Virus record (IMG/VR): IMGVR_UViG_3300023235_000008
Coordinates: 1-64,000 of that record
Direction: 5' to 3' (one strand)
Length of the DNA: 64,000 bases
Within the stretch, counting starts at the first letter, position 1. Every line of letters starts with the position of its first letter. The position numbers and the translations under genes are program-made. The notes beneath the pieces were generated by a model that made no database searches, was not told the origin of the DNA, and saw only the letters and a list, made by a program, of their open reading frames with translations. Positions 1-64,000 of the stretch are shown here, piece by piece.

Positions 1-130
1 TCCATATATATGATACAATGGGCCTGATGCCTTTCGTATCGATTAATAGTAATAATAACCCCTTGACAGATTCCATATATATGATACAATGGGCTTGATG
101 CCTGACGTAATAGTGTGTGATATAGTAGCC
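1..130 (+). promoter_or_regulatory. Promoter-repeat array (left part runs off the window)
   Basis: TTGACA(63-68)-N16-TACAAT(85-90) with an extended TG, followed by GGGCTTGATGCCT; a second partial unit at 1-38. The same units recur at 2400-2880. Confidence 0.75.
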
Positions 131-167
131 TATTGACATACGATGCATTATGGTGTAGAGTAACTAT

Positions 168-275
168 ATGACATGCGAAATGGAAATTAATGATTGGGCA
201 CGGCACGTTGGACTATGGACGGTAAACTGCATAGAACCGATGGAAGCATTTTGGTGGACATTGAAACATGACTGA
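168..275 (+). pseudogene. Collapsed HRxDGPA-repeat gene remnant
   Basis: 35-codon leaderless ORF ending EAFWWTLKHD; an alternative frame reads WTMDGKLHRTDG, indicating deletion plus frameshift. Confidence 0.65.
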
Positions 276-873
276 ACCAAGATTTGATGCAAATGGTAGC
301 AAATATTGGTATTTGAATGGTGAACGTCATAGAACAGACGGACCAGCTATTGAATATGCAAATGGCGACAAGTATTGGTATTTGAATGGTGAACGTCATA
401 GAACAGACGGACCAGCTATTGAATATGCAAATGGCGACAAGTATTGGTATATTAATGGCTTACGTCATAGAACTGATGGCCCTGCCATTGTAAATTCAAA
501 TGGCGACAAGTTTTGGTACTTTAATGGTAAACTACATAGAGAAGATGGACCTGCCATTGAATTTGCACATGGCGACAAATATTGGTACTTGAATGGCGAA
601 CGACATCGAGTAGATGGTCCTGCTGTTGAAGATGCAAATGGCACCAAAGCTTGGTATTTGAATGACGAACGACATAGAGAAGATGGACCAGCCATTGAAG
701 AATATGGCAACATGTATTGGTATTTGAATGGTGAACGTCATAGAACAGACGGACCTGCCGTCGAAGCGGCAAATGGCGACAAGTATTGGTATTTGAATGG
801 TTTCTCCGTTCATATGGAAGACGTAATCACTGATCCAAAAGAACAGTTCTGGTGGACATTGAAACATGACTGA
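268..873 (+). CDS. HRxDGPA (MORN-variant-like) repeat protein, 7 repeats
   Basis: Repeats of about 23 aa, W(Y/F)xNGxxHRxDGPA, with conserved tail MEDVITDPKEQFWW. Confidence 0.9.
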   Translation: MTEPRFDANGSKYWYLNGERHRTDGPAIEYANGDKYWYLNGERHRTDGPAIEYANGDKYWYINGLRHRTDGPAIVNSNGDKFWYFNGKLHREDGPAIEFAHGDKYWYLNGERHRVDGPAVEDANGTKAWYLNDERHREDGPAIEEYGNMYWYLNGERHRTDGPAVEAANGDKYWYLNGFSVHMEDVITDPKEQFWWTLKHD

Positions 874-1117
874 ATATCCAACTGGTGCCAAGTTTTGGTA
901 TATTAATGGCAAACGTCATAGAACAGATGGACCAGCAATCGAATATCCAACTGGTAGCAAACATTGGTATATTAATGGCAAACTACATAGAACAGATGGA
1001 CCTGCCGTTGTACGTGTAGATGGCACCAATGGCTGGTGTTTGAATGGCATACAAGTTACTATGGAAGACGTATTGACTGAACAGGAAGCATTTTGGTGGA
1101 GAATGAAACATGAATGA
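866..1117 (+). CDS. HRxDGPA repeat protein, 2 repeats
   Basis: Same repeat; tail VTMEDVLTEQEAFWW; start overlaps the upstream stop. Confidence 0.9.
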   Translation: MTEYPTGAKFWYINGKRHRTDGPAIEYPTGSKHWYINGKLHRTDGPAVVRVDGTNGWCLNGIQVTMEDVLTEQEAFWWRMKHE

Positions 1118-1340
1118 CGATAAACAATCGTTTTGGGATAGTTTACGTATGCCACCCGACATAAGAAAAAACTGTCTTAACTGTAAGCATTTCGCATTTC
1201 ATAATAATCCCAATATACGCTATACAAATGCTAGGGATAACTGTAACCACCCGACAGCAGGAGTTCGAAAGAAACGGCGGTGCTGGGCAGCAGACAGTGA
1301 TGAAAAACGCCTTTGGAGATATAAACGATTCGTAGAATAA
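1110..1340 (+). CDS. KEFW-CxxC cassette-family small protein
   Basis: Leader MNDDKQSFWDSLRMP, CLNC plus two more Cys, terminal LWRY. Confidence 0.75.
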   Translation: MNDDKQSFWDSLRMPPDIRKNCLNCKHFAFHNNPNIRYTNARDNCNHPTAGVRKKRRCWAADSDEKRLWRYKRFVE

Positions 1341-1343
1341 CAC

Positions 1344-1371
1344 TTGACAATATTGTTGTTTTGCGTATAAT
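1344..1371 (+). promoter_or_regulatory. Sigma70-like early promoter (leaderless uvsE)
   Basis: TTGACA-N16-TATAAT, then 6 nt, then ATG at 1378. Confidence 0.8.
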
Positions 1372-1377
1372 CTTATT

Positions 1378-2403
1378 ATGAATTATTTTGACCAATCAAT
1401 ACAGCGTGTCGGCTTTGCATGTAAGTATATGCATCCCGACCAATCGCTCACCAAGAAGTTGCTGGAAGACGTTCAGCGACCGTTCAATGGCAAGACCACT
1501 ACTGCTCGTTGGCTTGCTTCACAATCATGCATTGATATAGCCGAACAGCGATTATATGAACTTGCCAAGTTTAACTGTGAATCAGTTATCAATCTTATCA
1601 AATATGTAGCCAGCTTGCCGCCTAATCAGCGTATGTTGCGCATCGGCAGTGACGTTCTACCAATGTATACCCATCCTGATTGGAAATACTTCTATAATAA
1701 TGATGTAAAACATCACGTTTCATCACGACTCAAACAGGCTGGCGACCTTGCACGTGATAATGATGTGCGACTATCAATGCATCCCGGTCAGTTTACCGTG
1801 CTTGCCAGTGACAACCCCGATATTGTAGAAAACTCTATTCGTGAGTTTGAATATCATGCTGACATTGCACGTATGATGGGTTATGGCGAAAACTTCATGG
1901 ACTTCAAAATTAACGTGCATATCTCTGGTCGCAACGGTCCCGATGGCATCGATGCCATTCTACCACGCTTGTCTACAGAAGCACGTAACTGTATCACTAT
2001 CGAGAATGATGAGAATGCGTGGGGTATTGACAGTTCACTTGACCTTGCTAATGACCTAGCACTTGTCCTTGACATACATCATCACTGGTGCCGTGAAGGC
2101 GAATACATACAGCCTACCGACGACCGATTCAAACGTGTCATTGACAGTTGGCGTGGTGTGCGTCCTACCATCCACTATAGCTTATCACGTGAGGATATCC
2201 TTATTGACCATCCTACCGATGTTATGCCCGATATGCCTACGTTGCTTGAGGATGGATACAAGAAACATAAACTACGTGCACACAGTGATATGATGTGGAA
2301 TACAGCGTGTAATCAATGGGCTGAATCATTCTTGCCATATGCTGACATCATGATCGAAGCCAAACATAAAAATCTTGCGTCTAGCGCATTGATTAACACT
2401 TGA
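1378..2403 (+). CDS. uvsE: UV damage endonuclease (UvdE/UvsE)
   Basis: Motifs GFACKY, MLRIGSD, RLSMHPGQFTVLAS, IENDE, LVLDIHHH, HYS, RAHSD, IEAKHK. Confidence 0.95.
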   Translation: MNYFDQSIQRVGFACKYMHPDQSLTKKLLEDVQRPFNGKTTTARWLASQSCIDIAEQRLYELAKFNCESVINLIKYVASLPPNQRMLRIGSDVLPMYTHPDWKYFYNNDVKHHVSSRLKQAGDLARDNDVRLSMHPGQFTVLASDNPDIVENSIREFEYHADIARMMGYGENFMDFKINVHISGRNGPDGIDAILPRLSTEARNCITIENDENAWGIDSSLDLANDLALVLDIHHHWCREGEYIQPTDDRFKRVIDSWRGVRPTIHYSLSREDILIDHPTDVMPDMPTLLEDGYKKHKLRAHSDMMWNTACNQWAESFLPYADIMIEAKHKNLASSALINT

Positions 2404-2878
2404 CATAAAGCGTATATGTGTTACAATGACTTTCGTATGGATTAATAGTAATAATAACGCATAAAAACATGTTATAATGGTGGTGATACCCGACCCACCA
2501 ATAATAAAAACAGTGGTATTATAACACATATACTCAATGCTGTCAACCCTTGCCATATATGTGATACAATGGGCTTGATGCCTGACGTATAATCATTCTA
2601 TCACCGTGAAATAAACGCTTGACAAAGTTTCTATGTGTGTTACAATGGACTGATGCCTGCGTAGTAATAATAAAAAAACGGCGTATCACTACCAGTATAA
2701 CACGTTTTCATATACTGTCAAGCAATCTTTTACCTTGACATAAAACATATATGTGTTAGAATGGACTGATGCCTACAGAATCGTTTTCAAATCAAACGTA
2801 TCACTACCAGTATAACACGTTTTCATCCATAGTCAAGTAAAAAGATTGCTTGACACAATGTATACCATATAGCATAAT
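2400..2878. promoter_or_regulatory. Dense array of forward and reverse sigma70-like promoters with no real ORF
   Basis: Forward: TTGACA-N16-TACAAT/TAGAAT at 2400, 2619 and 2735; TTGACA-N17-CATAAT at 2850; extended -10 at 2562-2570. Reverse: TTGACA-N17-TATAAT (2546-2518) and TTGAC(A/T)-N16-TATACT pairs. An exact 30-bp repeat lies at 2682-2711 and 2797-2826. Confidence 0.8.
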
Positions 2879-2880
2879 GA

Positions 2881-2937
2881 ACGTACAATAATATTGAGTG
2901 TAAAAATGCACTGTTCTGGTGGAAGATGAAAACATGA
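2881..2937 (+). pseudogene. Orphan tail of an HRxDGPA gene
   Basis: Reads TYNNIECKNALFWWKMKT*; CTGTTCTGGTGGAAGATGAAAACATGA is identical to the tails of downstream paralogs. Confidence 0.6.
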
Positions 2938-3335
2938 CTGAACCGATATGTCATACTTATGCAAATGGCGACAAGTATTGGTATCTACATGGCAAACTAC
3001 ATAGAACAGATGGACCAGCTGTTGAATATGCAAATGGCGACAAGTATTGGTTATTCAATGGTGAATCGCATAGGGAAGACGGACCAGCCATTGAAGAATC
3101 AAATGGTAGCAAGTGGTGGTTTAAGAATGGCGAAGTTCATAGGGATGACGGACCCGCCATTGAATATACAAATGGCACCAAAGAATGGTATTTGAATGAT
3201 AAACTACATAGAACAGATGGACCTGCCGTTGTACGTGCAAATGACACCGAATGGCGGTTGAATGGCGAACGTGTTACTATGGAAGACGTAATCACCGATC
3301 CAAAAGAACTGTTCTGGTGGAAGATGAAAACATGA
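2934..3335 (+). CDS. HRxDGPA repeat protein, 4 repeats
   Basis: Start at MTEPICHTY (ATGA overlap); conserved tail VTMEDVITDPKELFWWKMKT. Confidence 0.9.
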   Translation: MTEPICHTYANGDKYWYLHGKLHRTDGPAVEYANGDKYWLFNGESHREDGPAIEESNGSKWWFKNGEVHRDDGPAIEYTNGTKEWYLNDKLHRTDGPAVVRANDTEWRLNGERVTMEDVITDPKELFWWKMKT

Positions 3336-3730
3336 CTGAACCGATATGTCATACTTATGAAGATGGCACCAAACGTTGGTATACGAATGATAAACTTCAC
3401 AGAGAAGATGGACCTGCTGTTGAATATGCAAATGGTAGCAAATCTTGGTATCTACATGGCTTACGTCATAGAACAGATGGACCAGCAATCGAATCATATG
3501 GCAACATGTATTGGTATCTACATGGCAAACGTCATAGAGAAGATGGACCTGCTGTCGAAAATGTAAATGGCAACATGTATTGGTATCAATATGGCAAACG
3601 TCATAGAACAGATGGACCTGCTGTCATTTGCACGTACAACACCGAATGGCGGTTGAATGGCGAACGTGTTACTATGGAAGACGTAATCACCGATCCAAAA
3701 GAACTGTTCTGGTGGAAGTTAAGATCATGA
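3332..3730 (+). CDS. HRxDGPA repeat protein, 4 repeats
   Basis: Start corrected to the ATGA overlap (the ORF-track extension is the shifted frame of the previous tail). Confidence 0.9.
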   Translation: MTEPICHTYEDGTKRWYTNDKLHREDGPAVEYANGSKSWYLHGLRHRTDGPAIESYGNMYWYLHGKRHREDGPAVENVNGNMYWYQYGKRHRTDGPAVICTYNTEWRLNGERVTMEDVITDPKELFWWKLRS

Positions 3731-4062
3731 ATAAAAATGGAATGCATACCGATGCAAATGGCACCAAAGCTTGGTACTTTAATGATAAACTTCATAGAAC
3801 AGATGGACCTGCTATTGAAGAATCAAATGGCACCAAAGCTTGGTACTTGAATGGTGAATATCATCGAACAGATGGCCCTGCTATTGAATTTACAAATGGC
3901 GACAAACAATGGTTCAAGAATGGCAAACGTCATAGAACAGATGGACCTGCCATTGAGTTTGCTAATGGCAACAAGTATTGGTATTTGAATGGCGAACGTG
4001 TTACTATGGAAGACGTAATCACCGATCCAAAAGAACTGTTCTGGTGGAAGATGAAAACATGA
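3727..4062 (+). CDS. HRxDGPA repeat protein, 3 repeats
   Basis: MNKNGMHTDANGTKAW..., conserved tail; ATGA overlap. Confidence 0.9.
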   Translation: MNKNGMHTDANGTKAWYFNDKLHRTDGPAIEESNGTKAWYLNGEYHRTDGPAIEFTNGDKQWFKNGKRHRTDGPAIEFANGNKYWYLNGERVTMEDVITDPKELFWWKMKT

Positions 4063-4322
4063 CTGAACCGATATGTCATACTTATGAAGATGGCACCAAA
4101 TCTTGGTATTTGAATGATAAACTACATAGAACAGATGGCCCTGCCGTCGAATATGCAAATGGCACCAAACGTTGGTACTTGAATGATAAACTACATAGAA
4201 CAGATGGACCAGCTGTTGTACGTGCAAATGACACCGAATGGCGGTTGTATGGCGAACGTGTTACTATGGAAGACGTAATCACCGATCCAAAAGAACAGTT
4301 CTGGTGGAAACTAATATCTTGA
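4059..4322 (+). CDS. HRxDGPA repeat protein, 2 repeats
   Basis: MTEPICHTYEDG..., conserved tail; ATGA overlap. Confidence 0.9.
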   Translation: MTEPICHTYEDGTKSWYLNDKLHRTDGPAVEYANGTKRWYLNDKLHRTDGPAVVRANDTEWRLYGERVTMEDVITDPKEQFWWKLIS

Positions 4323-4351
4323 CATTACTACATTATATGATATATTAAATC

Positions 4352-4954
4352 ATGATGATGAAAAAACACACAATCAGTGTAATAGCATTACTAACAGCAT
4401 ATGCCGTAGGTAGCACACTATTGCACATATACCCCGAAAAACCAATGGTCCTCGTGCCCGCACCCATATCACCCGTATACGTAGAAATCCTCCCCGAACT
4501 ATATCCATGGGAAGATGCAAACGGAACACTACTAGACTGTAGTAAAGAACGTAGCGAACGTATCGCATTGGCTTGTAACATATACCATGAAGCACGTTCC
4601 GAAAGCCTACGTGGACAAGTAGCAGTGGCATTAGTAACACGTAATCGTGTCCTTTCAAAGAAATACCCCAATACATATGAAGAAGTGGTATGGGATATCA
4701 GACGTTCAGCTAAAACAAAACGTAAAGTGGCACAGTTCTCTTGGGCACTAGATGGTAAACACGATAGGGTATATGAACAACAAGCGTGGCGAACAGCTTG
4801 GGAAATCGCAGGGGATATATTAGCCAATAAATATACAGACTTTACAGAAGGTGCACTATGGTATCATACCAAAGCAGTTAATCCACGATGGAATAAACGT
4901 TTCAATGTTTCTACTATCATTGGGGATCATATCTTCTATGTCACACGAAACTGA
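4352..4954 (+). CDS. Cell-wall hydrolase, SleB/CwlJ (Hydrolase_2) family
   Basis: N-terminal TM segment; LACNIYHEARSE, GQVAVALVTRNRV, QFSW, GALWYH, IGDHIFY; leaderless promoter at 4319-4346. Confidence 0.9.
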   Translation: MMMKKHTISVIALLTAYAVGSTLLHIYPEKPMVLVPAPISPVYVEILPELYPWEDANGTLLDCSKERSERIALACNIYHEARSESLRGQVAVALVTRNRVLSKKYPNTYEEVVWDIRRSAKTKRKVAQFSWALDGKHDRVYEQQAWRTAWEIAGDILANKYTDFTEGALWYHTKAVNPRWNKRFNVSTIIGDHIFYVTRN

Positions 4955-5074
4955 TACAAAACTTGGCGGAAAGAAAATGGTCAACTTCATAGAGAAGATG
5001 GTCCAGCCGCTTATCCATATGATAACTGGGAATGGAATAAAATGACTGACAAAGAACATGGTATTTTGGAATAA
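4955..5074 (+). pseudogene. Chimeric remnant: HRxDGPA repeat fused to a WEWN cassette end
   Basis: Reads TWRKENGQLHREDGPAAYPYDNWEWNKMTDKEHGILE*; the ATG at 4938 is one A short of being in frame. Confidence 0.65.
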
Positions 5075-5219
5075 GTTACGTGAACCTATCAAAAAAGGGT
5101 GTTTCAATTGTCGGTATGAGAGAACCATACAAAAAAGTATGTATGAAAAAGATTCTAAAATGATGAATAACCCTGTTTATCCAGATGATAACTGGGAATG
5201 GAATGGCAAATGTGAATAA
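5058..5219 (+). CDS. KEFW-CxxC cassette-family protein (53 aa, not in ORF track)
   Basis: MVFWNKLREPIKKGCFNC...YPDDNWEWNGKCE. Confidence 0.7.
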   Translation: MVFWNKLREPIKKGCFNCRYERTIQKSMYEKDSKMMNNPVYPDDNWEWNGKCE

Positions 5220-5224
5220 AGAAG

Positions 5225-5284
5225 ATGGTATTTTGGAATAAGTTACGTGAACCAGTTGACAACTGGGAATGGAATGGCAAATGA
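5225..5284 (+). other. Empty cassette: leader joined directly to the WEWNG end (19 aa)
   Basis: MVFWNKLREPVDNWEWNGK*; the 5' part duplicates 5058-5086. Confidence 0.75.
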
Positions 5285-5344
5285 TATAGTATTACGTGTG
5301 GTAAATGTCATGAACGCCCGACACGTATACTGGGAATGGAATAA
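5285..5344 (+). pseudogene. Cassette fragment (CGKCHE core plus WEWN end in another frame)
   Basis: TCGKCHE matches the 22286 member; TACTGGGAATGGAATAAA follows out of frame. Confidence 0.55.
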
Positions 5345-5382
5345 ACATTGACAACATTAGTAATAACTGCTAGTATACATTA

Positions 5383-5544
5383 ATGAATAAAGAAAAGTTT
5401 TGGAAGTCATTAAGTCATAACTGTGCTAATAACAGTCGAGGATACAATCAATCAGTGTATTGCAAAATCAAATCGTGCACTTCGTCGGCAAGTATGAGGG
5501 AGTATGGTGAAGTGTTTTGGGAATGGGATGGAAATGACGGATAA
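5383..5544 (+). CDS. KEFW cassette-family protein (53 aa, not in ORF track)
   Basis: MNKEKFWKSLSHNC...C...C...FWEWDGNDG; leaderless promoter TTGACA(5348)-N17-TAGTAT-N6-ATG. Confidence 0.75.
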   Translation: MNKEKFWKSLSHNCANNSRGYNQSVYCKIKSCTSSASMREYGEVFWEWDGNDG

Positions 5545-5779
5545 AGAAAAGTTTTGGAAAACGTTACGTGAACCGTCTGAGAAATCATGTAAAAACTGTA
5601 AATGGCGATATGATATAAAATCAGTTAAACTGAATGAAGATGGTTCGGAATGCACTTCAGAGGATTACGACCATATTGGTGATATTTGTGAAGCGTGTAC
5701 AATGAATAGGCACATCAGGAGTAATAATGACACATCGAATGTTATCCTGCCTAAATGGCAATGGAATAATAAACATTGA
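5534..5779 (+). CDS. KEFW-CxxC cassette-family protein
   Basis: MTDKEKFWKTLREPSEKSCKNC...CEAC...WQWNN. Confidence 0.8.
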   Translation: MTDKEKFWKTLREPSEKSCKNCKWRYDIKSVKLNEDGSECTSEDYDHIGDICEACTMNRHIRSNNDTSNVILPKWQWNNKH

Positions 5780-5786
5780 CAACACC

Positions 5787-5929
5787 ATGGAATAAAGATT
5801 AAGTGAACCTAATAAAAAAGGTTGCTTTAACTGTCGGTTCGGACTACTTATATTGTCGTAAATGCGAACAATCAGGGTTATTCATCATTTCTGTATCCAG
5901 ACAACTGGGAATGGGATGGTTTGGCATAA
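5787..5929 (+). pseudogene. Frameshifted KEFW cassette
   Basis: LSEPNKKGCFNCRF, YCRKCEQ and YPDNWEWDGLA lie in three different frames. Confidence 0.65.
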
Positions 5930-6001
5930 TCTGAAATGTCCTACTAATCGTACAGTTGGCGTGGTTGATGCACGTTGAATTGATCGTTTTGCGTATTAGG
6001 A

Positions 6002-6290
6002 ATGGAATGGCGTGACGTAATGAAAGCCTTTTTTAAATTATTTAGAGAACTAAACGGACGTTATACTAATTACAATGGTCATAGAACTGACGGGCCATCT
6101 ATTGAACGTGTTACTATGGAAGATGGAATCATGAATGATGATGTTGTATGTGTGACAGATTCATATGGCAATAAGGCTTGGTATTTGAATGGCTTATGCT
6201 ATTGATTGTTAATGGCATCAATGACTGGTATTTACATGATAAAGAATATGATGTATTATCTGGGAAGGAAGCAATTGGGTATTGACGTAT
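6002..6290 (+). pseudogene. Decayed HRxDGPA gene fragments
   Basis: NGHRTDGPSIERVTMED joined to YGNKAWYLNG, followed by stops. Confidence 0.55.
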
Positions 6291-6519
6291 GACTGATGAT
6301 AAGGAAGAGTTTTGGAAGTCATTGACTACTATGCCTGTTATTGAGCGTTCCTGTGATAACTGTCGTTGGTTTAATGGTAAGTTTTGTATTGAGCCTATAT
6401 CTCTCCGCAATGACATTACGACTTGTATGTATGTTTATAGCGATGTTGATTATGATTCTGCGTATGTTAGTTATACTGGTTACAGTTTACCTAAATGGGA
6501 GCGTCGGGAGAATGATTGA
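6289..6519 (+). CDS. KEFW-CxxC cassette-family protein
   Basis: MTDDKEEFWKSLTTMP...CDNC...C...C...LPKWERR. Confidence 0.8.
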   Translation: MTDDKEEFWKSLTTMPVIERSCDNCRWFNGKFCIEPISLRNDITTCMYVYSDVDYDSAYVSYTGYSLPKWERREND

Positions 6520-6841
6520 ATGTAAGACTGATGATGCTGGCAACAAGTTTTGGTTTTTGAATGGTGAATATCATAGGGAAGACGGACCAGCTATTGAGTT
6601 TGCTAATGGCGACACGGTATGGTATATTAATGGCGAACGTCATAGGGAAGATGGTCCTGCTATTGAGTTTGCTAATGGCGACAAGTTTTGGTATAATCAT
6701 GACAATCGACATAGGGAAGATGGACCAGCTATTGAGTTTGCTAATGGCAACAAGTCTTGGTATTTACATGGTAAAGAAGTTACTGTGTATGATGTATTGA
6801 CTGATCCGAGAGAACAGTTTTGGTGGAAGATGAAATCATGA
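6512..6841 (+). CDS. HRxDGPA repeat protein, 3 repeats
   Basis: MIECKTDDAGNKFW...; tail VLTDPREQFWWKMKS; start corrected from 6341. Confidence 0.85.
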   Translation: MIECKTDDAGNKFWFLNGEYHREDGPAIEFANGDTVWYINGERHREDGPAIEFANGDKFWYNHDNRHREDGPAIEFANGNKSWYLHGKEVTVYDVLTDPREQFWWKMKS

Positions 6842-7005
6842 TTGAAAAAGAATCTATAGACCGGTTTGGCAACAAGTCGTGGCATGTGGGTGTGAAGCGT
6901 CATAGAGAAGTGGTGCCCGGTAGCGAAGCGACTGTTCGTTTTCAGAACAACATATGGCGTTCCCCGCTTTCCTGTTGTGTATCACATTTGGGAAGGCAAG
7001 TGTAA
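6838..7005 (+). pseudogene. Degenerate HRxDGPA-type ORF
   Basis: FGNKSWHVGVKRHRE, after which similarity is lost. Confidence 0.45.
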
Positions 7006-7165
7006 TGTCTAAGTTCAAGGTTGGAGAAAGAGTAAGAATTGGCAGGTATAAAACATATCTACAAAATGAAATGGATGGTGTGTATGAAGGCGGGTGGGTT
7101 GTTGAACCGGAGATATAATCCAACCTGTAGATACTGGATATGAAGAAATTATCAAAAGGAAAATA

Positions 7166-7363
7166 ATGATGTCTGATATGAAACCAAGAAAATTTCGACA
7201 CTGTATTTCACGAGTCTTTATTGACGGCGATGCGTGTATTACGGATGGTGTGATTACCGAGGTTGATGGAAACCAAGTTACTTTTCAAACCTACCCTGAT
7301 TGCGGCGATCCTGTTAAGATGTTCACGGTACATGAGATGTTATCTTATATTCGAAGTGAGTGA
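7166..7363 (+). CDS. Hypothetical protein
   Basis: Co-oriented 65-aa ORF overlapping an upstream small ORF. Confidence 0.55.
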   Translation: MMSDMKPRKFRHCISRVFIDGDACITDGVITEVDGNQVTFQTYPDCGDPVKMFTVHEMLSYIRSE

Positions 7364-7438
7364 AGAACGTATCGTTGCAACGGTAGGACTTTGATCCTAA
7401 TCCTTGACATATAGTAATTGTTATGATATGGTTATGTT

Positions 7439-7603
7439 ATGAATGACAAAGAAGAATTTTGGAAAGCATTGAAGTCACCTATACGTGAGTGTAAAAACTG
7501 TGCTGTTATACATTCGTATGGTATGTCTACATTAACTAACAAGTATTGTCGTGAGTATTGTATCTCATGCGATAATTTCAGTAAGTGGATATCTGATGAA
7601 TAA
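7439..7603 (+). CDS. KEFW-CxxC cassette-family protein (54 aa, not in ORF track)
   Basis: MNDKEEFWKALKSPIRECKNC...CREYCISC...KWISDE; leaderless promoter at 7404-7432. Confidence 0.8.
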   Translation: MNDKEEFWKALKSPIRECKNCAVIHSYGMSTLTNKYCREYCISCDNFSKWISDE

Positions 7604-7624
7604 TAAAGAATATCGGATGCGGTA

Positions 7625-7834
7625 ATGGTTCTGAAGCACAAGGCTGAAGCCCCTGAATGGTTAATAGCGCATGGTGCTAATATTTGGTTAATTGATTATG
7701 ACGACACTGACGATGAAACTATATTTCGTCCTATACTTAAAGCTATTGGTCAGGACGATGAAGGAATATTTGATCCGGCGTATGTTAACTATGAAGGACG
7801 TAGTTTACCTATGTGGAAGGCACGTGATGAGTAA
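7625..7834 (+). CDS. Hypothetical protein, probable cassette member that lost its leader
   Basis: C-terminus YVNYEGRSLPMWKARDE resembles the 6289 member (YVSYTGYSLPKWERREND); an out-of-frame MNNKEY at 7596. Confidence 0.5.
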   Translation: MVLKHKAEAPEWLIAHGANIWLIDYDDTDDETIFRPILKAIGQDDEGIFDPAYVNYEGRSLPMWKARDE

Positions 7835-8015
7835 GCAGGAATTTTGGAATGATTTGCGGTCGGTGCCATTATCTGACCGTGATTGTAATAACTGTTTATA
7901 TTACACACGTAATACCACGCAGAGTTGGCTTAATTGTATATATTGTGTCCAAGATGCTAAAGATAGTAAAAAGCCTGTTGGTGCTTCGTCTGGTAGTTAT
8001 TGGAAACCAAAATGA
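7827..8015 (+). CDS. KEFW-CxxC cassette-family protein
   Basis: MSKQEFWNDLRSVP...CNNC...CIYC...YWKPK; start corrected from 7692. Confidence 0.8.
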   Translation: MSKQEFWNDLRSVPLSDRDCNNCLYYTRNTTQSWLNCIYCVQDAKDSKKPVGASSGSYWKPK

Positions 8016-8196
8016 GTAAGCAGGAATTTTGGGATGCACACAACCAACACAAAGGGGTTGTGATAACTGTAAGTATAATAAAAGAATAAATGGGGGGATT
8101 TACTCAGTATGTAAGCGACCAAACCAAGTCTACGCCTGTGTTGGATTTTATGGAAAAAAATCGCAATGGGAATGGGATGGTAAGAACTATGGGTAA
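8012..8196 (+). pseudogene. Frameshifted KEFW cassette
   Basis: MSKQEFWDA, then a shift to TQPTQRGCDNC...C...C...QWEWDGKNYG*. Confidence 0.75.
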
Positions 8197-8211
8197 GATA
8201 AATACATTATA

Positions 8212-9441
8212 ATGTTATTAAATGATTTACTATTAGAATATAAAGAAGGCAAGAACCAGCACCTTCATCACGTTGAAGACATTGTATTTCACGAGGGTAA
8301 TGCTGGTGCACGTATTGCATTAAACTATATTGATAGCGTTCGTCAACTATTAGCACAGGGTGGTAACAGGCACGAAAGCATATCGGTTAAGTGGGATGGT
8401 GCGCCAGCTATTATATGTGGCATTGATCCTGCTGACGGTGAGTTTTTTGTTGGCACGAAGAGTGTATTCAATAAGACTGGTGGCAAGTTGATTAAGTCAC
8501 GTTCTGATTTAAAGAAGTATGGTTACGAGGGTGAGTTAGCAAACAAACTTATGTTAGCATTGACGCATTTATCCAAGTTAGGCATCACTGGTGTGTTACA
8601 GGGTGATATGATGTATACCCGAGATGATCTTGAGACAAAGACATTTGGTGGTGAAGAATACCTTATGTTTCAGCCTAATACGATTACGTATGCTGTTCCT
8701 ATTAATAGCGACGTTGCGAAGACTATGCGTAGATCGAAGATTGGTATTGTATTTCACACACGTTACAGTGGCGACAGCATTGGTGAAATGACGGCGGAAT
8801 TTGGTGCTAGTATTTCGGGATTGAATAGTGTATCGGATGTATGGTATGATGATGCATCTTACAAGGATTTGACTGGCATTGCATCATTAACCAAGGCGGA
8901 GAACGATAAACTTATCAGTGATATAGCGGCTACCAAACGTGCTATTAAGATTGCGAAGTTTGATGCATTGAAGAGTCAATATAGTCCATTGCTTATGACG
9001 TTTGTTAATAGTCGTATTCGTAAGGGTGATGATCAGGTTGCACATCCGCATGATTTTGCAGAAGGTTTCACTAAATGGTATGCGGCACGATTGATGCATG
9101 AGATTAGCAAATTAAAGAATCAAGACCCTGATGCGAAGCCTGTTCAGAATCGTATGAAGAAGATTGAAGAACAGAAGGAATACATGAAGCGTAATTTTAA
9201 GGGTATTATTGCTGGGTTAATGGTTTACAAGGATTTGATTGTTTTAAAGAATCAGTTATTAAACAAACTGAATAAGATTGATACGATGAAAAGTTTAGTA
9301 AAGACGGATGATGGTTACAAGGTAGTTAATCCCGAGGGGTTTGTTGCTATTGGTGCCGCTGGTGGGGCGATTAAATTAGTTGATCGTATGAGCTTTTCTA
9401 AAATGAATTTTGATGCAGCAAAAGACTGGAAAAAGACGTGA
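8212..9441 (+). CDS. Conserved T4-like phage protein (DUF6267-like)
   Basis: KNQHLHHVED, SVKWDGAPAIICG, FFVGTKSVFNK, VLQGD, FQPNTITYAVP, PEGFVA, IKLVDRMSFS; late promoter ATAAATA just upstream. Confidence 0.85.
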   Translation: MLLNDLLLEYKEGKNQHLHHVEDIVFHEGNAGARIALNYIDSVRQLLAQGGNRHESISVKWDGAPAIICGIDPADGEFFVGTKSVFNKTGGKLIKSRSDLKKYGYEGELANKLMLALTHLSKLGITGVLQGDMMYTRDDLETKTFGGEEYLMFQPNTITYAVPINSDVAKTMRRSKIGIVFHTRYSGDSIGEMTAEFGASISGLNSVSDVWYDDASYKDLTGIASLTKAENDKLISDIAATKRAIKIAKFDALKSQYSPLLMTFVNSRIRKGDDQVAHPHDFAEGFTKWYAARLMHEISKLKNQDPDAKPVQNRMKKIEEQKEYMKRNFKGIIAGLMVYKDLIVLKNQLLNKLNKIDTMKSLVKTDDGYKVVNPEGFVAIGAAGGAIKLVDRMSFSKMNFDAAKDWKKT

Positions 9442-10064
9442 GTGACGTTTCGCATTTACGCAAACTAATGAGTTCGGTTGATAAGCCGAAGCGTATTGTT
9501 GCGATTTATCCGGGACGTTTTCAGCCATTTCATTTGGGACACGCAGCAGTATATAATATTGCGAAAGAGAAATACGGTGAATGTTATATTGCTACGTCTG
9601 GTAGTTTAGATATAAAATCGCCATTTACATCGGAACACAAGCGAATAATGATGATGCGTTCTGGTATTCCTATTGATAAGATTGCGGTATGTCGTCAGCC
9701 TTATATGCCTATTGAAATATTACAGAACTTTAATCCGCAATATGATTCTGTTGTATTTTTCATCGGTGAGAAGGATATGGCATCTGATCCACGTTTTCAA
9801 TTTAAACCCACTAAGTCTGGTAAGCCTAGTTATTTCCAGCCTTGGGTAAATGATGATACGCTTGATACTTTTAATAATCAGGGATACATACGTGTTGTGC
9901 CTACGATTGATTTTACTGTAAATGGACAGTTGATGCGTTCTGCCAGTGAATTCCGTAGCATGTTTGCGAAGGCGGATAATGCTGCACAGACGGTGATGGT
10001 AACAGATATGTATGGTGTATATGACGGACAAATCCATAATATTATGAAAAACCGCTTGACATAA
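9438..10064 (+). CDS. Cytidyltransferase-like (HIGH) nucleotidyltransferase
   Basis: YPGRFQPFHLGH motif; SASEFR near the C-terminus. Confidence 0.8.
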   Translation: MSDVSHLRKLMSSVDKPKRIVAIYPGRFQPFHLGHAAVYNIAKEKYGECYIATSGSLDIKSPFTSEHKRIMMMRSGIPIDKIAVCRQPYMPIEILQNFNPQYDSVVFFIGEKDMASDPRFQFKPTKSGKPSYFQPWVNDDTLDTFNNQGYIRVVPTIDFTVNGQLMRSASEFRSMFAKADNAAQTVMVTDMYGVYDGQIHNIMKNRLT

Positions 10065-10089
10065 TTTCAAAAATAGCTATACTACAAGT

Positions 10090-10767
10090 ATGGCAAATTT
10101 ACACCCCGACGCAAACTTTATTACGGAACTTTCATTATTACTTGATTCGGTAAACGAACAGTATGTTGCTTTTTTGTCTGACAATAACAATGTTGATGAC
10201 CCGACTGAACTTGCTGATATTATGAACAGTATGTTTGAAGTGTATGATATGGATCATATCTACGTAGACGTTGGTTCAGCGACGTGTGTAACTGCGGTTG
10301 ATTGGTATATCCAGAATGCTGTTGTTGATGGTGATGGAGAGATAACGATTATGCTAGACCCATCGTCAATTAACGGTTATTGGGGTCCAGCAACTTTTAA
10401 AGATGTTGTCTTAAAGACGCTTGAACACGAAGACATTCATATGCGCCAGCGGGATCGCATGGGTGTTAATAAGTATAACAGCATTCCGAGCGGTTATATG
10501 AAGGGTGTTTTGAAAGCAGCCGAAACTGGTAATCAAAATGATATGAAGCGTATGTATTTTCGTGATCCACAGGAGTTGATGGCGCACGGACACGATATAT
10601 ATCGTGAGTTACAGCGTTTAGATAATCCACAGGAAGCGTTACGTAATCCAGAGAGTTTTCGTAATGATTTACCAACGTATGATAAGCATCGTGCGATTTT
10701 CCCACCAAATGCAAAACCATTGCAGCGGTTGTTAGGGTATGCTGCACGTTATTTCGAGTATGCATAA
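10090..10767 (+). CDS. HExxH (zincin-like) hypothetical protein
   Basis: LEHEDIHMRQ and QELMAHG; leaderless promoter at 10056-10083. Confidence 0.65.
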   Translation: MANLHPDANFITELSLLLDSVNEQYVAFLSDNNNVDDPTELADIMNSMFEVYDMDHIYVDVGSATCVTAVDWYIQNAVVDGDGEITIMLDPSSINGYWGPATFKDVVLKTLEHEDIHMRQRDRMGVNKYNSIPSGYMKGVLKAAETGNQNDMKRMYFRDPQELMAHGHDIYRELQRLDNPQEALRNPESFRNDLPTYDKHRAIFPPNAKPLQRLLGYAARYFEYA

Positions 10768-11030
10768 TGAGTGAACTCGACGCAGATATATTTGGTAACA
10801 AGTTTTGGTGGATGGATGATAAACTTCACAGAGAAGATGGACCTGCTGTTGAATATCCAAATGGCAACAAGTTTTGGTATCTTGATGATAAACTTCACAG
10901 AGAAGATGGACCTGCTGTTGAATATCCAAATGGCAACAAGTTTTGGTATCTTCATGGACATGAAGTTACTATGGAAGATGTTATAACCGATCCAAAAGAA
11001 CGATTTTGGTGGAGAATGAAAAGTGACTGA
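10767..11030 (+). CDS. HRxDGPA repeat protein, 2 repeats (isolated copy)
   Basis: Two exact 69-bp repeats; tail VTMEDVITDPKERFWWRMKSD. Confidence 0.9.
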   Translation: MSELDADIFGNKFWWMDDKLHREDGPAVEYPNGNKFWYLDDKLHREDGPAVEYPNGNKFWYLHGHEVTMEDVITDPKERFWWRMKSD

Positions 11031-11412
11031 AAGGATATAACAAATGTGGTCGAATAGTAACGAAATCAAAATACATGATACGCCAACACCGAGAGGCGGA
11101 TATATCCGTGGGTATGTAGCCAAGTGGAAAGGTCATACTGAAACGATGGAAGGCACATCACGCAAGACGTATTGGACGTGGCGCATTGATATTAAGTGAG
11201 TAGCGGTGTGCGTATTCAGAACTTTGGTGAAGGTCGCAATGATTCGACACCGATGGCACAATCACGGCATCATGGTTCAAAGAAACGTGCGGTTGATGAT
11301 ATGCGATCCGCGATGAATGAAATGAAACTATTATCTTGTTGTAAATTTTAGACTTGACATCTACGTTGGATGTGGTATTGTGTATGTATCAGATTAATCA
11401 AGGAGAGATATT

Positions 11413-11634
11413 ATGGGTATGACATTTGCACCTGACACATCATTCAACTGGTCACAGCCACGTGAAGTTAGCACAAACTGTGCCAATGCCGCTATCACGA
11501 TTGTTGAGTTCGGCAAGCTGGGCTGGAAAGCATTTATTAACGATGGCGTTCCATTCTTTTCAGAGCCTATGCCAAAAGCCGAGTTGATTCGTCACCTTGA
11601 ATCATCCTTTCCCTTTACGGTGAAAGTACGATGA
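11413..11634 (+). CDS. Hypothetical early protein
   Basis: TTGACA promoter at about 11354 and an AAGGAG SD. Confidence 0.7.
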   Translation: MGMTFAPDTSFNWSQPREVSTNCANAAITIVEFGKLGWKAFINDGVPFFSEPMPKAELIRHLESSFPFTVKVR

Positions 11635-11819
11635 CCCTTTTTATTCGAGCGTGTCAAATCCGCAAATCCTGTAAGACAACAGAGCAAGAGCTTACTGCTC
11701 TAAGATACGCAATGTTGGCGATGGAACGGGAATTAACCACAGTCGGACACGGATTTTTTGCAGATCATGAGACACATATCCGCATTCTGCGAAAATATAG
11801 AACATTACTAGTTGACTGA
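11631..11819 (+). CDS. Hypothetical protein
   Basis: ATGA-coupled 62-aa ORF. Confidence 0.55.
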   Translation: MTLFIRACQIRKSCKTTEQELTALRYAMLAMERELTTVGHGFFADHETHIRILRKYRTLLVD

Positions 11820-11869
11820 ATACTATATGTGTGTTATATATAATCATAATCAATGAAAGGCGAGATGAC

Positions 11870-12031
11870 ATGAAGTTTTACACATATAATGCAGATTTTT
11901 CCGATGGTAAGAAAATGACCATGGAGACAGGCGCAAAGATTACGGAAGCAAAACGTAGCATGGCGTTCGAAGCAGCAAGTCGTGGCACTAAACTGATGAA
12001 GTTTGTGAAGGTAAGTGAACGGAATTTATGA
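11870..12031 (+). CDS. Hypothetical early protein
   Basis: Upstream promoter-like signals and GAAAGG; start MKFYTYNA. Confidence 0.6.
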   Translation: MKFYTYNADFSDGKKMTMETGAKITEAKRSMAFEAASRGTKLMKFVKVSERNL

Positions 12032-12504
12032 AAAAGCTATTATCAATTAAAGTTACTTCAAAACTATTCGCTAAGTCCGAAGCAGAGGACTGGGCGAATC
12101 ATGCTGTATCTTTAGTTGATCCCGGACATAGTGTCCCTGAGTTTGATTGTCGGCATCATGTCGGTTTCTTTGAAGATCACGAAGATGCTAATGACAGCAA
12201 TGCACCTGTTTTAAATGACGTTGCCGCCGCATTGGATTTTGGTTTAAAGTTTGAAGATGGTGATAATGTATTGGTTCATTGTCATGGTGGGATTTGTCGT
12301 TCTACTGCGATGGCTATGCTGTTTCACATTCAAGCAGGGTTTACGCCCAAAGAAGCATTGAAGCGTGTTGAACGCAACCGTCCACAAATGTGGCCAAATA
12401 CTTTAGTAGTCGCATTAGGTGATGAAATATTAGGATTAGATGGCGCAGCTATTCGTGCGCTTGATGATTTCATTGAAGAAAACGATGGCAAAATTGTCTG
12501 GTAG
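12028..12504 (+). CDS. Protein-tyrosine/dual-specificity phosphatase-like protein
   Basis: CX5R motif VLVHCHGGICRSTA; RPQMWPN. Confidence 0.85.
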   Translation: MKKLLSIKVTSKLFAKSEAEDWANHAVSLVDPGHSVPEFDCRHHVGFFEDHEDANDSNAPVLNDVAAALDFGLKFEDGDNVLVHCHGGICRSTAMAMLFHIQAGFTPKEALKRVERNRPQMWPNTLVVALGDEILGLDGAAIRALDDFIEENDGKIVW

Positions 12505-12513
12505 GAGATAGAA

Positions 12514-12723
12514 ATGATGACGATTGAAAAACTAATTGAGTTATACGAAAAAGAGTTGGTTGATAATAAAAACTATATCAAGACTTTATATGATGACGAA
12601 GATGCAGAAGAACTAGCTGCCGCATACTCTGAAAAAGAGATGTTGAATCGTATCATTCAAGACTTGAAAAGGGTTAACCAACCAACGAGATGGACTGAGG
12701 GCGAGTTAGGTCTGGAGTATTAA
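12514..12723 (+). CDS. Hypothetical protein
   Basis: AGGAG SD; acidic helical ORF. Confidence 0.65.
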   Translation: MMTIEKLIELYEKELVDNKNYIKTLYDDEDAEELAAAYSEKEMLNRIIQDLKRVNQPTRWTEGELGLEY

Positions 12724-12974
12724 TGAAAATCCGTGAACACTATTCGGTTCGTATCATTGACTTTGTGTGTGACCGTGATGAAAAAGAAATCATTCATGAT
12801 ATGATTTCGGATATCATTATGGACGACAAAATCGCAAGGGTAGTTCGTTCTGGGCCGCTTGTTGATGGTAATAAGATTATGCCCGGTAAGTTTCATTACA
12901 TCGTTCACATTGATAGTGAAGCTGCTGACGCCTTTATAAAATCCCTTAAAAAAATGGCAAATACCTTTGAGTGA
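12723..12974 (+). CDS. Hypothetical protein
   Basis: TAATG-coupled ORF. Confidence 0.65.
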   Translation: MKIREHYSVRIIDFVCDRDEKEIIHDMISDIIMDDKIARVVRSGPLVDGNKIMPGKFHYIVHIDSEAADAFIKSLKKMANTFE

Positions 12975-13308
12975 AAAAGATAATTTTTGGAATGCGTTGC
13001 GAATGCCACATGATTTGGATAGGCATTGTGTGAACTGTGCCGTCCCGCCACTTGCCGAGAATGGCATAAGCACGGGTTATTATGGATGCGTGATATCTGA
13101 ATCCTGCACAGCGCCACACCGATGCGTATTGCATCCAACAGAAACTGTGTTAACCAACGATAAAAATAATATAATATCTAGTGTAGAGGAATATATTGAA
13201 TATCAGTTAGCTGCATGGGAAGAAACGGTGAAAACATTCCCAAGCAAGAAGCCACCCGGCACAATACCATTTGAAAACTATTGGGAATGGAATGGCGATG
13301 ATGATTAA
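12967..13308 (+). CDS. KEFW-CxxC cassette-family protein (long, 113 aa)
   Basis: MSEKDNFWNALRMP...CVNC...C...C...C...YWEWNGDDD. Confidence 0.8.
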   Translation: MSEKDNFWNALRMPHDLDRHCVNCAVPPLAENGISTGYYGCVISESCTAPHRCVLHPTETVLTNDKNNIISSVEEYIEYQLAAWEETVKTFPSKKPPGTIPFENYWEWNGDDD

Positions 13309-13343
13309 TAAAACCATATCAAGTGTAAAACGATAAATATCAT

Positions 13344-14903
13344 ATGCGTAGTACACTAGTTATGGGTTGGATGTCCCTTGCAATGTCCTTATTGATTGCG
13401 GGTTGTGCCGCCTATTTTAGTATCACCGGATTGGCGGCACTATTTGCGGCTGCGCTTGTGCCTGTTATTATTATGGCAACAGTTCTTGAGTTTGGTAAAG
13501 TAAGCGCAACCTTCTTTCTACACCGATTCTGGGATGATTTGCCCGGTCAGTTAAAATACCCCCTTACGATAATGGTCGTTATTCTTATGGTTATTACCAG
13601 TATGGGTATCTTTGGTTTCTTATCAAAAGGTCACCTAGAACAAGAAGCACCAGCTGAAATAGGTGGGTTACAGATTGAACGAATTGACCAACAAATCAAT
13701 CGTGAGAAGGATACCATTTCACGCCAAGAGGAACGTTTATTGCGATTACAAGGCATTGTCGATGCGCTTATTAAGTATGACCGCATACGTGGAGCAGATG
13801 GCGCAGATGCCACACTTGAAAAGCAACAGCCAGAACGTAAAGTGATTCAAACAAGCGTCGATGAAGCATACGAACGCATTAATACCCTACAAGAAAAAAG
13901 ATTACCATTGCAATCAGAGGTAAGTAGTATTGAAGCCAAGCTTGGACCTATCAAATACGTAGCTGAGTTGTTTGGCTATGACTTGGTTACTGATCCTGAT
14001 GGTAAGGGCAAGGCTGTTCGTATTGTTATTGTTATGTTTATGCTGGCATTTGACCCATTGGCTATTTGGCTTGTTATGGCGGCGGATTGGGCATTTATGC
14101 GCCACCGTAAAGAACGTGATGCATTTAATGATGAAGAAATAAAAGAAATAAAGGAAATTGAATATAAACTTGTTGGCGATGTAACGGAACTTGAAACCGC
14201 ACTTGTTGATGTTTATAATGAATTGGAGGAAAAAGAAATGGAACTTAAAGAATATATGGCAGTCCTAGAAGAATTGGGACGCATCATTGACGAGAAACCA
14301 ACCGAGGTTGAAAAGATTATTGAGATTGAAGATACAGCAAAGATTGAAGAAATGAATGCTGATATCAATGGTTTAACTAGTTTAAAGCATTCTATGGAAC
14401 AAGAGCTTGATACCCTGCGTTCCAGTTTGCTAACGAAAGAACAAGTTACGACAGAACTACAACAAGCGTTAGGAGAAATCCGCAATCAACTTAATATGAT
14501 TCAGCAAGAAAATAATACGCTTCGTAAAGAGATTGATGCACGTGATGGTGCTGTGCTTAACCTAAACAAGAAGTATAATCTTGTTGAAAAAATCCCCGGT
14601 ATGCTTGCCCGTCCTGACAGCGTAGCTAAAAACACACCGTCATTCGGCACCGAGTTTCCAGCATCCCCAACATTAGACCAGACATTTTTACGTGTTGATG
14701 AAATGCCAAGTAAACTATATCGTTATGATGGTTCACGTTGGTTGGAAGTTATCAAAGACGAAAGTGTTTTGTATGATGAAAAGTATCTACAGCACCTTAT
14801 CAGTGAACTTGGTGATGGCAAAGTCGCACTTGACGATTTAAGTCATAAGGAACAATCTGAGATTCAGAGCTTATTGAGTAAAGAGGATGTTCTTGGAAGA
14901 TAA
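13344..14903 (+). CDS. Membrane-anchored coiled-coil protein
   Basis: Four N-terminal TM helices (AAYFSITGL, LEFGKV, TSMGIFGFLSKGH), LGPIKYVAEL, FDPLAIWL, then a long coiled coil; late promoter upstream. Confidence 0.85.
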   Translation: MRSTLVMGWMSLAMSLLIAGCAAYFSITGLAALFAAALVPVIIMATVLEFGKVSATFFLHRFWDDLPGQLKYPLTIMVVILMVITSMGIFGFLSKGHLEQEAPAEIGGLQIERIDQQINREKDTISRQEERLLRLQGIVDALIKYDRIRGADGADATLEKQQPERKVIQTSVDEAYERINTLQEKRLPLQSEVSSIEAKLGPIKYVAELFGYDLVTDPDGKGKAVRIVIVMFMLAFDPLAIWLVMAADWAFMRHRKERDAFNDEEIKEIKEIEYKLVGDVTELETALVDVYNELEEKEMELKEYMAVLEELGRIIDEKPTEVEKIIEIEDTAKIEEMNADINGLTSLKHSMEQELDTLRSSLLTKEQVTTELQQALGEIRNQLNMIQQENNTLRKEIDARDGAVLNLNKKYNLVEKIPGMLARPDSVAKNTPSFGTEFPASPTLDQTFLRVDEMPSKLYRYDGSRWLEVIKDESVLYDEKYLQHLISELGDGKVALDDLSHKEQSEIQSLLSKEDVLGR

Positions 14904-15270
14904 TATTACGATTGTAACTTCACCTAACTATTTTTACGGCGACCAGCCTAGTCTGATGCTATTCGATGTATCGGGCGCTGATATTAAACTTATAATCGAA
15001 CTTATAATGGAAGCTAATCTTGTAATGAGCCTTCATTTATGTTATAATGGTAAATCCGATAGGGAATGGTTACTAAATACCGCAAGGCAATGCGACCGTG
15101 TGATAGTTAATTTAGAAAATCATACCCTAATCAAAGGATTTATATTGAATCATAAGAACGTTTCGTACTATAATAGTGATAATGATATTACGTCATTGAA
15201 CACCAACGAGTTAACCGATCCCCTAGATTATATAATGAGGTTTGTAAATGAGCAAAGACAAAGACAGTGA
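14887..15270 (+). CDS. Hypothetical protein
   Basis: Overlap-coupled ORF preceding clpX. Confidence 0.7.
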   Translation: MFLEDNITIVTSPNYFYGDQPSLMLFDVSGADIKLIIELIMEANLVMSLHLCYNGKSDREWLLNTARQCDRVIVNLENHTLIKGFILNHKNVSYYNSDNDITSLNTNELTDPLDYIMRFVNEQRQRQ

Positions 15271-16504
15271 TAAGACTAAAAACTTAGAATGTGATTTCTG
15301 CGGCAAGAATCGAAATGAAGTAGATAAACTCATTGTCGGTAATGAAACAAGCATTTGTAACGAATGTGTTGATCTTTGTCACGACATATTAGAAGATGAT
15401 CGTTATGCTAAGATAAAGAAATCTCTTATCAGCAAGGATCATCTTAATCCCATCATGATTAAAGCACACCTTGACCAATACGTAGTGTCACAAGACAATG
15501 CTAAAATCGCATTAAGTGTAGCCGTAGCCAATCATTTTAAACGTATCAATCACCCACCAAAAGACTTGAAAATCGAAAAATCAAACATTATGATTGCAGG
15601 TCCGACTGGCAATGGTAAGACGATGCTGGCACGTGCTATTGCAGAGTATCTTGAAGTTCCATTCGTTATCACCGATGCGACAACCTTAACCGAGGCGGGT
15701 TATGTCGGTGATGATGTAGAAAGTATCGTGTCACGATTGTTACATGTTGCTGGTGGTGACATAGAAAAGGCACAGAATGGTATTATCTTTATCGATGAGA
15801 TTGATAAGATTGCACGTAAAGGTGAAAATGCCAGTATTACACGTGATGTTAGTGGAGAAGGCGTTCAGCAAGCATTATTGAAGCTTGTAGAAGGCACTGA
15901 GTGTCGCATTGCCCCGCAAGGTGGACGCAAGCATCCCGGTCAGGATATGGTGAGCGTGGATACACATAACATTTTATTCATTGTTAGTGGAGCATTTGTT
16001 GGCTTGGATAAACTTATTGCTAAACGTCAGAAGCCTACATCAATCGGCTTTGGTGCGTCAGTAAACAAGATGGATGAAGATAATACGCATCTATTGGACC
16101 AAGTTGAGCCACACGATTTTGTAGACTTTGGGCTTATCCCTGAGTTCACAGGTAGATTTCCTGTATTCACAAATGTCCAGCGTTTAACAAGTGAGCAACT
16201 TGTTCATATTATGACCGATACAAAGAACAGTATTGTTGAGCAGTATCAATATTACTTTGATTTACAAGGTGTGTCGCTTGAGTTCACTGAATCCGCATTA
16301 ATGGCTATTGCTGAAAAGGCGGTTACATTGGATACGGGTGCACGTGGCTTGAAGAAGATTATCGAAGATGTTCTATTACATCATCAGTATAATCTATATA
16401 CATATGCTGAAGAAGGTGTGAAAAAACTTATTGTAACTGATGACACAATCATGTATAATGATAGAGTAAAGTTTGTTTATGCTGATAAAGAAGCAAACGA
16501 ATAA
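15248..16504 (+). CDS. clpX: ATP-dependent Clp protease ATPase ClpX
   Basis: Zn-binding CDFCGK..C..C; Walker A GPTGNGKT; [12 protein letters not shown]; IFIDEIDKI; [14 protein letters not shown]; TGARGL. Confidence 0.97.
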
Positions 16505-16519
16505 CCGGATAGGAAAAAA

Positions 16520-16771
16520 ATGAGAGAGTTTAAAGGAACAAGAATCGACGTTCGTAGTCGTCACGGCGATACGGAAGAACAGCGTGGTCGTGCTATTACA
16601 AATGCGATGCGCAAGTTCAAGAAGATGGTACAGAATGAGAATATCATTCAAGATTATCGTGAAGCACAGTTTTACGAAAAGCCAACAGATAAGCGTCGTC
16701 GTAGAAAGGCAGCAGCCATTCGCCGTTGTCAGAAAGCTGCACAAGAAGCAACATTGGAAAGAGGCTGGTGA
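16520..16771 (+). CDS. rpsU: 30S ribosomal protein bS21
   Basis: AMRKFKK...IIQDYREAQFYEKPTDKRRRRKAAAIRR. Confidence 0.9.
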   Translation: MREFKGTRIDVRSRHGDTEEQRGRAITNAMRKFKKMVQNENIIQDYREAQFYEKPTDKRRRRKAAAIRRCQKAAQEATLERGW

Positions 16772-17022
16772 TGAAAACATTAATCGCAGTAGTGGCATTA
16801 GTAGCCCTTTCGGGTTGTGCTAATAACTTTCCGTTTACTAACGTAGGCGGAACGACAGAGTATGAATATATTGGTTGTCATAAGGTTGATACGCCATCTA
16901 CCGAAGGTGTCTATCAGTTTGGACCACTTGGTGTTCATCCACGTTATGTAGGCAATCGTGTATTCTTTAAGCAGAAGAGTGCTGATGGCACGGTAGCCGA
17001 TACAAACTTGGAAAAATGCTAA
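16771..17022 (+). CDS. Putative lipoprotein
   Basis: Lipobox ALSGC after a hydrophobic signal peptide. Confidence 0.7.
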   Translation: MKTLIAVVALVALSGCANNFPFTNVGGTTEYEYIGCHKVDTPSTEGVYQFGPLGVHPRYVGNRVFFKQKSADGTVADTNLEKC

Positions 17023-17132
17023 TCGAACAATATAGATGTTTGCAATGCAATCATCAATATACTGGTCCAGCGGGACCAACTGGATGTCCTGTGTGTGACC
17101 ATATATATGTTAAATGGGAGAGTTACAAATGA
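17016..17132 (+). CDS. Small zinc-ribbon protein (38 aa)
   Basis: YRCLQCNH...GCPVCDHIYVKW. Confidence 0.6.
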   Translation: MLIEQYRCLQCNHQYTGPAGPTGCPVCDHIYVKWESYK

Positions 17133-17214
17133 CATTCGTAATCGGATTTCTAGTCGGATATTGTGTTCATTGGTTAATATTTGGTAATTGAATATTGTGT
17201 TCACAACTGGCTAA

Positions 17215-17365
17215 GATAAATAATGATGACAACGTGCCATTACGGGCGTTGCAATCGAGGCTTTGGAACATTGTGCCAGCGTAGCAAATCAAGTTCCATT
17301 TTAGTAGGTGCCAAATGGTTTGGGCTTACACACATTACTTGCTTATAACAAAGGAGTATAGCAAA
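17215..17365 (+). ncRNA. ROSE-like RNA thermometer in the hsp20 5' UTR
   Basis: Late promoter GATAAATA, four hairpins; the last pairs UACUU(G)CUU with AAGGAGUA (UUGCU opposite the SD, bulged G at 17341). Confidence 0.75.
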
Positions 17366-17803
17366 ATGAAAACTACACTATCACGCAGAAACTTACCTAA
17401 CTTTCTTGGATTCGACAGTATTTTTAATGAACTGGAACGTGCATCGGGAACTGTTCAATCAACGGCGGGTTATCCGCCATATAACGTAATCAGCGAAAAC
17501 GAAAATGCCTACACGGTTGAAGTCGCAGTAGCTGGTTTCGGGAAAGATGAGGTAACGCTTGAAGAACACAATGGTGAACTTATTATCCGTGGTGTCCTTC
17601 AGAATGAATCAGAATCGGATGAACAACGTAACTATCTACACAAAGGTATTTCAAACCGTAAGTTTGAACGCATCTTTAGACTGGCTGAACACGTTCAAGT
17701 GGCTGGCGCAGTTGTAGAAAATGGTATGTTAACGATTAAGTTGGTTCGTGAGGTTCCCGAAGAACTACAACCACGTACCATTAAGATTGAATACAAAGGA
17801 TAA
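17366..17803 (+). CDS. Small heat-shock protein (Hsp20/IbpA family)
   Basis: GYPPYNV, EVAVAGF, YLHKGISNRKFER, NGMLTIKL, PEELQPRTIKI. Confidence 0.95.
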   Translation: MKTTLSRRNLPNFLGFDSIFNELERASGTVQSTAGYPPYNVISENENAYTVEVAVAGFGKDEVTLEEHNGELIIRGVLQNESESDEQRNYLHKGISNRKFERIFRLAEHVQVAGAVVENGMLTIKLVREVPEELQPRTIKIEYKG

Positions 17804-17822
17804 TCCGTTAGCGAAAATAATG

Positions 17823-17858
17823 AGGGACAGGTGTAAAAGCCTGTCCCTTTTCCTTTTG
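17823..17858 (+). terminator. Rho-independent terminator
   Basis: AGGGACAGG-loop-CCTGTCCCT followed by a T-rich run. Confidence 0.85.
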
Positions 17859-17894
17859 TATAAATACATTATATATGTACATTAAGGACTAGTT

Positions 17895-18374
17895 ATGCAA
17901 AACAATATTCTATTGAAATGGTGGATTCAAACCGTAGTGGTTATGTTCGGTGCCGTTATGGCATCACATCTTGGATGGTGGGAAGCCTTATGGTATGCTG
18001 ACCAAACCAAGATTTCAATGGTAATCATTGCTGTATATCTATTTGCGACCATATCGTGTGGCATCATTGCTAAAAGAAAAGATACTAAGTTTCTGGATAG
18101 ACAAGGCGAGTATGTATGGTTTTCATGTGATGCAATGCTAACGCTTGGAATGATCGGAACGGTTGCTGGTTTTATTATGTTATTTGGCGATGCATTTACT
18201 AACATTGATGTAGAAAATACCGAGAACTTACAGGCTGTTATTGTTGATATGGCAGTGGGTATCGGCACAGCATTAACCACTACGCTTATGGGTCTTATTG
18301 GATACTTGTTAACCAAGCTTCAAATACAGGTTATTGAAAGCAGTTGGGAAGACGATGAAGTATCAGAGAAATAA
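17895..18374 (+). CDS. MotA/TolQ/ExbB-like membrane protein
   Basis: LGMIGTVAGF...GIGTALTTTLMGL TM signature. Confidence 0.75.
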   Translation: MQNNILLKWWIQTVVVMFGAVMASHLGWWEALWYADQTKISMVIIAVYLFATISCGIIAKRKDTKFLDRQGEYVWFSCDAMLTLGMIGTVAGFIMLFGDAFTNIDVENTENLQAVIVDMAVGIGTALTTTLMGLIGYLLTKLQIQVIESSWEDDEVSEK

Positions 18375-19011
18375 GCGATCAGGAACAGTCGTTGGCTTCA
18401 ATGACTTACTATTCAATCTATTAATCAGTTTTGTTTGTTTGTTTATTATTGCATTCATCATGATGAATCCCCCTACTAAAAAGAAATCGATTGATCCAAA
18501 GGCTGAGTATATGATTACTATGACGTGGCCAGATGGTGACACGAATGACATTGACCTATGGGCAAAAAATACCCATGGCGCTGTTAGCTTTCGTGCACGT
18601 GATAATGAAACGATGCATCTTGACCGTGATGATCTCGGACAAACGAATGACAAGCTTGTATTGGATGGTGTCGAAGTTGTAAATCCTATGAATACTGAGG
18701 CTATTGCTATTCGCCAAACAATAGAAGGCGAGTATACTATTAGCATTCATTGGTATTCAACGAAAGATGATAGCCTAGACGTTGTGCCTGTCGAGATTGA
18801 AGTGATACGTATAAATCCATATAGACTTATGGCTAAGAGAACTGTTATAATGACAATAGTAGGTCAAGAACAAACGGCGTTTAAGTTTACAATGAGTGGC
18901 ATGGGATTGGCAAAGGCATTTACTACTGAACAAGAGGAATGGGTTACTGAGCAGGTAGCGAAGTTTCGCAGTGATGCCATCGTACACGAGACACCCGACA
19001 CAGGAAATTAA
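18355..19011 (+). CDS. Single-TM partner protein (ExbD/MotB-like N-terminus)
   Basis: GFNDLLFNLL TM with a conserved Asp; periplasmic domain with DIDLW and LDRDDLG. Confidence 0.65.
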   Translation: MKYQRNKRSGTVVGFNDLLFNLLISFVCLFIIAFIMMNPPTKKKSIDPKAEYMITMTWPDGDTNDIDLWAKNTHGAVSFRARDNETMHLDRDDLGQTNDKLVLDGVEVVNPMNTEAIAIRQTIEGEYTISIHWYSTKDDSLDVVPVEIEVIRINPYRLMAKRTVIMTIVGQEQTAFKFTMSGMGLAKAFTTEQEEWVTEQVAKFRSDAIVHETPDTGN

Positions 19012-19500
19012 ATGGAATTCTTTTTAACAACGACAGGCGCATTGGTTAGTATTTGGGTTGCATTAACTATTGTATTTTTAATGCTGGTAGCTAAGTCAAC
19101 CTTAACATTAACTAGAAAAATGACGATTGTACCATTGACATTCCTACTTCTGTATGTTACTATAAGTGATACAATAAATCTATTCGGATATCCTTATGAT
19201 GGTTATCCAGTAGGTGAATTTCAAATCGTGTCACATCGTGTGGACGAAACAAAGACTATTGTGTTATGGGTTCGGAATGATGATGGTGATCGTCTGTATC
19301 GTTTCCCATATGATGAAAATGCGAAAAAGGCACTTGATGCTGCTAAGAAGAAAGCTGACAAAGGTGTGCGACAGATGGGTAAGTTTGAACGTTCAAACAA
19401 ATCCAAAGGAAATAAGAACCAAGGCATGTCACGTGACAGTGAAAACTCTTTAAAAGTATATGATTTTCCACATCAACAACGTATTCCTAAAAACCAATGA
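19012..19500 (+). CDS. Membrane protein, third gene of the ExbB-like cassette
   Basis: Two N-terminal TM helices; GYP...; abuts the previous stop. Confidence 0.7.
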   Translation: MEFFLTTTGALVSIWVALTIVFLMLVAKSTLTLTRKMTIVPLTFLLLYVTISDTINLFGYPYDGYPVGEFQIVSHRVDETKTIVLWVRNDDGDRLYRFPYDENAKKALDAAKKKADKGVRQMGKFERSNKSKGNKNQGMSRDSENSLKVYDFPHQQRIPKNQ

Positions 19501-19507
19501 GGTAATA

Positions 19508-19810
19508 ATGACTGATTCAGATATTGCGATTGCTACAAAAACGAAGGTAAGAGTTAAAGAACCTTCTATGTTCAACGTGATTTATTTAAACGACGATGCA
19601 ACAACAATGCAGTTCGTTATCGATACGCTTATGCGTCATTTTGATTATGATGATGAACGTGCGATTACTAAGATGGCTGAAATCCACGAAGAAGATTCCG
19701 CGGTTGTCGCCACGCTACCATACGAGATTGCCGAACAGAAAGGCGTCGAAGTAACACTTGAAGCCCGTGCGCTTGGTTTTCCACTTCAAGTCAAAGTAGA
19801 GCCATCGTGA
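19508..19810 (+). CDS. clpS: ATP-dependent Clp protease adaptor ClpS
   Basis: NVIYLNDDATTMQFV, EIHEE, EIAEQK, FPLQVKVE. Confidence 0.95.
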   Translation: MTDSDIAIATKTKVRVKEPSMFNVIYLNDDATTMQFVIDTLMRHFDYDDERAITKMAEIHEEDSAVVATLPYEIAEQKGVEVTLEARALGFPLQVKVEPS

Positions 19811-20004
19811 TGGATAGTTATATGGATGAAGCCTGTAAGAATGCAGCAAAGGCTTATCTAAAAACGTGTTCATCTGGCGGTATGCCAGACAAAGAAGTTG
19901 AGGTGGTTCAGAAGCACGTTGATGCAATGGGTGACTTACATTACTTTGCGATGAATATTGCAGAAGCCTTGAAAGAAAATGGATACAAGGTGGTGAAAGC
20001 ATGA
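19807..20004 (+). CDS. Hypothetical protein
   Basis: Coupled ORF in operon. Confidence 0.55.
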   Translation: MMDSYMDEACKNAAKAYLKTCSSGGMPDKEVEVVQKHVDAMGDLHYFAMNIAEALKENGYKVVKA

Positions 20005-20525
20005 AATGTATAAATTTATGGGCGGGTCCGGGCGCAGGTAAGTCCACTACTGCTTCGGGTCTTTTCTTCGAAATGAAGACAAGGGATATGGAAGTTGAAC
20101 TTGTCACCGAATATGCTAAGAAACTTGTGTGGCAAAAGCGACATAACACTCTTAAAGATCAGTTATATGTGACTGCCAAACAGAACAGTCGTATGATGGT
20201 ATTGCAGGATCAAGTGAACTGGTGTATTACTGACTCGCCATTGTTATTGGGGCTGTATTATATGCCGAATTATCATCCACTGACATTTCCGACATTTGCA
20301 TTAGAACTTTTTAATTCGTATGACAATCTAAACATTTGGATTAATCGAACTAAAAAATATAATCCAAACGGTCGTAATCAGAACGAACAAGAAGCACGTC
20401 AGGCTGACGATGATATCAAACAACTTCTTATTGACAATAATCTTCCGTTTGTTGAAGTTGATGGCGATGCAATGGCACCGAAGCGTATATTGGAAACTGT
20501 TTTAGCACAAGGAAAATACACATGA
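20001..20525 (+). CDS. P-loop NTPase (AAA_28/NadR-like)
   Basis: INLWAGPGAGKST, ELVTEYAK, ITDSPLLL, YNPNGRNQ. Confidence 0.85.
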   Translation: MKCINLWAGPGAGKSTTASGLFFEMKTRDMEVELVTEYAKKLVWQKRHNTLKDQLYVTAKQNSRMMVLQDQVNWCITDSPLLLGLYYMPNYHPLTFPTFALELFNSYDNLNIWINRTKKYNPNGRNQNEQEARQADDDIKQLLIDNNLPFVEVDGDAMAPKRILETVLAQGKYT

Positions 20526-20710
20526 TTTACTGTTTATACTTTACTCTTATTTCATCAGCATTGGTGATGGTCACATCGATTGTTAGTTGTCTTATTTTAG
20601 GAATAATTCCAATGTCGATGATGTCGGTGCATATCTTATTGATGATGCTATTGATGGGTGCGCTTTCATATCATATCAGGGATTTAGCTGATGAGGAAAT
20701 GAATAAATGA
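20522..20710 (+). CDS. Small membrane protein
   Basis: Two hydrophobic helices; ATGA coupling. Confidence 0.5.
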   Translation: MIYCLYFTLISSALVMVTSIVSCLILGIIPMSMMSVHILLMMLLMGALSYHIRDLADEEMNK

Positions 20711-21063
20711 AAGTAGTATACGGTGAAGATGTAAGCGAAATGTTTGGCGACAAGTATATCGTGCTTGAACTTGACACGTTTATGGTAGAAGGCGAAGAAC
20801 TCCCGGCGTGGTCAGTAATCAGTGCAGAAAATATTAGTCTTGGTGATTTACCACAAATGGACCATTGGAAAGAGTTTCACGCCAAGATGATTAATGGCTA
20901 CAAAACACAGCAATGGAACTTTGTATTGGATTGTGTATCTAATCTTCGTGGTAAATGGGGAGGAGAGATAGATTCATTTTATGACCATATGGAACAACGT
21001 GTGAAAGAGTTGCAGTTAAGTGTTCCTGACCATTGGACGCCTGTTATCCATCGCAATGGATAA
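20707..21063 (+). CDS. Conserved hypothetical phage protein
   Basis: YIVLELDTF...LRGKWGGEIDSFY. Confidence 0.75.
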   Translation: MKVVYGEDVSEMFGDKYIVLELDTFMVEGEELPAWSVISAENISLGDLPQMDHWKEFHAKMINGYKTQQWNFVLDCVSNLRGKWGGEIDSFYDHMEQRVKELQLSVPDHWTPVIHRNG

Positions 21064-21262
21064 AGAAGAGTTCTGGGAAGCGTTAAAAAGTAATCAAGAT
21101 TGCGAGGACTGTCGGTTCGCAAAGATATACCGAACGCTTGATGATAACAATCCAGATCATTTTCAAGTGTTTTGTCACGAGAAAAGCCAAATATTTCAAA
21201 ATCACTATGTTCCTGAGAAATGTAAGATGTGGAAGATAAGAAGATATGAGCTATTGGAATGA
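21056..21262 (+). CDS. KEFW-CxxC cassette-family protein
   Basis: MDKEEFWEALKS...CEDC...C...C.MW. Confidence 0.8.
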   Translation: MDKEEFWEALKSNQDCEDCRFAKIYRTLDDNNPDHFQVFCHEKSQIFQNHYVPEKCKMWKIRRYELLE

Positions 21263-21459
21263 ATAAGGATGCATTTTGGGAAGCGTTAAGTCTGCCATCG
21301 CCGTGGTTATAGCAACTGCAAGCATTTTAATACATCATATGTATATATTACATCAGTGATAACTCGTGTATCTGCACAGAACTAATGGATAAAGACTCCG
21401 CTACGACATGTAAGTACGGACACCCATGGTTACGCCAATGGGAACGGGATGGAAAATGA
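21259..21459 (+). pseudogene. Doubly frameshifted KEFW cassette
   Basis: MNKDAFWEALSLP / RGYSNCKH / CICTE...TCKYG...QWERDGK* lie in different frames. Confidence 0.7.
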
Positions 21460-21480
21460 CGAAAATACCTAAATATATGT

Positions 21481-22047
21481 ATGTACGAGAAACTTATTAT
21501 TTGGGTAATCATTACGTTAGTGCCCCTTATTCCGACCTATGTAACCCACAAGGTGTTGCAAAGTAATAGCTCGTTCAAAAACACTAGCCAAGGCATTAAA
21601 CTAGGTGGCTCAATCGCCGCCTATTTTATTTTATTGGGCGTAGCTTTCACATCATACAATAATATGTATAGTGATCCATTAGAGCCTATTCGGCACGATC
21701 TTGAAGGTAACTGGATTTGCAATGGTACAATAATAAACTCCCTTAATGAAGATAAAGTAAACACAACCATTGAAAGCGCACTATCCATTAATATGAATAG
21801 CGGCGGAAAGCTGTCATTAACTGGACAAGTCATAGATTCAAATAAGTTTTGGCAAGCCGAAGAAGTTATTGTAACGCCAAAGAAACTAATCTTTATCTTT
21901 CAAACACCTACCCAAGCAACAGGCATCACGTGGTTATCATTTAGCTATCAGGACGATACTATCAAAGCATTGTTCGGCACTTGGGTAATCACGGGACAGA
22001 TTGGACGAGGCTCCCTTAGTTGTTTCCGTGCCGTCAACCCACAATAA
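21481..22047 (+). CDS. 2TM plus predicted beta-barrel protein
   Basis: Two TM helices (GIKLGGSIAAYF), then LEGNW and alternating beta-strand patterns; late promoter CTAAATA. Confidence 0.7.
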   Translation: MYEKLIIWVIITLVPLIPTYVTHKVLQSNSSFKNTSQGIKLGGSIAAYFILLGVAFTSYNNMYSDPLEPIRHDLEGNWICNGTIINSLNEDKVNTTIESALSINMNSGGKLSLTGQVIDSNKFWQAEEVIVTPKKLIFIFQTPTQATGITWLSFSYQDDTIKALFGTWVITGQIGRGSLSCFRAVNPQ

Positions 22048-22089
22048 TAACCCCTTGACATAATCAATCTATTCTGTTATCTTTTATCA

Positions 22090-22293
22090 ATGAATAAAAA
22101 AGAACACCAGTTTTGGAATATTTTAACCAATCCGATACCAGAACCTCGTTGTTCTAACTGTAGACACCGAGAGTATTTTAATGATACATGCTATCGTCTA
22201 CGTGAAACTGGCGAAGAAGAATGCGCTATATTTCTTATTAATGTGGTCCAAACTTATCCTTTTTGGGAATGGGATGGAACTTTTGATGAATAA
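22090..22293 (+). CDS. KEFW-CxxC cassette-family protein
   Basis: MNKKEHQFWNILTNP...CSNC...C...C...FWEWDG; leaderless promoter at 22055-22083. Confidence 0.8.
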   Translation: MNKKEHQFWNILTNPIPEPRCSNCRHREYFNDTCYRLRETGEEECAIFLINVVQTYPFWEWDGTFDE

Positions 22294-22489
22294 GAATGAG
22301 TTTATCAAGGCTTTATCTGAACCGTATGATAAAAGTTGTCTGAACTGTAAGTTTGCCAGACGGTCTGGCACAATGCCAGAGGATGGATATAATAACAAGT
22401 GTGGGAAGTGTCACGAACACGATCCAGAAATGATAAATAAACCTGACCTGTATCCAGAAGACAACTGGGAATGGAACGGCGACAAATGA
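22286..22489 (+). CDS. KEFW-CxxC cassette-family protein
   Basis: MNKNEFIKALSEP...CLNC...CGKC...DNWEWNGDK. Confidence 0.8.
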   Translation: MNKNEFIKALSEPYDKSCLNCKFARRSGTMPEDGYNNKCGKCHEHDPEMINKPDLYPEDNWEWNGDK

Positions 22490-22713
22490 ATAAAGATAAA
22501 GAACAGTTTTGGGAATCAATGGTATCGCCTGAAATCGGGTGCGGCACATGTAAGCACTTAGAACCAGATGGTGCCGAAAGTTGTGGGAGGGTGCTACTAC
22601 AGGACGAGGATGAATGCATTGTTGTATCCCGCATGGTGAGTGACAGTCACCCGAAGAGTATATACCCACATTGGGAATGGGATGGAGTTAACACAGAGGA
22701 CAATGACCGATGA
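22486..22713 (+). CDS. KEFW-CxxC cassette-family protein
   Basis: MNKDKEQFWESMVSP.GCGTC...C...C...HWEWDG. Confidence 0.8.
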   Translation: MNKDKEQFWESMVSPEIGCGTCKHLEPDGAESCGRVLLQDEDECIVVSRMVSDSHPKSIYPHWEWDGVNTEDNDR

Positions 22714-23051
22714 TATGTAAAGAAGATTTTATATTTGGATTAACGGCTTCAAGTAATGACATTGAATTCGAGAAACGGCGTCGTGAATATGCCAAAAAAT
22801 ATAAAAGGGCGAAGAGAAATGCGCTGAAAGAGTTTAAAGACACACCTACCAAAGCGCTTCTCAATATGCGATATGGTTATTTTAGGAATGAGTATAGTGA
22901 TGATGATGAATATCATAGTCGGGAAGGTGTATCCGATGCGGTGTATGAGATTCTAAGCACCCGAGAGCACATTCCGAACAAACTTGAAGGCAAACGTGCC
23001 CGTCAAGCAAAGGCGAAAATGGGTAGACATAAAGGAAGACGTGATAAATGA
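22710..23051 (+). CDS. Hypothetical basic protein
   Basis: ATGA-coupled; body ends REHIPNKLEGKRARQAKAK; weak leader-like start KEDFIFGL. Confidence 0.7.
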   Translation: MICKEDFIFGLTASSNDIEFEKRRREYAKKYKRAKRNALKEFKDTPTKALLNMRYGYFRNEYSDDDEYHSREGVSDAVYEILSTREHIPNKLEGKRARQAKAKMGRHKGRRDK

Positions 23052-23218
23052 ATAAGACTGAGTTTATCAATGCGTTAAGTGAGCCTACTAAAAAAGGTTG
23101 CTTTAATTGCAAGTTCAAATACGAGAATTGGTGTGTGACGTGTCACGAACACGATCCAGAAATTATGGCAACCCTTAGTTATCAAGAAGATAACTGGGAA
23201 TGGAACGGCGACAAATGA
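23048..23218 (+). CDS. KEFW-CxxC cassette-family protein (56 aa, not in ORF track)
   Basis: MNKTEFINALSEPTKKGCFNC...CVTCHEHDPE...DNWEWNGDK. Confidence 0.8.
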   Translation: MNKTEFINALSEPTKKGCFNCKFKYENWCVTCHEHDPEIMATLSYQEDNWEWNGDK

Positions 23219-23703
23219 ATAAAGAAAAGTTTTGGGAAGCATTGCAAGCACCGATACGCCGTGATTATTGGAATACCGAAGAGTTCGGACTTGAACTTGA
23301 AAAATGGTTTGGGTATTCTAATCTACGGGAAGCCGAACATCATCATACTTTTAACAGTATTATAAAACGGTTTCCTAACCTTCCGTCATACATTGATCGT
23401 ATTAATATTGAAAATGAACAGCGGGCTGAACAACGGCGGCGTGATTATGACACGTGGACTAGAAAGAATGTAACACTTGTTGAAGTAGATATGCTTGCTG
23501 GTGGAAAAGATAGCCATCCTGATATCAAAACAGATAGTACACAATATCTTGCGCTGATTGGTGGAGGGTTTGTTGCTGGAACGTTTAGTAAGGTTAACGA
23601 GAAGGGTAGACTAAACTTTTGGGGTGGCTATAACCAACAGTATGATAAACCGGGATATAACAGCAGCGACTGGCAAAAACTATGGGAAATCGTAACCAAA
23701 TGA
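23215..23703 (+). CDS. KEFW leader fused to an unrelated Cys-free body
   Basis: MNKEKFWEALQAP, then about 150 aa of different sequence ending LWEI. Confidence 0.75.
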   Translation: MNKEKFWEALQAPIRRDYWNTEEFGLELEKWFGYSNLREAEHHHTFNSIIKRFPNLPSYIDRINIENEQRAEQRRRDYDTWTRKNVTLVEVDMLAGGKDSHPDIKTDSTQYLALIGGGFVAGTFSKVNEKGRLNFWGGYNQQYDKPGYNSSDWQKLWEIVTK

Positions 23704-23873
23704 ATAAAGATAAAGAACTGTTTTGGAAGCGACTATCATTTGAAAAGAGTTGTAATAACTGCTTTTATTCACGTGCGTGTATATCACGATTTATGCCAAA
23801 ACCCGTAACTTGTTCACCTACCCGATTAAATGAATGGGTATGGAATAAAAAGACTTACACGAAAATGAAATGA
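23700..23873 (+). CDS. KEFW-CxxC cassette-family protein
   Basis: MNKDKELFWKRL.FEKSCNNC...C...C...EWVWN. Confidence 0.8.
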   Translation: MNKDKELFWKRLSFEKSCNNCFYSRACISRFMPKPVTCSPTRLNEWVWNKKTYTKMK

Positions 23874-23964
23874 CTGAAAAGGATTTATCTTATGTCTAAA
23901 AAAGACTTGACTTAACTTATTGTCCATGTTACTTTAATGAACAATAAGGAAAAGGAATACACAC

Positions 23965-24183
23965 ATGGTAAACGGTTTTGAAGTAGGTCAGAAAGTTACT
24001 TGGTCAAGCGCAGCTGGTCAGTTGGTTGGAACCATCAAAAGTTTCAACAAGGCCAAGAATGCAGCACATAATATGATTGATTGGGTGACGATTAGTTGCC
24101 CTACCCCGATGAACCCAAATCGTACTGCGCACTTCGCAGCAACAAAAAGCTATTTTGCACAGCTTAAAGTTCAAGCAATATGA
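23965..24183 (+). CDS. Hypothetical early protein (SH3-like beta pattern)
   Basis: TTGACT promoter at about 23907, AAGGA SD; FEVGQKVTW. Confidence 0.7.
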   Translation: MVNGFEVGQKVTWSSAAGQLVGTIKSFNKAKNAAHNMIDWVTISCPTPMNPNRTAHFAATKSYFAQLKVQAI

Positions 24184-24377
24184 TCTGGTTAATTTTAGGT
24201 CTGACGACTTGGACAGTTGCATCTGTCGTTTTCTTCTTTTGGTCTTGGGAGACTAAAGGTAAATGCGGCGGACCCGATCCGTGGTACGTTTGGGTCTTTA
24301 TGTTGCCGTCATTTGCACTGGCGACTATTATTGGACTGGGTTTTTCGTTAATAGAGATGGTAAAGAAAGGAAAATAA
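24180..24377 (+). CDS. Small membrane protein
   Basis: Two TM helices; ATGA coupling. Confidence 0.6.
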   Translation: MIWLILGLTTWTVASVVFFFWSWETKGKCGGPDPWYVWVFMLPSFALATIIGLGFSLIEMVKKGK

Positions 24378-24378
24378 A

Positions 24379-24792
24379 ATGACTGAAACACTACCGACGC
24401 TATACATTCTGATGCGGAATGACATGGAAAGCATGAACGCTGGCAAAGCAATGGCGCAAGCTAGTCACGCAAGTAACGCTTTCGTAAAACATGCTAACGA
24501 AGCGTTGCCTGACTTCAATCTTGGTCAATTGTTTCCGCAATGGAAATTGGAAACCGAACAAGGTTTCGGCACTGTTCTGGTTCTAGCTGTTAACGAAAAG
24601 CAGATGCGCCAAGCTGTAGAAACTTCTGAAGTTATGGGTTTGGTTTCTGGTGTTGTTCACGATCCAACCTACCCTCTACGGGATGGTGACACGACACACT
24701 TCCTGCCAGTTGATACGTGTGCTTATGTTTTCGCAGATCGTGCTAACCCGATGGTTAAAGCAGTTCTGGGCAACTTTCCACTTCACCCTTAA
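24379..24792 (+). CDS. Peptidyl-tRNA hydrolase 2 (Pth2)-like protein
   Basis: LYILMRND..MNAGKAMAQASHA, TVLVL, VHDPTYP resemble the Pth2 fold signature. Confidence 0.7.
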   Translation: MTETLPTLYILMRNDMESMNAGKAMAQASHASNAFVKHANEALPDFNLGQLFPQWKLETEQGFGTVLVLAVNEKQMRQAVETSEVMGLVSGVVHDPTYPLRDGDTTHFLPVDTCAYVFADRANPMVKAVLGNFPLHP

Positions 24793-25053
24793 AACACCAT
24801 AAGGAATAAATACCATGTTATACCAACGAGATATTTTCAAAGGCACGACAATCCAACTAACGACCAAACCCTTCAAAAACTGGGAAGGCGGTGGGCACAG
24901 TCCATCAAACCTTTACGCCTGTAACTGAAGTTGTTGAGTTAGACGATTACAACTTACGGCAGGTGATTAAAGTTACACCGATTGTGATGCGAACTGGTAA
25001 TTTTCCTGACCCGAAATGTCCATACACATCTTACGTAGTGGAGTATTAAAAAA

Positions 25054-27568
25054 ATGATAGATGATTTAGTGGTACAGTACAGGGAATCAAATGGTGGAGA
25101 AAGCAACGGACAACACATTACTAGTAGTATCCATGATGGTCGCATTGATCAAATGGTGGAGAAAGCAACGGACAACACATTACTAGTAGTATCCATGATG
25201 GTCGCATTGATGACAATGACAATCCTCGGGATATTATCAACAGCGACAACCCAGACGAAATCCGTAGCGATGGACCCGCCAGAGGGACGATACGAGAGAC
25301 TGGTGGAAGTACGGGAACAGATGGTTCCGAACTCAGTGGCGACACTGGAAATGTTAAACGAGAAACAATCACAGATGGAGAACAAGTAAATGGAAACCCT
25401 AGCACTAGCGGCACCACTAATGACGGTGGCGATACTACAAGCACAGGAAGCACTACCGACGACGACACTGGAACAGATGAAGGTGAAGATGGAGACACAA
25501 CTGGAAACGGTGACGGTGGGGGCGACGATCCATCTTCTGGCGATGGTGATGGTTCTGGCACCAGCAATGGCAGTCTAACTGTAACAGTAACCACACGCAC
25601 ATATAGTGAAACAGAAACAGGCGATCCAGTGCTGGTTGATACTAGCACTGACGCCGTTTCGTCACGTTCTAATGACCTTGAAAACAATCGTGAAGTTGTT
25701 ACAACCGATACAACTACCACTAACACATACGAAACCACTGTAACTACAACACAATACGAAGTTGAAGTAACTACTATTACTGATGCAGATGGTAACGTGG
25801 TAAGCATGACTGAATCTGACCCGACAGTTACTAGCCAAGATTCTACCGTTGACCAAACGAGTGATGCAAGTGTTAACAGTGAAACATCATACGAAGAACC
25901 TACATACGAGACAACGCAGCAAGTCGAAACCGTAACGGTTGTAAGTGATCCTGTTACCGAAACCACGTATGAAGACGTAACTTCACGTACCAACGATTTA
26001 GAAAACAATGAAGAAGATGTAACCGTTACTAGAAATTATACGGACGAAACTTCTGTTGATAAACACGTGAAGTAGAACACGTTGATACTTTCACAACCTT
26101 TGAGAATGCGGCGGTAACGGTTGAATATGTTCAAGACGTTAACGTGGTTGTCGGTGATCCTGTGGTTGATGTTCAATCAGAAACATATACTGAGCGTGAG
26201 ATTGATTACGACAATGACCGTGAAAAACTTTCAACATATGAAGATACCACTACAACCACAACGATAACAACCACTACGACCACAACCACTACGCCTGTGT
26301 ATACTGTGACGTATTCAGATGGAACAACGGAAACAGAATATGGCAATCCTGCCGCTGATGTGGTGAGTAGTGATAACGTGACGGTTGATACAAATGTTGA
26401 AGCAATCAATACAGATTACGAATATCCAGAGATTGTTACCACAAATGATACTGTAACGTCAACTGATGTTACTGACCCTGCTGTTACGACCACGTATGAA
26501 GATGTGACTGTTACTGTTCAAAATGAAGATGGAACGACAACTGAAGTCACCACACGTGAGTTCACTGACACAACATCGGTTACAACGACTGTAACAAATA
26601 CAACGACACCAACAACCACGTTGACCTATTCCGATGGAACAACTGAAACGGTGGTTGGTGATCCGATTATTACTACCGAAACAACAACAGATGAAACATT
26701 CATTGAACGTGATGAAATCATTGACCAAGACACAACACCATTCGCTGATGAAGATGCCTTTACTGGTGTAGAAGATCAAGCTACGCAGTTTTACCTTGAT
26801 GATATTCTTGAAAATGATTATGATCTTGATGGTGATGTATTGGATTTGGTATCGTTTGATCAGCCATCTAACGGCACATTGACATACGATGCTAACGAAC
26901 AACTGTTTACATTTACGCCTGACGAGAATTGGAATGGCGAGACATCATTTGGATATACAATCACTGACGGTGACGATGAAGTAAGTTCAACAGTGAACCT
27001 AACGACTGAAGATGATTTAACTGATGAAGGTGAAGAAAACTACGAAGACCCTAATGGCGGTGGATCGGGACACGGTTCAGGTTCAGGAAGTGGATCAGGG
27101 TCTGGTTCAGGACATGGAAAGGATTCTGGCTCTGGAAAAGATAAAGATACTGGTTCAGGTTCGGGTCATGGAAAGGATTCTGGTTCTGGAAAAGGCAAGG
27201 ATAAAGATGGCAAAGATAACGACGATTCAGGACACGGAAAAGGTGGCTCAAAATCTGGAAGCGGTTCTGGGAAAGGAAGCGGCGAAGGCAAAGATTCGGG
27301 AATGGAAAAGAACGATGGGTCTGCTGAAGGCGATGCGAAGGATTCGCAAAAGAACGATGAAGAAGCCGACTTCGTATTTGGATTAGAACGTGATGGTGAT
27401 GTTCAAAACGATTGGGTGAATGCTGAAGCATCTGATGAAAGCAACGGCAATGGATGGACAGATCATACACCTACAGAAGATGATGATACAATGAACTGGG
27501 GCGATGGCGAAAGTAAAGTTGACCTGCCAGATGATTTACACGACTACGATAATAACCATAATTACTAA
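25054..27568 (+). pseudogene. Large acidic Thr/Asp-rich adhesin-like protein with a cadherin-like domain, broken by two frameshifts
   Basis: Three frames join (25054, 25149-26075, about 26064-27568) if a 62-bp duplication is removed and one A is added at 26061-63; ED...ILENDYDLDGD...FTPDENWNGETSFGYTITDG cadherin-like/Ig domain; GSGSG linker. Confidence 0.75.
25086..25209 (+). repeat. Exact 62-bp tandem duplication
   Basis: ATCAAATGGTGG...GGTCGCATTG occurs twice (25086-25147, 25148-25209). Confidence 0.95.
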
Positions 27569-27602
27569 ACAAAGACTTATTTGATACTAAGAAAAATGAT
27601 GA

Positions 27603-27878
27603 TTAATCATCACACCAACGTATAACACCGTATTGCACTTCGGCAATGGCTTCATCTGGTGTGATATCAAACCATTCACCTGATACCCTAGTGTGACGGT
27701 TTGCTTTGTGTATTTCTGATTCTATAAGGCGAACTTGTTTCTCTGGCACTTCCGCATAATAATGTATTTTTAGTTTAGTGGGATTACCTGTCTGTAGTGC
27801 AGCTAACCTTGTATCAACATCATTGCTGAACCCTATTTTTTGTGGTCCATCCACGCCACCTATTACATATATAAACAT
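27603..27878 (-). CDS. GIY-YIG-like (T5orf172/MUG113) domain protein
   Basis: IYVIG...KIGFS.D...RL..LQTGNP...E..IH......GEWF. Confidence 0.85.
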   Translation of the reverse strand: MFIYVIGGVDGPQKIGFSNDVDTRLAALQTGNPTKLKIHYYAEVPEKQVRLIESEIHKANRHTRVSGEWFDITPDEAIAEVQYGVIRWCDD

Positions 27879-28954
27879 TACGAATAGACTGCCCGTTGAT
27901 AGTTAACTATTAGTTCTTGGAGGATACTATCTTCGAACTCTCCGTAAAATAGATTGTTATTATGCTCTAGGATAGGTTTCATATCATGATACATTGTGTG
28001 TAGATCATCCATAGATAATGAGTTGACATACTTTACAACTTCTGCGATCATATCAAGTCTGCGGCGTGGGTTAAGTTCAAGGTCATAACTTTCATCCCAC
28101 CATTTGTCAAATGACTGGAAGCCATATCGTTTCAAATAAGCTAATGAACCGGGTGTTGATGTTAATACGAATGGACGTTGTAGTGCGATGGGTTTGAATA
28201 TCTTTTCCGTTAAGTGATTGAATTTCTCATAAAAAACTGTTTCGTTTACTACATGAAGGAATGATTTAGATTGCGTGACCCAATCAATCTCAAAACTTGT
28301 ATTTGGGATAGGATTATCTAAGTGATCATACCGATATGGGAAGCTTGCTTTACGCACAGATGCCTTTTGATGTTCGTTTAAAAAGCAGTATTGGTTATCC
28401 AATATTTCGTCAATGGTTTTGTTGCTGAATGGACATATATCTGAGCAGCTTACTTGATTGGTATGTGGGTCGGGCAGGATGCTTGATAGATACAAACGAT
28501 AATCTCGCATACCTTCTATGATACGACTTGAACTGTTATACTTATATTCAAAGGTGTCGAATGGTTTATAATGTCTATAGTTTCTATACCACCGTAATGC
28601 TAAATATCCTTGAAAGAAAAAATAAACTGTTTCGAACGACCCGCACCCTTCAAATGTTTGCTTATAGTCATTGTTGTAATCACTAATAAGGATTAGTTTC
28701 TTCTTGGAACCTCTCGCAGTTCTCAGTTGTGGTATTTTATCATATGAAAAGTTTGGTTCATTGGCGGCGAATATATTTATAAAGGATGACTTTACACTAT
28801 TCGCCGAATGACTCACCTGAATGTCTAAATAACAATCGGTAACCGTGCCGGGGTCTTCAAAATATACATTTTTATATATGCCAAACCCATTTTTATATAG
28901 AAATTCAGCTATGGAAATGCTATAATTAAGAACATCATACAAAGGACACTCCAA
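27878..28954 (-). CDS. Glycosyltransferase-like conserved phage protein
   Basis: HVVNETVF...LTEKIFKPI...RPFVL.STPGSL.YLK.YGF.SF..WWDESYD. Confidence 0.7.
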   Translation of the reverse strand: MECPLYDVLNYSISIAEFLYKNGFGIYKNVYFEDPGTVTDCYLDIQVSHSANSVKSSFINIFAANEPNFSYDKIPQLRTARGSKKKLILISDYNNDYKQTFEGCGSFETVYFFFQGYLALRWYRNYRHYKPFDTFEYKYNSSSRIIEGMRDYRLYLSSILPDPHTNQVSCSDICPFSNKTIDEILDNQYCFLNEHQKASVRKASFPYRYDHLDNPIPNTSFEIDWVTQSKSFLHVVNETVFYEKFNHLTEKIFKPIALQRPFVLTSTPGSLAYLKRYGFQSFDKWWDESYDLELNPRRRLDMIAEVVKYVNSLSMDDLHTMYHDMKPILEHNNNLFYGEFEDSILQELIVNYQRAVYS

Positions 28955-28955
28955 T

Positions 28956-30029
28956 ATGAAAATATCGTTTATAGGGCTTGGTAAACTTGGTTTGCCGTGC
29001 GCTGAAGAAATTGCTAAAAAAGGTCATACTGTTACCGGTTATGATATCCAAGGGTTCAAGTCAGATTTGGTTACTAGTGTGGAATCAATCAAAGATTTAA
29101 TACACCACGACTACAGTAACCGCCCTGATATTTTATTTATCGCAGTTCCAACACCCCACGAAGAATCTTATGATGGTCGATACCCAACTGCGCATTTGCC
29201 ACCAAAAGATTTTGACTACACCATTGTTAAAGATGTGATGAAAGAAGTTAATCGTTATAGTAATCGCCAGACACTGGTGGTCCTTGTATCGACCGTGCTA
29301 CCCGGCACAGTTCGCCGTGAGCTTATTGATGTGATTCCACGTAATCGCTTTGTATACAATCCATACCTAATCGCTATGGGAACAGTTGGATGGGATATGG
29401 TCAATCCAGAAATGGTAATGATTGGTACTAAAGATGGCGATGAAACAACTGAAGCACGAGAGTTGATTGATTTCTATGAAACCGTTATGGATAATGACCC
29501 ACGTTATGTTGTCGGAACATGGGATGAAATGGAATGCGTGAAGATTTTCTACAATACATTCATTTCTACAAAAATCGGTCTTGTGAATATGATTCAAGAC
29601 GTTGCTGAAAAGCAAGGCAATATCAATGTTGATGTAGTTACAGATGCCATTGCGCATTCAACACACCGTATTATGTCACCTATGTATATGAAGGCTGGCA
29701 TGGGCGATGGGGGTGCTTGTGTTAAATCTGACTTTAAAATTAATGTAAATGACGCACATATTGAAATCAGCGAGTTATATAACACATTTAACGACACTGA
29801 ATATTATATCGTAGATTCAATGAATTGGGCAGGAACAAAGAAAGACCAAAAGAAAATTGCCGATGTTACTATGCGAGAATATAGCGGCCCATTGTATACT
29901 TTTACTACCGAATCTGGAAAGAAAATATCAGTTACAAAAGATCATTTAATTCCAGTAGAACGAAAAAGAAAACGAATTATTATAAAGGCAGAAGACATCA
30001 AAGAAACAGATAAATTATTTATTTTATAG
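28956..30029 (+). CDS. ugd: UDP-glucose/GDP-mannose dehydrogenase N-half fused to a split-intein N part
   Basis: Rossmann IGLGKLG, IAVPTP, STVLPG, YNPYLI, KIFYN, GMGDGGA, then intein start C255 (29718) with block B VTKDH. Confidence 0.9.
   Translation: MKISFIGLGKLGLPCAEEIAKKGHTVTGYDIQGFKSDLVTSVESIKDLIHHDYSNRPDILFIAVPTPHEESYDGRYPTAHLPPKDFDYTIVKDVMKEVNRYSNRQTLVVLVSTVLPGTVRRELIDVIPRNRFVYNPYLIAMGTVGWDMVNPEMVMIGTKDGDETTEARELIDFYETVMDNDPRYVVGTWDEMECVKIFYNTFISTKIGLVNMIQDVAEKQGNINVDVVTDAIAHSTHRIMSPMYMKAGMGDGGACVKSDFKINVNDAHIEISELYNTFNDTEYYIVDSMNWAGTKKDQKKIADVTMREYSGPLYTFTTESGKKISVTKDHLIPVERKRKRIIIKAEDIKETDKLFIL
29718..30029 (+). mobile_element. Split intein, N fragment (103 aa)
   Basis: CVKSDFKI... 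after GDGGA; YTFTTESGKKISVTKDH; ends in a basic tail at its own stop. Confidence 0.85.
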
Positions 30030-30084
30030 GTGATAACGGTACTTGTTATGTATTTTTGTATAAATAAAGTATAGGAGATACATA

Positions 30085-30900
30085 ATGATAGTAGAAGAAT
30101 TTAGACGAAAATATTCATGGATAGATAAGAAAAAAAACAAGACTGTTTATTGTAGTACAAAGATGATCCGATTGAAATGCGACAAATGCGATCTAATACA
30201 CGAACGAGATTTATCACATTACACCAAGATGACAAAGGTTGATCTGTTTGACAAGGATTATTGTAATAAATGTTGGCGGTCGATATTAAACAACCGTCCG
30301 GAGAAAATAAAAAAGATGTCAGACGCATTAAAAAAGGTGTGGAGTGACCCAAAAAAACGACAGGAAATGTCAATAATGATGAAAAATATTTGTGCTAAAA
30401 CTGGAAGAATGATTGGAGATAATAACCCAATGAAAAATCCAGAAACACAAAAAAAGGTAGGAAAAACCCGTTCAGAACGAATGACAAAAGAAGAAAGAAA
30501 GAAATATTCATTAGGATCAAAAAAAGCATGGGAGGACGGAAAATATATAGGCGCTAATACAACAGGAAAATGTGTTTGGCATGATTACGTCCATTCGAAT
30601 GGTGAATTGTACAAAGTTCAAGGAACATGGGAATTAGCATTTATTAAATGGTTAGATAGAAACAATATGACATTTAGTTGTCATATAGGACGTATCCCTT
30701 ATGTGGATGCAAATGGTAAAGAACGAAATTATTATCCTGATTTTTATGTGAATGAATGGAAGTGCTATATAGATGTTAAATCTGATTACTGGCACAGCAA
30801 AGAACCAACCAAGTTTGATCTACTAAAAGAACAACACCCAAATAATCCAATTAAATTATTATTTAAACGAGATTTAGAAAACTTAGGAATTAAAATATGA
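30085..30900 (+). CDS. Free-standing homing-endonuclease-like protein (NUMOD-type DNA-binding repeats plus PD-(D/E)XK domain)
   Basis: GDNNPMKNPE, KKVGKT; GTWELAFIKWLD...YYPDFYV...YIDVK; own TATAAATA promoter and AGGAG SD; AT-rich. Confidence 0.8.
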   Translation: MIVEEFRRKYSWIDKKKNKTVYCSTKMIRLKCDKCDLIHERDLSHYTKMTKVDLFDKDYCNKCWRSILNNRPEKIKKMSDALKKVWSDPKKRQEMSIMMKNICAKTGRMIGDNNPMKNPETQKKVGKTRSERMTKEERKKYSLGSKKAWEDGKYIGANTTGKCVWHDYVHSNGELYKVQGTWELAFIKWLDRNNMTFSCHIGRIPYVDANGKERNYYPDFYVNEWKCYIDVKSDYWHSKEPTKFDLLKEQHPNNPIKLLFKRDLENLGIKI

Positions 30901-31418
30901 CAACTGAACGAATTACAAATATTGAAATAACTGAATACAATGGTGATGTTTACAATTTAGAAGTGGAACCCAATCATGAAAATAAAGATGATCAATTTTA
31001 TATGTGTGCTGACACTGGAATCGTAATTCATAATTGTCACCCACGTGACAACATTGCTTTACGTTGGATGGCAAAAGACCTAAATCTTGGCTACGATTTG
31101 TTTGATGCGGTAATGAATGCCCGTGAACAACAAGCCAAGAATATGGCAGACAAACTAGTTAGTTACAATCTACCTGTTGTGATTATGGGCAAAAGTTATA
31201 AGCCCGGTGTGGATTACGAAGATGGGTCAAGTTCTATTCTTGTTGGATCATATATTGATGATGTGCAATATGATGTAATCCTTGACGAACCTGCTGTATA
31301 TCTAATGGCACATCCGCAAGATACGTTTAACGAAGGCGCAGAAGATTCTGTGGTTGTTGACCCTTGGCGTCAAGTACGTTCACAACATAAGACATATTGG
31401 TATGGAAATACTAGATGA
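30897..31418 (+). CDS. ugd: Split-intein C part fused to the UDP-glucose dehydrogenase C-half
   Basis: 46-aa IntC with VYNLEV and terminal IHN (31034), then C+1 CHPRDNIAL; MGKSYKPG. Confidence 0.9.
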   Translation: MTTERITNIEITEYNGDVYNLEVEPNHENKDDQFYMCADTGIVIHNCHPRDNIALRWMAKDLNLGYDLFDAVMNAREQQAKNMADKLVSYNLPVVIMGKSYKPGVDYEDGSSSILVGSYIDDVQYDVILDEPAVYLMAHPQDTFNEGAEDSVVVDPWRQVRSQHKTYWYGNTR

Positions 31419-31612
31419 ATAAGGATGAGTTTTGGCGAGCATTGACAATCCCGCCAAATGATCAACGAACATGTTCGAACTGTATTAAGAAGAATGGTCT
31501 TGAATGCTTTATTCAAGATTTGGACATGGCGCATTGGCCAGAAAACAAGTATTGTTCACGTGGATTGCATCTTGACAATAGCGTTGATAAATGGGAATGG
31601 AATGGCGAATGA
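31415..31612 (+). CDS. KEFW-CxxC cassette-family protein
   Basis: MNKDEFWRALTIPP...CSNC...C...C...KWEWNGE; ATGA overlap at both ends. Confidence 0.8.
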   Translation: MNKDEFWRALTIPPNDQRTCSNCIKKNGLECFIQDLDMAHWPENKYCSRGLHLDNSVDKWEWNGE

Positions 31613-32355
31613 AACTAATAGCTGGTGGATGTAGCCTGATACAAGGCGCAGAGTTACAAAATACTGATAATACGTGGACTGGAAATATTGCCGAACGCCG
31701 TGGATTTGAGTATATCAACGAAGGCTATCCCGGCGCAGGTAACAGATATATCGCCAAACGCATTATTGATAGGGTATCAACGATAGACGACAATGTTGCG
31801 GTAATAGTTCAATGGTCATATCTTTCACGCTATGATTACATTTGTTCATTTGATACTAAAGAGCAGAATAGTCCTTGGTATACCCTAACACCCGCACACC
31901 TAAACTTGTCTGATAAAACGGTAGCATCGTGCTTTGGCGATGAGTATGTTCAACGCATCAAAAACTTCGGCACCGACAAGTGGGCAGAAGTTGAATATCG
32001 TATGCTTGATAGTATGAATGAACTTGACAACACACTTACACAAATCCTATTGCTACAGGAATATTTGAATAATAGAAACATCCCGTATATGTTTTCTTGT
32101 GCTGAACGATGGAACGATTTCAAACATTGGAATACATTAAAGAATAATGGTCCATCTATTTGTAGAAGTCTATACGACAGCATTGACTGGAATAAGTTTA
32201 AATGGTTTCCGCACGATTATGGCGACACAGGATTTGTATATTGGGCTAATGCACACAACTTTGAAAAGGGGCAATACGGACACCCTCTTGAAGAAGCACA
32301 TGTTGCCGCTGCTGACATTATGGAACCACATTTTATGGAGATTCTAAATGAGTAA
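31609..32355 (+). CDS. SGNH/GDSL-like conserved phage protein
   Basis: LIAGGCSL...GAGN..I...VQWS..SRYD...GHPLEEAH. Confidence 0.75.
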   Translation: MKLIAGGCSLIQGAELQNTDNTWTGNIAERRGFEYINEGYPGAGNRYIAKRIIDRVSTIDDNVAVIVQWSYLSRYDYICSFDTKEQNSPWYTLTPAHLNLSDKTVASCFGDEYVQRIKNFGTDKWAEVEYRMLDSMNELDNTLTQILLLQEYLNNRNIPYMFSCAERWNDFKHWNTLKNNGPSICRSLYDSIDWNKFKWFPHDYGDTGFVYWANAHNFEKGQYGHPLEEAHVAAADIMEPHFMEILNE

Positions 32356-32572
32356 GGAAAAGTTCTGGAAGTTATTGGCTGGTCCAACTGAAAAGTCTTG
32401 TATGAACTGTCAGTTTAAAGGCGATTATGTTACTGTTAAATGCAGTATTGATGAAAGCCCGTTTTGGGGAAATGGCAAATGGCTATGCTATAACAGAGAT
32501 GTATTGGACCACACTACATATGAACTTATTCATTATAAACAACAATGGGAATGGGATGGTGAAAGAGAATGA
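32348..32572 (+). CDS. KEFW-CxxC cassette-family protein
   Basis: MSKEKFWKLLAGPTEKSCMNC...C...C...QWEWDG. Confidence 0.8.
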   Translation: MSKEKFWKLLAGPTEKSCMNCQFKGDYVTVKCSIDESPFWGNGKWLCYNRDVLDHTTYELIHYKQQWEWDGERE

Positions 32573-33183
32573 TTATAGAAGATTATGAAAACCCGTTTGA
32601 CGCATTATTAGATTTTGAGGATATGCTGTCGGAATATACTGGCGCACCTTATGTGGTGTTAACAGATTGTTGCACACACGCATTGGAACTGTGCTTACGG
32701 CACGAATATACAATGTGGGATGTCACATTGCCAGCCCGAACATATCTAAGTATTCCGATGATGTTAAAAAAGATTAACAAGAACTATTTCTTTAAGGATA
32801 TTGATTGGGAAGAAGATGGCGAATACGATGTCATTCCAAGTGTATACGATTCGGCAAGATTATTTGAAGAAGGAATGTTCCGTCCACGTGAAAAGCAATG
32901 CCTTAGTTTTGGGCACGGAAAACCATTGCAAATCGGCGCAGGTGGTGCTATACTATTAGATAACGCTGACGACTACGCTACCTTAAAACGTATGGCATAT
33001 GATGGTCGTAACATTCATACCTATGATAAATGGGCTGACCAAAATGTATTTGATATTGGTTATCATTATCATATGCGTCCTGAATGGGCAATAAAAGGTA
33101 TGCGGATGTTGGATGATGGTGATATCAAATCCCCGCCGCCATTCAACTATCCTGATTTGCGAGATATAACTATCAATGGATGA
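32569..33183 (+). CDS. DegT/DnrJ/EryC1/StrS-like PLP aminotransferase (short form)
   Basis: TDCCTHALELCL, TYLSIP, YDSA, CLSFGHGKPL.IG.GG.ILLD, GYHYHM. Confidence 0.85.
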   Translation: MIIEDYENPFDALLDFEDMLSEYTGAPYVVLTDCCTHALELCLRHEYTMWDVTLPARTYLSIPMMLKKINKNYFFKDIDWEEDGEYDVIPSVYDSARLFEEGMFRPREKQCLSFGHGKPLQIGAGGAILLDNADDYATLKRMAYDGRNIHTYDKWADQNVFDIGYHYHMRPEWAIKGMRMLDDGDIKSPPPFNYPDLRDITING

Positions 33184-33412
33184 CAGTAAACAAGAGTTTT
33201 GGAATGCGCTAACCCAGCCAACAAAAAGAACGTGTGATAACTGTTTCTTTAACGAAGCTACGGTTAGCACCACATCGTGTTCATTGCGGGCTGGATTAAT
33301 GTGCGATGTTCATAATGATTATATTTACTCATCGGTTGCAAACACAAGTAGCAGACCTTTTAACACGTATAAAGCAAAAAGATTATGGGAATGGGATAGA
33401 AAAAATGCATAA
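33176..33412 (+). CDS. KEFW-CxxC cassette-family protein
   Basis: MDDSKQEFWNALTQPTKRTCDNC...C...C...LWEWDR. Confidence 0.8.
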   Translation: MDDSKQEFWNALTQPTKRTCDNCFFNEATVSTTSCSLRAGLMCDVHNDYIYSSVANTSSRPFNTYKAKRLWEWDRKNA

Positions 33413-33911
33413 AATAGAAAAGATGACACCGTTTTGGGACGATGAATATAAGTTTTTAGATTATCAACGAGAAGCATTCAATGACCCTGAGTTGTTGAAT
33501 CAATGGAAGAAAGACGGTTATACCCACAAATACTATGTAGGCAAGATGGCTGATTTCCGCAAGGAACAACCGTCTTGGAATAACCTAGTCAAAGAACATT
33601 TCCGTCATTGGAATGATGTTGGAACAAGTTATTATGTGATGGAAACAGGCGTTATTCTACCAGAACACGCAGACCTGTACGCACGATATAAACAGGCTTA
33701 CGAGTTATGGCACAACGAGAATATTAATCGTGCAGTGATCTTCTTAGAGGATCGAAAGCCGGGACACATCTTTGAGATTGATGGCGAATGTCTTAACTGG
33801 AAAGCTGGTGATTATGTCGTTTGGCAGAACGATAATAAGCATTCTGCCGCAAACATCGGGATTGAACCCCGATATACATTACAGGTGACAGGATGGACCA
33901 AAGCGACTTAA
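33405..33911 (+). CDS. 2OG-Fe(II) oxygenase / cupin-like protein
   Basis: ILPEHAD...RAVIFLED.KPGH..E...W..GD...H.AANIG.EPRYTLQVTG. Confidence 0.8.
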   Translation: MHKIEKMTPFWDDEYKFLDYQREAFNDPELLNQWKKDGYTHKYYVGKMADFRKEQPSWNNLVKEHFRHWNDVGTSYYVMETGVILPEHADLYARYKQAYELWHNENINRAVIFLEDRKPGHIFEIDGECLNWKAGDYVVWQNDNKHSAANIGIEPRYTLQVTGWTKAT

Positions 33912-33912
33912 A

Positions 33913-34152
33913 ATGAATAAAGAAAAGTTTTGGAAAGCATTGCGTGAACCAACACACCATAACTGCCGTAACTGTAAACATCTTGATCATTTTGCGAATA
34001 TGGGTATGGGAAATTACTCTGTTGTGTGTGACACCAAATCTGAAAATGGTCGTATGCTAGACCCTGATTGTGCTAGCATTTCACACCCAATCAGTGGAGC
34101 CACCCGAGCATTATATAAAGATAATTGGGAATGGAATGGAAAAGATGAATAA
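33913..34152 (+). CDS. KEFW-CxxC cassette-family protein
   Basis: MNKEKFWKALREP...CRNC...C...C...DNWEWNG. Confidence 0.8.
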   Translation: MNKEKFWKALREPTHHNCRNCKHLDHFANMGMGNYSVVCDTKSENGRMLDPDCASISHPISGATRALYKDNWEWNGKDE

Positions 34153-34345
34153 AGATAAAGAACTGTTTTGGGAAGAACTCTGCGCCGACCCACCAGAACC
34201 AAAACCATATATAGTATCATATTACGATGATGGACATCACGTAGAGGTAGAATATTCGGATGGAAGTATTAGTGCGTGGGGCAAAGATATAGAAGAAGAA
34301 CTGATGCGATTGTTGGTAACCGAGATTGAAGATGATAGTAAATAG
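34145..34345 (+). CDS. KEFW leader fused to an unrelated acidic body
   Basis: MNKDKELFWEELCADP, then YIVSYYDDG...; no WEW. Confidence 0.65.
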   Translation: MNKDKELFWEELCADPPEPKPYIVSYYDDGHHVEVEYSDGSISAWGKDIEEELMRLLVTEIEDDSK

Positions 34346-35351
34346 CAATAACGAATGGGATAAGTTACATGATGTGGTGGTTGGTGTATCCAACTTTGCC
34401 CGTTTCCCTACCGAAGACCCTTTATTCAGTATGCAATCCATCACTACTAAATGGAAAGAAACATCGTTGCCACAAGGAAACTTTGATAAGAAAGTTAAAA
34501 CTAAGGCGACCGAGAACCTTATGGATATCGTTCTTCGTCTTGAGCAATATGGAATCAAAACACGAGTCCCAGCGAAACTTGACTACCGTGAAACACATAA
34601 CAACTACTATTGGGAAACCGACGGTATGTATGGCTATTGTCCACGTGACGTTCTACTAGTAGTCGGCAACCGTGTCATTGAAACACCAATGGCGTATAGA
34701 AGCCGTTGGTATGAGTTCCAAGGATACGAACACATTAAACGAGATGCAATAAAGGATGGGGCAGTATGGTTCAGTGCACCTAAACCAGCATTATTCGATG
34801 ATGATTTCAAACTTGACCACGACAATAACAAGATGATACTTACCGAAGACTATCCTATCTTCGACGCAGCAAACGTATGCAGGGTGAATGATGATCTACT
34901 ATACCTTGTAAGTGAGACAGGTAACTATCGTGGCGGCGAATGGTTACAGCAAATGCTACCTGATAAGACCGTTCATATTCTTGATAACCTATATAGTTAT
35001 GCTCATATCGATAGCACTATTTGTCCGCTTAAAGAAGGATTGGTTATGCTTAATGCCAATCGTGTAAATGAAAGCAACTGCCCGAAGGTCTTTAAGGATT
35101 GGGAAAAGATTTACATTACCGAAGAAGAAGTTGTGGCACAATATTTCAAAGACTACCCGTATGCGTCTAAGTGGATTGCATTGAACTTATTGGTTATTGA
35201 GCCGGGTTTGGTGTTGATGGAATCAGGACAACCATACATTAAAAAACGACTTGAAGCGCACGGCATTGAGGTTATTGACACGCCAATGGATATGGCACGA
35301 ACACTTGGTGGAGGGATTCATTGTTGCACACTTGACTTACATCGTAGCTAA
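34332..35351 (+). CDS. Amidinotransferase (glycine/inosamine-phosphate amidinotransferase family)
   Basis: NEWDKL, YCPRD, FDAANV, HIDST, LGGGIHCCTLDL with catalytic Cys. Confidence 0.92.
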   Translation: MIVNSNNEWDKLHDVVVGVSNFARFPTEDPLFSMQSITTKWKETSLPQGNFDKKVKTKATENLMDIVLRLEQYGIKTRVPAKLDYRETHNNYYWETDGMYGYCPRDVLLVVGNRVIETPMAYRSRWYEFQGYEHIKRDAIKDGAVWFSAPKPALFDDDFKLDHDNNKMILTEDYPIFDAANVCRVNDDLLYLVSETGNYRGGEWLQQMLPDKTVHILDNLYSYAHIDSTICPLKEGLVMLNANRVNESNCPKVFKDWEKIYITEEEVVAQYFKDYPYASKWIALNLLVIEPGLVLMESGQPYIKKRLEAHGIEVIDTPMDMARTLGGGIHCCTLDLHRS

Positions 35352-35383
35352 ATACAGTAGCGGTATAAGGAATAATAATAATA

Positions 35384-36073
35384 ATGAACACTACCGAATT
35401 TACGGCAATTGCTGTAGACTTTACATCTATTACTGATGTTGCAAAGTTAAGTGAACTTGCTGCTATCAAAACGCATATGGTATTGTCCGTTATCAAACAG
35501 GATTTTACTACCGTGCTGAGTGTTGGCAATAGCCTTGTTGCCTATGGTCTTGCTGACCTTGGGTATAAGGTATATATAATTGATGACCGATTATTTCTAC
35601 ATAAAAATATTGTGTATATTACAGAACCTACCCAGAAATACGATTTGGTATTGGCTATGGATCAAGCCACCACGTATTGCGATAGTAACGATAAACAACA
35701 AGCCAAGGTTAAACTATTTGCCAGCTACACTAAAAAATATTTTGTGACCACAGTGATGGATTATAAAAATACCACTAATAGGATTTTTGAAGAACCATTT
35801 TATATCAAAACTGGTAATGACGAACGAGTGGTATTGCATCATCGCAAATGGGATAATAATGATCGACAGGCGTGGACACATTACACTTACATTACTGACG
35901 AAAATCATGTAACCACAATGCATGGACCATATAATAGACGAACGATGTATTTCAAACAGCTTGCCAAGTTCTTATTTGACAACGGTGTAAAAAAATATAA
36001 TGTCCATAAAGAACCCTTATATAAGGGTGTATATAGTAAAACATTTCAACATATTGTTACGGCGGAGTTTTAA
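35384..36073 (+). CDS. Methyltransferase-fold-like hypothetical protein
   Basis: VLSVG......L...GY.V and KYDLVLA resemble a degenerate SAM-binding fold. Confidence 0.6.
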   Translation: MNTTEFTAIAVDFTSITDVAKLSELAAIKTHMVLSVIKQDFTTVLSVGNSLVAYGLADLGYKVYIIDDRLFLHKNIVYITEPTQKYDLVLAMDQATTYCDSNDKQQAKVKLFASYTKKYFVTTVMDYKNTTNRIFEEPFYIKTGNDERVVLHHRKWDNNDRQAWTHYTYITDENHVTTMHGPYNRRTMYFKQLAKFLFDNGVKKYNVHKEPLYKGVYSKTFQHIVTAEF

Positions 36074-36088
36074 TAGGATAAATATATA

Positions 36089-36370
36089 TTGATGAAGGTA
36101 CGCATAAGTCAAGTCAAAAATCACGCACAAAAGTTCAAGTGCTGGCTAGATGCCGGAACCCACTATTATTATGGTCGTTCATACGTTGACCACACCAATC
36201 TTACCCCCGAAATGATTAAAACCGAATCCGATATCGAAGTTTATCTCAAACAACAAGAAGCAGATTTCGTAAAAACCCACACAGTAGGATGCCTACCCGA
36301 ATGGGTTATTGATTTCAAAAGCCCTAAAGATATTATGTACTTCTCATTAAAATGGGTTGACAACCGATAG
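36089..36370 (+). CDS. Hypothetical protein
   Basis: Late promoter GATAAATA; C-terminal DFKSPKDIMYFSLKW. Confidence 0.65.
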   Translation: MMKVRISQVKNHAQKFKCWLDAGTHYYYGRSYVDHTNLTPEMIKTESDIEVYLKQQEADFVKTHTVGCLPEWVIDFKSPKDIMYFSLKWVDNR

Positions 36371-36407
36371 ATTTCTACGTATACTCTGTAAAGATAAGGA
36401 GATACAA

Positions 36408-36608
36408 ATGATTACCACCCCTATAACTCTAGCATTATTGTTAATGATTGTGACCAGCATGATTCGTGTTTTGATGAATGGGGAAAATGGCAGCAATATT
36501 GATAAGATTATGGCGATGGCGATGACCCTCGCGCCGCTAATGGTAGTCACTGGCATGGTGTTTATATCCTATGTCGTCTTCAACTTCATTTCCGCACTGA
36601 TCGGCTAA
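36408..36608 (+). CDS. Small membrane protein
   Basis: AAGGAG SD; two TM helices. Confidence 0.6.
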   Translation: MITTPITLALLLMIVTSMIRVLMNGENGSNIDKIMAMAMTLAPLMVVTGMVFISYVVFNFISALIG

Positions 36609-36898
36609 TGAACAAACAACAATTTTTCAAGGCCCTCTCAGAACCCACTGTAAAAGCCAAACGAATGAATAAAGAAGAATTCTGGCAAGCATTGAGTCAA
36701 CCTATATTTCACAGGCACACTTGCGCCTCTTGTAAATACGCCGAGCATGGTAATCCTAAAGGATGGGGGGCGGACCATGACCAGACGTACGATTACAAAC
36801 CCTGTATGGTGTGCCAAACCACGCCCCCGAACGATCTAATGCATAAAGACAATGCATGGGAATGGGATGGTAAAACTATGCCTGATGATGAGTATTAA
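36608..36898 (+). CDS. KEFW-CxxC cassette-family protein with a duplicated leader
   Basis: MNKQQFFKALSEP..MNKEEFWQALSQP...CASC...CMVC...AWEWDG. Confidence 0.8.
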   Translation: MNKQQFFKALSEPTVKAKRMNKEEFWQALSQPIFHRHTCASCKYAEHGNPKGWGADHDQTYDYKPCMVCQTTPPNDLMHKDNAWEWDGKTMPDDEY

Positions 36899-36899
36899 T

Positions 36900-37127
36900 A
36901 TGAATAGCGAAAAAGAAGAGTTCTGGAATACATTGACCGATCCTGTATTTAAGGCTTATGGATGTGGAACCTGCAAATATAAAGAAAATGTCACGAAGAA
37001 GGGGGAGTGTCGGCACCCCGATAATATACGGTATGATGTTTGCAATTCATGGATTCATCCATCCATGACTAACAATAATCTATGGGCGTGGGATGGTGAA
37101 ACCTATCACGATTATGAGTATGAATAA
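36900..37127 (+). CDS. KEFW-CxxC cassette-family protein
   Basis: MNSEKEEFWNTLTDP...CGTC...C.HP...C...LWAWDG. Confidence 0.8.
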   Translation: MNSEKEEFWNTLTDPVFKAYGCGTCKYKENVTKKGECRHPDNIRYDVCNSWIHPSMTNNNLWAWDGETYHDYEYE

Positions 37128-37332
37128 AGAAAAAGAAGAGTTCTGGAATACATTGACTGAGCCTGTATTTAATGAATATGGATGCAATACATGTAAATAT
37201 GAGAGTGGGATTGGATGCTCCCATCCCGACATTGCCGGGACAAGCCTACTGTCCAGATGCACATCCTACAAGCATCCCTCTACCACCTCTTATAACCAAT
37301 GGGAATGGGATGGCAAAACCTATAATGAATAA
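37120..37332 (+). CDS. KEFW-CxxC cassette-family protein
   Basis: MNKEKEEFWNTLTEP...CNTC...C.HP...C...QWEWDG. Confidence 0.8.
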   Translation: MNKEKEEFWNTLTEPVFNEYGCNTCKYESGIGCSHPDIAGTSLLSRCTSYKHPSTTSYNQWEWDGKTYNE

Positions 37333-37335
37333 TCG

Positions 37336-38295
37336 TTAAGAAATGTTTTCTTCAAACTCTTTTAGTCGTTTCCATATACTTCGTAGTTCTGTTATCTGTG
37401 TCCAGTTTTCTATGGGCAAACTAAACGCCTGATACACCTTCTGAAATGCATTGGACACTTGAACCAGCGTTCCCAATAAGATGGCACCGGTGAACAGGCT
37501 AGGCCCCATAACGAGGTAAGGTGCAATGACCATAAACTGCCCTAGTATATTTGTCCATAGATCAAAGTAACCATAATGATTAAATAGTCTTTGATAGTTT
37601 ACCTTAATGCCACTGAATAGATCAATCAATGTTTCTTCGTAGCCGTATCGTAGTTTGTCATCCTCTGCATACACCAACTCTTTACGGAACCGTGCTTCTA
37701 CCCTTTGGTTATTGTATTCAAGACCGGGAAGGAACCATCCAACAAACCATGAAACAATAATGCCACCAAAACTAACAGCAATGGCAAGCCATACAAGACT
37801 ACCGGGAATACTGGCAAATGGCTCAATACTCACCCCTCCGGAAAGTGTCCAAAGGATTGGAATAAAAGCAATGACCATCATAAATGCCCGAACAACTTGT
37901 AGCCCGAGCGTTTCAACGATCCGGGCGAAGCGATACGTATCTTCTTGAATACGCTGACTGGCACCTTCTATCTCCCTCATAACCAGCCGCCATCGTGGGA
38001 TGTAACTGAATGTTATTGCCTCACGCCATCGCATAGCATACATTCTGGTGAACCAGTTTGTCACCGTAACGACAGCGACATATGGCATCGCAAGATAAAA
38101 GAATGTCATCAGGCTATCCCAAAACTCTTGAATATCATGCTCAGTTGCCTTTTGTAAAATATTATAGAATGAACCATACCATTCATTTATTTGAACTGTA
38201 AGATACACTTGGAAAGATAATGAGACGAAGAGTAGTAATAAACCACCCCAAGCCCATAGACGCCATTGCGGTGAGCAGAAAAACGATTTTATCAT
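37336..38295 (-). CDS. sbmA: SbmA/BacA-like peptide transporter
   Basis: INEWYGSFYN.LQK, RWREA, IEGASQRIQEDT.RF, GLEYNNQRVEARFRKELVY.EDD, ITELRSIWKRL.EFE. Confidence 0.9.
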   Translation of the reverse strand: MIKSFFCSPQWRLWAWGGLLLLFVSLSFQVYLTVQINEWYGSFYNILQKATEHDIQEFWDSLMTFFYLAMPYVAVVTVTNWFTRMYAMRWREAITFSYIPRWRLVMREIEGASQRIQEDTYRFARIVETLGLQVVRAFMMVIAFIPILWTLSGGVSIEPFASIPGSLVWLAIAVSFGGIIVSWFVGWFLPGLEYNNQRVEARFRKELVYAEDDKLRYGYEETLIDLFSGIKVNYQRLFNHYGYFDLWTNILGQFMVIAPYLVMGPSLFTGAILLGTLVQVSNAFQKVYQAFSLPIENWTQITELRSIWKRLKEFEENIS

Positions 38296-38394
38296 ACCGT
38301 ATTTATAAAAGTTTTGACCCCTGTGAGGAAAAGTGATACAATAAGATGTAGCAATCCGGTTACGCTCATAAATTATGGTTACTACCGTTTTGTT

Positions 38395-38850
38395 CTACTT
38401 GCCTATATATATGTAGGTTCGTAAAAAGTTTAATAACTCCGCATCAGGATGAGGCATAGCACCATTATGTATCATATGTGCAAATATTAGTTTTCCTAGT
38501 TGCTGCTGTAATTTTACAAATTCAGGGTCAGCTTTTTTCCCCTTTCGTTTACTTCCGCCACCCGCCGTGCTGTTATATCCATCACCATGGAATGTATTGT
38601 ATTCATTGATGAAGTGAGGTTCCATTGTGTTCAAAGTATGATCTTCGTCGAGGCTTTGGTAGATGGTTTCAACAATGAAGTTTTCAGGACCATGCTTCAC
38701 AATAGCTGCTTGGAACAGTGATTTCCCCCCACGATTTGCGGCTACTTTGTGTGATGACCATCTATGCTGCGGTGAATATGATGTAAATCCTATATAAGAT
38801 TTGTTGTTGATTTGATTGGTGATTTTATATATAGTATAAATATTTGACAT
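38395..38850 (-). CDS. GIY-YIG homing endonuclease
   Basis: TIYKITN.IN.KSYIG...R...H...E..FI..YNT...GYN.T.GG. Confidence 0.9.
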   Translation of the reverse strand: MSNIYTIYKITNQINNKSYIGFTSYSPQHRWSSHKVAANRGGKSLFQAAIVKHGPENFIVETIYQSLDEDHTLNTMEPHFINEYNTFHGDGYNSTAGGGSKRKGKKADPEFVKLQQQLGKLIFAHMIHNGAMPHPDAELLNFLRTYIYIGK

Positions 38851-38918
38851 TGCTGATGCTCCTTTAAAGCGTTAGAGTAAGTGGATATTTCAGTATCGTG
38901 ACTTACATCTTTATTTAG
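38851..38918 (-). ncRNA. Structured late-promoter/hairpin leader of the GIY-YIG gene
   Basis: CTAAATA + GTAAGT-cac-GATA-loop-TATC-c-ACTTAC + SD hairpin; covaries with the copy at 60269-60336. Confidence 0.75.
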
Positions 38919-39046
38919 CTATGTTCCCGCCGCAATGCTGCATAGCAACATCAACATGGTGATTTGATAGACTTACCTACTAAATAATGTTATAATAAGA
39001 ACAATGAAAACACATTAACACTTTAACAACACGTAGGAGAGACAAA

Positions 39047-39181
39047 ATGTTTGGTTTAAAGAAGAAGCATCCGCAACAGCGGGATTACGATACGTATCTT
39101 CGCACAGAATTTCGTGAAGAATACAAGCACCACCAGAAGCCATCACCGGCATATCTGTATGGTATGCGTTTTTTCTGGTAG
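39047..39181 (+). CDS. Small hypothetical protein (44 aa)
   Basis: AGGAG SD; MFGLKKKH...DYDTYLRTEFREEY...RFFW. Confidence 0.6.
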   Translation: MFGLKKKHPQQRDYDTYLRTEFREEYKHHQKPSPAYLYGMRFFW

Positions 39182-39192
39182 GGGATATAACT

Positions 39193-39347
39193 ATGAATTT
39201 ATTTAATGGAATCATTTCGCTATTTAAGCGCAAAGAAATGACAGATACGAGTTATATCTTGACTTACTCTAACGCTTTAAAGGAGCCAAGGACATTTATG
39301 ATCTTGAGCATCGTGAGAATGCTTGGAAAAGAGGCAAGAGACTATGA
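39193..39347 (+). pseudogene. Disrupted small ORF (YL..A.DIYDLE.R pattern, DUF3563-like) containing a copy of the HEG leader
   Basis: ELYL and KGAKDIYDLEHRENAW are separated by an 18-nt insert with a stop. Confidence 0.45.
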
Positions 39348-39484
39348 ATATATTTAAAAGAATTGGTGGATACTTCATTAGTGAGGAATTCATTCAAGCC
39401 CGTACACGTACAGCATTGTCACGTGCGGGTATTACAAGAGAACGACTAGAACAACTCAAACAGGAGAGAATTAAGAATGTTTAA
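39344..39484 (+). CDS. Small protein (46 aa), DUF1127-like GITR motif
   Basis: ALSRAGITRERL; ATGA coupling. Confidence 0.5.
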   Translation: MNIFKRIGGYFISEEFIQARTRTALSRAGITRERLEQLKQERIKNV

Positions 39485-39650
39485 ATTAGAAGATATGCAA
39501 AAAGCTTTCACACCCGAAGGTTTCGTAACAGCAATGGAAAAGATGCAGAGCAACTATTTCAGTGCGATTGAACAAGGTCTTGAAGCACAGCGCAAAGCTG
39601 CAAAAGAAGGTCTTATTGCATTCAAGAAGGTATCTGCACAAAGCAAATAA
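39477..39650 (+). CDS. Small amphipathic helical protein (phasin-like, 57 aa)
   Basis: AGGAG SD; F.LEDMQKAFTPE...AIEQGLEAQRKAAKE. Confidence 0.55.
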   Translation: MFKLEDMQKAFTPEGFVTAMEKMQSNYFSAIEQGLEAQRKAAKEGLIAFKKVSAQSK

Positions 39651-39669
39651 GTCTTGACAACACCACATC

Positions 39670-39711
39670 AAAAGCCCTATACTAGTATATAAACTGGTAT
39701 GGGCTTTTTTT
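39670..39711 (+). terminator. Rho-independent terminator overlapping a promoter
   Basis: AAAAGCCCTATACTAG / CTGGTATGGGCTTTT plus a T-run; TTGACA at 39654. Confidence 0.75.
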
Positions 39712-39725
39712 ATGGAGAATACTAA

Positions 39726-40007
39726 ATGAAACTACCTATAAACTATACGAGAATCGGTGCACGCGAGCGTCGTGAAGTCCGTGAAGAATACATTCGCATT
39801 CAAGACGGAAAATGTTGGTGGTGTGAGAACGCACTTACCGATAATCCTACCACTGAGATTATGGATACAGATGTTAATCGTCGGTTATTCCCGCCGAACT
39901 TCTTTAAGCATCCTGTTCACTTACAGCATGATCATGATACTGGTATGACCGAAGGTGCGGTTCATGCCAGATGCAATGCAGTAATGTGGCAATACCACGG
40001 GAAATGA
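39726..40007 (+). CDS. Endonuclease VII-like / HNH-type small protein
   Basis: QDGKCWWC...HLQHDHDTG...GAVHARCN. Confidence 0.8.
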   Translation: MKLPINYTRIGARERREVREEYIRIQDGKCWWCENALTDNPTTEIMDTDVNRRLFPPNFFKHPVHLQHDHDTGMTEGAVHARCNAVMWQYHGK

Positions 40008-40195
40008 ACGACAGGGAAAAGTTTTGGCAGGATTTATCAAAGCCGCCGTTGAATAGACGAGGTTGCCGCAACTGTATTCATTTCGCTTCATCGGGTTTAC
40101 TAAGCGATTGTATGAATCCAGTGGGCATGACAATATGTAGTGGGGGGCGTGACGAGTATTGGGAGTGGAATGGCGAACATTGTTATGGACGATAA
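40004..40195 (+). CDS. KEFW-CxxC cassette-family protein
   Basis: MNDREKFWQDLSKPP...CRNC...C...C...YWEWNG. Confidence 0.8.
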   Translation: MNDREKFWQDLSKPPLNRRGCRNCIHFASSGLLSDCMNPVGMTICSGGRDEYWEWNGEHCYGR

Positions 40196-40314
40196 AGAAA
40201 AGTTTTGGCAGGATTTATGCAAACGCACAGATTTATTGTAAAAAACAGATGGGTCAACGCATAACTACAACATGCGAACCATGTATGTGGGAATGGGATG
40301 GAATAAGGGAATGA
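40185..40314 (+). pseudogene. Deleted/frameshifted KEFW cassette
   Basis: MDDKEKFWQDL..., then out-of-frame YC...CEPCMWEWDGIRE*. Confidence 0.7.
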
Positions 40315-40382
40315 ACATGAAAAAAATAGAAGGTGACAAGTTCTTTTGGGCAACATTAAAAGGGGAATTTGATGAGATATAA
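40311..40382 (+). other. Leader-only mini-ORF (23 aa)
   Basis: MNMKKIEGDKFFWATLKGEFDEI*; ATGA-coupled. Confidence 0.4.
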
Positions 40383-40587
40383 AATAACGACAACATTACG
40401 TGACGGTATTCGTGACAATGCTGGCGTGGCTGTAACCAATGCCCTACACGGTATGGGATTCGATATGCTAAAAAGCACCCGCATCGGTAAGGTATTTTAC
40501 ATTGAAACAGATGATGATATTAACGAGATTGTTAAACACATTGTCAATCCAGTTATGGAGGATTTTACCATTGAAAAACAAGACTAA
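40372..40587 (+). CDS. purS: Phosphoribosylformylglycinamidine synthase subunit PurS
   Basis: TLRDGIRDNAGVAV..AL..MGF...RIGK.F.I......VNPVMEDF. Confidence 0.85.
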   Translation: MRYKITTTLRDGIRDNAGVAVTNALHGMGFDMLKSTRIGKVFYIETDDDINEIVKHIVNPVMEDFTIEKQD

Positions 40588-40807
40588 GAAAGAAAAGTTT
40601 TGGGAAGCATTGCATATGCCACAAAATAAGAACTGTAGTACCTGCATATATGACGGCGATCCTACCTATAACAAAGATCATATGTATTCTGAACCAGATG
40701 GACCCTGCTTTCATCCTACTCGCACCGAAGATGAGGGGTGTTCTTTAGGTAGACCCGCCTCGAATAACTCTTTCCCGTTTTGGAAATGGGATGGGGTATC
40801 GACATAA
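40571..40807 (+). CDS. KEFW-CxxC cassette-family protein (TTG start)
   Basis: KKEKFWEALHMPQ.KNCSTC...C.HP...C...FWKWDG. Confidence 0.75.
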   Translation: MKNKTKKEKFWEALHMPQNKNCSTCIYDGDPTYNKDHMYSEPDGPCFHPTRTEDEGCSLGRPASNNSFPFWKWDGVST

Positions 40808-40812
40808 TAAAA

Positions 40813-40845
40813 CCTTAACAAATGTGTAACAAAACCTTAAATTGC
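40813..40845 (+). promoter_or_regulatory. Putative Pho box upstream of pstS
   Basis: Three 11-bp-phased repeats, CCTTAAC / GTGTAAC / CCTTAAA; TG-N-TATAAT at 40863-71 and TATAAATA at 40851. Confidence 0.6.
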
Positions 40846-40901
40846 AAGTATATAAATATTTGTGATATAATAAGGAATAATCATTTAAAGGAAATCAACA
40901 A

Positions 40902-41906
40902 ATGAAACTAAATCTACTAGCCGTCGCCGCAACGGCATTTTTGCTTGTGGCAACAACTGCTGAAGCACGTGACCAAATTCGCATCGTAGGCAGTTCTACC
41001 GTTTACCCATTTTCAACTACCGTTGCTGAATCATTCGGCAATACAACCTCCTTCAAAACACCAGTCGTCGAATCTACGGGATCAGGCGGCGGCTTGAAAC
41101 TATTTTGCAGTGGTGTTGGAACACAATTCCCAGACATTACGAACGCATCAAGACAAATCAAACCTTCTGAAATCAAACTATGCGCAAAGAACGGCGTGAC
41201 TGATGTAACCGAGGTTTTAGTTGGCTTTGATGGTATTGCTATCGCTAACGCAAAGGGAGCAACACATCTTGACTTAACCGTTCGTGATTTATTCTTGGCT
41301 TTAGCTAAGTTTATTCCTGATGCAAATGGCGAGTTAATCGCTAATCCAAATGAAACATGGAATGACATTGGTATTAACTTACCAGAAATTAAGATTGAAA
41401 TATTAGGACCGCCACCAACGTCAGGTACACGAGATGCGTTCCTTGAATTGGTTATGGAAAAAGGCGCAAAGACATTCCCTTCATTGAAAGAACTTCGCAA
41501 GACAGATAAGAAAAAGTTCAAAGCAGTAGCACATGGTCTACGTGAAGATGGTGCTTATGTAGAAGCTGGCGAGAACGACAACTTGATTGTTCAAAAGCTA
41601 TCGGCTAATAAGAATGCTGTTGGTATCTTTGGATTTAGCTTTCTAGAGAATAACAGTGATAAGGTTCAAGGTTCACACATCAATGGTGTGTTGCCAACAT
41701 TTGAAAACATCTCTGATGGTTCTTATCCAGTGTCTAGGTCATTGTTCTTTTATGTGAAAGAACAGCACGTTGGCAGTATAGCTGGTATTGAAGAATATGT
41801 TAGTGAGTTTATCAGTGAAAAGGCAACGGGTGAATACGGATATCTTTCTGATAAGGGTCTTATCCCGGCACCAGAAGGAACTGTTCGAAAACGAAAAGTT
41901 AAATAA
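40902..41906 (+). CDS. pstS: Phosphate ABC transporter substrate-binding protein
   Basis: Signal peptide; IVGSSTVYPF, ESTGSGGG, GPPPTSGTRDAF, YPVSRSLFFYVK. Confidence 0.95.
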   Translation: MKLNLLAVAATAFLLVATTAEARDQIRIVGSSTVYPFSTTVAESFGNTTSFKTPVVESTGSGGGLKLFCSGVGTQFPDITNASRQIKPSEIKLCAKNGVTDVTEVLVGFDGIAIANAKGATHLDLTVRDLFLALAKFIPDANGELIANPNETWNDIGINLPEIKIEILGPPPTSGTRDAFLELVMEKGAKTFPSLKELRKTDKKKFKAVAHGLREDGAYVEAGENDNLIVQKLSANKNAVGIFGFSFLENNSDKVQGSHINGVLPTFENISDGSYPVSRSLFFYVKEQHVGSIAGIEEYVSEFISEKATGEYGYLSDKGLIPAPEGTVRKRKVK

Positions 41907-41923
41907 TCATATACGATATAAGG

Positions 41924-41962
41924 AAATAGGGGCTTGACAGTCCCTATTTTTTTGCGTATACT
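41924..41962 (+). terminator. Terminator whose loop is the -35 of the next promoter
   Basis: AAATAGGG-GCTTGACAGT-CCCTATTT plus T-run; TTGACA(41934)-N17-TATACT(41957). Confidence 0.75.
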
Positions 41963-41974
41963 CCATAATAATAA

Positions 41975-42295
41975 ATGAAATGGAGATTTAGAATGTTTGT
42001 AATTAAAGATATAATGAGCGGGAAATACTTGATTACAAGTAACGCTAATACGGCTGATCCAAAAAATATTGAATTAGCAAAAAGATACGAAAATGAAAAA
42101 GGTGCTGAAAAGGCTAGAAAATATCACCAAGATCGTGCCGATAAAAATGTGGCGAGTGGAAAGAAGTTGTATGAGCTATATGTTCGTGACGGCGACCAAT
42201 CCAACGCCGATTGCGTTAAAAATTGGAAAGATCGGGAACAGGAATGGAAAGTGGTTGAAGTCCAATCCATTACAGTAGAAGTGAGGACTGTGTAA
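41975..42295 (+). CDS. Hypothetical protein
   Basis: ORF downstream of an early promoter. Confidence 0.65.
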   Translation: MKWRFRMFVIKDIMSGKYLITSNANTADPKNIELAKRYENEKGAEKARKYHQDRADKNVASGKKLYELYVRDGDQSNADCVKNWKDREQEWKVVEVQSITVEVRTV

Positions 42296-42483
42296 TATGC
42301 TAGGAATAGCTTGTGTAGCAGGACTATTGATTTTCAATACGACAGCATTTAATCCAGATACAATATTTGCCATTAAACTTGATAAGGGAGACATAAGAGT
42401 TAGTTGTGTATGGCACAAAAAAACTTCTTGACATTCATACCGATTCTGCTATTATGTATAAGTAATCAATAGGGAGAACCCAA

Positions 42484-42708
42484 ATGAAAGTTACCGTTTT
42501 TATCACCGCCGCACAGAACGCAAAGTTCTTTGACAATGCATTGAACACCAGCGAAGGTTTCGCTGAGTTGTCCCGAGTTGTTCGCAATGTTGTGACCAAT
42601 GAAGACGGTGCACTTATCGCCGAAGCAACTGTCAACGGTCGCAATGTTCCAGTGATTTCAAACTACGGCGACACCGAGTTCTACGACCTTAACGCAGAAG
42701 CGATGTAA
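42484..42708 (+). CDS. Hypothetical early protein
   Basis: TTGACA promoter at about 42428, GGGAG SD. Confidence 0.7.
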   Translation: MKVTVFITAAQNAKFFDNALNTSEGFAELSRVVRNVVTNEDGALIAEATVNGRNVPVISNYGDTEFYDLNAEAM

Positions 42709-43460
42709 TGAAAATACGCTTACTCAGTGACGTTCATCTCGAATTTGACAATACTCCAATGGAGTTTTGTGACGCACTTTACAACCCAAACTGGAATGGG
42801 GCAGATGTGCTTGTTCTGGCGGGGGATATCACTACTAAAAGCCGTGTGCAATGGATTGTGGAAATGTCTAAACATTTTCCGCACGTTGTCTATGTATACG
42901 GCAATCATGAGTTTTATAAGAGTAACTTTGATAGCGTGAAACGTCATACTGTCGAAAGTCTACCAAGTAATGTGCATGTCCTTGATGATAGTTCAGTGAT
43001 GCTGGATGGTGTAAATTTCCACGGCTGCACATTGTGGTCTGATTTTAATAAAGGCGATCCACTTACGTATCACGCTGCACAATCGTCGATGAATGATTAC
43101 AGGCAAATCCGTGACGAGAAGTATTCGATTATTAAACCACAGGGTATTCACACCAGACATAACGTGTCAAAGATGTTCCTTGCTGATAACGTTAAGGAAG
43201 GCGACGTGGTTGTAACGCATCACGCACCAACGTATAAGAGTATTCACGCAAGATTCCGAGGCGATAAGTTGTCTGGATGTTATGCCAGTGATTTGTCTGA
43301 CCTTATATTGGACACGAAACCGGCATTATTCTGCCACGGTCACGTTCACGATTCATTTGATTATATGGTCGGCGACACACGTGTGGTATGTAATCCGAGA
43401 GGTTACAAAGGGAGCGAACTTAATCCTAACTTTGACGAGGATTTGACAGTAGAGATATGA
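42708..43460 (+). CDS. Calcineurin-like metallophosphoesterase
   Basis: SDVHLE, LAGDI, YGNHE, CTLW, VTHHAP, CHGHVH, NPRGY. Confidence 0.93.
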   Translation: MKIRLLSDVHLEFDNTPMEFCDALYNPNWNGADVLVLAGDITTKSRVQWIVEMSKHFPHVVYVYGNHEFYKSNFDSVKRHTVESLPSNVHVLDDSSVMLDGVNFHGCTLWSDFNKGDPLTYHAAQSSMNDYRQIRDEKYSIIKPQGIHTRHNVSKMFLADNVKEGDVVVTHHAPTYKSIHARFRGDKLSGCYASDLSDLILDTKPALFCHGHVHDSFDYMVGDTRVVCNPRGYKGSELNPNFDEDLTVEI

Positions 43461-43810
43461 ACGGCGAACTACGATATTTATCAGACTCAAATATATTCCG
43501 GTTGGATTACTATGAGTATGTCGCATCGGATCGTGAAGAAAGAATACAGCACGTTCGTGAAGATTTGGAGTTCATTTTTCGCTACGCATCGACCGCAGAC
43601 ATAGAAATGTTTGGGGTTGACAAAGCCGAAGTATATAATCGTCGTGTAACGATTTCTAATATGGACGGGTTTGAAAAAATACTGGTTGCATATCTAACAG
43701 AATGTGCTGATGTTCAAATCGATGATATTGATTTCGTAATAGATGACGAAAAATCCCGAATGTTCTTTGACCTATCGGCTGACTATAAAAAAGTGGAGTA
43801 TTGGAAATGA
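43457..43810 (+). CDS. Hypothetical protein
   Basis: ATGA-coupled ORF. Confidence 0.65.
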   Translation: MNGELRYLSDSNIFRLDYYEYVASDREERIQHVREDLEFIFRYASTADIEMFGVDKAEVYNRRVTISNMDGFEKILVAYLTECADVQIDDIDFVIDDEKSRMFFDLSADYKKVEYWK

Positions 43811-44172
43811 AAACTATTGTTGTAACCATTACAATGGCTGCAATCGTTTTAACGGGTTGTGTGCGTGAGTTATCAAGTTACGAGCGACAACTTCAGTGGG
43901 AAGAAAACCAACCAAAATCGTGGGCTGGCAAGACTGGTCAAAAGGGTAGGGACTTTCAGATGTGGCAATTCCGTAAACGTTGCGAAACGGCATACAGTTA
44001 TGAATGCCTTGAACTTGATATTCATGGTGACCGCAGCGTACGTGAGGCACCGCCACCACCAGCACGAACAGGCAACAAGCGCATCTACAGCATTTGTGAT
44101 GGTGGCGTATGTGTCACTGAAAAGATTTGTTATGATTTGGTTAATGGAACAGAGGAATGTGTCCGTGAGTAA
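43807..44172 (+). CDS. Putative lipoprotein
   Basis: Signal peptide with lipobox VLTGC; Cys-rich C-terminus. Confidence 0.65.
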   Translation: MKTIVVTITMAAIVLTGCVRELSSYERQLQWEENQPKSWAGKTGQKGRDFQMWQFRKRCETAYSYECLELDIHGDRSVREAPPPPARTGNKRIYSICDGGVCVTEKICYDLVNGTEECVRE

Positions 44173-44554
44173 AAAATCAAAAGCGTGGGAATCTTCGTAT
44201 GATCCCGATAAACAAAACAAGCGTGATGTTCCCAGCTGGTGGTTGGGGGTGGATCAGCGAACGATAGTTAATGACTGGGAGCCTAACATCATAACGGCAG
44301 ATTATGACGAGTTTATAGAAATCCTTGAATACTGTAAGAAGAATAAGATTGGTATTAAAAACTGGCAATATGCGAGGATTGGCGGCAGACAAGGTGACAA
44401 GTTTATAGAACTCCTTGAAAAATGTAAGAAGAATAAGATTGGTATTAGAAAATGGCAATATCCGATGCTTGATGGCGGCAGACAAGGTTTTATCATTCGA
44501 TTGAAAAAACAACGTGACCTTTTTGCTGTAAATCTTACACTAAGACAATCATAA
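44165..44554 (+). CDS. Hypothetical protein with an internal 29-30 aa duplication
   Basis: GTG start; D.FIE.LE.CKKNKIGI..WQY....GGRQG occurs twice. Confidence 0.6.
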   Translation: MSKKSKAWESSYDPDKQNKRDVPSWWLGVDQRTIVNDWEPNIITADYDEFIEILEYCKKNKIGIKNWQYARIGGRQGDKFIELLEKCKKNKIGIRKWQYPMLDGGRQGFIIRLKKQRDLFAVNLTLRQS

Positions 44555-44627
44555 TAATGTTGACTAACCCTTCCTAATGTAGTATAATAGTTCATTGAGT
44601 TAAACCAACCTTTATAGGAGAAATAGT

Positions 44628-44798
44628 ATGGATGCTTTTGAAAAAGAACTACACGACGCTGCCGACGAGGCTATCTTCGGACTTCAACTAGACCACGATG
44701 CTGCTGTTCGGTTTGTTAGAAACAATGTTGACAACACCGAAGACTATCAAGCAGAAGCCGCAGTGAACCGTTTATTGACTGGCACATCACCACTATGA
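44628..44798 (+). CDS. Small early protein (56 aa)
   Basis: TTGACT-TATAAT promoter, AGGAG SD; MDAFEKELHD... Confidence 0.65.
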   Translation: MDAFEKELHDAADEAIFGLQLDHDAAVRFVRNNVDNTEDYQAEAAVNRLLTGTSPL

Positions 44799-45346
44799 AA
44801 GAGTTAACACATCTTGGGGGGATCACTGTATCCCCCCAACAAGCCCACGTATTCTATTATGTTAGACCAGACTTTGAAAAAGGTCCGTGGGTAGCGGGCG
44901 GTGCCATTAGGCAACTACTACAATGCAGAACAGTTAAGTCGGATTTTGATGTATATTGTTCTAGTCAAGAGCAATCAAAAATCATTGCGGATCGACTAAC
45001 CGACGCTGGGTTCAGCGTAGCCTTTGATTCCGAGAACGCAGTCACATACCGTGCGGATGATATTGATGTCCAACTTATCAAGAAGCAGTGGTTTCAAAAT
45101 CCACTTGATGTAGTTAATGACTTTGATTTCGCACAAGCCCAACTTATTTCAGATGGCTATTCGGCGTGGGGCAATCCTGATTGGAACGAAGACGACATTG
45201 ACATTGTGAGCTACCGTCCGAAATCGATTCTGAAACGCCTTGTGAAATATTATGCATACGGCTACAAGATTAAACAGGAAACACTTACAAAGCTTTCCGC
45301 AGATTCTGATTTACAATATGATTTTCGCAATGATCCGGGGTATTAA
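44795..45346 (+). CDS. Nucleotidyltransferase (poly(A)-polymerase/CCA head-like, stand-alone)
   Basis: WVAGGAIR....KSDFDVY; VQLI...FDFAQ; KRLVKY..YGY. Confidence 0.75.
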   Translation: MKELTHLGGITVSPQQAHVFYYVRPDFEKGPWVAGGAIRQLLQCRTVKSDFDVYCSSQEQSKIIADRLTDAGFSVAFDSENAVTYRADDIDVQLIKKQWFQNPLDVVNDFDFAQAQLISDGYSAWGNPDWNEDDIDIVSYRPKSILKRLVKYYAYGYKIKQETLTKLSADSDLQYDFRNDPGY

Positions 45347-45348
45347 TT

Positions 45349-45927
45349 ATGGCATTTAATATTAATGTATCACTACCAGATTCAGATTCAGATAACGATT
45401 CGAGTAGCTTTGTGCCAATCGATTCAATGTGGAAAAAGGAATCGATGTGGGCATCACTATCCGAGCAACCTACTATGGTCACCTTGGATGTCAAAGGTGT
45501 AGAACATCTTTATGTATTAACAAAAACACGTATGTTCACGCATCGCACATTTGTGGCATTGGTATCTGATTACCGTTGGTTTATCCGTCCTACACCATTG
45601 ATGAAGGAAGCATTGTTTGATGACGCTGCCAACAATCATTTGGTCGGCAGTAAGTATACTGAATCTTGTGAAAGTGTTTATCATAGTTGGTGGTCGCAAA
45701 CCAAGCGTGAGTTTGCATTCAACTGCAAAAAATGGATTGATTCATATCCCGATAATACTGAAGCAGATATTTTGGCTTTTCTTGATCCATCAAACTCACA
45801 GTTCACACAGAAAAGTGATAAGTTGCGGTCAGATGGTATAGCATCAAGTTGGACATTACTTAATAGTATATCAAAAAAGAAGAAAGCAAACTATGCAGCT
45901 ATTAGTGAAATTGAAATAGAGTTCTAA
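45349..45927 (+). CDS. Hypothetical protein
   Basis: 192-aa ORF in operon. Confidence 0.7.
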   Translation: MAFNINVSLPDSDSDNDSSSFVPIDSMWKKESMWASLSEQPTMVTLDVKGVEHLYVLTKTRMFTHRTFVALVSDYRWFIRPTPLMKEALFDDAANNHLVGSKYTESCESVYHSWWSQTKREFAFNCKKWIDSYPDNTEADILAFLDPSNSQFTQKSDKLRSDGIASSWTLLNSISKKKKANYAAISEIEIEF

Positions 45928-46163
45928 TGGATCAAAAAAAATGCCCTAGATGTGAAATCGAACAGGAAATAGCCACCGAATTCTTCTTTATTAAAGCCAC
46001 TGGATATTACCAATCTTGGTGTAAGTCCTGTATGCGAGAAGTGTCGGCTATTAAATATAAAGAGCGTAAGCAAAAAGAAAAAGAAGAAAAAACAGACCCA
46101 AAAAAAATATTTGCGGATATTCTAGAAAGAAAACGATTGACAACAGACGACGATAATGTATAA
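45927..46163 (+). CDS. Zinc-finger protein
   Basis: KKCPRC...EFF.....YQSWCKSC. Confidence 0.7.
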   Translation: MDQKKCPRCEIEQEIATEFFFIKATGYYQSWCKSCMREVSAIKYKERKQKEKEEKTDPKKIFADILERKRLTTDDDNV

Positions 46164-46280
46164 TGATGATAATGTAACTGAACCAGAATCTGACGAGGAA
46201 GAAATGAAAAAAGACGAACGCATCGAAAACATTTGCGGCATTTTACTGATTGTCGTGCCACTTGTATTTATGTTGCTATC

Positions 46281-46592
46281 ATGAAGATCGCAGCAGCATT
46301 GCTAGTAGTAGCAACCCTTGCGGGATGTTCTTCTACCCATCGTATGGATATTTATGACCTTCGTTATATGAAGATTGATTGTGCAAATAAAGAAGCGCAA
46401 ATCAAGTTTCTTGAAACGCAAATGTCAACCGAATGGGATCGTTTATCTGCAACCTACCATACACGTGGAATGCTTAGTGGATTGATGGGGGCTATCAACG
46501 GCACCTATACACAACAGAAGGCACTCGCTGATCGTGAATATGATAAGATTGCTAAAAATTTGATTTGGGATTTAAGAACCCAATGCCCGTAA
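46281..46592 (+). CDS. Putative lipoprotein
   Basis: MKIAAALLVVATLAGC lipobox. Confidence 0.7.
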   Translation: MKIAAALLVVATLAGCSSTHRMDIYDLRYMKIDCANKEAQIKFLETQMSTEWDRLSATYHTRGMLSGLMGAINGTYTQQKALADREYDKIAKNLIWDLRTQCP

Positions 46593-46611
46593 CTTTTAAA
46601 GGAAACACACC

Positions 46612-46896
46612 ATGAGTGATAAAAATGTAGACTACCTTAGTGAACTATTACCGCTAATTAATTATGCGTATCACCCTATGCCGAAGTTTGAATTCACTTT
46701 TCAATTTCCAGTAGGCGACAGCACGGTTTCATTCGCTATTCCTGCCGATGATTTGGGCATGGATGATGATACGTTTCAAGCAACCGACGATCAGTTAAAG
46801 ATTGCGGCGACTATTGCTATCGCTAAGTTTGAACATTTTGTTGAACGTGAAAGCGGACGCCTAACCAATCAGTTATTTAAAGAGACTGAACTATGA
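46612..46896 (+). CDS. Hypothetical protein
   Basis: AAGGA SD; 94 aa. Confidence 0.65.
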   Translation: MSDKNVDYLSELLPLINYAYHPMPKFEFTFQFPVGDSTVSFAIPADDLGMDDDTFQATDDQLKIAATIAIAKFEHFVERESGRLTNQLFKETEL

Positions 46897-46942
46897 CATC
46901 AAAGAGGCGAGTTGAAGTCACAAATTTGGACCAATTTTACGG

Positions 46943-47491
46943 ATGATATTCCCAATGGCGAAAATCTTAAAGTATAGTATTCTTGCAAGTGTCTTGTTTG
47001 CTACACCTGTAGCTGCCGAGTGCGTCTTAAAAGAAACCACTAATGCAAAGCAACTAGGCACTATTGAAAGCGTTCGTAACATTACAAAGAACGTTGTTCC
47101 GTGGCGTGAAAACAAGCAGAAGTGTATGGTTTCATTCGAGGCACAAGTCGATGGCAACTGGCATCAGGGTCTTGGGTCTTATGTATTCCATAAAGATGAA
47201 GGCAAAGCGTGTGCAGTGGCATATGAAACTGGTAAAAAGTTAATGCTTGAAGAGTTATATCCACAACAAATCCGTAGCAAGGCTGAACTTGTTTGTGATG
47301 ATTCAAATAAAGAAAAGGATTTAACTGGTTTAGAAGGCTTATCTAAAATCAGTGGCAATAGATTTGTATACCAAGGAAAAACGTGCGACCGCTATTTTGA
47401 AACCGTAGTAGAAGGTCGTGACCTATATCAATGGACTGTCATTATGTGTCAACTACGCCCAAACCGTTGGGTTGAAATGGATCGTTACTAA
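46943..47491 (+). CDS. Secreted hypothetical protein
   Basis: Signal-peptide-like start; Cys pairs. Confidence 0.7.
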   Translation: MIFPMAKILKYSILASVLFATPVAAECVLKETTNAKQLGTIESVRNITKNVVPWRENKQKCMVSFEAQVDGNWHQGLGSYVFHKDEGKACAVAYETGKKLMLEELYPQQIRSKAELVCDDSNKEKDLTGLEGLSKISGNRFVYQGKTCDRYFETVVEGRDLYQWTVIMCQLRPNRWVEMDRY

Positions 47492-47492
47492 A

Positions 47493-47729
47493 ATGTCACT
47501 ATCATCAGCATATCGTGCTAAATTCATTGTATCCATTTATGAAGAAGACGGGGTATCTAGGGTATCCGTTGACAAGAATAGACAAGGCAGGACAGGTAAT
47601 CTTGATCCAGTTGCATATCCACCCGACGAGTTGAAAATGCTTTGGAAGATGTTTATCGGATTAAAGAATGATCCAAAATACAAAGATGCATATGATAAGT
47701 TAAAGTTCATGTATGAGTTAAGTGAATGA
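47493..47729 (+). CDS. Miniature DnaB/SF4 helicase C-terminal remnant plus conserved tail
   Basis: FIVSIY...RVSVDKNRQGRTG; tail DPKYKDAYDKLKFMYELSE. Confidence 0.6.
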   Translation: MSLSSAYRAKFIVSIYEEDGVSRVSVDKNRQGRTGNLDPVAYPPDELKMLWKMFIGLKNDPKYKDAYDKLKFMYELSE

Positions 47730-48040
47730 ACGGAATCAAATCAGGTGCAATGAACGTCATTTCTGGCGGCACTGGCAAAGGTAAATCAGTTATAGATACA
47801 ATGATGCATTCTGACGTTATTATTTCTATACGGCATGGCTTTGGTGATGATGCTTGGGAAGGGCGACGGGTATGTATTGAGAAGAATCGATATACTGGCG
47901 AATGCGGTGTATTACCATCAGAAACTTGTGATCCTGCTGAACTTGATATGTTATTGAAACTGTATTTTTATCTAAAAGACGATCCGAAATACAAAAATGC
48001 ATATGACAAGTTAAAATTTATTTATGAACTAAGTGAATAA
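47726..48040 (+). CDS. Miniature SF4 helicase remnant (Walker A joined to motif H4) plus conserved tail
   Basis: NVISGGTGKGKS, then SDVIISI...VCIEKNRYTGECG; tail DPKYKNAYDKLKFIYELSE. Confidence 0.65.
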   Translation: MNGIKSGAMNVISGGTGKGKSVIDTMMHSDVIISIRHGFGDDAWEGRRVCIEKNRYTGECGVLPSETCDPAELDMLLKLYFYLKDDPKYKNAYDKLKFIYELSE

Positions 48041-48113
48041 AAGACTTGACATAACGATACCAATGTGTGTATAATGATTACAGTTAAACTTTAACAATAA
48101 AGAGGATATCACT

Positions 48114-48710
48114 ATGAATACTAAACTTCTATCGGCAGTTGCCGGTGTAATGTTCTTGGCTGGATGTGCGGCAGACCCCGGTTCGCCAGAAGCCCGTTAT
48201 CAAGCCTATCTTGACGCACAAGAAGCGAAACAAGAAGCCATTCAAGAACAGGTAGACAATATTCCAGACTGGTTTATTGATCCACCACAGAGCAATATCG
48301 CTGTATATACAGTGGGTTCGGGTGCATCCAAAAGTCTGGATATGTCCCTTACCAAAGCAACCCTATCGGCAAAACGTCAGCTTGCAGACCGCATGGCTGG
48401 TGAGTTGAGCGAAGTTATTCGTGAGTTTGCCACCGAGATTGGGTCCAGCGATGATCCAACGGTCTTTGAAGAAATGGAACGGGCGACCAAAAACGTTGTT
48501 CGTAACACTGCGGTATACGGTTATCGTATTGCCAACAAAGAAATCGTAGCTAAATCGGGTGGGGTGTATCAAACATATATCCTATTGGAATACGGTGACG
48601 AAGAAATCAATAAAGTATTGAAACGTGTTATTCAACAGCAACAGCTTGCTGAACGTGATAAGCGTAAAGCTTCTTTGTATAAAGAGCTTGAAAAACAAGT
48701 AGCACAATAA
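48114..48710 (+). CDS. Lipoprotein (LPP20-like)
   Basis: FLAGC lipobox; IPDWF..P, A...A.LSAKRQLA, Y..YILLEY. Confidence 0.8.
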   Translation: MNTKLLSAVAGVMFLAGCAADPGSPEARYQAYLDAQEAKQEAIQEQVDNIPDWFIDPPQSNIAVYTVGSGASKSLDMSLTKATLSAKRQLADRMAGELSEVIREFATEIGSSDDPTVFEEMERATKNVVRNTAVYGYRIANKEIVAKSGGVYQTYILLEYGDEEINKVLKRVIQQQQLAERDKRKASLYKELEKQVAQ

Positions 48711-48728
48711 CGAACATTGATATATTAG

Positions 48729-48761
48729 AAAAGGGCGGTTCCTACGGGTGCCGTCCTTTTT
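48729..48761 (+). terminator. Rho-independent terminator
   Basis: AAAAGGGCGG..CC-TACG-GG..CCGTCCTTTTT, immediately followed by TATAAATA. Confidence 0.85.
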
Positions 48762-48791
48762 GTATAAATAACATATCAGTGAGGATTTAGA

Positions 48792-49697
48792 ATGCGCATA
48801 TCAGAAATAGCTGTCGGCGAAGCACCTATTAGTGACTATCAGACAATAAGCGATGAACCATCCAGTCAGCGGGGTGACCCAACGGCTATCAGTAAAGACC
48901 CAGAAGCATTTGCAAAGCGGTCATCAAGTTTCACTGATAAACGTGATCGTGTTCTTACAACGAATCCAAAAGCAGTTCAGCAGTTAAAGAAAAAGTGGGA
49001 AAAGATTGGCGAAGATGTATATGTTTATGTGGTTAATAGCAAAGAAGCAAGGGATCACACAGAGGTCGGCGTAGTAACTCGTGAATGGCTTGAGACACAA
49101 ATGCCAGCCATTGCCCCACACATTCCACAACACGAAGACGGTATTACTATTTTATACACAAACAACAAGGGTGCCGAGAAGGTTCCTATGACGCCTTGGA
49201 TTATGGCACATCGTCTTGCACACGCAATGGCACGTGGCAAATGGCAAGGTGGTAGGGACATCAATGAATATAGTGAAGCCGAGCGTTCCATTAACGATAC
49301 CGTTGCCGATATTTTAAAGACAAGTTATGGGTATACGCCGCCATCTACTGATAAATATGGAAATGACAGAACATCGACGGTAAGATATGAAAAGATACGT
49401 AAAAAGTTTTTTGAAGAGATTGGCACCTTTCGTTCGGCAAGAAATAAAAAACTTCGTGCTGATTTCGAGTTTTTGAATGAAGTCATTGCACAATACATTA
49501 TCACTGGAAAAATAACATTTAATCCGATTCCGCAGAAAATCATTTTAACGAAGGCTTGGGGTAATGACGCAGATGGGATTTATCTTCGCAATGATGAAGA
49601 TATGTCAAATCAAATGATTCAAACATTATCACGTGACCTTGAATATTATGTAGAAAATATGTTTAGCCAATCTATTGGCCGCATATTTGTGATGTAA
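48792..49697 (+). CDS. Late hypothetical protein
   Basis: TATAAATA at 48763, GAGG SD; MTPWIMAHRLAHA; MRISEI leader. Confidence 0.8.
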   Translation: MRISEIAVGEAPISDYQTISDEPSSQRGDPTAISKDPEAFAKRSSSFTDKRDRVLTTNPKAVQQLKKKWEKIGEDVYVYVVNSKEARDHTEVGVVTREWLETQMPAIAPHIPQHEDGITILYTNNKGAEKVPMTPWIMAHRLAHAMARGKWQGGRDINEYSEAERSINDTVADILKTSYGYTPPSTDKYGNDRTSTVRYEKIRKKFFEEIGTFRSARNKKLRADFEFLNEVIAQYIITGKITFNPIPQKIILTKAWGNDADGIYLRNDEDMSNQMIQTLSRDLEYYVENMFSQSIGRIFVM

Positions 49698-50053
49698 TGC
49701 GTATATTCGAGTTTGACCAAAAAGAGATTCCATCCTTGAAGTTCTATAGTGGCGTCACAGATTCACACTCTGGACAGACAAACGGTGTGTTGTGGGCATA
49801 TGACCCGACAAAATACCAACGAGGCTTCGATGCAAAACAAGTCGAAGGACCGGGCATCTATGGTTACATCGAATGGGTAAGTTATCAGGGCGAAACCCAG
49901 ATTCAAATGATTGAGGTATTGCCAGAGTTCCGTCGCAAGAGCATTGGATCACAAATGGTCAAGGCACTTAATGGCAGCACATCCGACAATGTTGTGTGGA
50001 GTGGCACCACCGATGATGGTGAGAATCTACGTAAGTCTATAGAAAAACTTTAA
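49697..50053 (+). CDS. GNAT-like acetyltransferase
   Basis: IQMIEVLPEFRRKSIGSQMV...TTDDG. Confidence 0.75.
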   Translation: MRIFEFDQKEIPSLKFYSGVTDSHSGQTNGVLWAYDPTKYQRGFDAKQVEGPGIYGYIEWVSYQGETQIQMIEVLPEFRRKSIGSQMVKALNGSTSDNVVWSGTTDDGENLRKSIEKL

Positions 50054-50192
50054 CCGCCGTTTTTATAAATATTCTTATGAAACCTGTACAGGAATGCGAA
50101 CGTTTACTTGACCAACTATCACTCGCTATTGATAATGGTTTGCCCGAAACTTATATAAATACCTTGACAGTTAAGATCAGTATGGTAGTATC

Positions 50193-50226
50193 ACATTATG
50201 AGAGCAAACACATTATGAGAGCAAAC
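50193..50226 (+). repeat. Exact 17-bp tandem duplication over the cca start
   Basis: ACATTATGAGAGCAAAC occurs twice. Confidence 0.9.
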
Positions 50227-51405
50227 GAATTCACCGAGGCGAAAATGAGCCAGTCAAAGTTTCAGCATCTATTGACACCAGCAGTAACGCATCTTGACGA
50301 TGTTATGCGTAAAGGCGGTTTTGAAATCCGTATTGTCGGCGGTGCAGTCCGTGACTTGGTATTAGGTAAAGACCCCAAAGACATTGATATGGCGACAGAC
50401 GCCACCCCTGATCAAATGATTGAAGTGTTTGACCGTGCGGGTATCTCGTGGGTGCCTACAGGCTTAGAACACGGCACGTTGACCGTTGTATTGGACGGTG
50501 AGCCTATTGAAATCACAACCTTGCGTATCGATTCAGAAACTGATGGTCGCCACGCTGATGTAGAGTTTACCACAGATTGGAAAGTTGATGCTGAACGCCG
50601 TGACTTGACGTTCAACGCTATGTCAATGGACTTGGATGGTAACCTGTTTGACTACTTCGGTGGTGTTGAAGACTTGAAGGCTGGTAAGGCTAAGTTTGTT
50701 GGCGATGCTGGTCAGCGTATGGAAGAAGACTTCCTGCGTATCCTGCGCTTCTTCCGTTTTCAAGGCCGTATGCCTACCCCGCAATGGGATAAAGAAACAT
50801 TGTCCAAAGTCGCCGAAAAGGCAGAAGGATTGACTGGTATCTCCGGTGAGCGTGTATGGATGGAATTGACTAAAATCCTGTCAGGTAATCACGCCGAAGA
50901 AATCTTGAAGATGATGGATAATACTGGTGTGGCAGATGCTATCGGATTGCCGATGAATAACTTGAATGAATTTACTCGTGTAAAGCAAATCACTAACAAT
51001 TACAACCTACTGGCAGCATCGTTGGTTGACGATATGAATCAATTGAAGACACTACGAAAGCGTTGGAAGTTTAGCAATAACGAAAATGATATGATTGAAT
51101 TCATTGTTGCTAACCGTGACATCAATATCACAGTAGAAAATGCAAAGCGTTTGATGTCTAAACCAAAGGCACAACCAAGCAAGATTCGTGCAGTATTGCA
51201 CTACCAAGGCAAAAGTAAATTGGCGAATTCATTGAAGCGTTGGAAAGCACCAGAATTTCCCGTCACTGGAAAAGACCTGTTGGCAACTGGTATGACATCC
51301 GGCAAAGAAATGGGTGCGGCGTTGGCAGCAATGCGTAAGCGTTGGGAAGACAGTGACTTTACGTTGAGTAAAGATCAGTTAATCCAACAAAAAAACCCAG
51401 CATAA
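50215..51405 (+). CDS. cca: CCA-adding tRNA nucleotidyltransferase
   Basis: VGGAVRD, DIDMAT, GLEHGT, EITTLR, RRDLTFNA, EDFLRILRFFRF, SGERVWMEL; start uncertain (50077/50215/50245). Confidence 0.95.
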   Translation: MRANEFTEAKMSQSKFQHLLTPAVTHLDDVMRKGGFEIRIVGGAVRDLVLGKDPKDIDMATDATPDQMIEVFDRAGISWVPTGLEHGTLTVVLDGEPIEITTLRIDSETDGRHADVEFTTDWKVDAERRDLTFNAMSMDLDGNLFDYFGGVEDLKAGKAKFVGDAGQRMEEDFLRILRFFRFQGRMPTPQWDKETLSKVAEKAEGLTGISGERVWMELTKILSGNHAEEILKMMDNTGVADAIGLPMNNLNEFTRVKQITNNYNLLAASLVDDMNQLKTLRKRWKFSNNENDMIEFIVANRDINITVENAKRLMSKPKAQPSKIRAVLHYQGKSKLANSLKRWKAPEFPVTGKDLLATGMTSGKEMGAALAAMRKRWEDSDFTLSKDQLIQQKNPA

Positions 51406-51417
51406 AAGCTGGGTTTT
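51392..51417. terminator. Bidirectional terminator
   Basis: AAAACCCAGC-ATAAAA-GCTGGGTTTT between convergent genes. Confidence 0.8.
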
Positions 51418-51442
51418 CGTTAATCTAATCCTTTAAACTATA

Positions 51443-51646
51443 TTAAATCATCATTGCTTCTGCTTCTGATTTTAGTTCTGTCTCGTTAGTAGCTTTGGAA
51501 CGAGAAGCGATAGTTTCATTATCGCCGGGAAGAAGATCAACTTTCGATTTGATATATTCTTTCAAACGGTCAGTAGTGATGTACCCATTGTTAGCTTTGA
51601 TTGCTTCAATGGCATATGGCTCAAGTTCTGCTTCTGTGTGATACAT
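51443..51646 (-). CDS. Hypothetical protein
   Basis: Minus-strand TTGACA promoter at about 51695-51700; resembles the N-terminus of restriction-associated proteins only weakly. Confidence 0.5.
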   Translation of the reverse strand: MYHTEAELEPYAIEAIKANNGYITTDRLKEYIKSKVDLLPGDNETIASRSKATNETELKSEAEAMMI

Positions 51647-51704
51647 AATAACTCCTTTGTGTTTAAGTTAGTATATTACCATACCTAGTATATATGTCAA
51701 GCTA

Positions 51705-52565
51705 TTATTCAAACAATGATGAAAACCTGTCATCTTTTGAGTTGTACATAAGAATCTCAGTAGCTTTCTTTGCTTCGTGACCGCCTTCGACCACCTTGCG
51801 ACGACCGGCAGTATATGTGACTGGGAACCTATGAACTCTAGCTGCCCTATTATCAAAGAACCCGTCGCCAGAATCCCGATTACACAACCATACGTTATAA
51901 TTATTCTCTACAACGCCAATGAGTTTTTCGGTTTCACTATCGGCGAATGCCGCATTATAATCGGCGAACGAATTACGATATGGTGGATCATAGAATGTAA
52001 AATCAGATATTGGAACATTAGACCAATCCCCACACGTGATCACGATATTCTTATTAGATAATAGTGTGTGCCAACATTCCATAACTTCTCTATCATATAC
52101 CGCAGTTGTTTGGGTTAGTAACCCACTCGGTGTGCCATAGCGATTATTGGTGTTTTTGTTAATTTGCCATATACCATTAAACCCGGTCTTCATAAGAAAA
52201 TACAAAGTTGCCGCTTCTTCTGGCATTGACCACTTCTGATAATCATATGCGTGTTCCTGTCGAATATCATAGTAGTATTTTTTACGATCTTCTTTGGATA
52301 ACGGAAGGTATTTCGCTTCGTATGCGTTAATGGTATTCGTAAACTCGCTGTAGTTATTCTTAATCGCAATGTAAATGTTTATCAATGATTGGTTAATGTC
52401 ATTGATATAACAAGTTTTTGGATCATAGCGTTTAATGACGTGTAAAAACATAGCTCCGCCACCAAAGAAGGGTTCGGAGTATGTTTTTACACCATTCGGA
52501 AAGAATGGCTGGTAATGCTTGAGCATTTTGTTCTTGCCGCCAGCCCATATGTATAATGGTTTCAC
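51705..52565 (-). CDS. DNA adenine methyltransferase (D12 class)
   Basis: WAGGK, YSEPFFGGGA, INDIN, GFNG, FYDPPY. Confidence 0.93.
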   Translation of the reverse strand: MKPLYIWAGGKNKMLKHYQPFFPNGVKTYSEPFFGGGAMFLHVIKRYDPKTCYINDINQSLINIYIAIKNNYSEFTNTINAYEAKYLPLSKEDRKKYYYDIRQEHAYDYQKWSMPEEAATLYFLMKTGFNGIWQINKNTNNRYGTPSGLLTQTTAVYDREVMECWHTLLSNKNIVITCGDWSNVPISDFTFYDPPYRNSFADYNAAFADSETEKLIGVVENNYNVWLCNRDSGDGFFDNRAARVHRFPVTYTAGRRKVVEGGHEAKKATEILMYNSKDDRFSSLFE

Positions 52566-53110
52566 TGTTTTAATGCCTTTTCGATAATACTATTAACGTA
52601 TTCTTGTGTGAACCCTTCTTCGTGACCGAAGAAAGAACTGCCTTTTGTATACAGTTCATTCCACACACGGGTGTCTTTAAACACAGCTTCGTCAATAGCC
52701 AACGCTACGTTGAATGTGCGATACATGGTTGACTTTGGTAGAGTACCTGTGCCGCTACAAAAAGTAACATACATAACGTCTGGATTTATATGCTGTGCAA
52801 CCGCCCGATTTTTAAACCAACGCTCACATGCATTTCCTACTGGACCTTGTTTCTTTGCTTCGGCAACCAATACTAGTTGGTCATCCTTATCGAACCACAT
52901 CCCGCCATCGGGTGACATACCAACGCATCCATCTTTGCCAAAGATGCCATTGCCAGTGATTGAAGATTTGCATGTATATCCTTCAATGGTCATGGACTTT
53001 GTATTCTTTAACATTTCGTCCAGTCTTTTAGAATCCGTGTCGTATGCTGTAGTTCCCGCTTGAATACCGCCACGGAAGTCCTTATTGTAAGTGCTTAATA
53101 CTTTTGTCAT
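52562..53110 (-). CDS. EcoRI-like type II restriction endonuclease
   Basis: SPDGG...LVAEAKKQG..GNACERWFKN parallels EcoRI PDGG...LVAEAKHQG...GNAIER; overlaps the MTase start. Confidence 0.75.
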   Translation of the reverse strand: MTKVLSTYNKDFRGGIQAGTTAYDTDSKRLDEMLKNTKSMTIEGYTCKSSITGNGIFGKDGCVGMSPDGGMWFDKDDQLVLVAEAKKQGPVGNACERWFKNRAVAQHINPDVMYVTFCSGTGTLPKSTMYRTFNVALAIDEAVFKDTRVWNELYTKGSSFFGHEEGFTQEYVNSIIEKALKQ

Positions 53111-53128
53111 TTATTTATCCTTTCCAAA

Positions 53129-53214
53129 AATGATTGACATTATTGATTTAATAGATTACACTTCATTTAACAATGATTGACATCATTGATTTAATAGATT
53201 ACACTTCATTTAAC
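53129..53214 (+). repeat. 43-bp tandem duplication of a promoter
   Basis: Two copies (1 mismatch), each containing TTGACA-N17-TACACT. Confidence 0.85.
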
Positions 53215-53239
53215 AATTAGGCACATAGGAACCTCGTAA

Positions 53240-53389
53240 ATGTTAGAAGATATCGATCTTGATCTTAAAGAAGTAGAAAAGTTTCTACAAGATGGCGGCG
53301 ATATGGAAGATTTAATTATCTCTGTATTTATTGAATATGGATATGACCCAGAGACAGCCTTTGAAATGGCTAAATCTTATTTTTTATAG
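53240..53389 (+). CDS. Small acidic protein (49 aa)
   Basis: AGGA SD; MLEDIDLDLKEVEKFL... Confidence 0.5.
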   Translation: MLEDIDLDLKEVEKFLQDGGDMEDLIISVFIEYGYDPETAFEMAKSYFL

Positions 53390-53958
53390 AACTTCGTAAC
53401 ATCTGTAACTAAATTAGCCACATCGGGGTCTGCTAACACGACCGCCAAAAAATCTATTGGTGCCCGAGCGCCAGTGAATGCATATAGTTCTTGTTGGTTA
53501 TCAGAAACAAGGTCTTTTCCGATGTGATAATTTTTCGCTGCTATAGACACAAGTTTTTCTAGCATTCGACTGTCTTGTGTGTGTAATAATGCGCCAAAGC
53601 CCCAAGACGATCCTGATTGATTTCTTCCTCTATATATCGCACCCATATCATTGGATTGTCCAACTTTACTTGCGGTTCCTTCGAACGAGAATTTAATTGG
53701 ATTTTGTATATCTATAATTGGGAAACCGCCACTCGATTCAGATAATCCATATATTAGGTGTCCAGAACCACCGATATAAACACACGGTACATGATACGTT
53801 TTTTCGAATCTACTATGAGATACCCCATAGTGTTCTGTTATACAACTGTTATAATCATCTTGATTAAAATATGGATGATCGCATGGACCTTTTTTATCCA
53901 ACACATTGTAAATTAAGGATTGCGGTAGAAAATTCTTTGTTATTAATTGTTTAGTCAT
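53377..53958 (-). CDS. Hypothetical protein
   Basis: 193-aa AT-rich ORF. Confidence 0.65.
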   Translation of the reverse strand: MTKQLITKNFLPQSLIYNVLDKKGPCDHPYFNQDDYNSCITEHYGVSHSRFEKTYHVPCVYIGGSGHLIYGLSESSGGFPIIDIQNPIKFSFEGTASKVGQSNDMGAIYRGRNQSGSSWGFGALLHTQDSRMLEKLVSIAAKNYHIGKDLVSDNQQELYAFTGARAPIDFLAVVLADPDVANLVTDVTKFYKK

Positions 53959-54301
53959 TAAAATGTCTCTTTCTGTGTGATTGAATTTATAAACTATTAT
54001 ACCATGCGCACAGGTGGTGATTTCAATATAAAAGATTATATAAACATATTGACTATTATTACGAGTATTTGATATAATACATATTTATGGGTTGACAATC
54101 TACTGATTTGTGGGTATAGTTACATCATAATGAAAAGGAAGAGAAAATGCAGATTTATATGGACACCAGCGACAACATTAGCGCCAGCGAAATGGCAGCA
54201 TTTATGTCCGAAATCAACTCTATTTTGGTCAACCAAAACCCCAAGCGTGAAGAAGCCGCCCGTATTATTGAAATGAACGGTCAGGCAGCAGAAGCTAATA
54301 A

Positions 54302-54511
54302 ATGATTTGGTCACTTGTGCTAATATCTGTTTTAACCGGTAATCCTGTCGTAGACTTGAAACCACTTGGTAAGTTTTCTGTATATGGGCATTGTGACCGT
54401 ATGATGCAGAAAATGAATGCGAAACGTGATATATCCGTCAGTTATTTTGACTGCCGCTTGCAGTTACCAAATGGAATCCGTGAAAATAAAGAAAAAATCG
54501 AGGCAAGATAA
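54302..54511 (+). CDS. Small secreted hypothetical protein
   Basis: Hydrophobic N-terminus; Cys pair. Confidence 0.55.
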   Translation: MIWSLVLISVLTGNPVVDLKPLGKFSVYGHCDRMMQKMNAKRDISVSYFDCRLQLPNGIRENKEKIEAR

Positions 54512-54771
54512 ATACAATATGATCGACTAGAATACTACTATTTGCGAGGTACAACAGCCCATTCAAAGATGCTGTTGACCTCTTTTTTTGTGCGGAGATG
54601 AAAAATGGATAGTTTAGAATATATCGAAATGACAGGCTGTGAGCGTATTTTACATCGTGTATCAGCAACAAGCGTTAACACACCGTGGGCAGCAGATGCC
54701 GACAAAAACTTAGAGATTGTCAAACAGTTTTTGGCACATCGTTATCAAGAATTAAAGGATAAAACTTAACA

Positions 54772-54993
54772 TTGGCTAAAGAAGAATTGCTAGAATTAGA
54801 GGGTGAAATCATTGACGTTTTACCACAAAGTATGTTTAAAATCAAAGTGGATAATTCGGAACACATAGTTCTGGCATATCTTAGCGGAAAGATGCGCAAG
54901 TTCAAAATCAAGTTGGTATTGGGCGATAAGGTTAAAATCGAAGTGTCACCATATGACGTTTCAAAAGGTCGAGTAACTTATAGGCATAAATGA
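54772..54993 (+). CDS. infA: Translation initiation factor IF-1
   Basis: [10 protein letters not shown]...LP..MF.....[12 protein letters not shown]....GDKV..E.SPYD..KGR.TYR. Confidence 0.95.
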
Positions 54994-55226
54994 TGGACAA
55001 AGACAAAGATAAAGAACAGTTTTGGGACGATTTAAAAGCACCGTTTGCACCAGAAAACTGCGGGTGTGTTAGTTGCGCCCGTCCAAGTGCAGGTATGATG
55101 ATGTCGCCCAACTTTCTGTATGCATGTGAAATCTGCGGCAATAAACGGTGCCCGCATCACACGCATCATGCACGTGCATGTACTAACAGTAATGAACCGG
55201 GACAAAAAGGAAGTATTTACAAATGA
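54990..55226 (+). CDS. KEFW leader fused to a different Cys/His-rich domain
   Basis: [14 protein letters not shown], then [12 protein letters not shown]...[12 protein letters not shown]. Confidence 0.75.
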
Positions 55227-55546
55227 TTACAATAACCGAAAATGCTAAAAAGCAGTTTACGACAATGATGGAAGACAATGGATTTGAAGCATTCATTTTC
55301 GGTGCATCTGGTGGTGGATGTGCTGGTTTTAACTATCTTTTAAAAGAAACTAAGTTAGACGATGCCAATGAAGGTGATGAAGTAATCGACTTCGATGGTG
55401 TTAAAATCGTTCTTGATAAGGCTAGCGTATTCGCTGTCGCTGGTACAGAGATTGACTATAAGATTGATGTGATGGGTTCACGCTTTGCGTTTTCAAATCC
55501 TATCGCAACATCATCTTGTGGATGTGCAACGTCATTTAGTATCTGA
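55223..55546 (+). CDS. A-type Fe-S cluster carrier (IscA/ErpA, HesB family)
   Basis: GGGCAGFNY, GTEIDY, F.NP.ATSSCGCATSF. Confidence 0.93.
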   Translation: MITITENAKKQFTTMMEDNGFEAFIFGASGGGCAGFNYLLKETKLDDANEGDEVIDFDGVKIVLDKASVFAVAGTEIDYKIDVMGSRFAFSNPIATSSCGCATSFSI

Positions 55547-56530
55547 CGCTGGTTCCATTAATCCTAGCTGCATATCGATATGCATTACAACTTCATCTCG
55601 CATAATCATTAGCTTGAAATCTTCGTATGGTAACTTGTATTGCAATACGTCGAACAAGTCATCTACGCTTTCGATATTTGCACCATCGGCTTCAATAATA
55701 ACATCGCCTATTTTAACGCCAGCCGTTTCAGCAGCTGAACTAGGTTCAACCATATTGACAAACACCCTACCCAGCGCAGGATTATAGTCAAGTCCTGTGC
55801 CTATCCTTGGTCTATCGATACGTCCATTCTCAATCAACTTCTTAATGACATACAGCGCCAACTTGCTATCCACACTCATGCTCAACCCGTCGCTACCGCC
55901 GTCTTTCGATAGGATTAATGTATTGATAGCGATAACATTACCTGCCATATCCATTAATGGTCCACCGCTATTTCCTTGGTTAATAGACACGTCGCTTTGA
56001 ACTACTGTCTGCCAACCGCTTGATATACGACGATGAATATGACTAACTACGCCTTTTGACACTGTATACATTAATCCACGTGGATGACCCATCGCCCATA
56101 CTTCTTGTCCAGCACGTAGTTTATCACTATCGCCCCATTTCATTGGTATGGTTTTTGGCATACCCTTTTCAACACGCAATACTGCAATATCAGATAGTGC
56201 ATCAGTGCCAATCAATTTTGCTATATGTCGTTTTGTGGAATTTTCAAAACTTATTGTAATGACTTTAGCTTTATCAATCACGTGGTTATTTGTGATGATA
56301 TATTGCCCGTCAATGACGAATCCTGTGCCTACACTGACCGGTTCTCGGTTTGGTTTGTTTTTATTTAGGTATTTGTCCAACGCTGAACCGGGTATTACGC
56401 CTTCTCTCTTGGATTCAACCAAGACGATTGAACTTCTTACATTTTCAACCGTATCCAAAAATTCCTCGTTGCTATGTGCAAATGACTGGAATGGTAGCAA
56501 TAAAATTGCCATTATGATTAATATACGCAT
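55532..56530 (-). CDS. HtrA/DegP-family serine protease with PDZ domain
   Basis: Signal peptide; GTGFV, ITNNHV, DIAVL, INQGNSGGPL; C-terminal PDZ. Confidence 0.93.
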   Translation of the reverse strand: MRILIIMAILLLPFQSFAHSNEEFLDTVENVRSSIVLVESKREGVIPGSALDKYLNKNKPNREPVSVGTGFVIDGQYIITNNHVIDKAKVITISFENSTKRHIAKLIGTDALSDIAVLRVEKGMPKTIPMKWGDSDKLRAGQEVWAMGHPRGLMYTVSKGVVSHIHRRISSGWQTVVQSDVSINQGNSGGPLMDMAGNVIAINTLILSKDGGSDGLSMSVDSKLALYVIKKLIENGRIDRPRIGTGLDYNPALGRVFVNMVEPSSAAETAGVKIGDVIIEADGANIESVDDLFDVLQYKLPYEDFKLMIMRDEVVMHIDMQLGLMEPASDTK

Positions 56531-56578
56531 ATTATATTTATCACGGAAAAAGATAAATACTAGAAACAGGAGTCTCAC

Positions 56579-57106
56579 ATGGCTAAACAAACTATTGGTA
56601 TCGGCGCAGCAGCAAATGACGGAACGGGCGATGATCTTCGTGTTGCGTTTGATAAAGTAAACGACAACTTTTCGGAAATCTATACCGAGTTAGGCGGCAC
56701 AACGCTTAGTAACCTCAACTTTATAGGTAATACTATTTCTTCAGAAGATTCAAATGGAGCTATTATTCTTGATCCAAACGGAACGGGCAATGTGACTATT
56801 GCCAGCGGTAGTTTGGTTGGTAATGTGACTGGTGCCCTAACTGGTAATGCGGATACGGCAACAACAGCGGCAACAGTAACAACTGCCGCTCAACCAACAA
56901 TCACATCCGTGGGAACATTATCCTCACTTAATATCGGCGCAGACAGATATAATATTTCAACCACATACACCCCAGCATCATCAGTGGGAAGTCCCGGCGA
57001 CACAACAGGCGACGTTGCAGTAGACAATAGTTTCTTCTATTATTGCACGGGTGTATATGATGGTTCGACCGTGATTTGGGTTCGTTCTACGCTGTCCGCT
57101 TTCTAA
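56579..57106 (+). CDS. Virion structural protein (tail/baseplate-associated)
   Basis: MAKQTIGIG..ANDGTGD.LR.AF.K.N.NF.E.Y; C-terminal G..GD.A.D....YYCT..YDG...IW; late promoter. Confidence 0.8.
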   Translation: MAKQTIGIGAAANDGTGDDLRVAFDKVNDNFSEIYTELGGTTLSNLNFIGNTISSEDSNGAIILDPNGTGNVTIASGSLVGNVTGALTGNADTATTAATVTTAAQPTITSVGTLSSLNIGADRYNISTTYTPASSVGSPGDTTGDVAVDNSFFYYCTGVYDGSTVIWVRSTLSAF

Positions 57107-57139
57107 GTAAAACTGATAAATACCCTAAAGGGGATATAA

Positions 57140-59566
57140 ATGGGAATTCCAGTATGGGTAACACCAGCAGGTGATTTAGGAAAAATTCAGGAAGCTGAGT
57201 TTTATGACTTTCAGGTTATTGTAGAAGACCCTGAAGCCCCTAGCGACGAATTGCAACCAAGATTTAACTTACAATCAGGAACAATGCCAACTGGTCTACG
57301 TATTACACGAGAAGGTCTGATGGAAGGGCGTCCAAGTTGTGAAATCTTTATTGCAGGTGTTCCTACAAACGTTGGTCAAAATGTAACATCTAGATTTGTC
57401 CTACGTGCGACAAGTTATGATGGTATCGTGAGTGACCGCACATTTGAATTGACTGTTGTGGGACAAGATGACCCCCTTATTCTTACAGCTGACGGAGAAC
57501 TTGGTATATACCGTGATGGGCAATATGTAAATGAACAGATTGTTGCCACCGATGCTGATCCCGACGATACACTTACTTTTAGAATTTTAGATGGTGAATT
57601 ACCACCGGGCGTAACGATTAGTAATGATGGTTATATTACTGGATACATCGAACCTACGCCATTGCTTACGGGAACACCGGGGTTTGATGCCAACGCATTT
57701 GATGTGAATAGCTTTGATTTCCGCACGATTGCGCAAAATAAAAACTTTCAATTCACAGTTGCAGTGACAGATGGTAAATCAACAGTTGCTGGAAATTATA
57801 CAATATACGTGTATGCTGGCAATACATTTACCGCCGACAACGCTGATCTTACCGCAGATATGGCAGGATTTCCGTTTACTACTGACCAAAATTCGCTTCG
57901 TCCACCAGTATTATTAACGGCTGAAGCAGATATTGGAATAGTCACACACGACAACTATTTCGCATACCAATTCACTGGAATGGATTTCGATGGCGATCCA
58001 ATCGAATATAGTCTAGGTGTAGGTGGTGGCGAAGGTTACGATAACGATTTAGGATTCGACGGCGAAATAAACGGATTTGATGTTGGCGATCTTGAACTGC
58101 CGCCGGGTCTTGTTTTGGATTCAACAACAGGTTGGTTATATGGCTATATACCAAATCTAGCAGCAACGCAAACCGAATATACATTCACCGTGCGTGTTCT
58201 TAAAGCAAATGATTCAACATATAAAAGCGATTTTAAATTCTTCACGATGACAATTGTTGGCGATATTCGTTCGATAGTTAACTGGATTACGCCCGAAGAT
58301 ATAGGCACCATTGCCGTGGGTGAAATCAGCACTATTTCTATAGAAGCTACCAATACCTTAAATAAAAATTTACAGTATCGCTTGAAATCAAGATCAAATA
58401 GTAAGTTGCCACAAGGATTAAACCTTAACTTGGATGGACTTATTGTCGGACGACCAGCATTTAAAACGTTTATGATAGATGGCGGAACAACATCATTTGA
58501 TTCCGAGAGCTTCGTTATTAATGAAACCACGTTTGAACGCACATATACATTTACAGTAGAAGCTTTTGATTCCGATGGCGATGTATCTGCTTTTAAAACG
58601 TTTACCATAGTTATTGATCCCGGCGATTTTATTCCGTATGAAAATCTGTGGGCAAAAGCATATCCAAAGGTAGAGCAACGTGACATATGGTCTTCTCTTA
58701 TTAACTCACCCGATGACTTTCCACCAGATTTGATCTATCGCCAGAATGATTATTATTATGGAAAACAGCAGGATATAAGAATCATTCTTAGTACGGGATT
58801 AAACCCTAGTCTTCCTGCTGAAATGATATCGGCAATCGCTAAAAACCATTACAATAAACGTGTTGCATTTGGAGAAATTAAAAAGGCACGAGCAGTTCGT
58901 GACGGCGTGGTTCAGTATGAAGTTGTATATCTTGATGTATTGGATACCGAAGCAAACTCATTAAAACAATCAACAGGATTGAGTATTGATTTTTATGAAA
59001 ACCATAACGATATATGGAGTAATCCTGCGTTAGTATCTGACACAAACCTTACAGGAGACTACGATGGCATTGACGCTGGTGATAGTGATCAACACGTATT
59101 CTATCCAAACTCCTTTGAGAATATGAACCAACAACTATTGGATAACGTAGGGCAACTTGCACTGACTAGTCTTCCACTATGGATGCGTTCTAAACAAGAA
59201 AATGGAAGCATACTTGGATTCACTCCTGCCGTTGTTATTGCATACGTTACACCGGGTTCGGCAGATGAAATCATTTTCAATATTAAACGTCGCACCGATA
59301 TTGACTTGAAAGATATTGAATTTATTATTGACAGATATATCTGGGATAATGATATGACTGTGAACTTTGATATCGCTAATGATGAGTGGGGAACAGAAAC
59401 AGAGACTACGTTTGATCTAAGTGTCAATGCTGCGGATGAAACCTTCTTCGATGGCGGGTCTACACGATTTATAACCGATTCATTCTTGTATAAATCCAGT
59501 CGTGATGATGGCGATTCTTTCTTGAAATTCCCATTGACAAATATTGATAGTAAAATACTAGGTTAA
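57140..59566 (+). CDS. Virion structural protein with putative Ig/cadherin-like repeats
   Basis: Repeated G.LP.G...GLI.G and FTV.V.D modules; late promoter GATAAATA. Confidence 0.85.
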   Translation: MGIPVWVTPAGDLGKIQEAEFYDFQVIVEDPEAPSDELQPRFNLQSGTMPTGLRITREGLMEGRPSCEIFIAGVPTNVGQNVTSRFVLRATSYDGIVSDRTFELTVVGQDDPLILTADGELGIYRDGQYVNEQIVATDADPDDTLTFRILDGELPPGVTISNDGYITGYIEPTPLLTGTPGFDANAFDVNSFDFRTIAQNKNFQFTVAVTDGKSTVAGNYTIYVYAGNTFTADNADLTADMAGFPFTTDQNSLRPPVLLTAEADIGIVTHDNYFAYQFTGMDFDGDPIEYSLGVGGGEGYDNDLGFDGEINGFDVGDLELPPGLVLDSTTGWLYGYIPNLAATQTEYTFTVRVLKANDSTYKSDFKFFTMTIVGDIRSIVNWITPEDIGTIAVGEISTISIEATNTLNKNLQYRLKSRSNSKLPQGLNLNLDGLIVGRPAFKTFMIDGGTTSFDSESFVINETTFERTYTFTVEAFDSDGDVSAFKTFTIVIDPGDFIPYENLWAKAYPKVEQRDIWSSLINSPDDFPPDLIYRQNDYYYGKQQDIRIILSTGLNPSLPAEMISAIAKNHYNKRVAFGEIKKARAVRDGVVQYEVVYLDVLDTEANSLKQSTGLSIDFYENHNDIWSNPALVSDTNLTGDYDGIDAGDSDQHVFYPNSFENMNQQLLDNVGQLALTSLPLWMRSKQENGSILGFTPAVVIAYVTPGSADEIIFNIKRRTDIDLKDIEFIIDRYIWDNDMTVNFDIANDEWGTETETTFDLSVNAADETFFDGGSTRFITDSFLYKSSRDDGDSFLKFPLTNIDSKILG

Positions 59567-60237
59567 ATGGATGCTAACCATTTCGTAGCGACAGGATTAT
59601 GCACTGGCGTTTCAGTCCATTGTTTGATAGGCTTCCACATAGTATCGGTAAGCTCTTGACTACGTTCTGGTGTCATCAACGATGAATTATTAACACTGTA
59701 AAAATCCTCATTGCCGAACAACGTCTGGAAGGTTGCTTTGTTTTTCTGGGTGCTAGTCCACGCATCAGTTACAATATCTACCGGAACACGACGATTGCGC
59801 TGGTCATTTCGATCCAATGCTACCTGAAGGTCAGTATTAACAAAAATCATCTTTGTTTCATAGCCCAACGCTTCTAGACGATCTTTAATCTGCGTCGATT
59901 TAGTGATATCGGCAGCTGTGCTATCAATAATCAACCCAAGGCGACCTTCAATGTAGTTACCAAGGCGATTTGCAGTGATGTCTTGTGCTTGCTTACGAAC
60001 AGCATCCCGTTTTTCTGTTTCTTCAGGAGGCATACGTAAACTTAGATTGTTCTTACGCATAAGATATTCAAATACATCATCGCTATTAACTGTTTTAAAT
60101 CCCATTCCCTGTGTGGTTTGGCGGGCAATCATACCTTTTCCTGAACCACCACCGCCAGCAAGGAATATAGCCTTGAAGATGCTCGGATCGTGTGGTCCTT
60201 CGGTTATAATAGTTTCAATGATTTGATTAATTCGCAT
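59563..60237 (-). CDS. P-loop kinase (zeta-toxin/AAA_33-like)
   Basis: KAIFLAGGGGSGK, VNSDD.FE, GLIIDST, LGYETKMIFVNT...R.VP. Confidence 0.85.
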   Translation of the reverse strand: MRINQIIETIITEGPHDPSIFKAIFLAGGGGSGKGMIARQTTQGMGFKTVNSDDVFEYLMRKNNLSLRMPPEETEKRDAVRKQAQDITANRLGNYIEGRLGLIIDSTAADITKSTQIKDRLEALGYETKMIFVNTDLQVALDRNDQRNRRVPVDIVTDAWTSTQKNKATFQTLFGNEDFYSVNNSSLMTPERSQELTDTMWKPIKQWTETPVHNPVATKWLASI

Positions 60238-60268
60238 AAGTGTTTCCTTATTTGAAGTATTTATCAAC

Positions 60269-60336
60269 ATAAATAGAATGTAAGCCACGATGCGACAACA
60301 TCCGCTTACTCTAATACTGAAAAGGAGTATCAGCAA
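60269..60336 (+). ncRNA. Structured late-promoter/hairpin leader of the HNH gene
   Basis: ATAAATA + GTAAGC-cac-GATG-loop-CATC-c-GCTTAC + TACT/AGTA SD hairpin; paralog of 38851-38918. Confidence 0.75.
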
Positions 60337-60627
60337 ATGTATTTACCCGAAGAAGAAAAGAAAAAAGAAAAACTTGCTGCGTATAAGCGAGAATATCGTA
60401 AAGCCAATAAAGAAAAACTGGCGGCGCAGGATAAGATACGCTATGAAAACAATAAAGAGGAAATAGCAATACGAGGTAAGCAATACCGAGAAAATAATAG
60501 AGAAAAGATTTTAGAACAAAAACACCATGTTGATCATATAATCCCATTACAGGGCGAAACAGTTTGTGGATTGCATGTGCCGTGGAATTTACAAATGATA
60601 ATATTGCCAAAGGCAATAAATTGCTAA
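60337..60627 (+). pseudogene. Internally deleted HNH homing endonuclease
   Basis: Charged N-terminal repeats joined directly to [21 protein letters not shown]; the usual intervening segment and terminal N..K motif appear missing. Confidence 0.65.
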
Positions 60628-60665
60628 ATACATGTATAAATACTACAAATGGAGATATATAAAAA

Positions 60666-61394
60666 ATGGCAAGTAACATAAATCCGAACAATATAGACGG
60701 AACTTTCCCAGTTGCCGGACAAGATAATTCATCACAGGGGTTTAGAGATAACGCAACCAATACTAAGAACAACTTTACTGAAGCAAAAACTGAGATTGAA
60801 GACCTTCAAAGTAAGGTAATGCTAAAATCGGCATTGGATGGCACAACGATTGATAACGCTGGTGGCGGTGCGCTTCTTAAAGACTTTGAAATCCGTGACT
60901 TCTCGGAGACACGTCTTGCTAAAGGTTCAACAAGCGGAACGGTTACATTCAACTACACTGAGGGTGGATATCAAACGGTATCATCGAGTGGTTCATTATC
61001 ATTTGCATTTTCAAACTTTCCTGCATCTGGTAAACTTGGACGTATGCGTGTTGAAGTTTCTATCTCTAGCATTGCCCATACGGTTACATTACCGGCTACT
61101 GTTACTGTAGGCACCGCATACATTCAGGGATATGCATCGAATATTATTACGTTTGATGCAACTGGAACATATATTCTAGAATTTACAACCCATGACAGTG
61201 GAGCAGTCATTGCTATCCAAGACTTAACCCGATCTTCGGGTGATCAGGTTGCTCAACGCACACCAGTAAACGTTGGTGTAGCAGGCGACGTTGCAGGCAA
61301 GATTGCCGCAGATGCATCATACGTATATGTATGCACTGGAACATATGATGGTTCGACAGTTATTTGGAAACGTGCTGCGATTAGTGCATACTAA
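60666..61394 (+). CDS. Virion structural protein
   Basis: MASNINP.NID.TFPVAGQDN.SQGFRDN; C-terminus paralogous to the 56579 protein; TATAAATA promoter. Confidence 0.85.
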   Translation: MASNINPNNIDGTFPVAGQDNSSQGFRDNATNTKNNFTEAKTEIEDLQSKVMLKSALDGTTIDNAGGGALLKDFEIRDFSETRLAKGSTSGTVTFNYTEGGYQTVSSSGSLSFAFSNFPASGKLGRMRVEVSISSIAHTVTLPATVTVGTAYIQGYASNIITFDATGTYILEFTTHDSGAVIAIQDLTRSSGDQVAQRTPVNVGVAGDVAGKIAADASYVYVCTGTYDGSTVIWKRAAISAY

Positions 61395-61404
61395 GGACTG
61401 AAAA

Positions 61405-62639
61405 ATGTCCAAGGTTCTAGAAGAAGCATACACCTATAGTTATCTACGAGAGACTGAACGTGGTATTGCATTCTATGGAAGTAGTAAGGCACAAGTTCCG
61501 TATCTTATAGTTTTCAACGATGACTGGTACAATTCCAGCACCGTAGAATCGGGCACATTTACCGCTGTTATTTTCAAACCAAAGAAAACCCTTGAACTTT
61601 TATTTTCAAACCAAAGAAAACCCTTGAACTTTTAAAGGTATATCAGCGCCGTGGTAACGATTATGATAGGTCAACCCTCATTAACGTGATTAAGCTTGAA
61701 GACGATCCGTATGCATTGCATTCGATTGATGAAACGGGTTTCTACAAAACAAAAGAGTTAACAAGTCGTGTAGAACTTTTTAAGTATCTCACTGTTGACC
61801 TTAGTATGCCATCCGAGACTTTTGAGCGTTATCTGGGTGATGCACCGACTGACTTTGATGACAATGACTACGTTGCATATCACGATGCCAGAGTATTCTT
61901 TCCTGATAATATCAGAGAATCCGTAAAGAAAAATATGTTATCATTGCTTGATGTCTTTGAAAACCTATTAGATGCAAAAAAACTAAACTTTCTTATTGAT
62001 GATAGTGACATTCGTTTTAGCAAACTTCCCGGCAAAACAATCGGGACATATAATAAGTCTTCCCGTAATATTATCATCCAATATTCTGCTAAGAAAACAC
62101 AGGAAGTAATCTATACAATCATTCACGAATATGGGCATAAATTCTGGTATGAGTATATGACCGATAAACATCATACCCATATCAAAAATATGTTTGAAAA
62201 GATTAAAGGCGTTGAAAAATATAGCAATATTCACCAAAGCACACGTGATGAGTATATGGCAGGTATTATTCCACAACTTAAAGTAGGTCAAGAAGTGCAT
62301 TATCTTGGCAGGAAACGAACATATAAGAGCAACTCCCCGTTTACTATTACAGCCGTATCTTCTGAACAGCTAGTTCTTAATGCTTTACACGGCGGCACAT
62401 TAACGGGAACACCAGCGTTTATTCTTGGTGGAAAATGGAAAATAGAAGGTGTTGATATGAGTCCACCGAAAACCACTGACTACATCAATAAATCAGATTG
62501 GTTTCCGACTAGTTATTCTCAGAAAGATCACGAAGAATGGTTCTGTGAAATATTTTCATTCTATGTAAATAACTCATTGGATGGTAAACCAAAAGAATGG
62601 ATGGAAGGTCTTTTGACCCTTGGAGCAAAAAATGCGTGA
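61405..62639 (+). pseudogene. HExxH metallopeptidase-like (zincin) gene split by a 32-bp duplication
   Basis: ORFs 61405 and 61686 fuse in frame (400 aa) if one copy is removed; IIHEYGHKFW ... TSYS.KD.EEWFCE.FS. Confidence 0.75.
61568..61631 (+). repeat. Exact 32-bp tandem duplication
   Basis: TTATTTTCAAACCAAAGAAAACCCTTGAACTT occurs twice. Confidence 0.95.
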
Positions 62640-64000
62640 TATATTGAATAAAATAAAACTACTTGAAAATATTCTTATTGAATACTACGACTACAATAAT
62701 GAAGTATTGATGAAACGAATGAACCGAGATAACTCATTCGGTATGTATAAAGATAAGATTGGCGAAGAAGGTGAAAACTGGACCGATTGGCTTGCTGAAC
62801 AAGACCCAACGCAGAATAAAAAATACGTAAACTGGATGATTACCAGATACCTTAAAGGTGGTATTCAACGCCTCGAAGATATCCCATCAAAAATCACACC
62901 AGCATTAACAATCTATGCTAAACTAGCTGTAAAGAAAAAGCTAAATCCAGAACACCGTGATATCAATCGATTTAAAAACTTAGATCAATTCGTTGACGCA
63001 GTTGCTTCCTATACCGAAACAGTAGCGTCGGACGTTCTTTCCAGTAAGAAGGAAAAGAAGGTTAGTATTGAACAGGAAATGTATGCCAGCGGTGATGCTG
63101 AACTTGTATTCAACGACAAAGAATATAAGATAATTATTCCACATTCGCATAAGGCAAGTTGCTATTTCGGTAAAAATACAAAATGGTGCACGACTGCGGC
63201 TGACAATGATAGTTATCACAACCAGTATAGCGCACAGGGACCAATGTATATCATTTTACATAAACCAACGAATTCAAGATGGCAATTCCATTTTGAATCA
63301 AAGCAATATATGGATGAACAGGATCATCAAATTCAGTTGGGAACCTTCTTCGAAGAACATCCAACAATCTTTGATGTATTTCAAGAACGTGATCTATTGC
63401 CACCAAGTTTTACTATTATTCGAGATATACGTAAAGAGGGCGGTGTTACGAAAGACAACCTTAATGTTCTTTACGATGCGCTACGTGATGAAGGTGTCGC
63501 ACCGCATAATTTTCAACAGATGGATAAATCAAGCACTGATACTCGTCAAGATATTATGATTGAAGATTTCAGTGATGTTGCTGATTTTGCAAATGATAAA
63601 CTTAATAGCGATCACCCGGTTCACACATTGATCAATATTATCGAAGACCCAGATATGCTGGGTGAACTAACTGATTTTGAACCAACCGATATTCCCGATG
63701 ATTATTATGCCAAAATGATTGAATTATTGGAACCATATTATCAGGACAAAATCTTTCAGGCGGCGGGTAATACAGACGACCCACAACGTGCATTTTGGAG
63801 ACTTGAAAGAGAAGGACATCGATACTATAATCTTATGATTGATTCTTTTGAAAAAGCATTCAAAATCGGCGAGGGAAGCCAAGATGAGATTATTAAAAAT
63901 CTAAAAGAACGTGCTGTTAAATATATACAATATACTGCTTTTAATCCATCCTCACTTCAAGTGAGGATTGTTAACTATGACAGTGAAATCCAACTTATTG
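62632..64000 (+). CDS. Large phage protein with ASCYFG..TKWCT motif (PcfJ-like), runs off the window
   Basis: Open from ATG 62632 to the end (absent from the ORF track because it has no stop); DPT.NKKYV.W, DIN.FK, ASCYFGKNTKWCT, GP.YII, WQFHFES.QYMDEQD. Confidence 0.85.
   Translation, partial: MRDILNKIKLLENILIEYYDYNNEVLMKRMNRDNSFGMYKDKIGEEGENWTDWLAEQDPTQNKKYVNWMITRYLKGGIQRLEDIPSKITPALTIYAKLAVKKKLNPEHRDINRFKNLDQFVDAVASYTETVASDVLSSKKEKKVSIEQEMYASGDAELVFNDKEYKIIIPHSHKASCYFGKNTKWCTTAADNDSYHNQYSAQGPMYIILHKPTNSRWQFHFESKQYMDEQDHQIQLGTFFEEHPTIFDVFQERDLLPPSFTIIRDIRKEGGVTKDNLNVLYDALRDEGVAPHNFQQMDKSSTDTRQDIMIEDFSDVADFANDKLNSDHPVHTLINIIEDPDMLGELTDFEPTDIPDDYYAKMIELLEPYYQDKIFQAAGNTDDPQRAFWRLEREGHRYYNLMIDSFEKAFKIGEGSQDEIIKNLKERAVKYIQYTAFNPSSLQVRIVNYDSEIQLI

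What the first reader, a model, noticed from the sequence alone, without database searches (positions are those of the whole stretch)
17215..17365. Phage-encoded ROSE-like RNA thermometer upstream of hsp20
Seen: a 140-nt leader after a late promoter with stems CAACG/CGTTG, TGGAAC/GTTCCA and CCAAA/TTTGG. The last hairpin pairs 17336-17344 (UACUU-G-CUU) with 17351-17358 (AAGGAGUA) and leaves G17341 bulged. Established: ROSE elements in alpha/gamma-proteobacterial sHSP genes have a U(U/C)GCU motif pairing with the SD and a bulged G in the last of 2-4 hairpins. Inference: the phage keeps host-style temperature-gated translation under a phage late promoter.
Basis: partly seen in the sequence, partly recalled or inferred. 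Interest (0 to 1): 0.6.

Follow-up and report, generated by a model that had tools for sequence, protein, structure and literature searches.

The report
Phage ROSE-like leader on hsp20
A salt-lake jumbo phage carries, in front of its small heat-shock gene, the same kind of ribosome-site-masking RNA hairpin that bacteria use as a thermometer. The same leader sits before hsp20 in nearly all sampled phages, cyanophages included, and before dnaK in six further phage contigs.

Summary
All four stems exist. UACUUGCUU (17336-17344) pairs with AAGGAGUA (17351-17358), leaving G17341 bulged, 9 nt upstream of the hsp20 ATG (17366).

Energy does not make this convincing. The whole-leader fold has z = -0.28, and hsp20 ranks 63rd of 150 genes for the energy needed to open its ribosome site. 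The evidence is comparative:
- 74 of 80 IMG/VR hsp20 loci (39-63% protein identity) carry U(U/C)GCU-loop-AGGA next to the start codon.
- A covariance model built without the window finds one significant site in the whole 230-kb phage record, this one (29.9 bits, E about 3e-5).
- The model hits the hsp20 leader in all 11 cultured phages tested, including S-PM2, Syn19, P-SSM2, HTVC008M, Melnitz and PA5oct.
- The upstream hairpin covaries strongly. The anti-SD is nearly invariant.
- The same cassette precedes phage dnaK genes.

GATAAATA (17215) is the genome's most enriched upstream motif, and a gp55-family late sigma factor is encoded.

Caveats:
- Rfam ROSE_3 scores 18.6 bits against a gathering score of 43.
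- In this window, nearest-neighbour folding prefers an alternative register that masks the AUG instead.
- No RNA data or temperature test exists.

Verdict: a real, conserved ROSE-like element. It is a new phage-borne member of a known kind, and its thermometer function is inferred.

The parts
17215..17222 (+). GATAAATA, the phage's late-type promoter motif (T4 TATAAATA-like). The inferred TSS is about 17228-17231.
   Evidence: GATAAATA is the most frequent sense-strand 8-mer in upstream regions of the 230-kb record. 23 of its 35 genome-wide copies lie there, against 7 antisense. [GT]ATAAATA lies a median of 21 nt before start codons. A gp55-family late sigma factor is encoded. A diverged relative's homology starts at 17213. 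32 of 73 distinct relatives have NATAAATA within 15 nt (mostly 3-6 nt) before the first hairpin.
17230..17251 (+). Hairpin I: CAACGU, bulged G, CC, then GG, GCGUUG. It has the same 'stem + bulged G + CC/GG' module as hairpin III.
   Evidence: Sequence. MFE fold. Weak partial match to model positions 1-21 (8.3 bits). The relative's only change here is in the loop (17243 C>T).
17264..17298 (+). Hairpin II: UGGAAC/GUUCCA outer stem with an imperfect interior. It is specific to this lineage.
   Evidence: It is absent from the 63%-identical relative L015. The variant 17274 T>G breaks a predicted inner pair, so only the outer stem is credible.
17304..17329 (+). Hairpin III: GUAGGU, bulged G, CCAAA, loop UGG, UUUGG, GCUUAC. 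This is the conserved 5' hairpin of the two-hairpin core.
   Evidence: It matches model R1 positions 1-21. Family-wide, 7 of 8 pairs show changes on both sides and 98% of cells are paired. Three compensatory changes separate it from L015. In the salt-lake relative A13-U21 becomes G-C and the stem is kept.
17336..17358 (+). Hairpin IV, the ROSE-type hairpin. Anti-SD UACUUGCUU 17336-44 contains UUGCU at 17339-43 and the bulged G17341. The loop is 17345-50. The SD strand is AAGGAGUA 17351-58.
   Evidence: Rfam ROSE_3 alignment. R1 alignment. The anti-SD is nearly invariant in 50 distinct viral leaders: UG 46 and CG 2 at the U/C position, outer pair UA 35 and AU 3. The relative has only a one-base loop insertion here, while its CDS differs at 27 of 156 positions. 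Predicted dG is -7.8, -5.1 and -3.0 kcal/mol at 10, 25 and 37 C.
17360..17368 (+). AGCAA (17360-64) and AAUG (17365-68). These are the alternative partners of UUGCU 17339-43 and CAUU 17333-36, in a competing register that masks the start codon.
   Evidence: This is the MFE and about 0.9 of the ensemble in nearest-neighbour folding. AGCA lies between SD and AUG in only 5 of 50 distinct leaders, so it is not the family-wide structure.
17366..17803 (+). hsp20 (IbpA-like small heat-shock protein, 145 aa).
   Evidence: Pfam HSP20 1.1e-17. phrog_432 5e-36. It is 42% identical to E. coli IbpA. The equivalents of IbpA Y34, R93 and R97 are kept; the K98 equivalent is Ile.
17822..17849 (+). Intrinsic terminator that closes a monocistronic cassette.
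   Evidence: 11-bp stem followed by a T run. The relative's homology ends at 17851.

Best explanation
The stretch 17213-17851 is a self-contained phage cassette. It holds a late-type promoter motif (GATAAATA), a structured leader of about 137 nt, hsp20 and a terminator.

The leader is a ROSE-like translational control element. Its conserved core is two hairpins. The first is a stable 5' hairpin (17304-29). The second is a weak 3' hairpin in which UUGCU, with a bulged G, pairs with the SD AAGGAG (17336-58). This window has two extra 5' hairpins.

The proposed mechanism has three steps. The phage's gp55-family sigma factor makes the mRNA late in infection. At low temperature the weak hairpin, or in this phage its alternative register over the AUG, keeps 30S subunits off the start site. 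Warming melts it and Hsp20 is made.

Shown here:
- the structure elements;
- their conservation and covariation across phages;
- the specificity of the cassette for chaperone genes (hsp20 and dnaK);
- the promoter-motif statistics.

Inferred:
- the TSS;
- late timing;
- melting in the physiological range and the temperature response itself;
- any added feedback by Hsp20 binding its own leader.
For: - Pairing, bulged G, SD and ATG spacing are read directly from the sequence.
- ROSE_3 is the best Rfam family for the window (18.6 bits, full model). It is also the best family for relatives: L015 35.8, L038 31.8, Melnitz 34.1.
- 74 of 80 viral hsp20 loci carry the motif.
- CM R1, built without the window, hits the window once in the 230-kb record, at 29.9 bits and E = 2.8e-5.
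- Covariation: 97.3% of cells are paired against 81.7% in shuffles. 126 cells have double changes against 37 in shuffles. No shuffle of 500 reaches the observed values, and slid controls collapse.
- All 11 cultured phages tested have the element ending at the annotated hsp20 start.
- The U/C alternation opposite the SD G, and the absence of A or G there, fits RNA pairing.
- A salt-lake relative keeps 17328-17373 unchanged except for a loop insertion, while its CDS diverges. Its hairpin III changes are compensatory.
- An IMG/VR motif scan found 82 sites. 66 directly precede an hsp20 homologue, 2 more precede hsp20 genes cut by a contig end, and 6 precede dnaK. The dnaK leaders score 35.6-45.4 bits with R1.
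- Promoter.
[quoted passage not shown] It also describes two-hairpin short forms in which hairpin II alone is sufficient (PMC3669281).
Against: - No Rfam ROSE model reaches its gathering score.
- The whole-leader MFE is no better than shuffles, z = -0.28.
- Nearest-neighbour folding of this window gives the ROSE register only about 0.05 probability. The AUG-masking register gets about 0.9.
- The energy to open the ribosome site ranks 63rd of 150 genes. The gene starts used there were crude.
- The SD helix shows almost no covariation, because the SD is constrained.
- No RNA run holds the phage, so the TSS, the timing and any temperature effect are untested.
Confidence: 0.65

Rival explanations
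1. The element is real, but in this particular phage the working structure is the alternative register. UUGCU 17339-43 pairs perfectly with AGCAA 17360-64, and CAUU 17333-36 pairs with AAUG 17365-68. The start codon is masked rather than the SD. The outcome is still a meltable block of initiation, but the bulged-G ROSE geometry is not used.
For: This register is the MFE at 10-42 C. It holds about 0.9 of the ensemble. dG is -3.8 against -3.0 kcal/mol at 37 C. AGCAA also lies just before the AUG in L015, L034, L064, L091 and S-PM2. The relative keeps 17359-17373 unchanged.
Against: Only 5 of 50 distinct leaders have AGCA in the spacer. The ROSE register is available in nearly all of them, and it is the MFE in 29 of 50, including the nearest relative L015. 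Nearest-neighbour rules ignore the non-canonical pairs known from the ROSE NMR structure. That last point rests on established knowledge and was not tested here.
Confidence: 0.25
2. The leader is mainly an operator for the chaperone itself. Hsp20 would bind its own structured 5' UTR and repress translation until protein aggregates titrate it away, as E. coli IbpA does. The signal would then be proteotoxic load during virion assembly rather than temperature as such.
For: E. coli and Vibrio IbpA repress their own ROSE-type leaders. This needs Y34, R93 and R97/K98 (PMC10474464). The window's Hsp20 is IbpA-like and keeps the Y34, R93 and R97 equivalents, unlike IbpB.
Against: The same leader precedes phage dnaK, a protein with no such known RNA binding. 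The K98 equivalent is Ile. PA5oct has Lys at the R93 position, where even Lys abolishes repression in E. coli IbpA, yet it keeps the leader. The R93-type Arg is widely conserved in small heat-shock proteins; this last point is from my own knowledge. This rival can coexist with thermosensing.
Confidence: 0.2
3. The hairpins are a constitutive feature: a 5' stabiliser against RNases plus a fixed damper of a very strong SD. There would be no regulatory response.
For: The 5' hairpin starts within a few nt of the inferred TSS in most relatives. The predicted opening energy is ordinary.
Against: This does not explain why an exact U(U/C)GCU anti-SD with a bulged purine is kept across phages whose proteins are 28-45% identical. 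It also does not explain why the cassette is confined to two heat-shock chaperone genes.
Confidence: 0.1
4. The conserved TGCTTA is a DNA signal, a T4 MotA-box middle promoter, and not an RNA anti-SD.
For: The MotA box consensus TGCTTtA (quoted in PMC9004378) matches cTTGCTTa.
Against: The box lies about 22 nt before the ATG, so a transcript started from it would lack the SD and start codon. No TAnnnT follows at the right distance. Cyanophages use CTCGCTT, which breaks the box but strengthens the pair with the SD G. Cyanomyoviruses lack motA/asiA; that point is from my own knowledge.
Confidence: 0.03

Closest known systems
Short two-hairpin ROSE-like thermometers of Pseudomonas ibpA (Rfam ROSE_3, RF02523; Krajewski et al. 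2013, PMC3669281)
   Same: Both are leaders of about 60 nt with a stable G+C-rich hairpin I. Both have a short hairpin II in which U(U/C)GCU pairs imperfectly with the SD. Both control an IbpA-type sHSP gene. ROSE_3 is the best Rfam match, over the full length of the model. The 'stem, bulged G, CC(G)' layout of hairpin I is shared.
   Different: The score is below Rfam's gathering score (18.6 bits here, up to 35.8 in relatives, against 43). The SD/anti-SD core is flanked by A-U pairs, not the G-C pairs stressed for Pseudomonas. The promoter is a phage late-type or sigma-70 motif instead of sigma-32. The carrier is a virus. This window adds two more 5' hairpins.
Classical ROSE1 of Bradyrhizobium hspA and rhizobial ROSE (Rfam RF00435)
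   Same: Both have four hairpins, with the SD in the last one. Both have the U(U/C)GCU motif and a bulged G opposite the SD. Both control an sHSP gene.
   Different: There is no sequence-level match to RF00435 in the window. In ROSE1 the last hairpin is longer and also pairs the AUG. The non-canonical geometry (G-G pair, base triple) cannot be tested here.
E. coli ibpA ROSE-like leader with IbpA self-repression (Rfam RF01832; PMC10474464)
   Same: The protein is IbpA-like (42% identity) and keeps the Y34, R93 and R97 equivalents. The leader is structured and masks the SD.
   Different: R1 does not hit the E. coli ibpA leader. It weakly hits the ibpB leader instead (20.5 bits). Self-binding is untested for any phage Hsp20.
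Phage lambda cIII RNA thermometer
   Same: It is a phage-encoded mRNA whose structure sets translation according to temperature.
   Different: It is a two-state switch in which high temperature favours the OFF structure. It controls a lysis-lysogeny regulator. It has no ROSE motif and no homology. This comparison rests on my own knowledge.
T4-type late promoters (TATAAATA, gp55 sigma)
   Same: The motif, its short distance to genes and its strand bias all match. A gp55-family sigma factor is encoded.
   Different: G is as common as T at position 1. No gp45 clamp homologue was found in the 65%-complete record. Late timing has not been measured. Several relatives add a consensus -35 box, so their hsp20 may also be read early.

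Membership tests
ROSE-like RNA thermometers | Lies in the 5' UTR of a small heat-shock (Hsp20/IbpA) gene. | tested here: met
   The hairpin ends 8 nt before the ATG of a Pfam HSP20 ORF. UTR status rests on the promoter motif at 17215, not on a mapped TSS.
ROSE-like RNA thermometers | A U(U/C)GCU motif pairs imperfectly with the SD in the 3'-proximal hairpin (definition in PMC3669281). | tested here: met
   UUGCU 17339-43 lies opposite AGGA 17352-55. It is conserved as UUGCU or UCGCU in 48 of 50 distinct viral leaders and in the cultured phages.
ROSE-like RNA thermometers | A bulged G opposite the SD (G83 of ROSE1). | tested here: met
   G17341 has no partner in the register. The position is G in all distinct leaders shown except L072, where it is A. 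The syn G-G geometry is not testable here.
ROSE-like RNA thermometers | Two to four hairpins, with stable 5' hairpins before the sensing hairpin. | tested here: met
   The window has four hairpins. The conserved 5' hairpin has 7 of 8 covarying pairs.
ROSE-like RNA thermometers | Scores at or above the gathering score of an Rfam ROSE model (RF00435, RF01832, RF02523). | tested here: not met
   There is no hit at gathering score. ROSE_3 scores 18.6 bits against 43, E = 0.15. This is an operational cut-off, not a biological feature. Proteobacterial hsp20 leaders sampled here (L103, L125) also fall below it.
ROSE-like RNA thermometers | Translation is repressed at low temperature and released by heat; the hairpin melts in the physiological range. 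| not testable with these tools
   Only predicted stabilities are available: -7.8 kcal/mol at 10 C to -2.1 at 42 C. These fit a thermometer but do not prove one.
ROSE-like RNA thermometers | Occurs in alpha- and gamma-proteobacterial genomes behind sigma-32 or sigma-70 heat-shock promoters. | tested here: not met
   The element is on a virus record, behind a T4-like late motif. This is a difference of carrier and promoter, not of mechanism.
Phage hsp20-leader family defined here (model R1) | A full-length match to a covariance model built from independent viral hsp20 leaders, ending at the start codon. | tested here: met
   29.9 bits, E = 2.8e-5, model positions 1-56, at 17304-17368. It is the only significant hit in the 230-kb record.
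T4-type late promoter | A TATAAATA-like motif upstream, plus a gp55-family sigma factor in the genome. | tested here: met
   GATAAATA lies at 17215. Motif enrichment. phrog_12791 at 3.4e-75. Late timing and the TSS were not tested.

The most novel reading that the evidence does not exclude
The element is not a one-off capture. It would be the signature of a phage-borne heat-shock regulon.

A promoter-plus-ROSE cassette has long been carried by T4-like and jumbo phages. It gates late-made chaperones (Hsp20, and DnaK in some phages) by temperature or aggregate load, independently of host sigma-32. It is present even in cyanophages, whose hosts are not known to use ROSE elements.

If true, phage progeny assembly would be tuned to ambient temperature by the virus's own sensor. 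hsp20 is a core cyanomyovirus gene, and its unexplained role would become experimentally tractable.
Probability: 0.4. Interest if true: 0.75.

Novelty: new member of a known kind. Interest (0 to 1): 0.6.

Why it matters
RNA thermometers are regarded as bacterial devices. Apart from lambda cIII, I know of no phage-encoded example. A 2024 review only speculates that phage RNAs might behave like bacterial riboswitches and RNA thermometers (PMC10884466). Five full-text searches found no paper that links a ROSE-like element to a phage hsp20.

The window's element is one member of a large family that Rfam thresholds miss. That family sits on hsp20, which is a core gene of marine cyanomyoviruses with no settled function (PMC3037559). 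It also sits on phage dnaK.

If the family senses temperature, part of the phage late programme would respond directly to ambient temperature. This bears on virus-host dynamics in warming waters. It would also provide compact, AT-rich thermosensor parts.

The claim can be tested directly in cultured systems: S-PM2, Syn19, Melnitz and PA5oct.

Tried and rejected
- Rfam at gathering score gave nothing in the 64-kb window.
- The whole-leader MFE z-score was -0.28, so the fold energy is uninformative.
- RNAalifold on a raw MAFFT alignment of 50 leaders gave 0 pairs. This was an alignment artefact. It was replaced by a hand-structured seed and a covariance model.
- The energy to open -16..+4 at 25 C ranks hsp20 63rd of 150 genes. 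Its ribosome site is not unusually occluded under nearest-neighbour rules. The gene starts used were crude.
- The upstream ORF 17223-17348 (41 aa) was rejected as coding. It has no SD and starts at or before the inferred TSS. A relative carries a 4-nt deletion and three 1-nt insertions inside it.
- The MotA-box reading was rejected; see the rival explanations.
- Direct searches with T4 gp55 and gp45 proteins found nothing. Profiles found the gp55 family but no gp45.
- Megablast of the locus against GenBank phages found no match.
- A ClpX search gave only about 50% matches to jumbo phages of varied hosts, and the tRNA scan found none. Neither names the host.
- Sequencing runs: only DNA runs from salt-lake metagenomes hold this phage. 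The TSS and expression therefore could not be examined.
- The genome search with the RNA model failed on the server. The rest of the record was fetched as loci and searched instead.
- The large protein searches, structure prediction and complex prediction were not needed and were not run.
No alternative genetic code was used.

Full report
**Context.** The window is the first 64 kb of a 230,059-bp IMG/VR virus record that CheckV rates about 65% complete. Near-identical DNA occurs only in salt-lake metagenomes, and none of those runs is RNA. The region around the finding encodes proteostasis functions. ClpX lies at 15248-16504, ribosomal protein S21 at 16520-16771, Hsp20 at 17366-17803, a MotA/ExbB-like protein at 17895-18374 and ClpS at 19460-19810.

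**The observation.** The last hairpin pairs 17336-17344 (UACUUGCUU) with 17351-17358 (AAGGAGUA). G17341 is unpaired and the loop is 6 nt. The SD AAGGAG (17351-56) lies 9 nt before the ATG at 17366. A terminator follows the gene at 17822-49. The intergenic space is about 230 nt, and GATAAATA lies at 17215-22.

**Energy and simple statistics do not make the case.**
- The whole leader folds no better than shuffles, with z = -0.28.
- The loose pattern T[TC]GCT..AGGA occurs 23 times in the record.
- The predicted energy to open the ribosome site ranks hsp20 63rd of 150 genes.
- Rfam finds nothing at gathering score.
- With permissive thresholds, ROSE_3 (RF02523) is the best family and aligns over its full length at 17304-17371. 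It scores only 18.6 bits against a gathering score of 43.

**The comparative evidence makes the case.**
- Scans of IMG/VR with the Hsp20 protein gave 80 loci. Three are identical to the window and the rest are 39-63% identical. In 74 of the 80, T[TC]GCT-N-AGGA lies directly before the start codon.
- The leaders share a two-hairpin core. The first hairpin has a variable stem, a bulged G and a CC/GG clamp. After a short spacer comes (U/A)CUUGCUU-loop-AAGGAG.
- I built covariance model R1 from 12 relatives, excluding the window and its close kin. It hits the hsp20 leader in nearly every locus. It hits the window exactly once, at 17304-17368, with 29.9 bits. Over the whole 230-kb record this is the only significant hit, at E = 2.8e-5. 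The next hit has 14.7 bits.
- On the model alignment, 97.3% of cells are paired against 81.7% in shuffles. 126 cells have changes on both sides against 37 in shuffles. The signal collapses when partners are slid by one to three columns.
- Hairpin 1 carries the covariation, in 7 of 8 pairs. The SD helix is almost invariant, as expected when one strand is the SD. It still shows U or C (never A or G) opposite the SD G, and U-A to A-U swaps at the outer pair.
- The nearest relative, L015 (63% protein identity), differs from the window by three compensatory pairs in hairpin III. It scores 35.8 bits with ROSE_3.

**A natural variant from the same lakes.** Contigs of a diverged relative align to the window only from 17213 to 17851. 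That span runs from two bases before GATAAATA to the end of the terminator. The flanks on both sides are unrelated. The promoter motif, leader, gene and terminator therefore form a portable cassette.
- Inside the leader, the changes in hairpin III keep the stem. A13-U21 becomes G-C, and other changes are consistent with pairing.
- The stretch 17328-17373 is unchanged except for one extra A in the loop.
- The coding sequence differs at 27 of 156 positions.
- Indels of 4, 1, 1 and 1 nt rule out the 41-codon upstream ORF as a gene.

**Generality.** I fetched the hsp20 loci of 11 cultured phages. R1 hits every one of them, and each hit ends at the annotated start codon.

| Phage | R1 score (bits) |
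|---|---|
| Melnitz-3 | 50.6 |
| Syn19 | 45.2 |
| PA5oct | 35.0 |
| S-PM2 | 30.9 |
| RN05-S | 30.1 |
| P-SSM2 | 30.0 |
| C48C1 | 27.6 |
| S-CRM01 | 26.1 |
| HTVC104P | 25.2 |
| ACG-2014f | 23.1 |
| HTVC008M | 20.2 |

Cyanophages use the UCGCU form of the motif. Rfam again stays below threshold; the best score is 34.1 bits.

A tree of 75 Hsp20 proteins puts 21 genuine alpha- and gamma-proteobacterial sequences in one supported clade (97/89). Their leaders score little or nothing with R1: 0 bits for most and 30 bits at most (L099). The viral sequences lie outside this clade. So do eight AT-rich 'MAG' contigs that carry the viral leader type and are probably phage DNA. The leader is therefore a trait of the phage hsp20 lineage and not a recent copy from the present host.

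**Specificity for chaperone genes.** I scanned IMG/VR for TCTTGCTT-N3-8-AAGGAGA and examined 82 sites.
- 66 directly precede an hsp20 homologue.
- 2 more precede hsp20 genes cut by a contig end.
- 6 precede a phage-encoded DnaK (Pfam HSP70 at 1.7e-256). These also have the late motif and hairpin 1, and R1 scores them at 35.6-45.4 bits.
- 1 precedes a 65-aa unknown ORF.
- The remainder lack hairpin 1 or an ORF.

Two contigs carry dnaK and hsp20 in tandem, each with its own copy of the leader. In one of them (L201), ClpS follows. Two unrelated heat-shock chaperones share the same leader. This favours a stress or temperature signal over a purely Hsp20-specific operator.

**The promoter.**
- [GT]ATAAATA occurs 65 times in the record.
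- NATAAATA occurs 109 times, and 71 of these lie in the 12% of the genome that is non-coding.
- GATAAATA is the single most frequent sense-strand 8-mer upstream of genes: 23 sense, 7 antisense and 35 genome-wide.
- The motif normally lies a median of 21 nt before a start codon. For hsp20 it lies 143 nt before the true ATG, which leaves room for the structured leader.
- The record encodes a gp55-family late sigma factor. It matches phrog_12791 at 3.4e-75 in two stretches separated by an insert of about 320 aa. That insert gives a weak intein-domain hit.
- In 32 of 73 distinct relatives, NATAAATA lies within 15 nt (mostly 3-6 nt) before hairpin 1. In the window it lies 7 nt before hairpin I.
- Several relatives add a consensus TTGACA box at the right spacing, so their hsp20 may also be read early.

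'Late promoter' is thus well supported as a motif assignment. The TSS and the timing have not been measured.

**The competing register.** In this window, ViennaRNA prefers UUGCU 17339-43 paired with AGCAA 17360-64, plus CAUU 17333-36 paired with AAUG 17365-68. This masks the start codon and leaves the SD in a loop. Its dG is -3.8 kcal/mol at 37 C, against -3.0 for the ROSE register. It takes about 0.9 of the ensemble. AGCA occurs in the SD-AUG spacer of only 5 of 50 distinct leaders. The ROSE register is the MFE in 29 of 50, including L015. I take the ROSE register as the family structure. The alternative may be a real local variant. Both are weak helices over the initiation region, so the functional prediction is the same.

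**Other readings.**
- IbpA-type self-repression. E. coli IbpA binds its own ROSE-type leader and needs Y34, R93 and R97/K98 to do so (PMC10474464). The phage protein keeps the first three. Feedback by Hsp20 is therefore possible. The dnaK leaders, and the Lys at this position in PA5oct, argue that it is not the main logic.
- A MotA-box promoter. Position and the cyanophage CTCGCTT variant exclude it.
- A purely constitutive stabiliser. This does not explain the conserved anti-SD or the restriction to chaperone genes.

[quoted passage not shown] Such elements have two to four hairpins, and short two-hairpin forms of 61-62 nt occur in Pseudomonas (PMC3669281). By these criteria the element qualifies.
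- It differs in failing Rfam's score cut-offs.
- It lacks the G-C pairs that flank the core in Pseudomonas.
- It is driven by a phage promoter.
- It resides on viruses.

Five full-text searches found no report of such an element on a phage hsp20. I file it as a new, phage-borne member of the ROSE-like kind. Its structure and conservation are shown. Its thermosensing is inferred.

**Housekeeping.** Read laying was given 1,201 bases. Only table 11 was used. The costly protein searches were not needed.

Noticed in passing
L201:722-777 and 775-2679; also L196, L203, L242, L263 (IMG/VR contigs): Phage-encoded DnaK/Hsp70 genes (Pfam HSP70 at 1.7e-256) carry the same late-motif plus two-hairpin ROSE-like leader, at 35.6-45.4 bits with R1. 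In L201 and L242, dnaK and hsp20 lie in tandem, each with its own copy. In L201, ClpS follows. I know of no described ROSE-type element on a dnaK gene.
   Followed up: partly
window 17213-17851 and 17860 onward: A diverged salt-lake relative shares exactly the stretch from promoter motif to terminator of hsp20, with unrelated flanks. The next homology block starts at the TATAAATA (17859) of the following gene, on other contigs. Genes seem to be shuffled as promoter-bounded cassettes.
   Followed up: partly
G000:C1:205021-206847 (L094:1030-2856), outside the window: The gp55-family late sigma factor is a 608-aa ORF. The phrog_12791 match is split in two by an insert of about 320 aa. The insert gives a weak Intein_splicing hit (E = 0.004, below cut-off). 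This may be an intein in the late sigma factor.
   Followed up: partly
window 15248-19810: A proteostasis neighbourhood: ClpX, ribosomal protein S21, Hsp20, a MotA/ExbB-like membrane protein and ClpS. Hsp20 next to ClpS recurs in jumbo phage PA5oct and in IMG/VR contig L201.
   Followed up: no
window 17160-17169 and 17194-17203: A direct 10-nt repeat, ATTGTGTTCA, lies 34 nt apart just upstream of the promoter motif. It overlaps the end of a 20-codon hydrophobic ORF (17130-17192). It lies outside the conserved cassette, and its function is unknown.
   Followed up: no
L095, L100, L102, L112, L115, L154, L168, L173 (genome contigs): Eight contigs filed under bacterial MAGs carry viral-type hsp20 genes. 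The MAG labels include Enterobacteriaceae, Haliscomenobacter, Fischerella, Sphingobacteriales, Rhodobacteraceae, Woeseiaceae and Deltaproteobacteria. All carry hsp20 genes that group with viral sequences in the tree. Seven have a clear R1 leader (28-57 bits); L173 scores only 14 bits. They are probably phage DNA binned into MAGs.
   Followed up: partly
L186:2402-2474 (-), E. coli K-12 ibpA-ibpB spacer: The phage model R1 gives 20.5 bits on the leader of ibpB, not on the ROSE-like leader of ibpA. From memory, a second thermometer before ibpB has been described.
   Followed up: no
L233:4155-4404: A 65-aa ORF with no Pfam match is preceded by a full R1 leader (46.4 bits) and the late motif. It is a third kind of gene behind this cassette.
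   Followed up: no
whole record G000: There are 13 perfect TTGACA-N16-18-TATAAT sites, 10 of them in the 12% non-coding DNA. These are likely host sigma-70 early promoters alongside the late motif.
   Followed up: no

Follow-up and report, generated by a model that had tools for sequence, protein, structure and literature searches.

How can an enzyme be made from a phage gene that is broken at the codon for its catalytic cysteine, and what broke the gene at this codon? The question is raised by a locus at positions 28956-31418 of the 64,000-nucleotide stretch of DNA analyzed here (hereafter the window; positions 1 to 64,000 of IMG/VR record IMGVR_UViG_3300023235_000008), which derives from a T4-like phage (Gp23 match, E 9e-100) from a salt lake. 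[quoted passage not shown] Its main reading, that a UGDH-type enzyme has a split intein at its catalytic Cys and a free-standing PD-(D/E)XK gene between the intein halves, is supported by matches to curated intein models, an intein-free allele that reads GGACHPRD, a mini-intein at the same site, the fold and motif of the nuclease, and diverged loci of the same layout. We conclude that the locus is very probably a “fractured gene”, i.e. a T4-like phage dehydrogenase interrupted at the catalytic-Cys codon by a three-part mobile cassette. As judged from sequence, the parts of this cassette would be a class-1 IntN, a putative homing-endonuclease gene of the free-standing PD-(D/E)XK type served by a late promoter and a ribosome-binding site of its own, and an IntC.

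The locus consists of three open reading frames on the plus strand. ORF1 (28956-30029, 357 aa) encodes a 254-aa N-extein (28956-29717) followed by the 103-aa IntN (29718-30026), which begins with Cys1 (Cys255 of ORF1, 29718-29720) and is closed by a TAG stop at 30027-30029. After a spacer of 55 nt (30030-30084), ORF2 (30085-30900) encodes the 271-aa PD-(D/E)XK nuclease that lies between the intein halves. ORF3 (30897-31418), the start of which overlaps the ORF2 stop (ATGA), encodes the 46-aa IntC (30897-31034) and a C-extein of 127 aa plus stop (31035-31418) that opens with Cys+1 (31035-31037) in the motif C-H-P-R-D. In the window ORF1 and ORF3, which are 870 nt apart, share a reading frame; ORF2 is in another.

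The exteins together make up a complete enzyme. In a Pfam scan the N part of ORF1 was covered by PF03721 (E 3e-20) and PF00984 (E 3e-13), the NAD-binding and central domains of UGDH/GMD-family nucleotide-sugar dehydrogenases, and it ends with ...GMGDGGA. The UGDH profile phrog_9148 (E 2.5e-71) matched ORF1 residues 1-267 with its positions 1-274 and ORF3 residues 46-153 with its positions 261-364, the two same-strand ORFs thereby covering the whole enzyme. However, UGDH-type membership of the family is as far as the earlier identification held, and a UDP-glucose-specific identity did not: in the NCBIfam scan all equivalog models scored far under their cut-offs for the dehydrogenase, UDP-glucose 6-dehydrogenase included, with TIGR03026 giving 124 bits for ORF1 (E 6e-36) and 149 bits for an intein-free allele against a cut-off of 189.8. 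Because of these scores, and because its best solved relative is GDP-mannose dehydrogenase (1mfz), we assign the enzyme by sequence no further than to the UDPG/GMD dehydrogenase superfamily, as a divergent nucleotide-sugar dehydrogenase.

The intein-free allele (P0010, 79% identical) is collinear with the N-extein and the C-extein and reads GMGDGGACHPRD, which contains GGACHPRD and aligns with GFAFGGSCLPKD of GDP-mannose dehydrogenase. In this alignment Cys+1 falls on the catalytic Cys268 of GDP-mannose dehydrogenase (position by counting along 1mfz), in agreement with the earlier proposal that the Cys is the catalytic nucleophile of the enzyme family. At the level of sequence, the intein-free allele thus confirms the splice junction GGA/CHPRD (slash, the junction). 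Throughout, the spliced product was represented by this natural allele and not by joined halves; for one relative that carries an extra cis-intein (L090), the two extein flanks were joined for the calculation of identity and dN/dS.

Both intein halves are complete. TIGR01445 (intein_Nterm, NCBIfam) matched ORF1 residues 255-332 with 36.3 bits against a curated cut-off of 24.5, Intein_splicing (PF14890) matched ORF1 residues 267-355 (E 5e-8) and, weakly, the IntC of ORF3 with its profile positions 120-155, and the sequence matches of IntN in the PDB included the KlbA and PI-PkoII inteins. All class-1 residues are present: Cys1, the TxxH of block B (T-K-D-H, 29934-29945), the penultimate His and terminal Asn that end block G (IHN at 31034; Asn46, 31032-31034), and Cys+1; block F of IntC reads VYNLEVEP (30948-30971). 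Furthermore, a natural contiguous mini-intein of 157 aa (P0033/L168) occupies the same site in a relative; over its full length IntN aligns with residues 1-107 of this mini-intein, and IntC with residues 113-157, which places the break at the usual endonuclease-insertion point. Consistent with this, the 103-aa IntN and 46-aa IntC have the sizes that are the norm for natural split inteins, an IntN of ~100 aa and an IntC of ~35-50 aa (PMC11923092). Cys1 and the Thr and His of block B do not vary among 7 alleles, the C-terminal HN followed by Cys+1 is kept in 9, and the full set of Cys1, TxxH, HN and Cys+1 is kept across 9 alleles with intein halves only 38-72% identical; where measurable, the dN/dS of the halves was 0.10-0.45. 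IntN and IntC of the window have charges of +1 and -8, respectively; charge complementarity was inconsistent across alleles and was not used as evidence. An AF2 model of the contiguous mini-intein, built from an alignment with IntN rows only, was poor (pLDDT 57.7, IntC part <35). MAFFT alignments of the mini-intein with both halves were discarded as unusable, because the internal two-fold similarity of the HINT domain led the second half of IntN to be laid onto IntC.

At the N-terminus of ORF2 is a zinc ribbon with four Cys (C32, C35, C60, C63), followed by a helical region in the middle and a C-terminal PD-(D/E)XK domain (30571-30894, residues ~163-270) with the catalytic motif E...PD...DxK (E183, P218-D219, D230-x-K232). 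None of the catalytic residues or zinc-ribbon Cys varies among 6 homologues that are 46-57% identical, and the dN/dS of the nuclease was 0.09-0.23 where measurable. Profile matches were weak in Pfam (Phage_endo_I, E 1e-5, below the curated cut-off, and DUF7487), and in PHROG they comprised phrog_945 and phrog_15137, both endonucleases, and phrog_22215. An AF2 model (pLDDT 77.7) matched TnsA best (Z 8.8, rmsd 2.6 over 107 residues), with I-Bth0305I (Z 6.6) and Vsr (Z 6.0) among the further matches, and Foldseek returned TnsA and T7 endonuclease I. The modeled restriction-endonuclease-like fold together with E...PD...(D/E)xK places ORF2 in the PD-(D/E)XK superfamily.

Residues 163-270 of ORF2 are thus like T7 endonuclease I and TnsA in fold and catalytic motif. 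In contrast to these enzymes, a junction resolvase and a transposase subunit, respectively, ORF2 has the zinc ribbon and helical region in addition and is part of a site-specific mobile cassette. With the Vsr-like I-Bth0305I (EDxHD) and with I-Ssp6803I (PD-(D/E)XK) it shares the restriction-endonuclease-like core and a homing role in phage or cyanobacterial genes, which is putative for ORF2; I-Ssp6803I was not among the structural matches of the nuclease model. However, ORF2 has no Vsr-type active site (EDxHD; motif per PMC2677866) with a catalytic His, its motif being E...PD...DxK with invariant D230-x-K232 and hence an invariant Lys. A 7-bp inverted repeat, TTGTCAC-CCAC-GTGACAA (31034-31051), was considered as a nuclease target and rejected as a coincidence of codon choice, because none of the 52 distinct intein-free alleles has it and neither do the other fractured alleles; the palindrome at 31035-31050 is not conserved among alleles and offers no hint of the cleavage site.

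The spacer between ORF1 and ORF2 contains TATAAATA (30059-30066), a T4-type late-promoter motif 18 nt 5' of the nuclease start, and the Shine-Dalgarno motif AGGAG (30073-30077). A late promoter for the endonuclease, as suggested earlier, is plausible from the position of the motif, from its ATAAATA core, which 4 of 7 alleles retain, and from the location of 7 of the 10 TATAAATA copies in the window at most 51 nt upstream of an ORF; enrichment across the window gave it no support (10 copies vs 6.9 expected). A predicted hairpin (30045-30086) would pair the Shine-Dalgarno motif and the first bases of the start codon with sequence upstream of the promoter. With a dG of -13.2 kcal/mol and a z of -1.7 at best it is weak and not significant alone, two alleles have none, and we retain it solely as a resemblance to published fractured genes. 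A Shine-Dalgarno-like AGGA for ORF3 (30885-30888) lies 8 nt 5' of its ATG, within the C-terminal Leu-Gly-Ile codons of the nuclease. Of 7 alleles, 6 retain the ORF2/ORF3 junction AGGAAT...ATGA; L267, G268 and I269 of the nuclease are invariant, and one allele (L088) lacks the overlap. No terminator-like site was found between ORF1 and the start of ORF3, the sole one (31034-31051) being inside ORF3. The proposal that expression of IntC depends on the late promoter and on ATGA coupling was therefore unsupported: ORF3 has its own AGGA, no terminator intervenes, and L088 does without the overlap. The sequencing runs found with the locus were all of DNA.

Many contigs of aquatic phages have the same arrangement of three genes, with at least 35 clusters of N parts and 239 clusters of nucleases. 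On a tree of 118 N-exteins the split state is patchily distributed and needs 9 changes; well-supported branches force at least 4 of these. The cassette nearest to that of the window, in L088 (IntC 72% and nuclease 57% identical), is housed in the most distant exteins of the seven of the UGDH clade compared (45% and 37%), and dehydrogenases only 25-27% identical carry nucleases that are 43-47% identical. Moreover, two relatives, L005 and L009, have exteins that differ by a dS of ~1.5, yet their IntN-nuclease-IntC cassettes are ~100% identical in DNA, in a tract that runs from ~15-45 nt before the insertion site to ~32 nt after it. A near-identical cassette in diverged exteins is the signature of recent homing; this signature is drawn from relatives and not from the phage of the window, and from metagenome assemblies in which each allele was assembled twice independently. 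These sequence comparisons indicate that the whole cassette has moved horizontally in relatives, with co-conversion of its flanks. All close relatives that were examined are located at this one site, and those further removed are ordinary phage nuclease genes that stand free and have no intein in their vicinity.

From these sequences we infer trans-splicing and site-specific cleavage, which would proceed as follows. One transcript would give both precursors, of 357 aa and 173 aa; IntN and IntC would then associate and trans-splice, joining ...GGA to CHPRD... to form an enzyme of 381 aa, the active-site Cys of which would be the very Cys+1 required by the splicing reaction. The nuclease would be translated mainly late in infection, since its ribosome-binding site may be hidden in the hairpin in read-through transcripts, whereas a transcript from the late promoter would be free of that hairpin. 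It would cut intein-free alleles of co-infecting phages near GGxGGx/TGyCAyCC, and repair would copy in the whole cassette. More tentatively, and with slightly less than an even chance of being right, we propose that the locus is an active mobile unit built on an unreported type of intein-linked endonuclease (zinc ribbon, helical DNA-binding region and canonical PD-(D/E)XK core), which targets catalytic-Cys DNA across at least two deeply diverged dehydrogenase clades and has made the enzyme dependent on trans-splicing. If so, the split exactly at the active-site Cys means that a phage sugar-nucleotide enzyme depends on trans-splicing.

Could the locus instead be a single contiguous intein with an in-frame endonuclease domain, in which the stop at 30027-30029 is an error of sequencing or assembly? 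The shared reading frame of ORF1 and ORF3 would fit such a structure, whereas the nuclease is in the other frame with its own start and Shine-Dalgarno motif. Furthermore, the identical sequence is present in three further IMG/VR contigs, and Logan contigs from other salt-lake samples bridge the stop without a difference (X6, 29502-30070; X7, 29718-30434). IntN stops at this very position in all 7 diverged alleles, and in half of the diverged alleles ORF1 and ORF3 are in different frames. On this evidence from contigs and alleles the error reading was rejected as vanishingly improbable; the stop is real. Alternatively, the gene could be dead, the nuclease having broken a mini-intein whose halves have lost the ability to splice and the phage managing without the enzyme; many natural split inteins do splice poorly in vitro (PMC11923092). 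We consider this very unlikely, as the splicing residues are all kept in 9 alleles despite their 38-72% identity, at least 35 protein clusters show the arrangement, intein halves and exteins alike have a dN/dS well below 1 (N-extein 0.065 for L005 vs L009), and the alleles examined contain zero frameshifts or inner stops.

The intein halves might also serve as a dimerization module only, in the way of the interaction domains of phage Aeh1's split NrdA, the enzyme being reassembled non-covalently; assembly of this kind is documented for a fractured phage enzyme in the account of PMC3045599. However, if the complex stayed unspliced, 149 intein residues would remain right at the catalytic Cys, and docking alone needs no conservation of Cys1, TxxH, the terminal Asn or Cys+1, yet all are invariant; we regard such reassembly as highly improbable. 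Finally, the nuclease could be domesticated or inactive and no longer homing, with the cassette spreading by ordinary recombination or descent, as might be expected from the distant relatives that are plain phage nuclease genes in intein-free surroundings. Against this stand the invariant catalytic tetrad and zinc ribbon, the low dN/dS of the nuclease (~0.09-0.23), and the presence of all close relatives examined at this single site. In addition, the L005/L009 tract ends within tens of bases on both sides, as predicted by break repair at the insertion site, and a domesticated nuclease is in our view unlikely.

The preferred reading, a fractured gene, is best compared with the loci of Dassa 2009 (PMC2677866; e.g. 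gp41-1, NrdJ-1 and IMPDH-1), which combine split inteins with a free-standing endonuclease in genes for eight enzymes of DNA synthesis and repair. The window locus has the features of these fractured genes: an enzyme encoded in two ORFs with IntN and IntC ends, an endonuclease gene in the middle on the same strand, control elements and an overlap. Like them it belongs to a T4-like aquatic phage, is split at the endonuclease-insertion position, reads N-extein-IntN, endonuclease and IntC-C-extein on the same strand, carries TATAAATA and a hairpin (here predicted, z -1.7) in a short spacer that precedes the endonuclease, and has an endonuclease 3' end that overlaps the start of IntC. In contrast, its host enzyme is a nucleotide-sugar dehydrogenase (“UDP-glucose” is absent from that paper), its endonuclease is a canonical PD-(D/E)XK enzyme rather than GIY-YIG or Vsr-like, its spacer is 55 nt as opposed to 27-51 nt, and its overlap is 4 nt as opposed to 6-69 nt.

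The literature searched, which is weak evidence of novelty since most subscription papers and InBase fell outside it, held no split intein in UDP-glucose dehydrogenase and nothing on DUF7487/PF24308. Relative to this literature, both the host enzyme and the nuclease type are new to fractured-gene loci. The range of fractured genes is thereby widened: to enzymes of DNA synthesis and repair it adds a sugar-nucleotide enzyme whose gene belongs to a phage cluster of glycan genes. The endonucleases known with inteins, i.e. LAGLIDADG, HNH, GIY-YIG, Vsr-like and Endo VII-like (10.1101/2025.01.02.630785), gain a canonical PD-(D/E)XK member. As a solid further example of selfish elements whose kind is known, the locus leaves the general understanding of inteins unchanged. 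The L005/L009 pair provides a clean natural homing event with short co-conversion tracts, which supports joint movement of a free-standing endonuclease and an endonuclease-less intein. Moreover, the family comprises dozens of diverged natural IntN/IntC pairs of the favored 100 + 45 aa format with the small junction GGA/CH, which could be screened as protein-ligation tools. Were the proposed active mobile unit real, it would amount to a large library, made by nature, of diverged Cys1/Cys+1 split inteins that lie outside replication enzymes and may be orthogonal.

Two further systems resemble the locus in part. The enzyme family is already known as an intein host from the “udp” cis-intein of archaeal and bacterial UDP-glucose 6-dehydrogenases (“UDP GD” in InBase; PMC4071816, PMC2874743), but by these descriptions the udp inteins are contiguous and reside in cellular genomes, which sets them apart. 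In the “genes in pieces” nrdA of phage Aeh1 with mobE (Friedrich 2007; Gibb and Edgell), as related in PMC2677866 and PMC3045599, a free-standing endonuclease gene likewise splits a phage enzyme gene, and, as related in PMC2677866, a late promoter likewise lies inside a hairpin that hides the ribosome-binding site of the endonuclease. According to the same two accounts, however, Aeh1 nrdA is without an intein, its halves assemble non-covalently, and its endonuclease is of the HNH type.

The window's + strand carries three consecutive, head-to-tail open reading frames (ORFs), and re-reading them confirmed every coordinate given by the sequence-only reading. ORF1 (28956-30029, + strand, 357 aa) opens with an N-extein that runs to ...GMGDGGA and belongs to the UDP-glucose/GDP-mannose dehydrogenase family, with NAD-binding and central domains (PF03721, PF00984, phrog_9148). 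From Cys255 (29718) on, intein splicing models match: NCBIfam TIGR01445 (intein_Nterm) scored above its curated cut-off over residues 255-332, PF14890 matched with E 5e-8, and this intein half, IntN, gave sequence matches to the solved inteins KlbA and PI-PkoII. Its block B, T-K-D-H, is found at 29934-29945 (+ strand), and the frame closes with a TAG at 30027-30029 (+ strand). After a 55-nt spacer, the nuclease gene ORF2 (30085-30900, + strand, 271 aa) is read in a frame different from that of ORF1, with its own AGGAG and ATG. ORF3 (30897-31418, + strand, 173 aa) starts inside the ORF2 stop (ATGA); its residues 1-46 form IntC, with intein blocks F and G and a His-Asn ending, after which come Cys, HPRD... 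and a match to positions 261-364 of the phage UDP-glucose dehydrogenase (UGDH) family phrog_9148. The earlier name UDP-glucose dehydrogenase fits at the level of the superfamily, and as a substrate assignment it is putative, being a PHROG label: the enzyme falls within the nucleotide-sugar dehydrogenase superfamily, but neither TIGR03026 nor any equivalog model scores it above the curated cut-off, and among solved structures GDP-mannose dehydrogenase is the best relative.

We considered whether the ORF1 stop might be a sequencing or assembly error interrupting a contiguous intein. Other contigs, diverged alleles and the separate frame of ORF2 all agree that the stop is real. Three further IMG/VR contigs from other samples carry identical sequence across it, and Logan contigs of independent salt-lake samples, the assembled form in which reads entered this check, bridge 30027-30029 unchanged (29502-30070 in set X6, 29718-30434 in set X7). 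Furthermore, the IntN frame ends at one same point in all seven alleles, which are only 43-52% identical in IntN, directly 3' of a conserved motif of the form acidic-Lys-Leu/Phe-aromatic (TDKL[FY] in most). Within X7, a Logan contig stops at 29701 and the following one starts precisely where the intein does, at 29718; with depth at 3-6x this break may be due to chance, or it may be a graph branch from empty alleles in the population.

The splice junction is documented by P0010, a natural intein-free allele (385 aa, 79% identical) that reads GMGDGGACHPRDNIALRWMA, exactly the N-extein joined directly to the C-extein. The junction Cys aligns with GFAFGGSC(268)LPKD of GDP-mannose dehydrogenase 1mfz, whose Cys268 is the catalytic nucleophile. 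A natural contiguous allele (P0033, locus L168) carries a mini-intein of 157 aa at this site, and since the window IntN aligns to its residues 1-107 and IntC to 113-157, the two halves make up a complete splicing domain. On this alignment, the window intein is broken where inteins usually carry an endonuclease domain, and its 103 + 46 aa are the common format among natural split inteins (PMC11923092). Cys1, TxxH, HN and Cys+1 were invariant in 9 of 9 alleles; dN/dS of the intein halves was 0.10-0.45, a range that applies only where synonymous sites are unsaturated, and the predicted model of the mini-intein was poor. From these comparisons we infer that IntN and IntC would splice in trans. The second half of IntN (KKIADVTMREYSGPLYTF...) resembles the start of IntC (ERITNIEITEYNGDVYNL...) enough for MAFFT to stack them in two alignments of the halves (A2, A3), and we read this stacking as the internal two-fold repeat of HINT visible at sequence level.

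The AF2 model of ORF2 (pLDDT 77.7) has three parts: a four-Cys zinc ribbon within an N-terminal beta unit, then a helical region, and last a C-terminal domain spanning residues 163-270. Structure comparison matched the C-terminal domain to TnsA (Z 8.8, rmsd 2.6, 107 residues) and, lower, to I-Bth0305I (Z 6.6), Bax1, VRR-NUC and Vsr (Z 6.0); Foldseek returned TnsA and T7 endonuclease I. In Pfam, ORF2 matched Phage_endo_I and DUF7487, both weakly, and in PHROGs 'endonuclease' families. E183, P218-D219, D230-x-K232 and the four Cys were invariant in six of six homologues (46-57% identity). These residues and the TnsA-like predicted fold identify ORF2 as a canonical PD-(D/E)XK nuclease, the type at which the sequence-only reading had guessed.

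A Gp23 major capsid match (E 9e-100) marks the genome as T4-like, and a TATAAATA motif lies at 30059-30066 (+ strand), 18 nt upstream of the nuclease start. This motif was not enriched in the whole window (10 copies vs 6.9 expected), but 7 of the 10 copies lie at most 51 nt upstream of a same-strand ORF of at least 150 aa (P ~7e-10, a rough binomial estimate), and their placement suggests that it probably marks late promoters in this phage. Four of seven alleles keep the ATAAATA core 5' of the nuclease gene. A predicted hairpin at 30045-30086 (-13.2 kcal/mol), whose fold alone is not significant (z -1.7), pairs a segment 5' of the promoter with the Shine-Dalgarno sequence and the opening bases of the start codon, so that a transcript begun at the late promoter would lack its 5' arm. 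This predicted logic is that of fractured genes and of Aeh1. ORF3 has its own AGGA 8 nt 5' of its ATG, encoded within an invariant Leu-Gly-Ile at the nuclease C-terminus; we found no terminator-like site between ORF1 and the nuclease gene or the ORF3 start, the sole one detected (31034-31051) being inside ORF3; and in a related locus, L088, the nuclease and IntC frames do not overlap. For these reasons a single read-through transcript would most likely yield both halves, and the dependence of IntC on the late promoter and ATGA coupling, as proposed earlier, is unnecessary. None of the sequencing runs found for the locus is on record as RNA, and the case made for splicing, for cleavage and for timing is wholly comparative.

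Proteins of the N-extein + IntN type formed at least 35 clusters among the best 120 relatives in the protein database; intein-free alleles of 370-410 aa are numerous there too, and the nuclease is represented by 239 clusters, none of them named. In every neighbourhood read, close nuclease relatives (at least 41% identity over most of their length) lay between IntN and IntC at the same Cys, as they did in another dehydrogenase clade that is deeply diverged and has a short C-extein (loci L092-L094 and L114, the last matching in the nuclease domain only); L093 and L094 are 25-27% identical to the window in their exteins vs 43-47% in their nucleases. Further out, the nuclease relatives are ordinary free-standing genes of phages. 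In a tree of 118 N-exteins, 9 changes are needed to explain the split state, at least 4 of them being forced by well-supported branches, and the clade that includes the window comprises four split alleles and one empty allele. Of the seven UGDH-clade exteins compared, that of L088 is the furthest from the window's, yet L088 carries the nearest cassette. As reconstructed here, the history of the cassette disagrees with that of the exteins.

Two further alleles, L005 and L009, each assembled independently in two metagenomes, have exteins with 75-85% DNA identity (dS ~1.5); their IntN, spacer, nuclease and IntC are ~100% identical, in a tract from ~15-45 nt before the insertion site to ~32 nt after it. 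Such a pattern is, by its sequence signature, a homing footprint with short co-conversion tracts. The relatives, not the window's own phage, supply the evidence, which shows the cassette family to be mobile now or to have been so very recently. A mosaic relative, P0002, is 96-100% identical, block by block, to the window N-extein over residues 1-150, and 93-100% identical to another relative, P0005, over residues 150-393, a part whose IntN carries an insert of 36 aa. Either recombination with a long conversion tract or chimeric assembly would have produced it; it points the same way as to mobility, its sole source being one ENA contig of 1.8 kb (1815 b). At L113:265-1477, a nuclease relative (48% identity over the nuclease domain) lies directly downstream of an intact intein-less UGDH-like gene, and its C-terminus, ...DWEEMKGRAVI, resembles the last residues of that gene, ...DWLNLKGRAVNNDE; this may be a case of an endonuclease inserted close to the 3' end of the gene, whose tail was duplicated.

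In layout, the locus agrees with the fractured genes that Dassa et al. 2009 described (PMC2677866). In contrast to published fractured genes, whose endonuclease is GIY-YIG or Vsr-like, ORF2 is neither, and its PD-(D/E)XK type is absent from the intein-associated endonucleases of a 2025 survey, namely LAGLIDADG, HNH, GIY-YIG, Vsr-like and Endo VII-like (10.1101/2025.01.02.630785). Contiguous inteins in UDP-glucose dehydrogenase are known from archaea and some bacteria (PMC4071816, PMC2874743). We found no paper on a split intein in the nucleotide-sugar dehydrogenase family or describing the nuclease family of ORF2, which is weak evidence given incomplete literature coverage. The locus draws its interest from a new class of host enzyme, a new type of endonuclease and the homing footprint.

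Beyond the window, the phage also has a fragmented gene for its family-B DNA polymerase (L001:1273-2916; G000:C1 ~103037-104680). A cysteine-less Ser1/Ser+1 split intein sits there at YGDTD|S...VHN|SVYFS, and the 109-nt gap between its halves contains no endonuclease gene; this intein is similar to the PolB1 split intein of Aes123, described from T4-like phages of Aeromonas (PMC11923092). Further upstream is another break, one ORF ending at L001:526 and the next polymerase piece starting at 1273. The T4-like portal protein Gp20 (L003:478-3420; G000:C1 ~220634-223576, also outside the window; PF07230 E 9e-92) has a contiguous intein of ~400 aa (PF14890 over residues 342-733). With the dehydrogenase locus, the polymerase and the portal protein, the genome thus has at least three inteins. 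Two inteins interrupt the dehydrogenase of a relative (L090:324-2456; L091 is the same gene). One is large and contiguous, at KVFYN|C...QGN|TFIS; the other is split, with the nuclease, at the catalytic Cys. Two paralogous small Cys-rich ORFs (31415-31612, 65 aa, starting inside the ORF3 stop at ATGA; 32348-32572, 74 aa), which share a ...WEW[ND]GE... ending, are interspersed among the sugar-modification genes downstream of ORF3. Directly upstream of the divergent gene adjoining ORF1, a 474-aa ORF (26144-27568) contains long runs of Thr and ends in a low-complexity stretch of Gly, Ser, Lys and Asp.

What the first reader, a model, noticed from the sequence alone, without database searches (positions are those of the whole stretch)
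31415..34345. Cassettes occupy four consecutive junctions of a conserved sugar-modification operon
Seen: ugd-C | 31415 | SGNH-like | 32348 | DegT | 33176 | oxygenase | 33913+34145 | amidinotransferase. Each cassette begins with its own ATG overlapping the upstream stop and ends overlapping the ATG of the next enzyme. Examples are actagATGAataag...ggcgaATGAaacta and tatcaATGgat...aaaaaATGcataa. Deleting from ATG to ATG restores a normal coupled junction (actagATGAaacta; ACT ATC AAT GCA TAA), equivalent to a 4-5 bp aATG(A) target duplication. Inference: the insertions are precise and phenotypically silent because they preserve translational coupling. This is the best evidence that the family is mobile rather than just duplicated.
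Basis: partly seen in the sequence, partly recalled or inferred. Interest (0 to 1): 0.85.

Follow-up and report, generated by a model that had tools for sequence, protein, structure and literature searches.

The report
Small-gene cassettes wedged between phage enzymes
Five small genes from a much-expanded, undescribed phage family of cysteine-rich proteins sit exactly between the enzymes of a sugar-modification operon; related phages have those same joints empty, showing how phage genomes can add or lose genes without breaking an operon.

Summary
The window is the first 64 kb of a 230-kb T4-like metagenomic phage (phage A). Five small ORFs (31415, 32348, 33176, 33913, 34145) fill all four joints of the operon ugd-C | DUF6071/SGNH | DegT-like | oxygenase | amidinotransferase. 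Four belong to an unannotated family with the pattern MNKEEFWxxLxxP…CxxC…C…C…WEW(D/N)G. The window holds about 30 copies or fragments, and 246 clusters exist in public metagenomes. The fifth ORF has only the family head.

Outgroups join oxygenase|amidinotransferase by ATGA.

"Mobile" needs qualifying.
- Four of the five cassettes have orthologues at the same joints in relative B, with saturated dS, so they are old.
- 14 assemblies of phage A show no allele without a cassette.
- There are no inverted repeats, no transposase and no near-identical copies.
- The "target duplication" is just the start codon.

The turnover I could document is recombination through the conserved head. Two 99%-identical phages differ by one exact head-to-head unit. 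One head has been converted between distant loci. In-frame internal deletions leave head+tail mini-ORFs.

Verdict: real, precise, translationally coupled plug-in cassettes, a new variant of moron/PeSL-type phage gene turnover. The protein's function is unknown.

The parts
31415..31612 (+). cas1: full family member (65 aa) between ugd-C and the DUF6071/SGNH-like gene, with ATGA overlaps at both ends
   Evidence: E = 7.8e-14. The site is empty in phage C. No orthologue in phage B.
32348..32572 (+). cas2: full family member (74 aa) between SGNH-like and DegT-like; 8-nt overlap upstream, ATGA downstream
   Evidence: E = 5.5e-20. Orthologue in B at L031:1172-1420, 50% aa identity. dN/dS about 0.33.
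33176..33412 (+). cas3: full family member (78 aa) between DegT-like and the oxygenase; 8-nt overlaps at both ends
   Evidence: E = 1.1e-22. Orthologue in B at L031:2177-2407, 47%. The site is empty in C.
33913..34152 (+). cas4: full family member (79 aa) 1 nt after the oxygenase stop; its head is 59/60 nt identical to a distant paralogue
   Evidence: E = 1.3e-23. Orthologue in B at 73%. Mosaic head.
34145..34345 (+). cas5: head-only small gene (66 aa; MNKDKELFW head, no Cys, no WEWDG tail); overlaps cas4 by 8 nt and the amidinotransferase by 14 nt
   Evidence: Orthologue in B at 51%. Its 27-30-nt head is 97-100% identical to the heads at 22486 and 23700.
30897..31418 (+). Intein C-part plus ugd C-terminal half; left flank of joint 1
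   Evidence: The C-terminus (..TR*) is the same in A and C.
31609..32355 (+). DUF6071/SGNH-like gene
   Evidence: 55% identical to the copy in C. Absent from B.
32569..33183 (+). Short DegT-like gene (204 aa)
   Evidence: Conserved at similar length in A, B and C.
33405..33911 (+). Asp/Arg-hydroxylase-like cupin oxygenase
34332..35351 (+). Amidinotransferase/ADI-like gene (phrog_25854); its N-terminus MI.NS.NEWD is conserved from the outgroups
36608..37332 (+). Tandem array of three family members plus a fused extra head, ending against the convergent SbmA/BacA gene. B has its own array at the same place and C has none.
22090..23218 (+). Array of four family members, with one unrelated 113-aa ORF in between
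5046..5930 (+). Array of intact, truncated and decayed copies, including a head+tail mini-cassette at 5225-5284 (MVFWNKLREPVDNWEWNGK)
40004..40807 (+). Further family members (40004-40195; fragment 40153-40314; 40571-40807) directly after an Endonuclease-VII-like ORF

Best explanation
The five ORFs are promoter-less, single-gene cassettes of a small protein family that has expanded in this phage lineage. The family has an N-terminal helix K-E-x-F-W-x-x-L-x-x-P, a CxxC…C…C set that probably binds zinc, a hypervariable middle and a C-terminal W-E-W-D/N-G.

Each cassette lies exactly between the stop of one gene and the start of the next, so it is transcribed with the operon and translated by termination-reinitiation coupling.

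The usual head, ATGA(A/G)TAA, carries stop codons in both other reading frames. It therefore ends the upstream gene. The tail runs into an ATGA or ATGNNTAA overlap with the next start codon. As a result, a unit can be added or removed without changing either neighbour's protein.

A joint is first seeded by rare illegitimate recombination at a start/stop overlap (inferred). Once a cassette is present, numbers and identities change by homologous recombination through the 25-60-nt conserved head, and through the tail (inferred). This gives unit deletion or duplication, conversion between distant loci, replacement and internal in-frame deletion (shown).

In this operon the insertions are old. cas2-cas5 predate the split from relative B and evolve under purifying selection, so they act as ordinary resident genes today.

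The protein's function is unknown. My best guess is a small binding protein with a variable loop, an accessory or host-interaction factor.
For: Family membership and scale.
- about 30 copies or fragments in 64 kb, all on the + strand.
- 246 clusters at E <= 1e-3 among 1.84 billion representatives.
- no Pfam or PHROG family and no match in GenBank phage records.

Empty sites.
- In C, ugdC|SGNH reads CCCGATGATTGTA, and DegT|oxy overlap directly.
- Outgroups join oxy|amid by ATGA or ATGATTAA.
- The family is absent from the outgroup loci.

Neighbour proteins are unchanged by insertion.

Orthology and selection.
- cas2-5 are reciprocal best hits with B, while cas1 is not.
- dN/dS is 0.11-0.33.

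Recombination through the head.
- L049 and L050 are 99% identical. They differ by one 197-nt head-to-head unit bounded by identical heads of about 30 nt, and by an in-frame 177-nt internal deletion that leaves a head+tail mini-ORF.
- The cas4 head is 59/60 nt identical to paralogue L011:10001 but shows roughly 8-9 differences from its B orthologue; the bodies are unrelated.
- Window 5225-5284 is an in-frame head+tail derivative of its neighbour.

Head stops. Stop codons in both alternative frames within the first 8 nt occur in 21/30 family starts against 2/36 other genes (Fisher p = 3e-8).

Native origin and operon expression.
- Cassette GC (0.37-0.40) equals the flanks.
- No promoter or terminator excess was found.
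Against: - There is no direct evidence of expression or of translational coupling.
- The first insertion into a naive joint was not observed, and ATGA offers only 4 nt of homology.
- The polarity at ugdC|SGNH and DegT|oxy rests on one relative (C), and no outgroup carries those two genes. C also holds a decayed head-only remnant after SGNH, so clean loss in C is possible.
- The documented unit indel comes from a different T4-like phage, not from phage A. The phage A population is clonal at these sites.
- Head and tail conservation is at the protein level. The striking G before TTT-TGG is explained by genome-wide AATT avoidance.
- The tail is only weakly Shine-Dalgarno-like.
- Structure predictions have low confidence (pLDDT 62-65), so the zinc-ribbon reading rests on the Cys pattern alone.
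Confidence: 0.6

Rival explanations
1. Ancient resident genes with differential loss. The small genes were part of the operon in the common ancestor of phages A, B and C. The empty joints in C are clean deletions. Nothing has moved since.
For: - cas2-cas5 are orthologous in A and B at the same joints, with saturated dS.
- C has a start-less head-only remnant after SGNH and one family member before amid.
- No population polymorphism exists in A.
- No outgroup can polarise joints 1-3.
Against: - Outgroups lack any cassette at oxy|amid and lack the family altogether in the loci held.
- The ugd-C joint carries non-orthologous members in A and B.
- The arrays before SbmA expanded independently in A and B and are absent in C.
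- Unit-level gain or loss is seen between 99%-identical phages.
Confidence: 0.2
2. A true transposable element, a miniature element like the mycobacteriophage MPMEs, that targets AATG(A) and duplicates it.
For: - Boundaries are precise.
- ATG(A) is repeated at both ends.
- There are many copies.
Against: - No terminal inverted repeats.
- No transposase-like gene in the units.
- Copies are 25-57% identical in protein, with no near-identical full-length pair.
- The 'duplication' is the start codon itself.
- All copies lie in the sense orientation of their operons.
- By contrast, MPME1 copies are identical 439-bp units with IR-L/IR-R and a 6-bp addition (PMC3029335).
Confidence: 0.05
3. Hitch-hiking on homing endonucleases. 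The many free-standing endonuclease genes in this genome make breaks whose repair copies neighbouring small genes into new places.
For: Endonuclease genes lie nearby.
- One sits between the ugd intein halves (30085-30900).
- A GIY-YIG gene is at 38395-38850.
- An Endonuclease-VII-like ORF at 39726-40007 directly abuts cassette 40004.
- A T5orf172/GIY-YIG-family gene lies upstream of the glycosyltransferase-like gene.

Against: - None of the four operon joints has an adjacent endonuclease gene.
- B lost the ugd endonuclease but kept the cassettes.
- No cleavage sites are known.
Confidence: 0.1
4. Not genes. The small ORFs are chance frames in spacer DNA between enzymes.
For: No database annotation exists, and structure-prediction confidence is low.
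Against: - dN/dS is below 1.
- W, L, P, four Cys and WxW are near-invariant across 85 diverse sequences.
- 246 clusters were found in other phages.
- The frames are intact and tightly packed.
Confidence: 0.02

Closest known systems
Morons (extra genes inserted between conserved genes of related phages; Hendrix and colleagues, from my own knowledge)
   Same: - Discrete accessory genes present between two genes that are adjacent in relatives.
- Dispensable for the flanking functions.
   Different: - Classical morons bring their own promoter and terminator and often have foreign base composition.
- These cassettes have neither and depend on the host operon's transcript and on start/stop coupling.
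- They all belong to one paralogous family native to the genome.
PeSL regulatory cassettes of T4-type phages (Arbiol et al. 2010, PMC2839356; Comeau et al. 2014, PMC4122927)
   Same: - Also in T4-like phages.
- A short conserved repeated motif flanks variable small ORFs.
- Recombination between the motifs causes insertion, deletion and replacement of single-gene modules. The head-to-head indel in L049/L050 is the analogue.
   Different: - The PeSL motif is non-coding: an early promoter plus a stem-loop terminator.
- Here the repeated motif is coding (the N-terminal head and C-terminal tail of the protein itself).
- Here the unit is integrated at the level of translation, not transcription.
- Mini-circles were not tested.
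Mycobacteriophage mobile elements MPME1/2 (PMC3029335)
   Same: Very small units (a few hundred bp) that distinguish closely related phage genomes at precise sites.
   Different: - MPMEs are identical 439-bp copies with inverted repeats and a 6-bp addition, and they can interrupt genes.
- These cassettes have no inverted repeats, are highly diverged, and respect gene boundaries.
Small zinc-ribbon / zinc-knuckle proteins
   Same: - A CxxC…C…C pattern in a 55-95-aa protein.
- Only weak, non-significant profile hits to ribosomal L36 and a MYM zinc finger.
   Different: - No significant sequence or fold match.
- The FW…WEW aromatic clamp of the two termini and the hypervariable middle have no named counterpart that I could find.

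Membership tests
Transposable element of MPME/IS type | Terminal inverted repeats at the unit ends | tested here: not met
   The repeat finder on 31300-34450 found only head and tail direct repeats. No inverted repeats sit at cassette ends.
Transposable element of MPME/IS type | Identical or near-identical copies at different sites | tested here: not met
   The best full-length paralogue pair is 57% identical in protein. DNA identity is confined to stretches of 15-60 nt in heads and tails.
Transposable element of MPME/IS type | Target-site duplication or added bases beyond what gene structure requires | tested here: not met
   The repeated bases are the start codon plus 1-2 nt (ATGAA; AATG). 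One joint has no overlap at all.
Transposable element of MPME/IS type | Encoded transposase or recombinase | tested here: not met
   The unit encodes only the 55-95-aa Cys-rich protein. No Pfam hit.
Moron | Present between genes that are adjacent in related phages | tested here: met
   C has ugdC|SGNH and DegT|oxy adjacent, and the outgroups have oxy|amid adjacent.
Moron | Own promoter and terminator | tested here: not met
   Consensus scans found no excess over shuffles and no sites bracketing the cassettes. Starts overlap upstream stops. A consensus scan is a weak test.
Moron | Base composition different from the surroundings | tested here: not met
   Cassette GC is 0.37-0.40 against 0.38-0.41 in the flanking genes.
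PeSL-type modular shuffling | Conserved short repeats flanking variable ORFs, with recombination between repeats giving single-module indels | tested here: met
   A head-to-head 197-nt unit indel bounded by identical heads of about 30 nt lies between the 99%-identical L049 and L050. A converted head is seen in cas4.
PeSL-type modular shuffling | The repeat is an early promoter plus a stem-loop terminator | tested here: not met
   The repeats are coding head and tail sequences. No promoter or stem-loop was found.
PeSL-type modular shuffling | Excised mini-circles | not testable with these tools
   This needs outward-facing PCR or read-level data.
Zinc-ribbon protein | Four conserved metal-ligand cysteines in two knuckles | tested here: met
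   C20, C23 and C47 (cas1 numbering) are invariant or near-invariant in 85 sequences. The fourth Cys (C39 in cas4 numbering) is at least 90% conserved in the 30-sequence alignment.
Zinc-ribbon protein | Confident fold or significant similarity to a solved zinc ribbon | tested here: not met
   pLDDT is 64.5 and 62.5. Foldseek against PDB gave E > 6. The PDB profile search gave a best E of 0.15.
Integron gene cassette | attC-like imperfect inverted repeat at the 3' end of each cassette | tested here: not met
   No inverted repeats were found at cassette ends.

The most novel reading that the evidence does not exclude
The conserved head and tail are more than protein termini. Together they would form a self-contained translational 'plug'. 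The head stops the upstream gene in either alternative frame and restarts ribosomes. The tail hands ribosomes to the next start codon. This would make the ORF a new kind of non-autonomous gene cassette that can be swapped, multiplied, emptied (head+tail mini-ORFs) or refilled at any coupled joint by head/tail homology. It would be a translation-level counterpart of PeSL cassettes and a general route by which large phages acquire genes inside essential operons.
Probability: 0.25. Interest if true: 0.75.

Novelty: new variant of a known kind. Interest (0 to 1): 0.55.

Why it matters
Phage genomes are packed so tightly that it is unclear how new genes get into operons without damaging them. This locus gives a clean natural example.
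- One operon is seen in three states of occupancy across related phages, with nucleotide-exact empty sites.
- A cassette family has start and end sequences that fit the start/stop overlaps it occupies.
- Recombination through the conserved head is directly visible.

The work also defines a sizeable, unannotated small-protein family: 246 clusters, all metagenomic, with dozens of copies in one 230-kb T4-like phage. Its conserved termini and hypervariable, cysteine-stabilised middle suggest a diversifying binding protein worth testing.

Tried and rejected
- **Cassette-specific DNA signal in the head.** The codon before Phe ends in G in nearly all copies (AAG 11/11, GAG 9/12). I rejected this as a signal. 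AATT is avoided genome-wide (observed/expected 0.40). Non-family genes show the same codon-pair bias. Distant phages' family members lack it.
- **Tail as a Shine-Dalgarno site.** The G-rich TGGGAATGGGATGG lies 6-12 nt before the next ATG, but it pairs poorly with the anti-SD. I keep this only as a weak idea.
- **Structure-based function.** Two AlphaFold runs (30 and 85 sequences) gave pLDDT of 62-65. Foldseek against PDB and a PDB profile search gave nothing significant.
- **Known-family and isolate searches.** Pfam and PHROGs on 85 members, and tblastn against 50,697 GenBank phage records, found no family and no isolate carrying it.
- **Minority alleles.** All other assemblies of phage A are 99.9-100% identical across the operon. 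Differences elsewhere are 21-nt and 63-nt tandem duplications unrelated to cassettes.
- **More relatives with SGNH or DegT.** Profile-based scans of IMG/VR found only A and C. The single metagenome scan added B.
- **RNA elements.** Rfam and tRNA scans of the window found nothing.
- **Nucleotide search.** Megablast of the operon against GenBank phages found no match.


Full report
**What is in the window**

The window is the first 64 kb of a 230,059-bp viral contig (IMGVR_UViG_3300023235_000008 = Ga0222634_1000013). Window and contig coordinates coincide.

The gene content points to a large aquatic T4-like myovirus. It includes DUF6267, ClpX, UvdE, PstS, a CCA-adding enzyme and SbmA/BacA. The nearest isolates are about 40% identical in protein: Methylophilales phage Melnitz, Pelagibacter phage HTVC008M and cyanomyoviruses.

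The region of the finding is one + strand operon. It lies downstream of a divergently oriented glycosyltransferase-like gene. Its genes are:
- ugd, split by an intein;
- a DUF6071/SGNH-like gene;
- a short DegT-like gene;
- an Asp/Arg-hydroxylase-like cupin;
- an amidinotransferase/ADI-like gene.

**Checking the observation**

Eight of the nine boundaries are start/stop overlaps of 4, 8 or 14 nt. The exception is oxygenase/cas4, which has a 1-nt spacer.

Four of the ORFs belong to one family. It has a head M-N-K-(E/D)-(E/K)-F-W-x-x-L-x-x-P, then CxxC, two more conserved Cys in a middle of very variable length, and a tail W-E-W-(D/N)-G a few residues before the stop. A profile built from window copies scores them at E = 8e-14 to 1e-23.

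The fifth ORF (34145) has the head only.

The window holds about 30 copies or fragments, all on the + strand. They cluster at 5.0-5.9, 6.3-8.2, 13, 21-23.9, 31.4-34.3, 36.6-37.3 and 40.0-40.8 kb.

**The family elsewhere**

The family has no Pfam or PHROG model, and no GenBank phage record holds it. A profile search of 1.84 billion representative proteins finds 246 clusters at E <= 0.001. All are unnamed metagenomic proteins of 53-166 aa.

The contexts I fetched are other phages:
- a 56-kb contig with DnaB;
- a contig with a T7-like kinase;
- T4-like contigs with gp13, gp15 and sheath genes.

In these, the genes again lie in tightly packed runs of small ORFs.

Structure prediction gave only a consistent N-terminal helix (residues 3-11) at low overall confidence. 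No solved fold matched.

**Comparative test of the insertion idea**

I found three tiers of relatives.
- Phage B (L032, L031, L033, L008, L009): enzymes about 58-82% identical to A.
- Phage C (L018 = L034, from a 181-kb contig): about 50-77% identical.
- Outgroups (L019-L024): amidinotransferase about 40% identical.

A and B are the closest pair for every gene compared.

In C, ugd-C and SGNH are joined by a bare ATGA (…ACCCGATGATTGTA…). Both proteins end and begin at the same residues as in A (…TR*; M-[KI]-[LV]-I-[AG]-[GA]-G-C-S). Removing 31415-31608 from A recreates this architecture to the nucleotide.

Also in C, DegT and the oxygenase overlap directly. DegT ends two codons after the conserved I-T-I, as it would in A after an ATG-to-ATG deletion. 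The oxygenase keeps nine codons before its conserved Trp in both phages.

The same position in ACTAT|TG serves as the start codon of the oxygenase in C, of the cas3 orthologue in B (TTG), and of cas3 in A (ATG).

In three outgroups the oxygenase and amidinotransferase are joined by ATGA or ATGATTAA. A fourth leaves a short gap with no cassette. The amidinotransferase N-terminus is conserved. The family is absent from all outgroup loci.

So the cassettes are real, precise additions at coupled joints. At oxy|amid the direction (gain) is established.

**Limits on 'mobile'**

Several results temper the claim of mobility.
- cas2, cas3, cas4 and cas5 have reciprocal-best orthologues at the same joints in B (50, 47, 73 and 51% identity). 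dS is saturated and dN/dS is 0.11-0.33. They are old, selected, vertically inherited genes.
- C carries a start-less head-only remnant after SGNH and one family member before the amidinotransferase. C is therefore not naive, and clean loss at its two empty joints cannot be excluded. No outgroup has SGNH or DegT to settle this.
- The oxy|amid joint also differs by larger content. B and C have a sulfotransferase-like gene there, and B has several extra head-bearing small genes. A has presumably lost these.
- Fourteen independent assemblies of phage A are identical across the operon.
- There are no inverted repeats, no recombinase in the unit, no promoter or terminator signal and no compositional difference. 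No two copies are close to identical.
- The claimed 4-5-bp duplication is the start codon with one or two chance flanking matches.

**What does move, and how**

There is clear turnover.
- The ugd-C joint holds non-orthologous members in A and B and none in C.
- The array in front of the convergent SbmA gene has three copies in A and at least four in B. In each phage the closest pairs lie within its own array. C has none there.

The best mechanistic evidence comes from two 99%-identical T4-like contigs, L049 and L050. They differ by exactly one 197-nt cassette bounded by identical heads of about 30 nt (ATGAACAAAGATAAGCAGAAGTTTTGGGA). This is the signature of unequal homologous recombination or slippage between heads.

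They also differ by an in-frame 177-nt deletion that reduces another cassette to a head+tail mini-ORF.

The window has the same kind of mini-ORF at 5225-5284. It is derived from its neighbour 5058-5219, with the head 29/29 and the tail 30/32 identical. A stray extra head is fused in frame at 36608.

Within genome A, nucleotides 5-64 of cas4 are 59/60 identical to a paralogue tens of kb away (L011:10001). They differ at roughly eight or nine positions from the B orthologue, and the two bodies are unrelated. This indicates ectopic conversion through the head after the A/B split.

Both independent internal deletions kept the reading frame. That fits selection to keep ribosomes reaching the tail overlap.

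**Fit between cassette ends and joints**

Of 30 family starts, 25 begin with ATGA and 24 have a stop at nt 6-8 (typically ATGAATAA). Twenty-one have both, against 2 of 36 other genes (p = 3e-8).

In about half the copies the upstream gene actually terminates on one of these head-borne stops.

The tail ends 1-4 codons after WEW(D/N)G in an overlap with the next ATG.

I first suspected an extra DNA-level signal in the head, a G before TTT-TGG. It is fully explained by genome-wide avoidance of AATT. The conservation of head and tail is therefore mainly at the protein level.

**Conclusion**

The cassettes are not transposons. They are best described as promoter-less plug-in genes of a lineage-expanded small Cys-rich protein family. 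They are seeded rarely at start/stop overlaps. Afterwards they are multiplied, exchanged, emptied and lost by recombination through their conserved ends.

In this operon they are long-established residents. The seeding step, the expression by coupling and the protein's function are all inferred, not shown.

Noticed in passing
window 28956-31418: The ugd gene is 'fractured'. The N-half ends in an intein N-part (Pfam Intein_splicing). A free-standing endonuclease ORF follows (30085-30900). A second ORF then starts with the intein C-part (..VIHNC) fused to the ugd C-half. Phage C has the same layout. Phage B has the split halves 60 nt apart without the endonuclease. Outgroups L021 and L024 have an intact ugd without an intein.
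   Followed up: partly
whole window: Short palindromes are strongly avoided. Observed/expected values are CGCG 0.04, GGCC 0.14, GTAC 0.28, AATT 0.40, CATG 0.44 and GATC 0.55. This is consistent with restriction-site avoidance, and it biases codon pairs (a G-ending codon before Phe).
   Followed up: partly
window ~844, ~4296, ~6815, ~11001 (+ strand): A second repeated motif, (I/L)TDP(K/R)E(Q/R)FWW.(L/M), occurs at the very C-terminus of four otherwise different ORFs (for example 268-873 and 6341-6841). It may mark another paralogous family or a shared terminal module.
   Followed up: no
window 23200-23703; L011 8357, 11659, 11835, 12311, 12435, 12616, 15153, 18301; L032 4469-4684, 6682-6891, 7052-7255, 7675-7959: The family head (K-E-E-F-W-x-x-L) also starts many genes with unrelated bodies, including a 167-aa ORF. 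Either the head is exchanged as a module, or cassettes decay into or fuse with other genes.
   Followed up: partly
L032 5278-6048 versus L031 2177-2407 and L033 958-1188: In one assembly of phage B, a frameshift in the tail of the cas3 orthologue fuses it in frame to the oxygenase. Two other assemblies keep them separate. This is either a real variant or an assembly error.
   Followed up: no
window ~25085-25210 versus L001; L010 20131 versus L011: Population polymorphisms in phage A are small tandem duplications. A 63-nt unit is present twice in the window and once in L001, and a 21-nt unit is duplicated in L010. No cassette-level differences were seen.
   Followed up: partly
window 37336-38295 (-) and 40902-41906 (+): The phage encodes an SbmA/BacA-like inner-membrane peptide transporter (E = 1e-110; 73% identical in phage C) and a PstS-like phosphate-binding protein. 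The transporter is an unusual auxiliary gene for a phage.
   Followed up: no
window 38395-38850 (-), 39726-40007 (+); L001 3691-3966: Further free-standing endonuclease-type genes lie within a few kb of cassette arrays: GIY-YIG, Endonuclease VII-like and T5orf172. The Endo VII-like ORF overlaps the start of cassette 40004 by ATGA.
   Followed up: no
L010/L011 12767-19706 (elsewhere in the same 230-kb genome): Family members and head-only small ORFs are interleaved with three radical-SAM/SPASM enzymes. A link between Cys-rich small proteins and peptide-modifying enzymes is conceivable, but I did not examine it.
   Followed up: no
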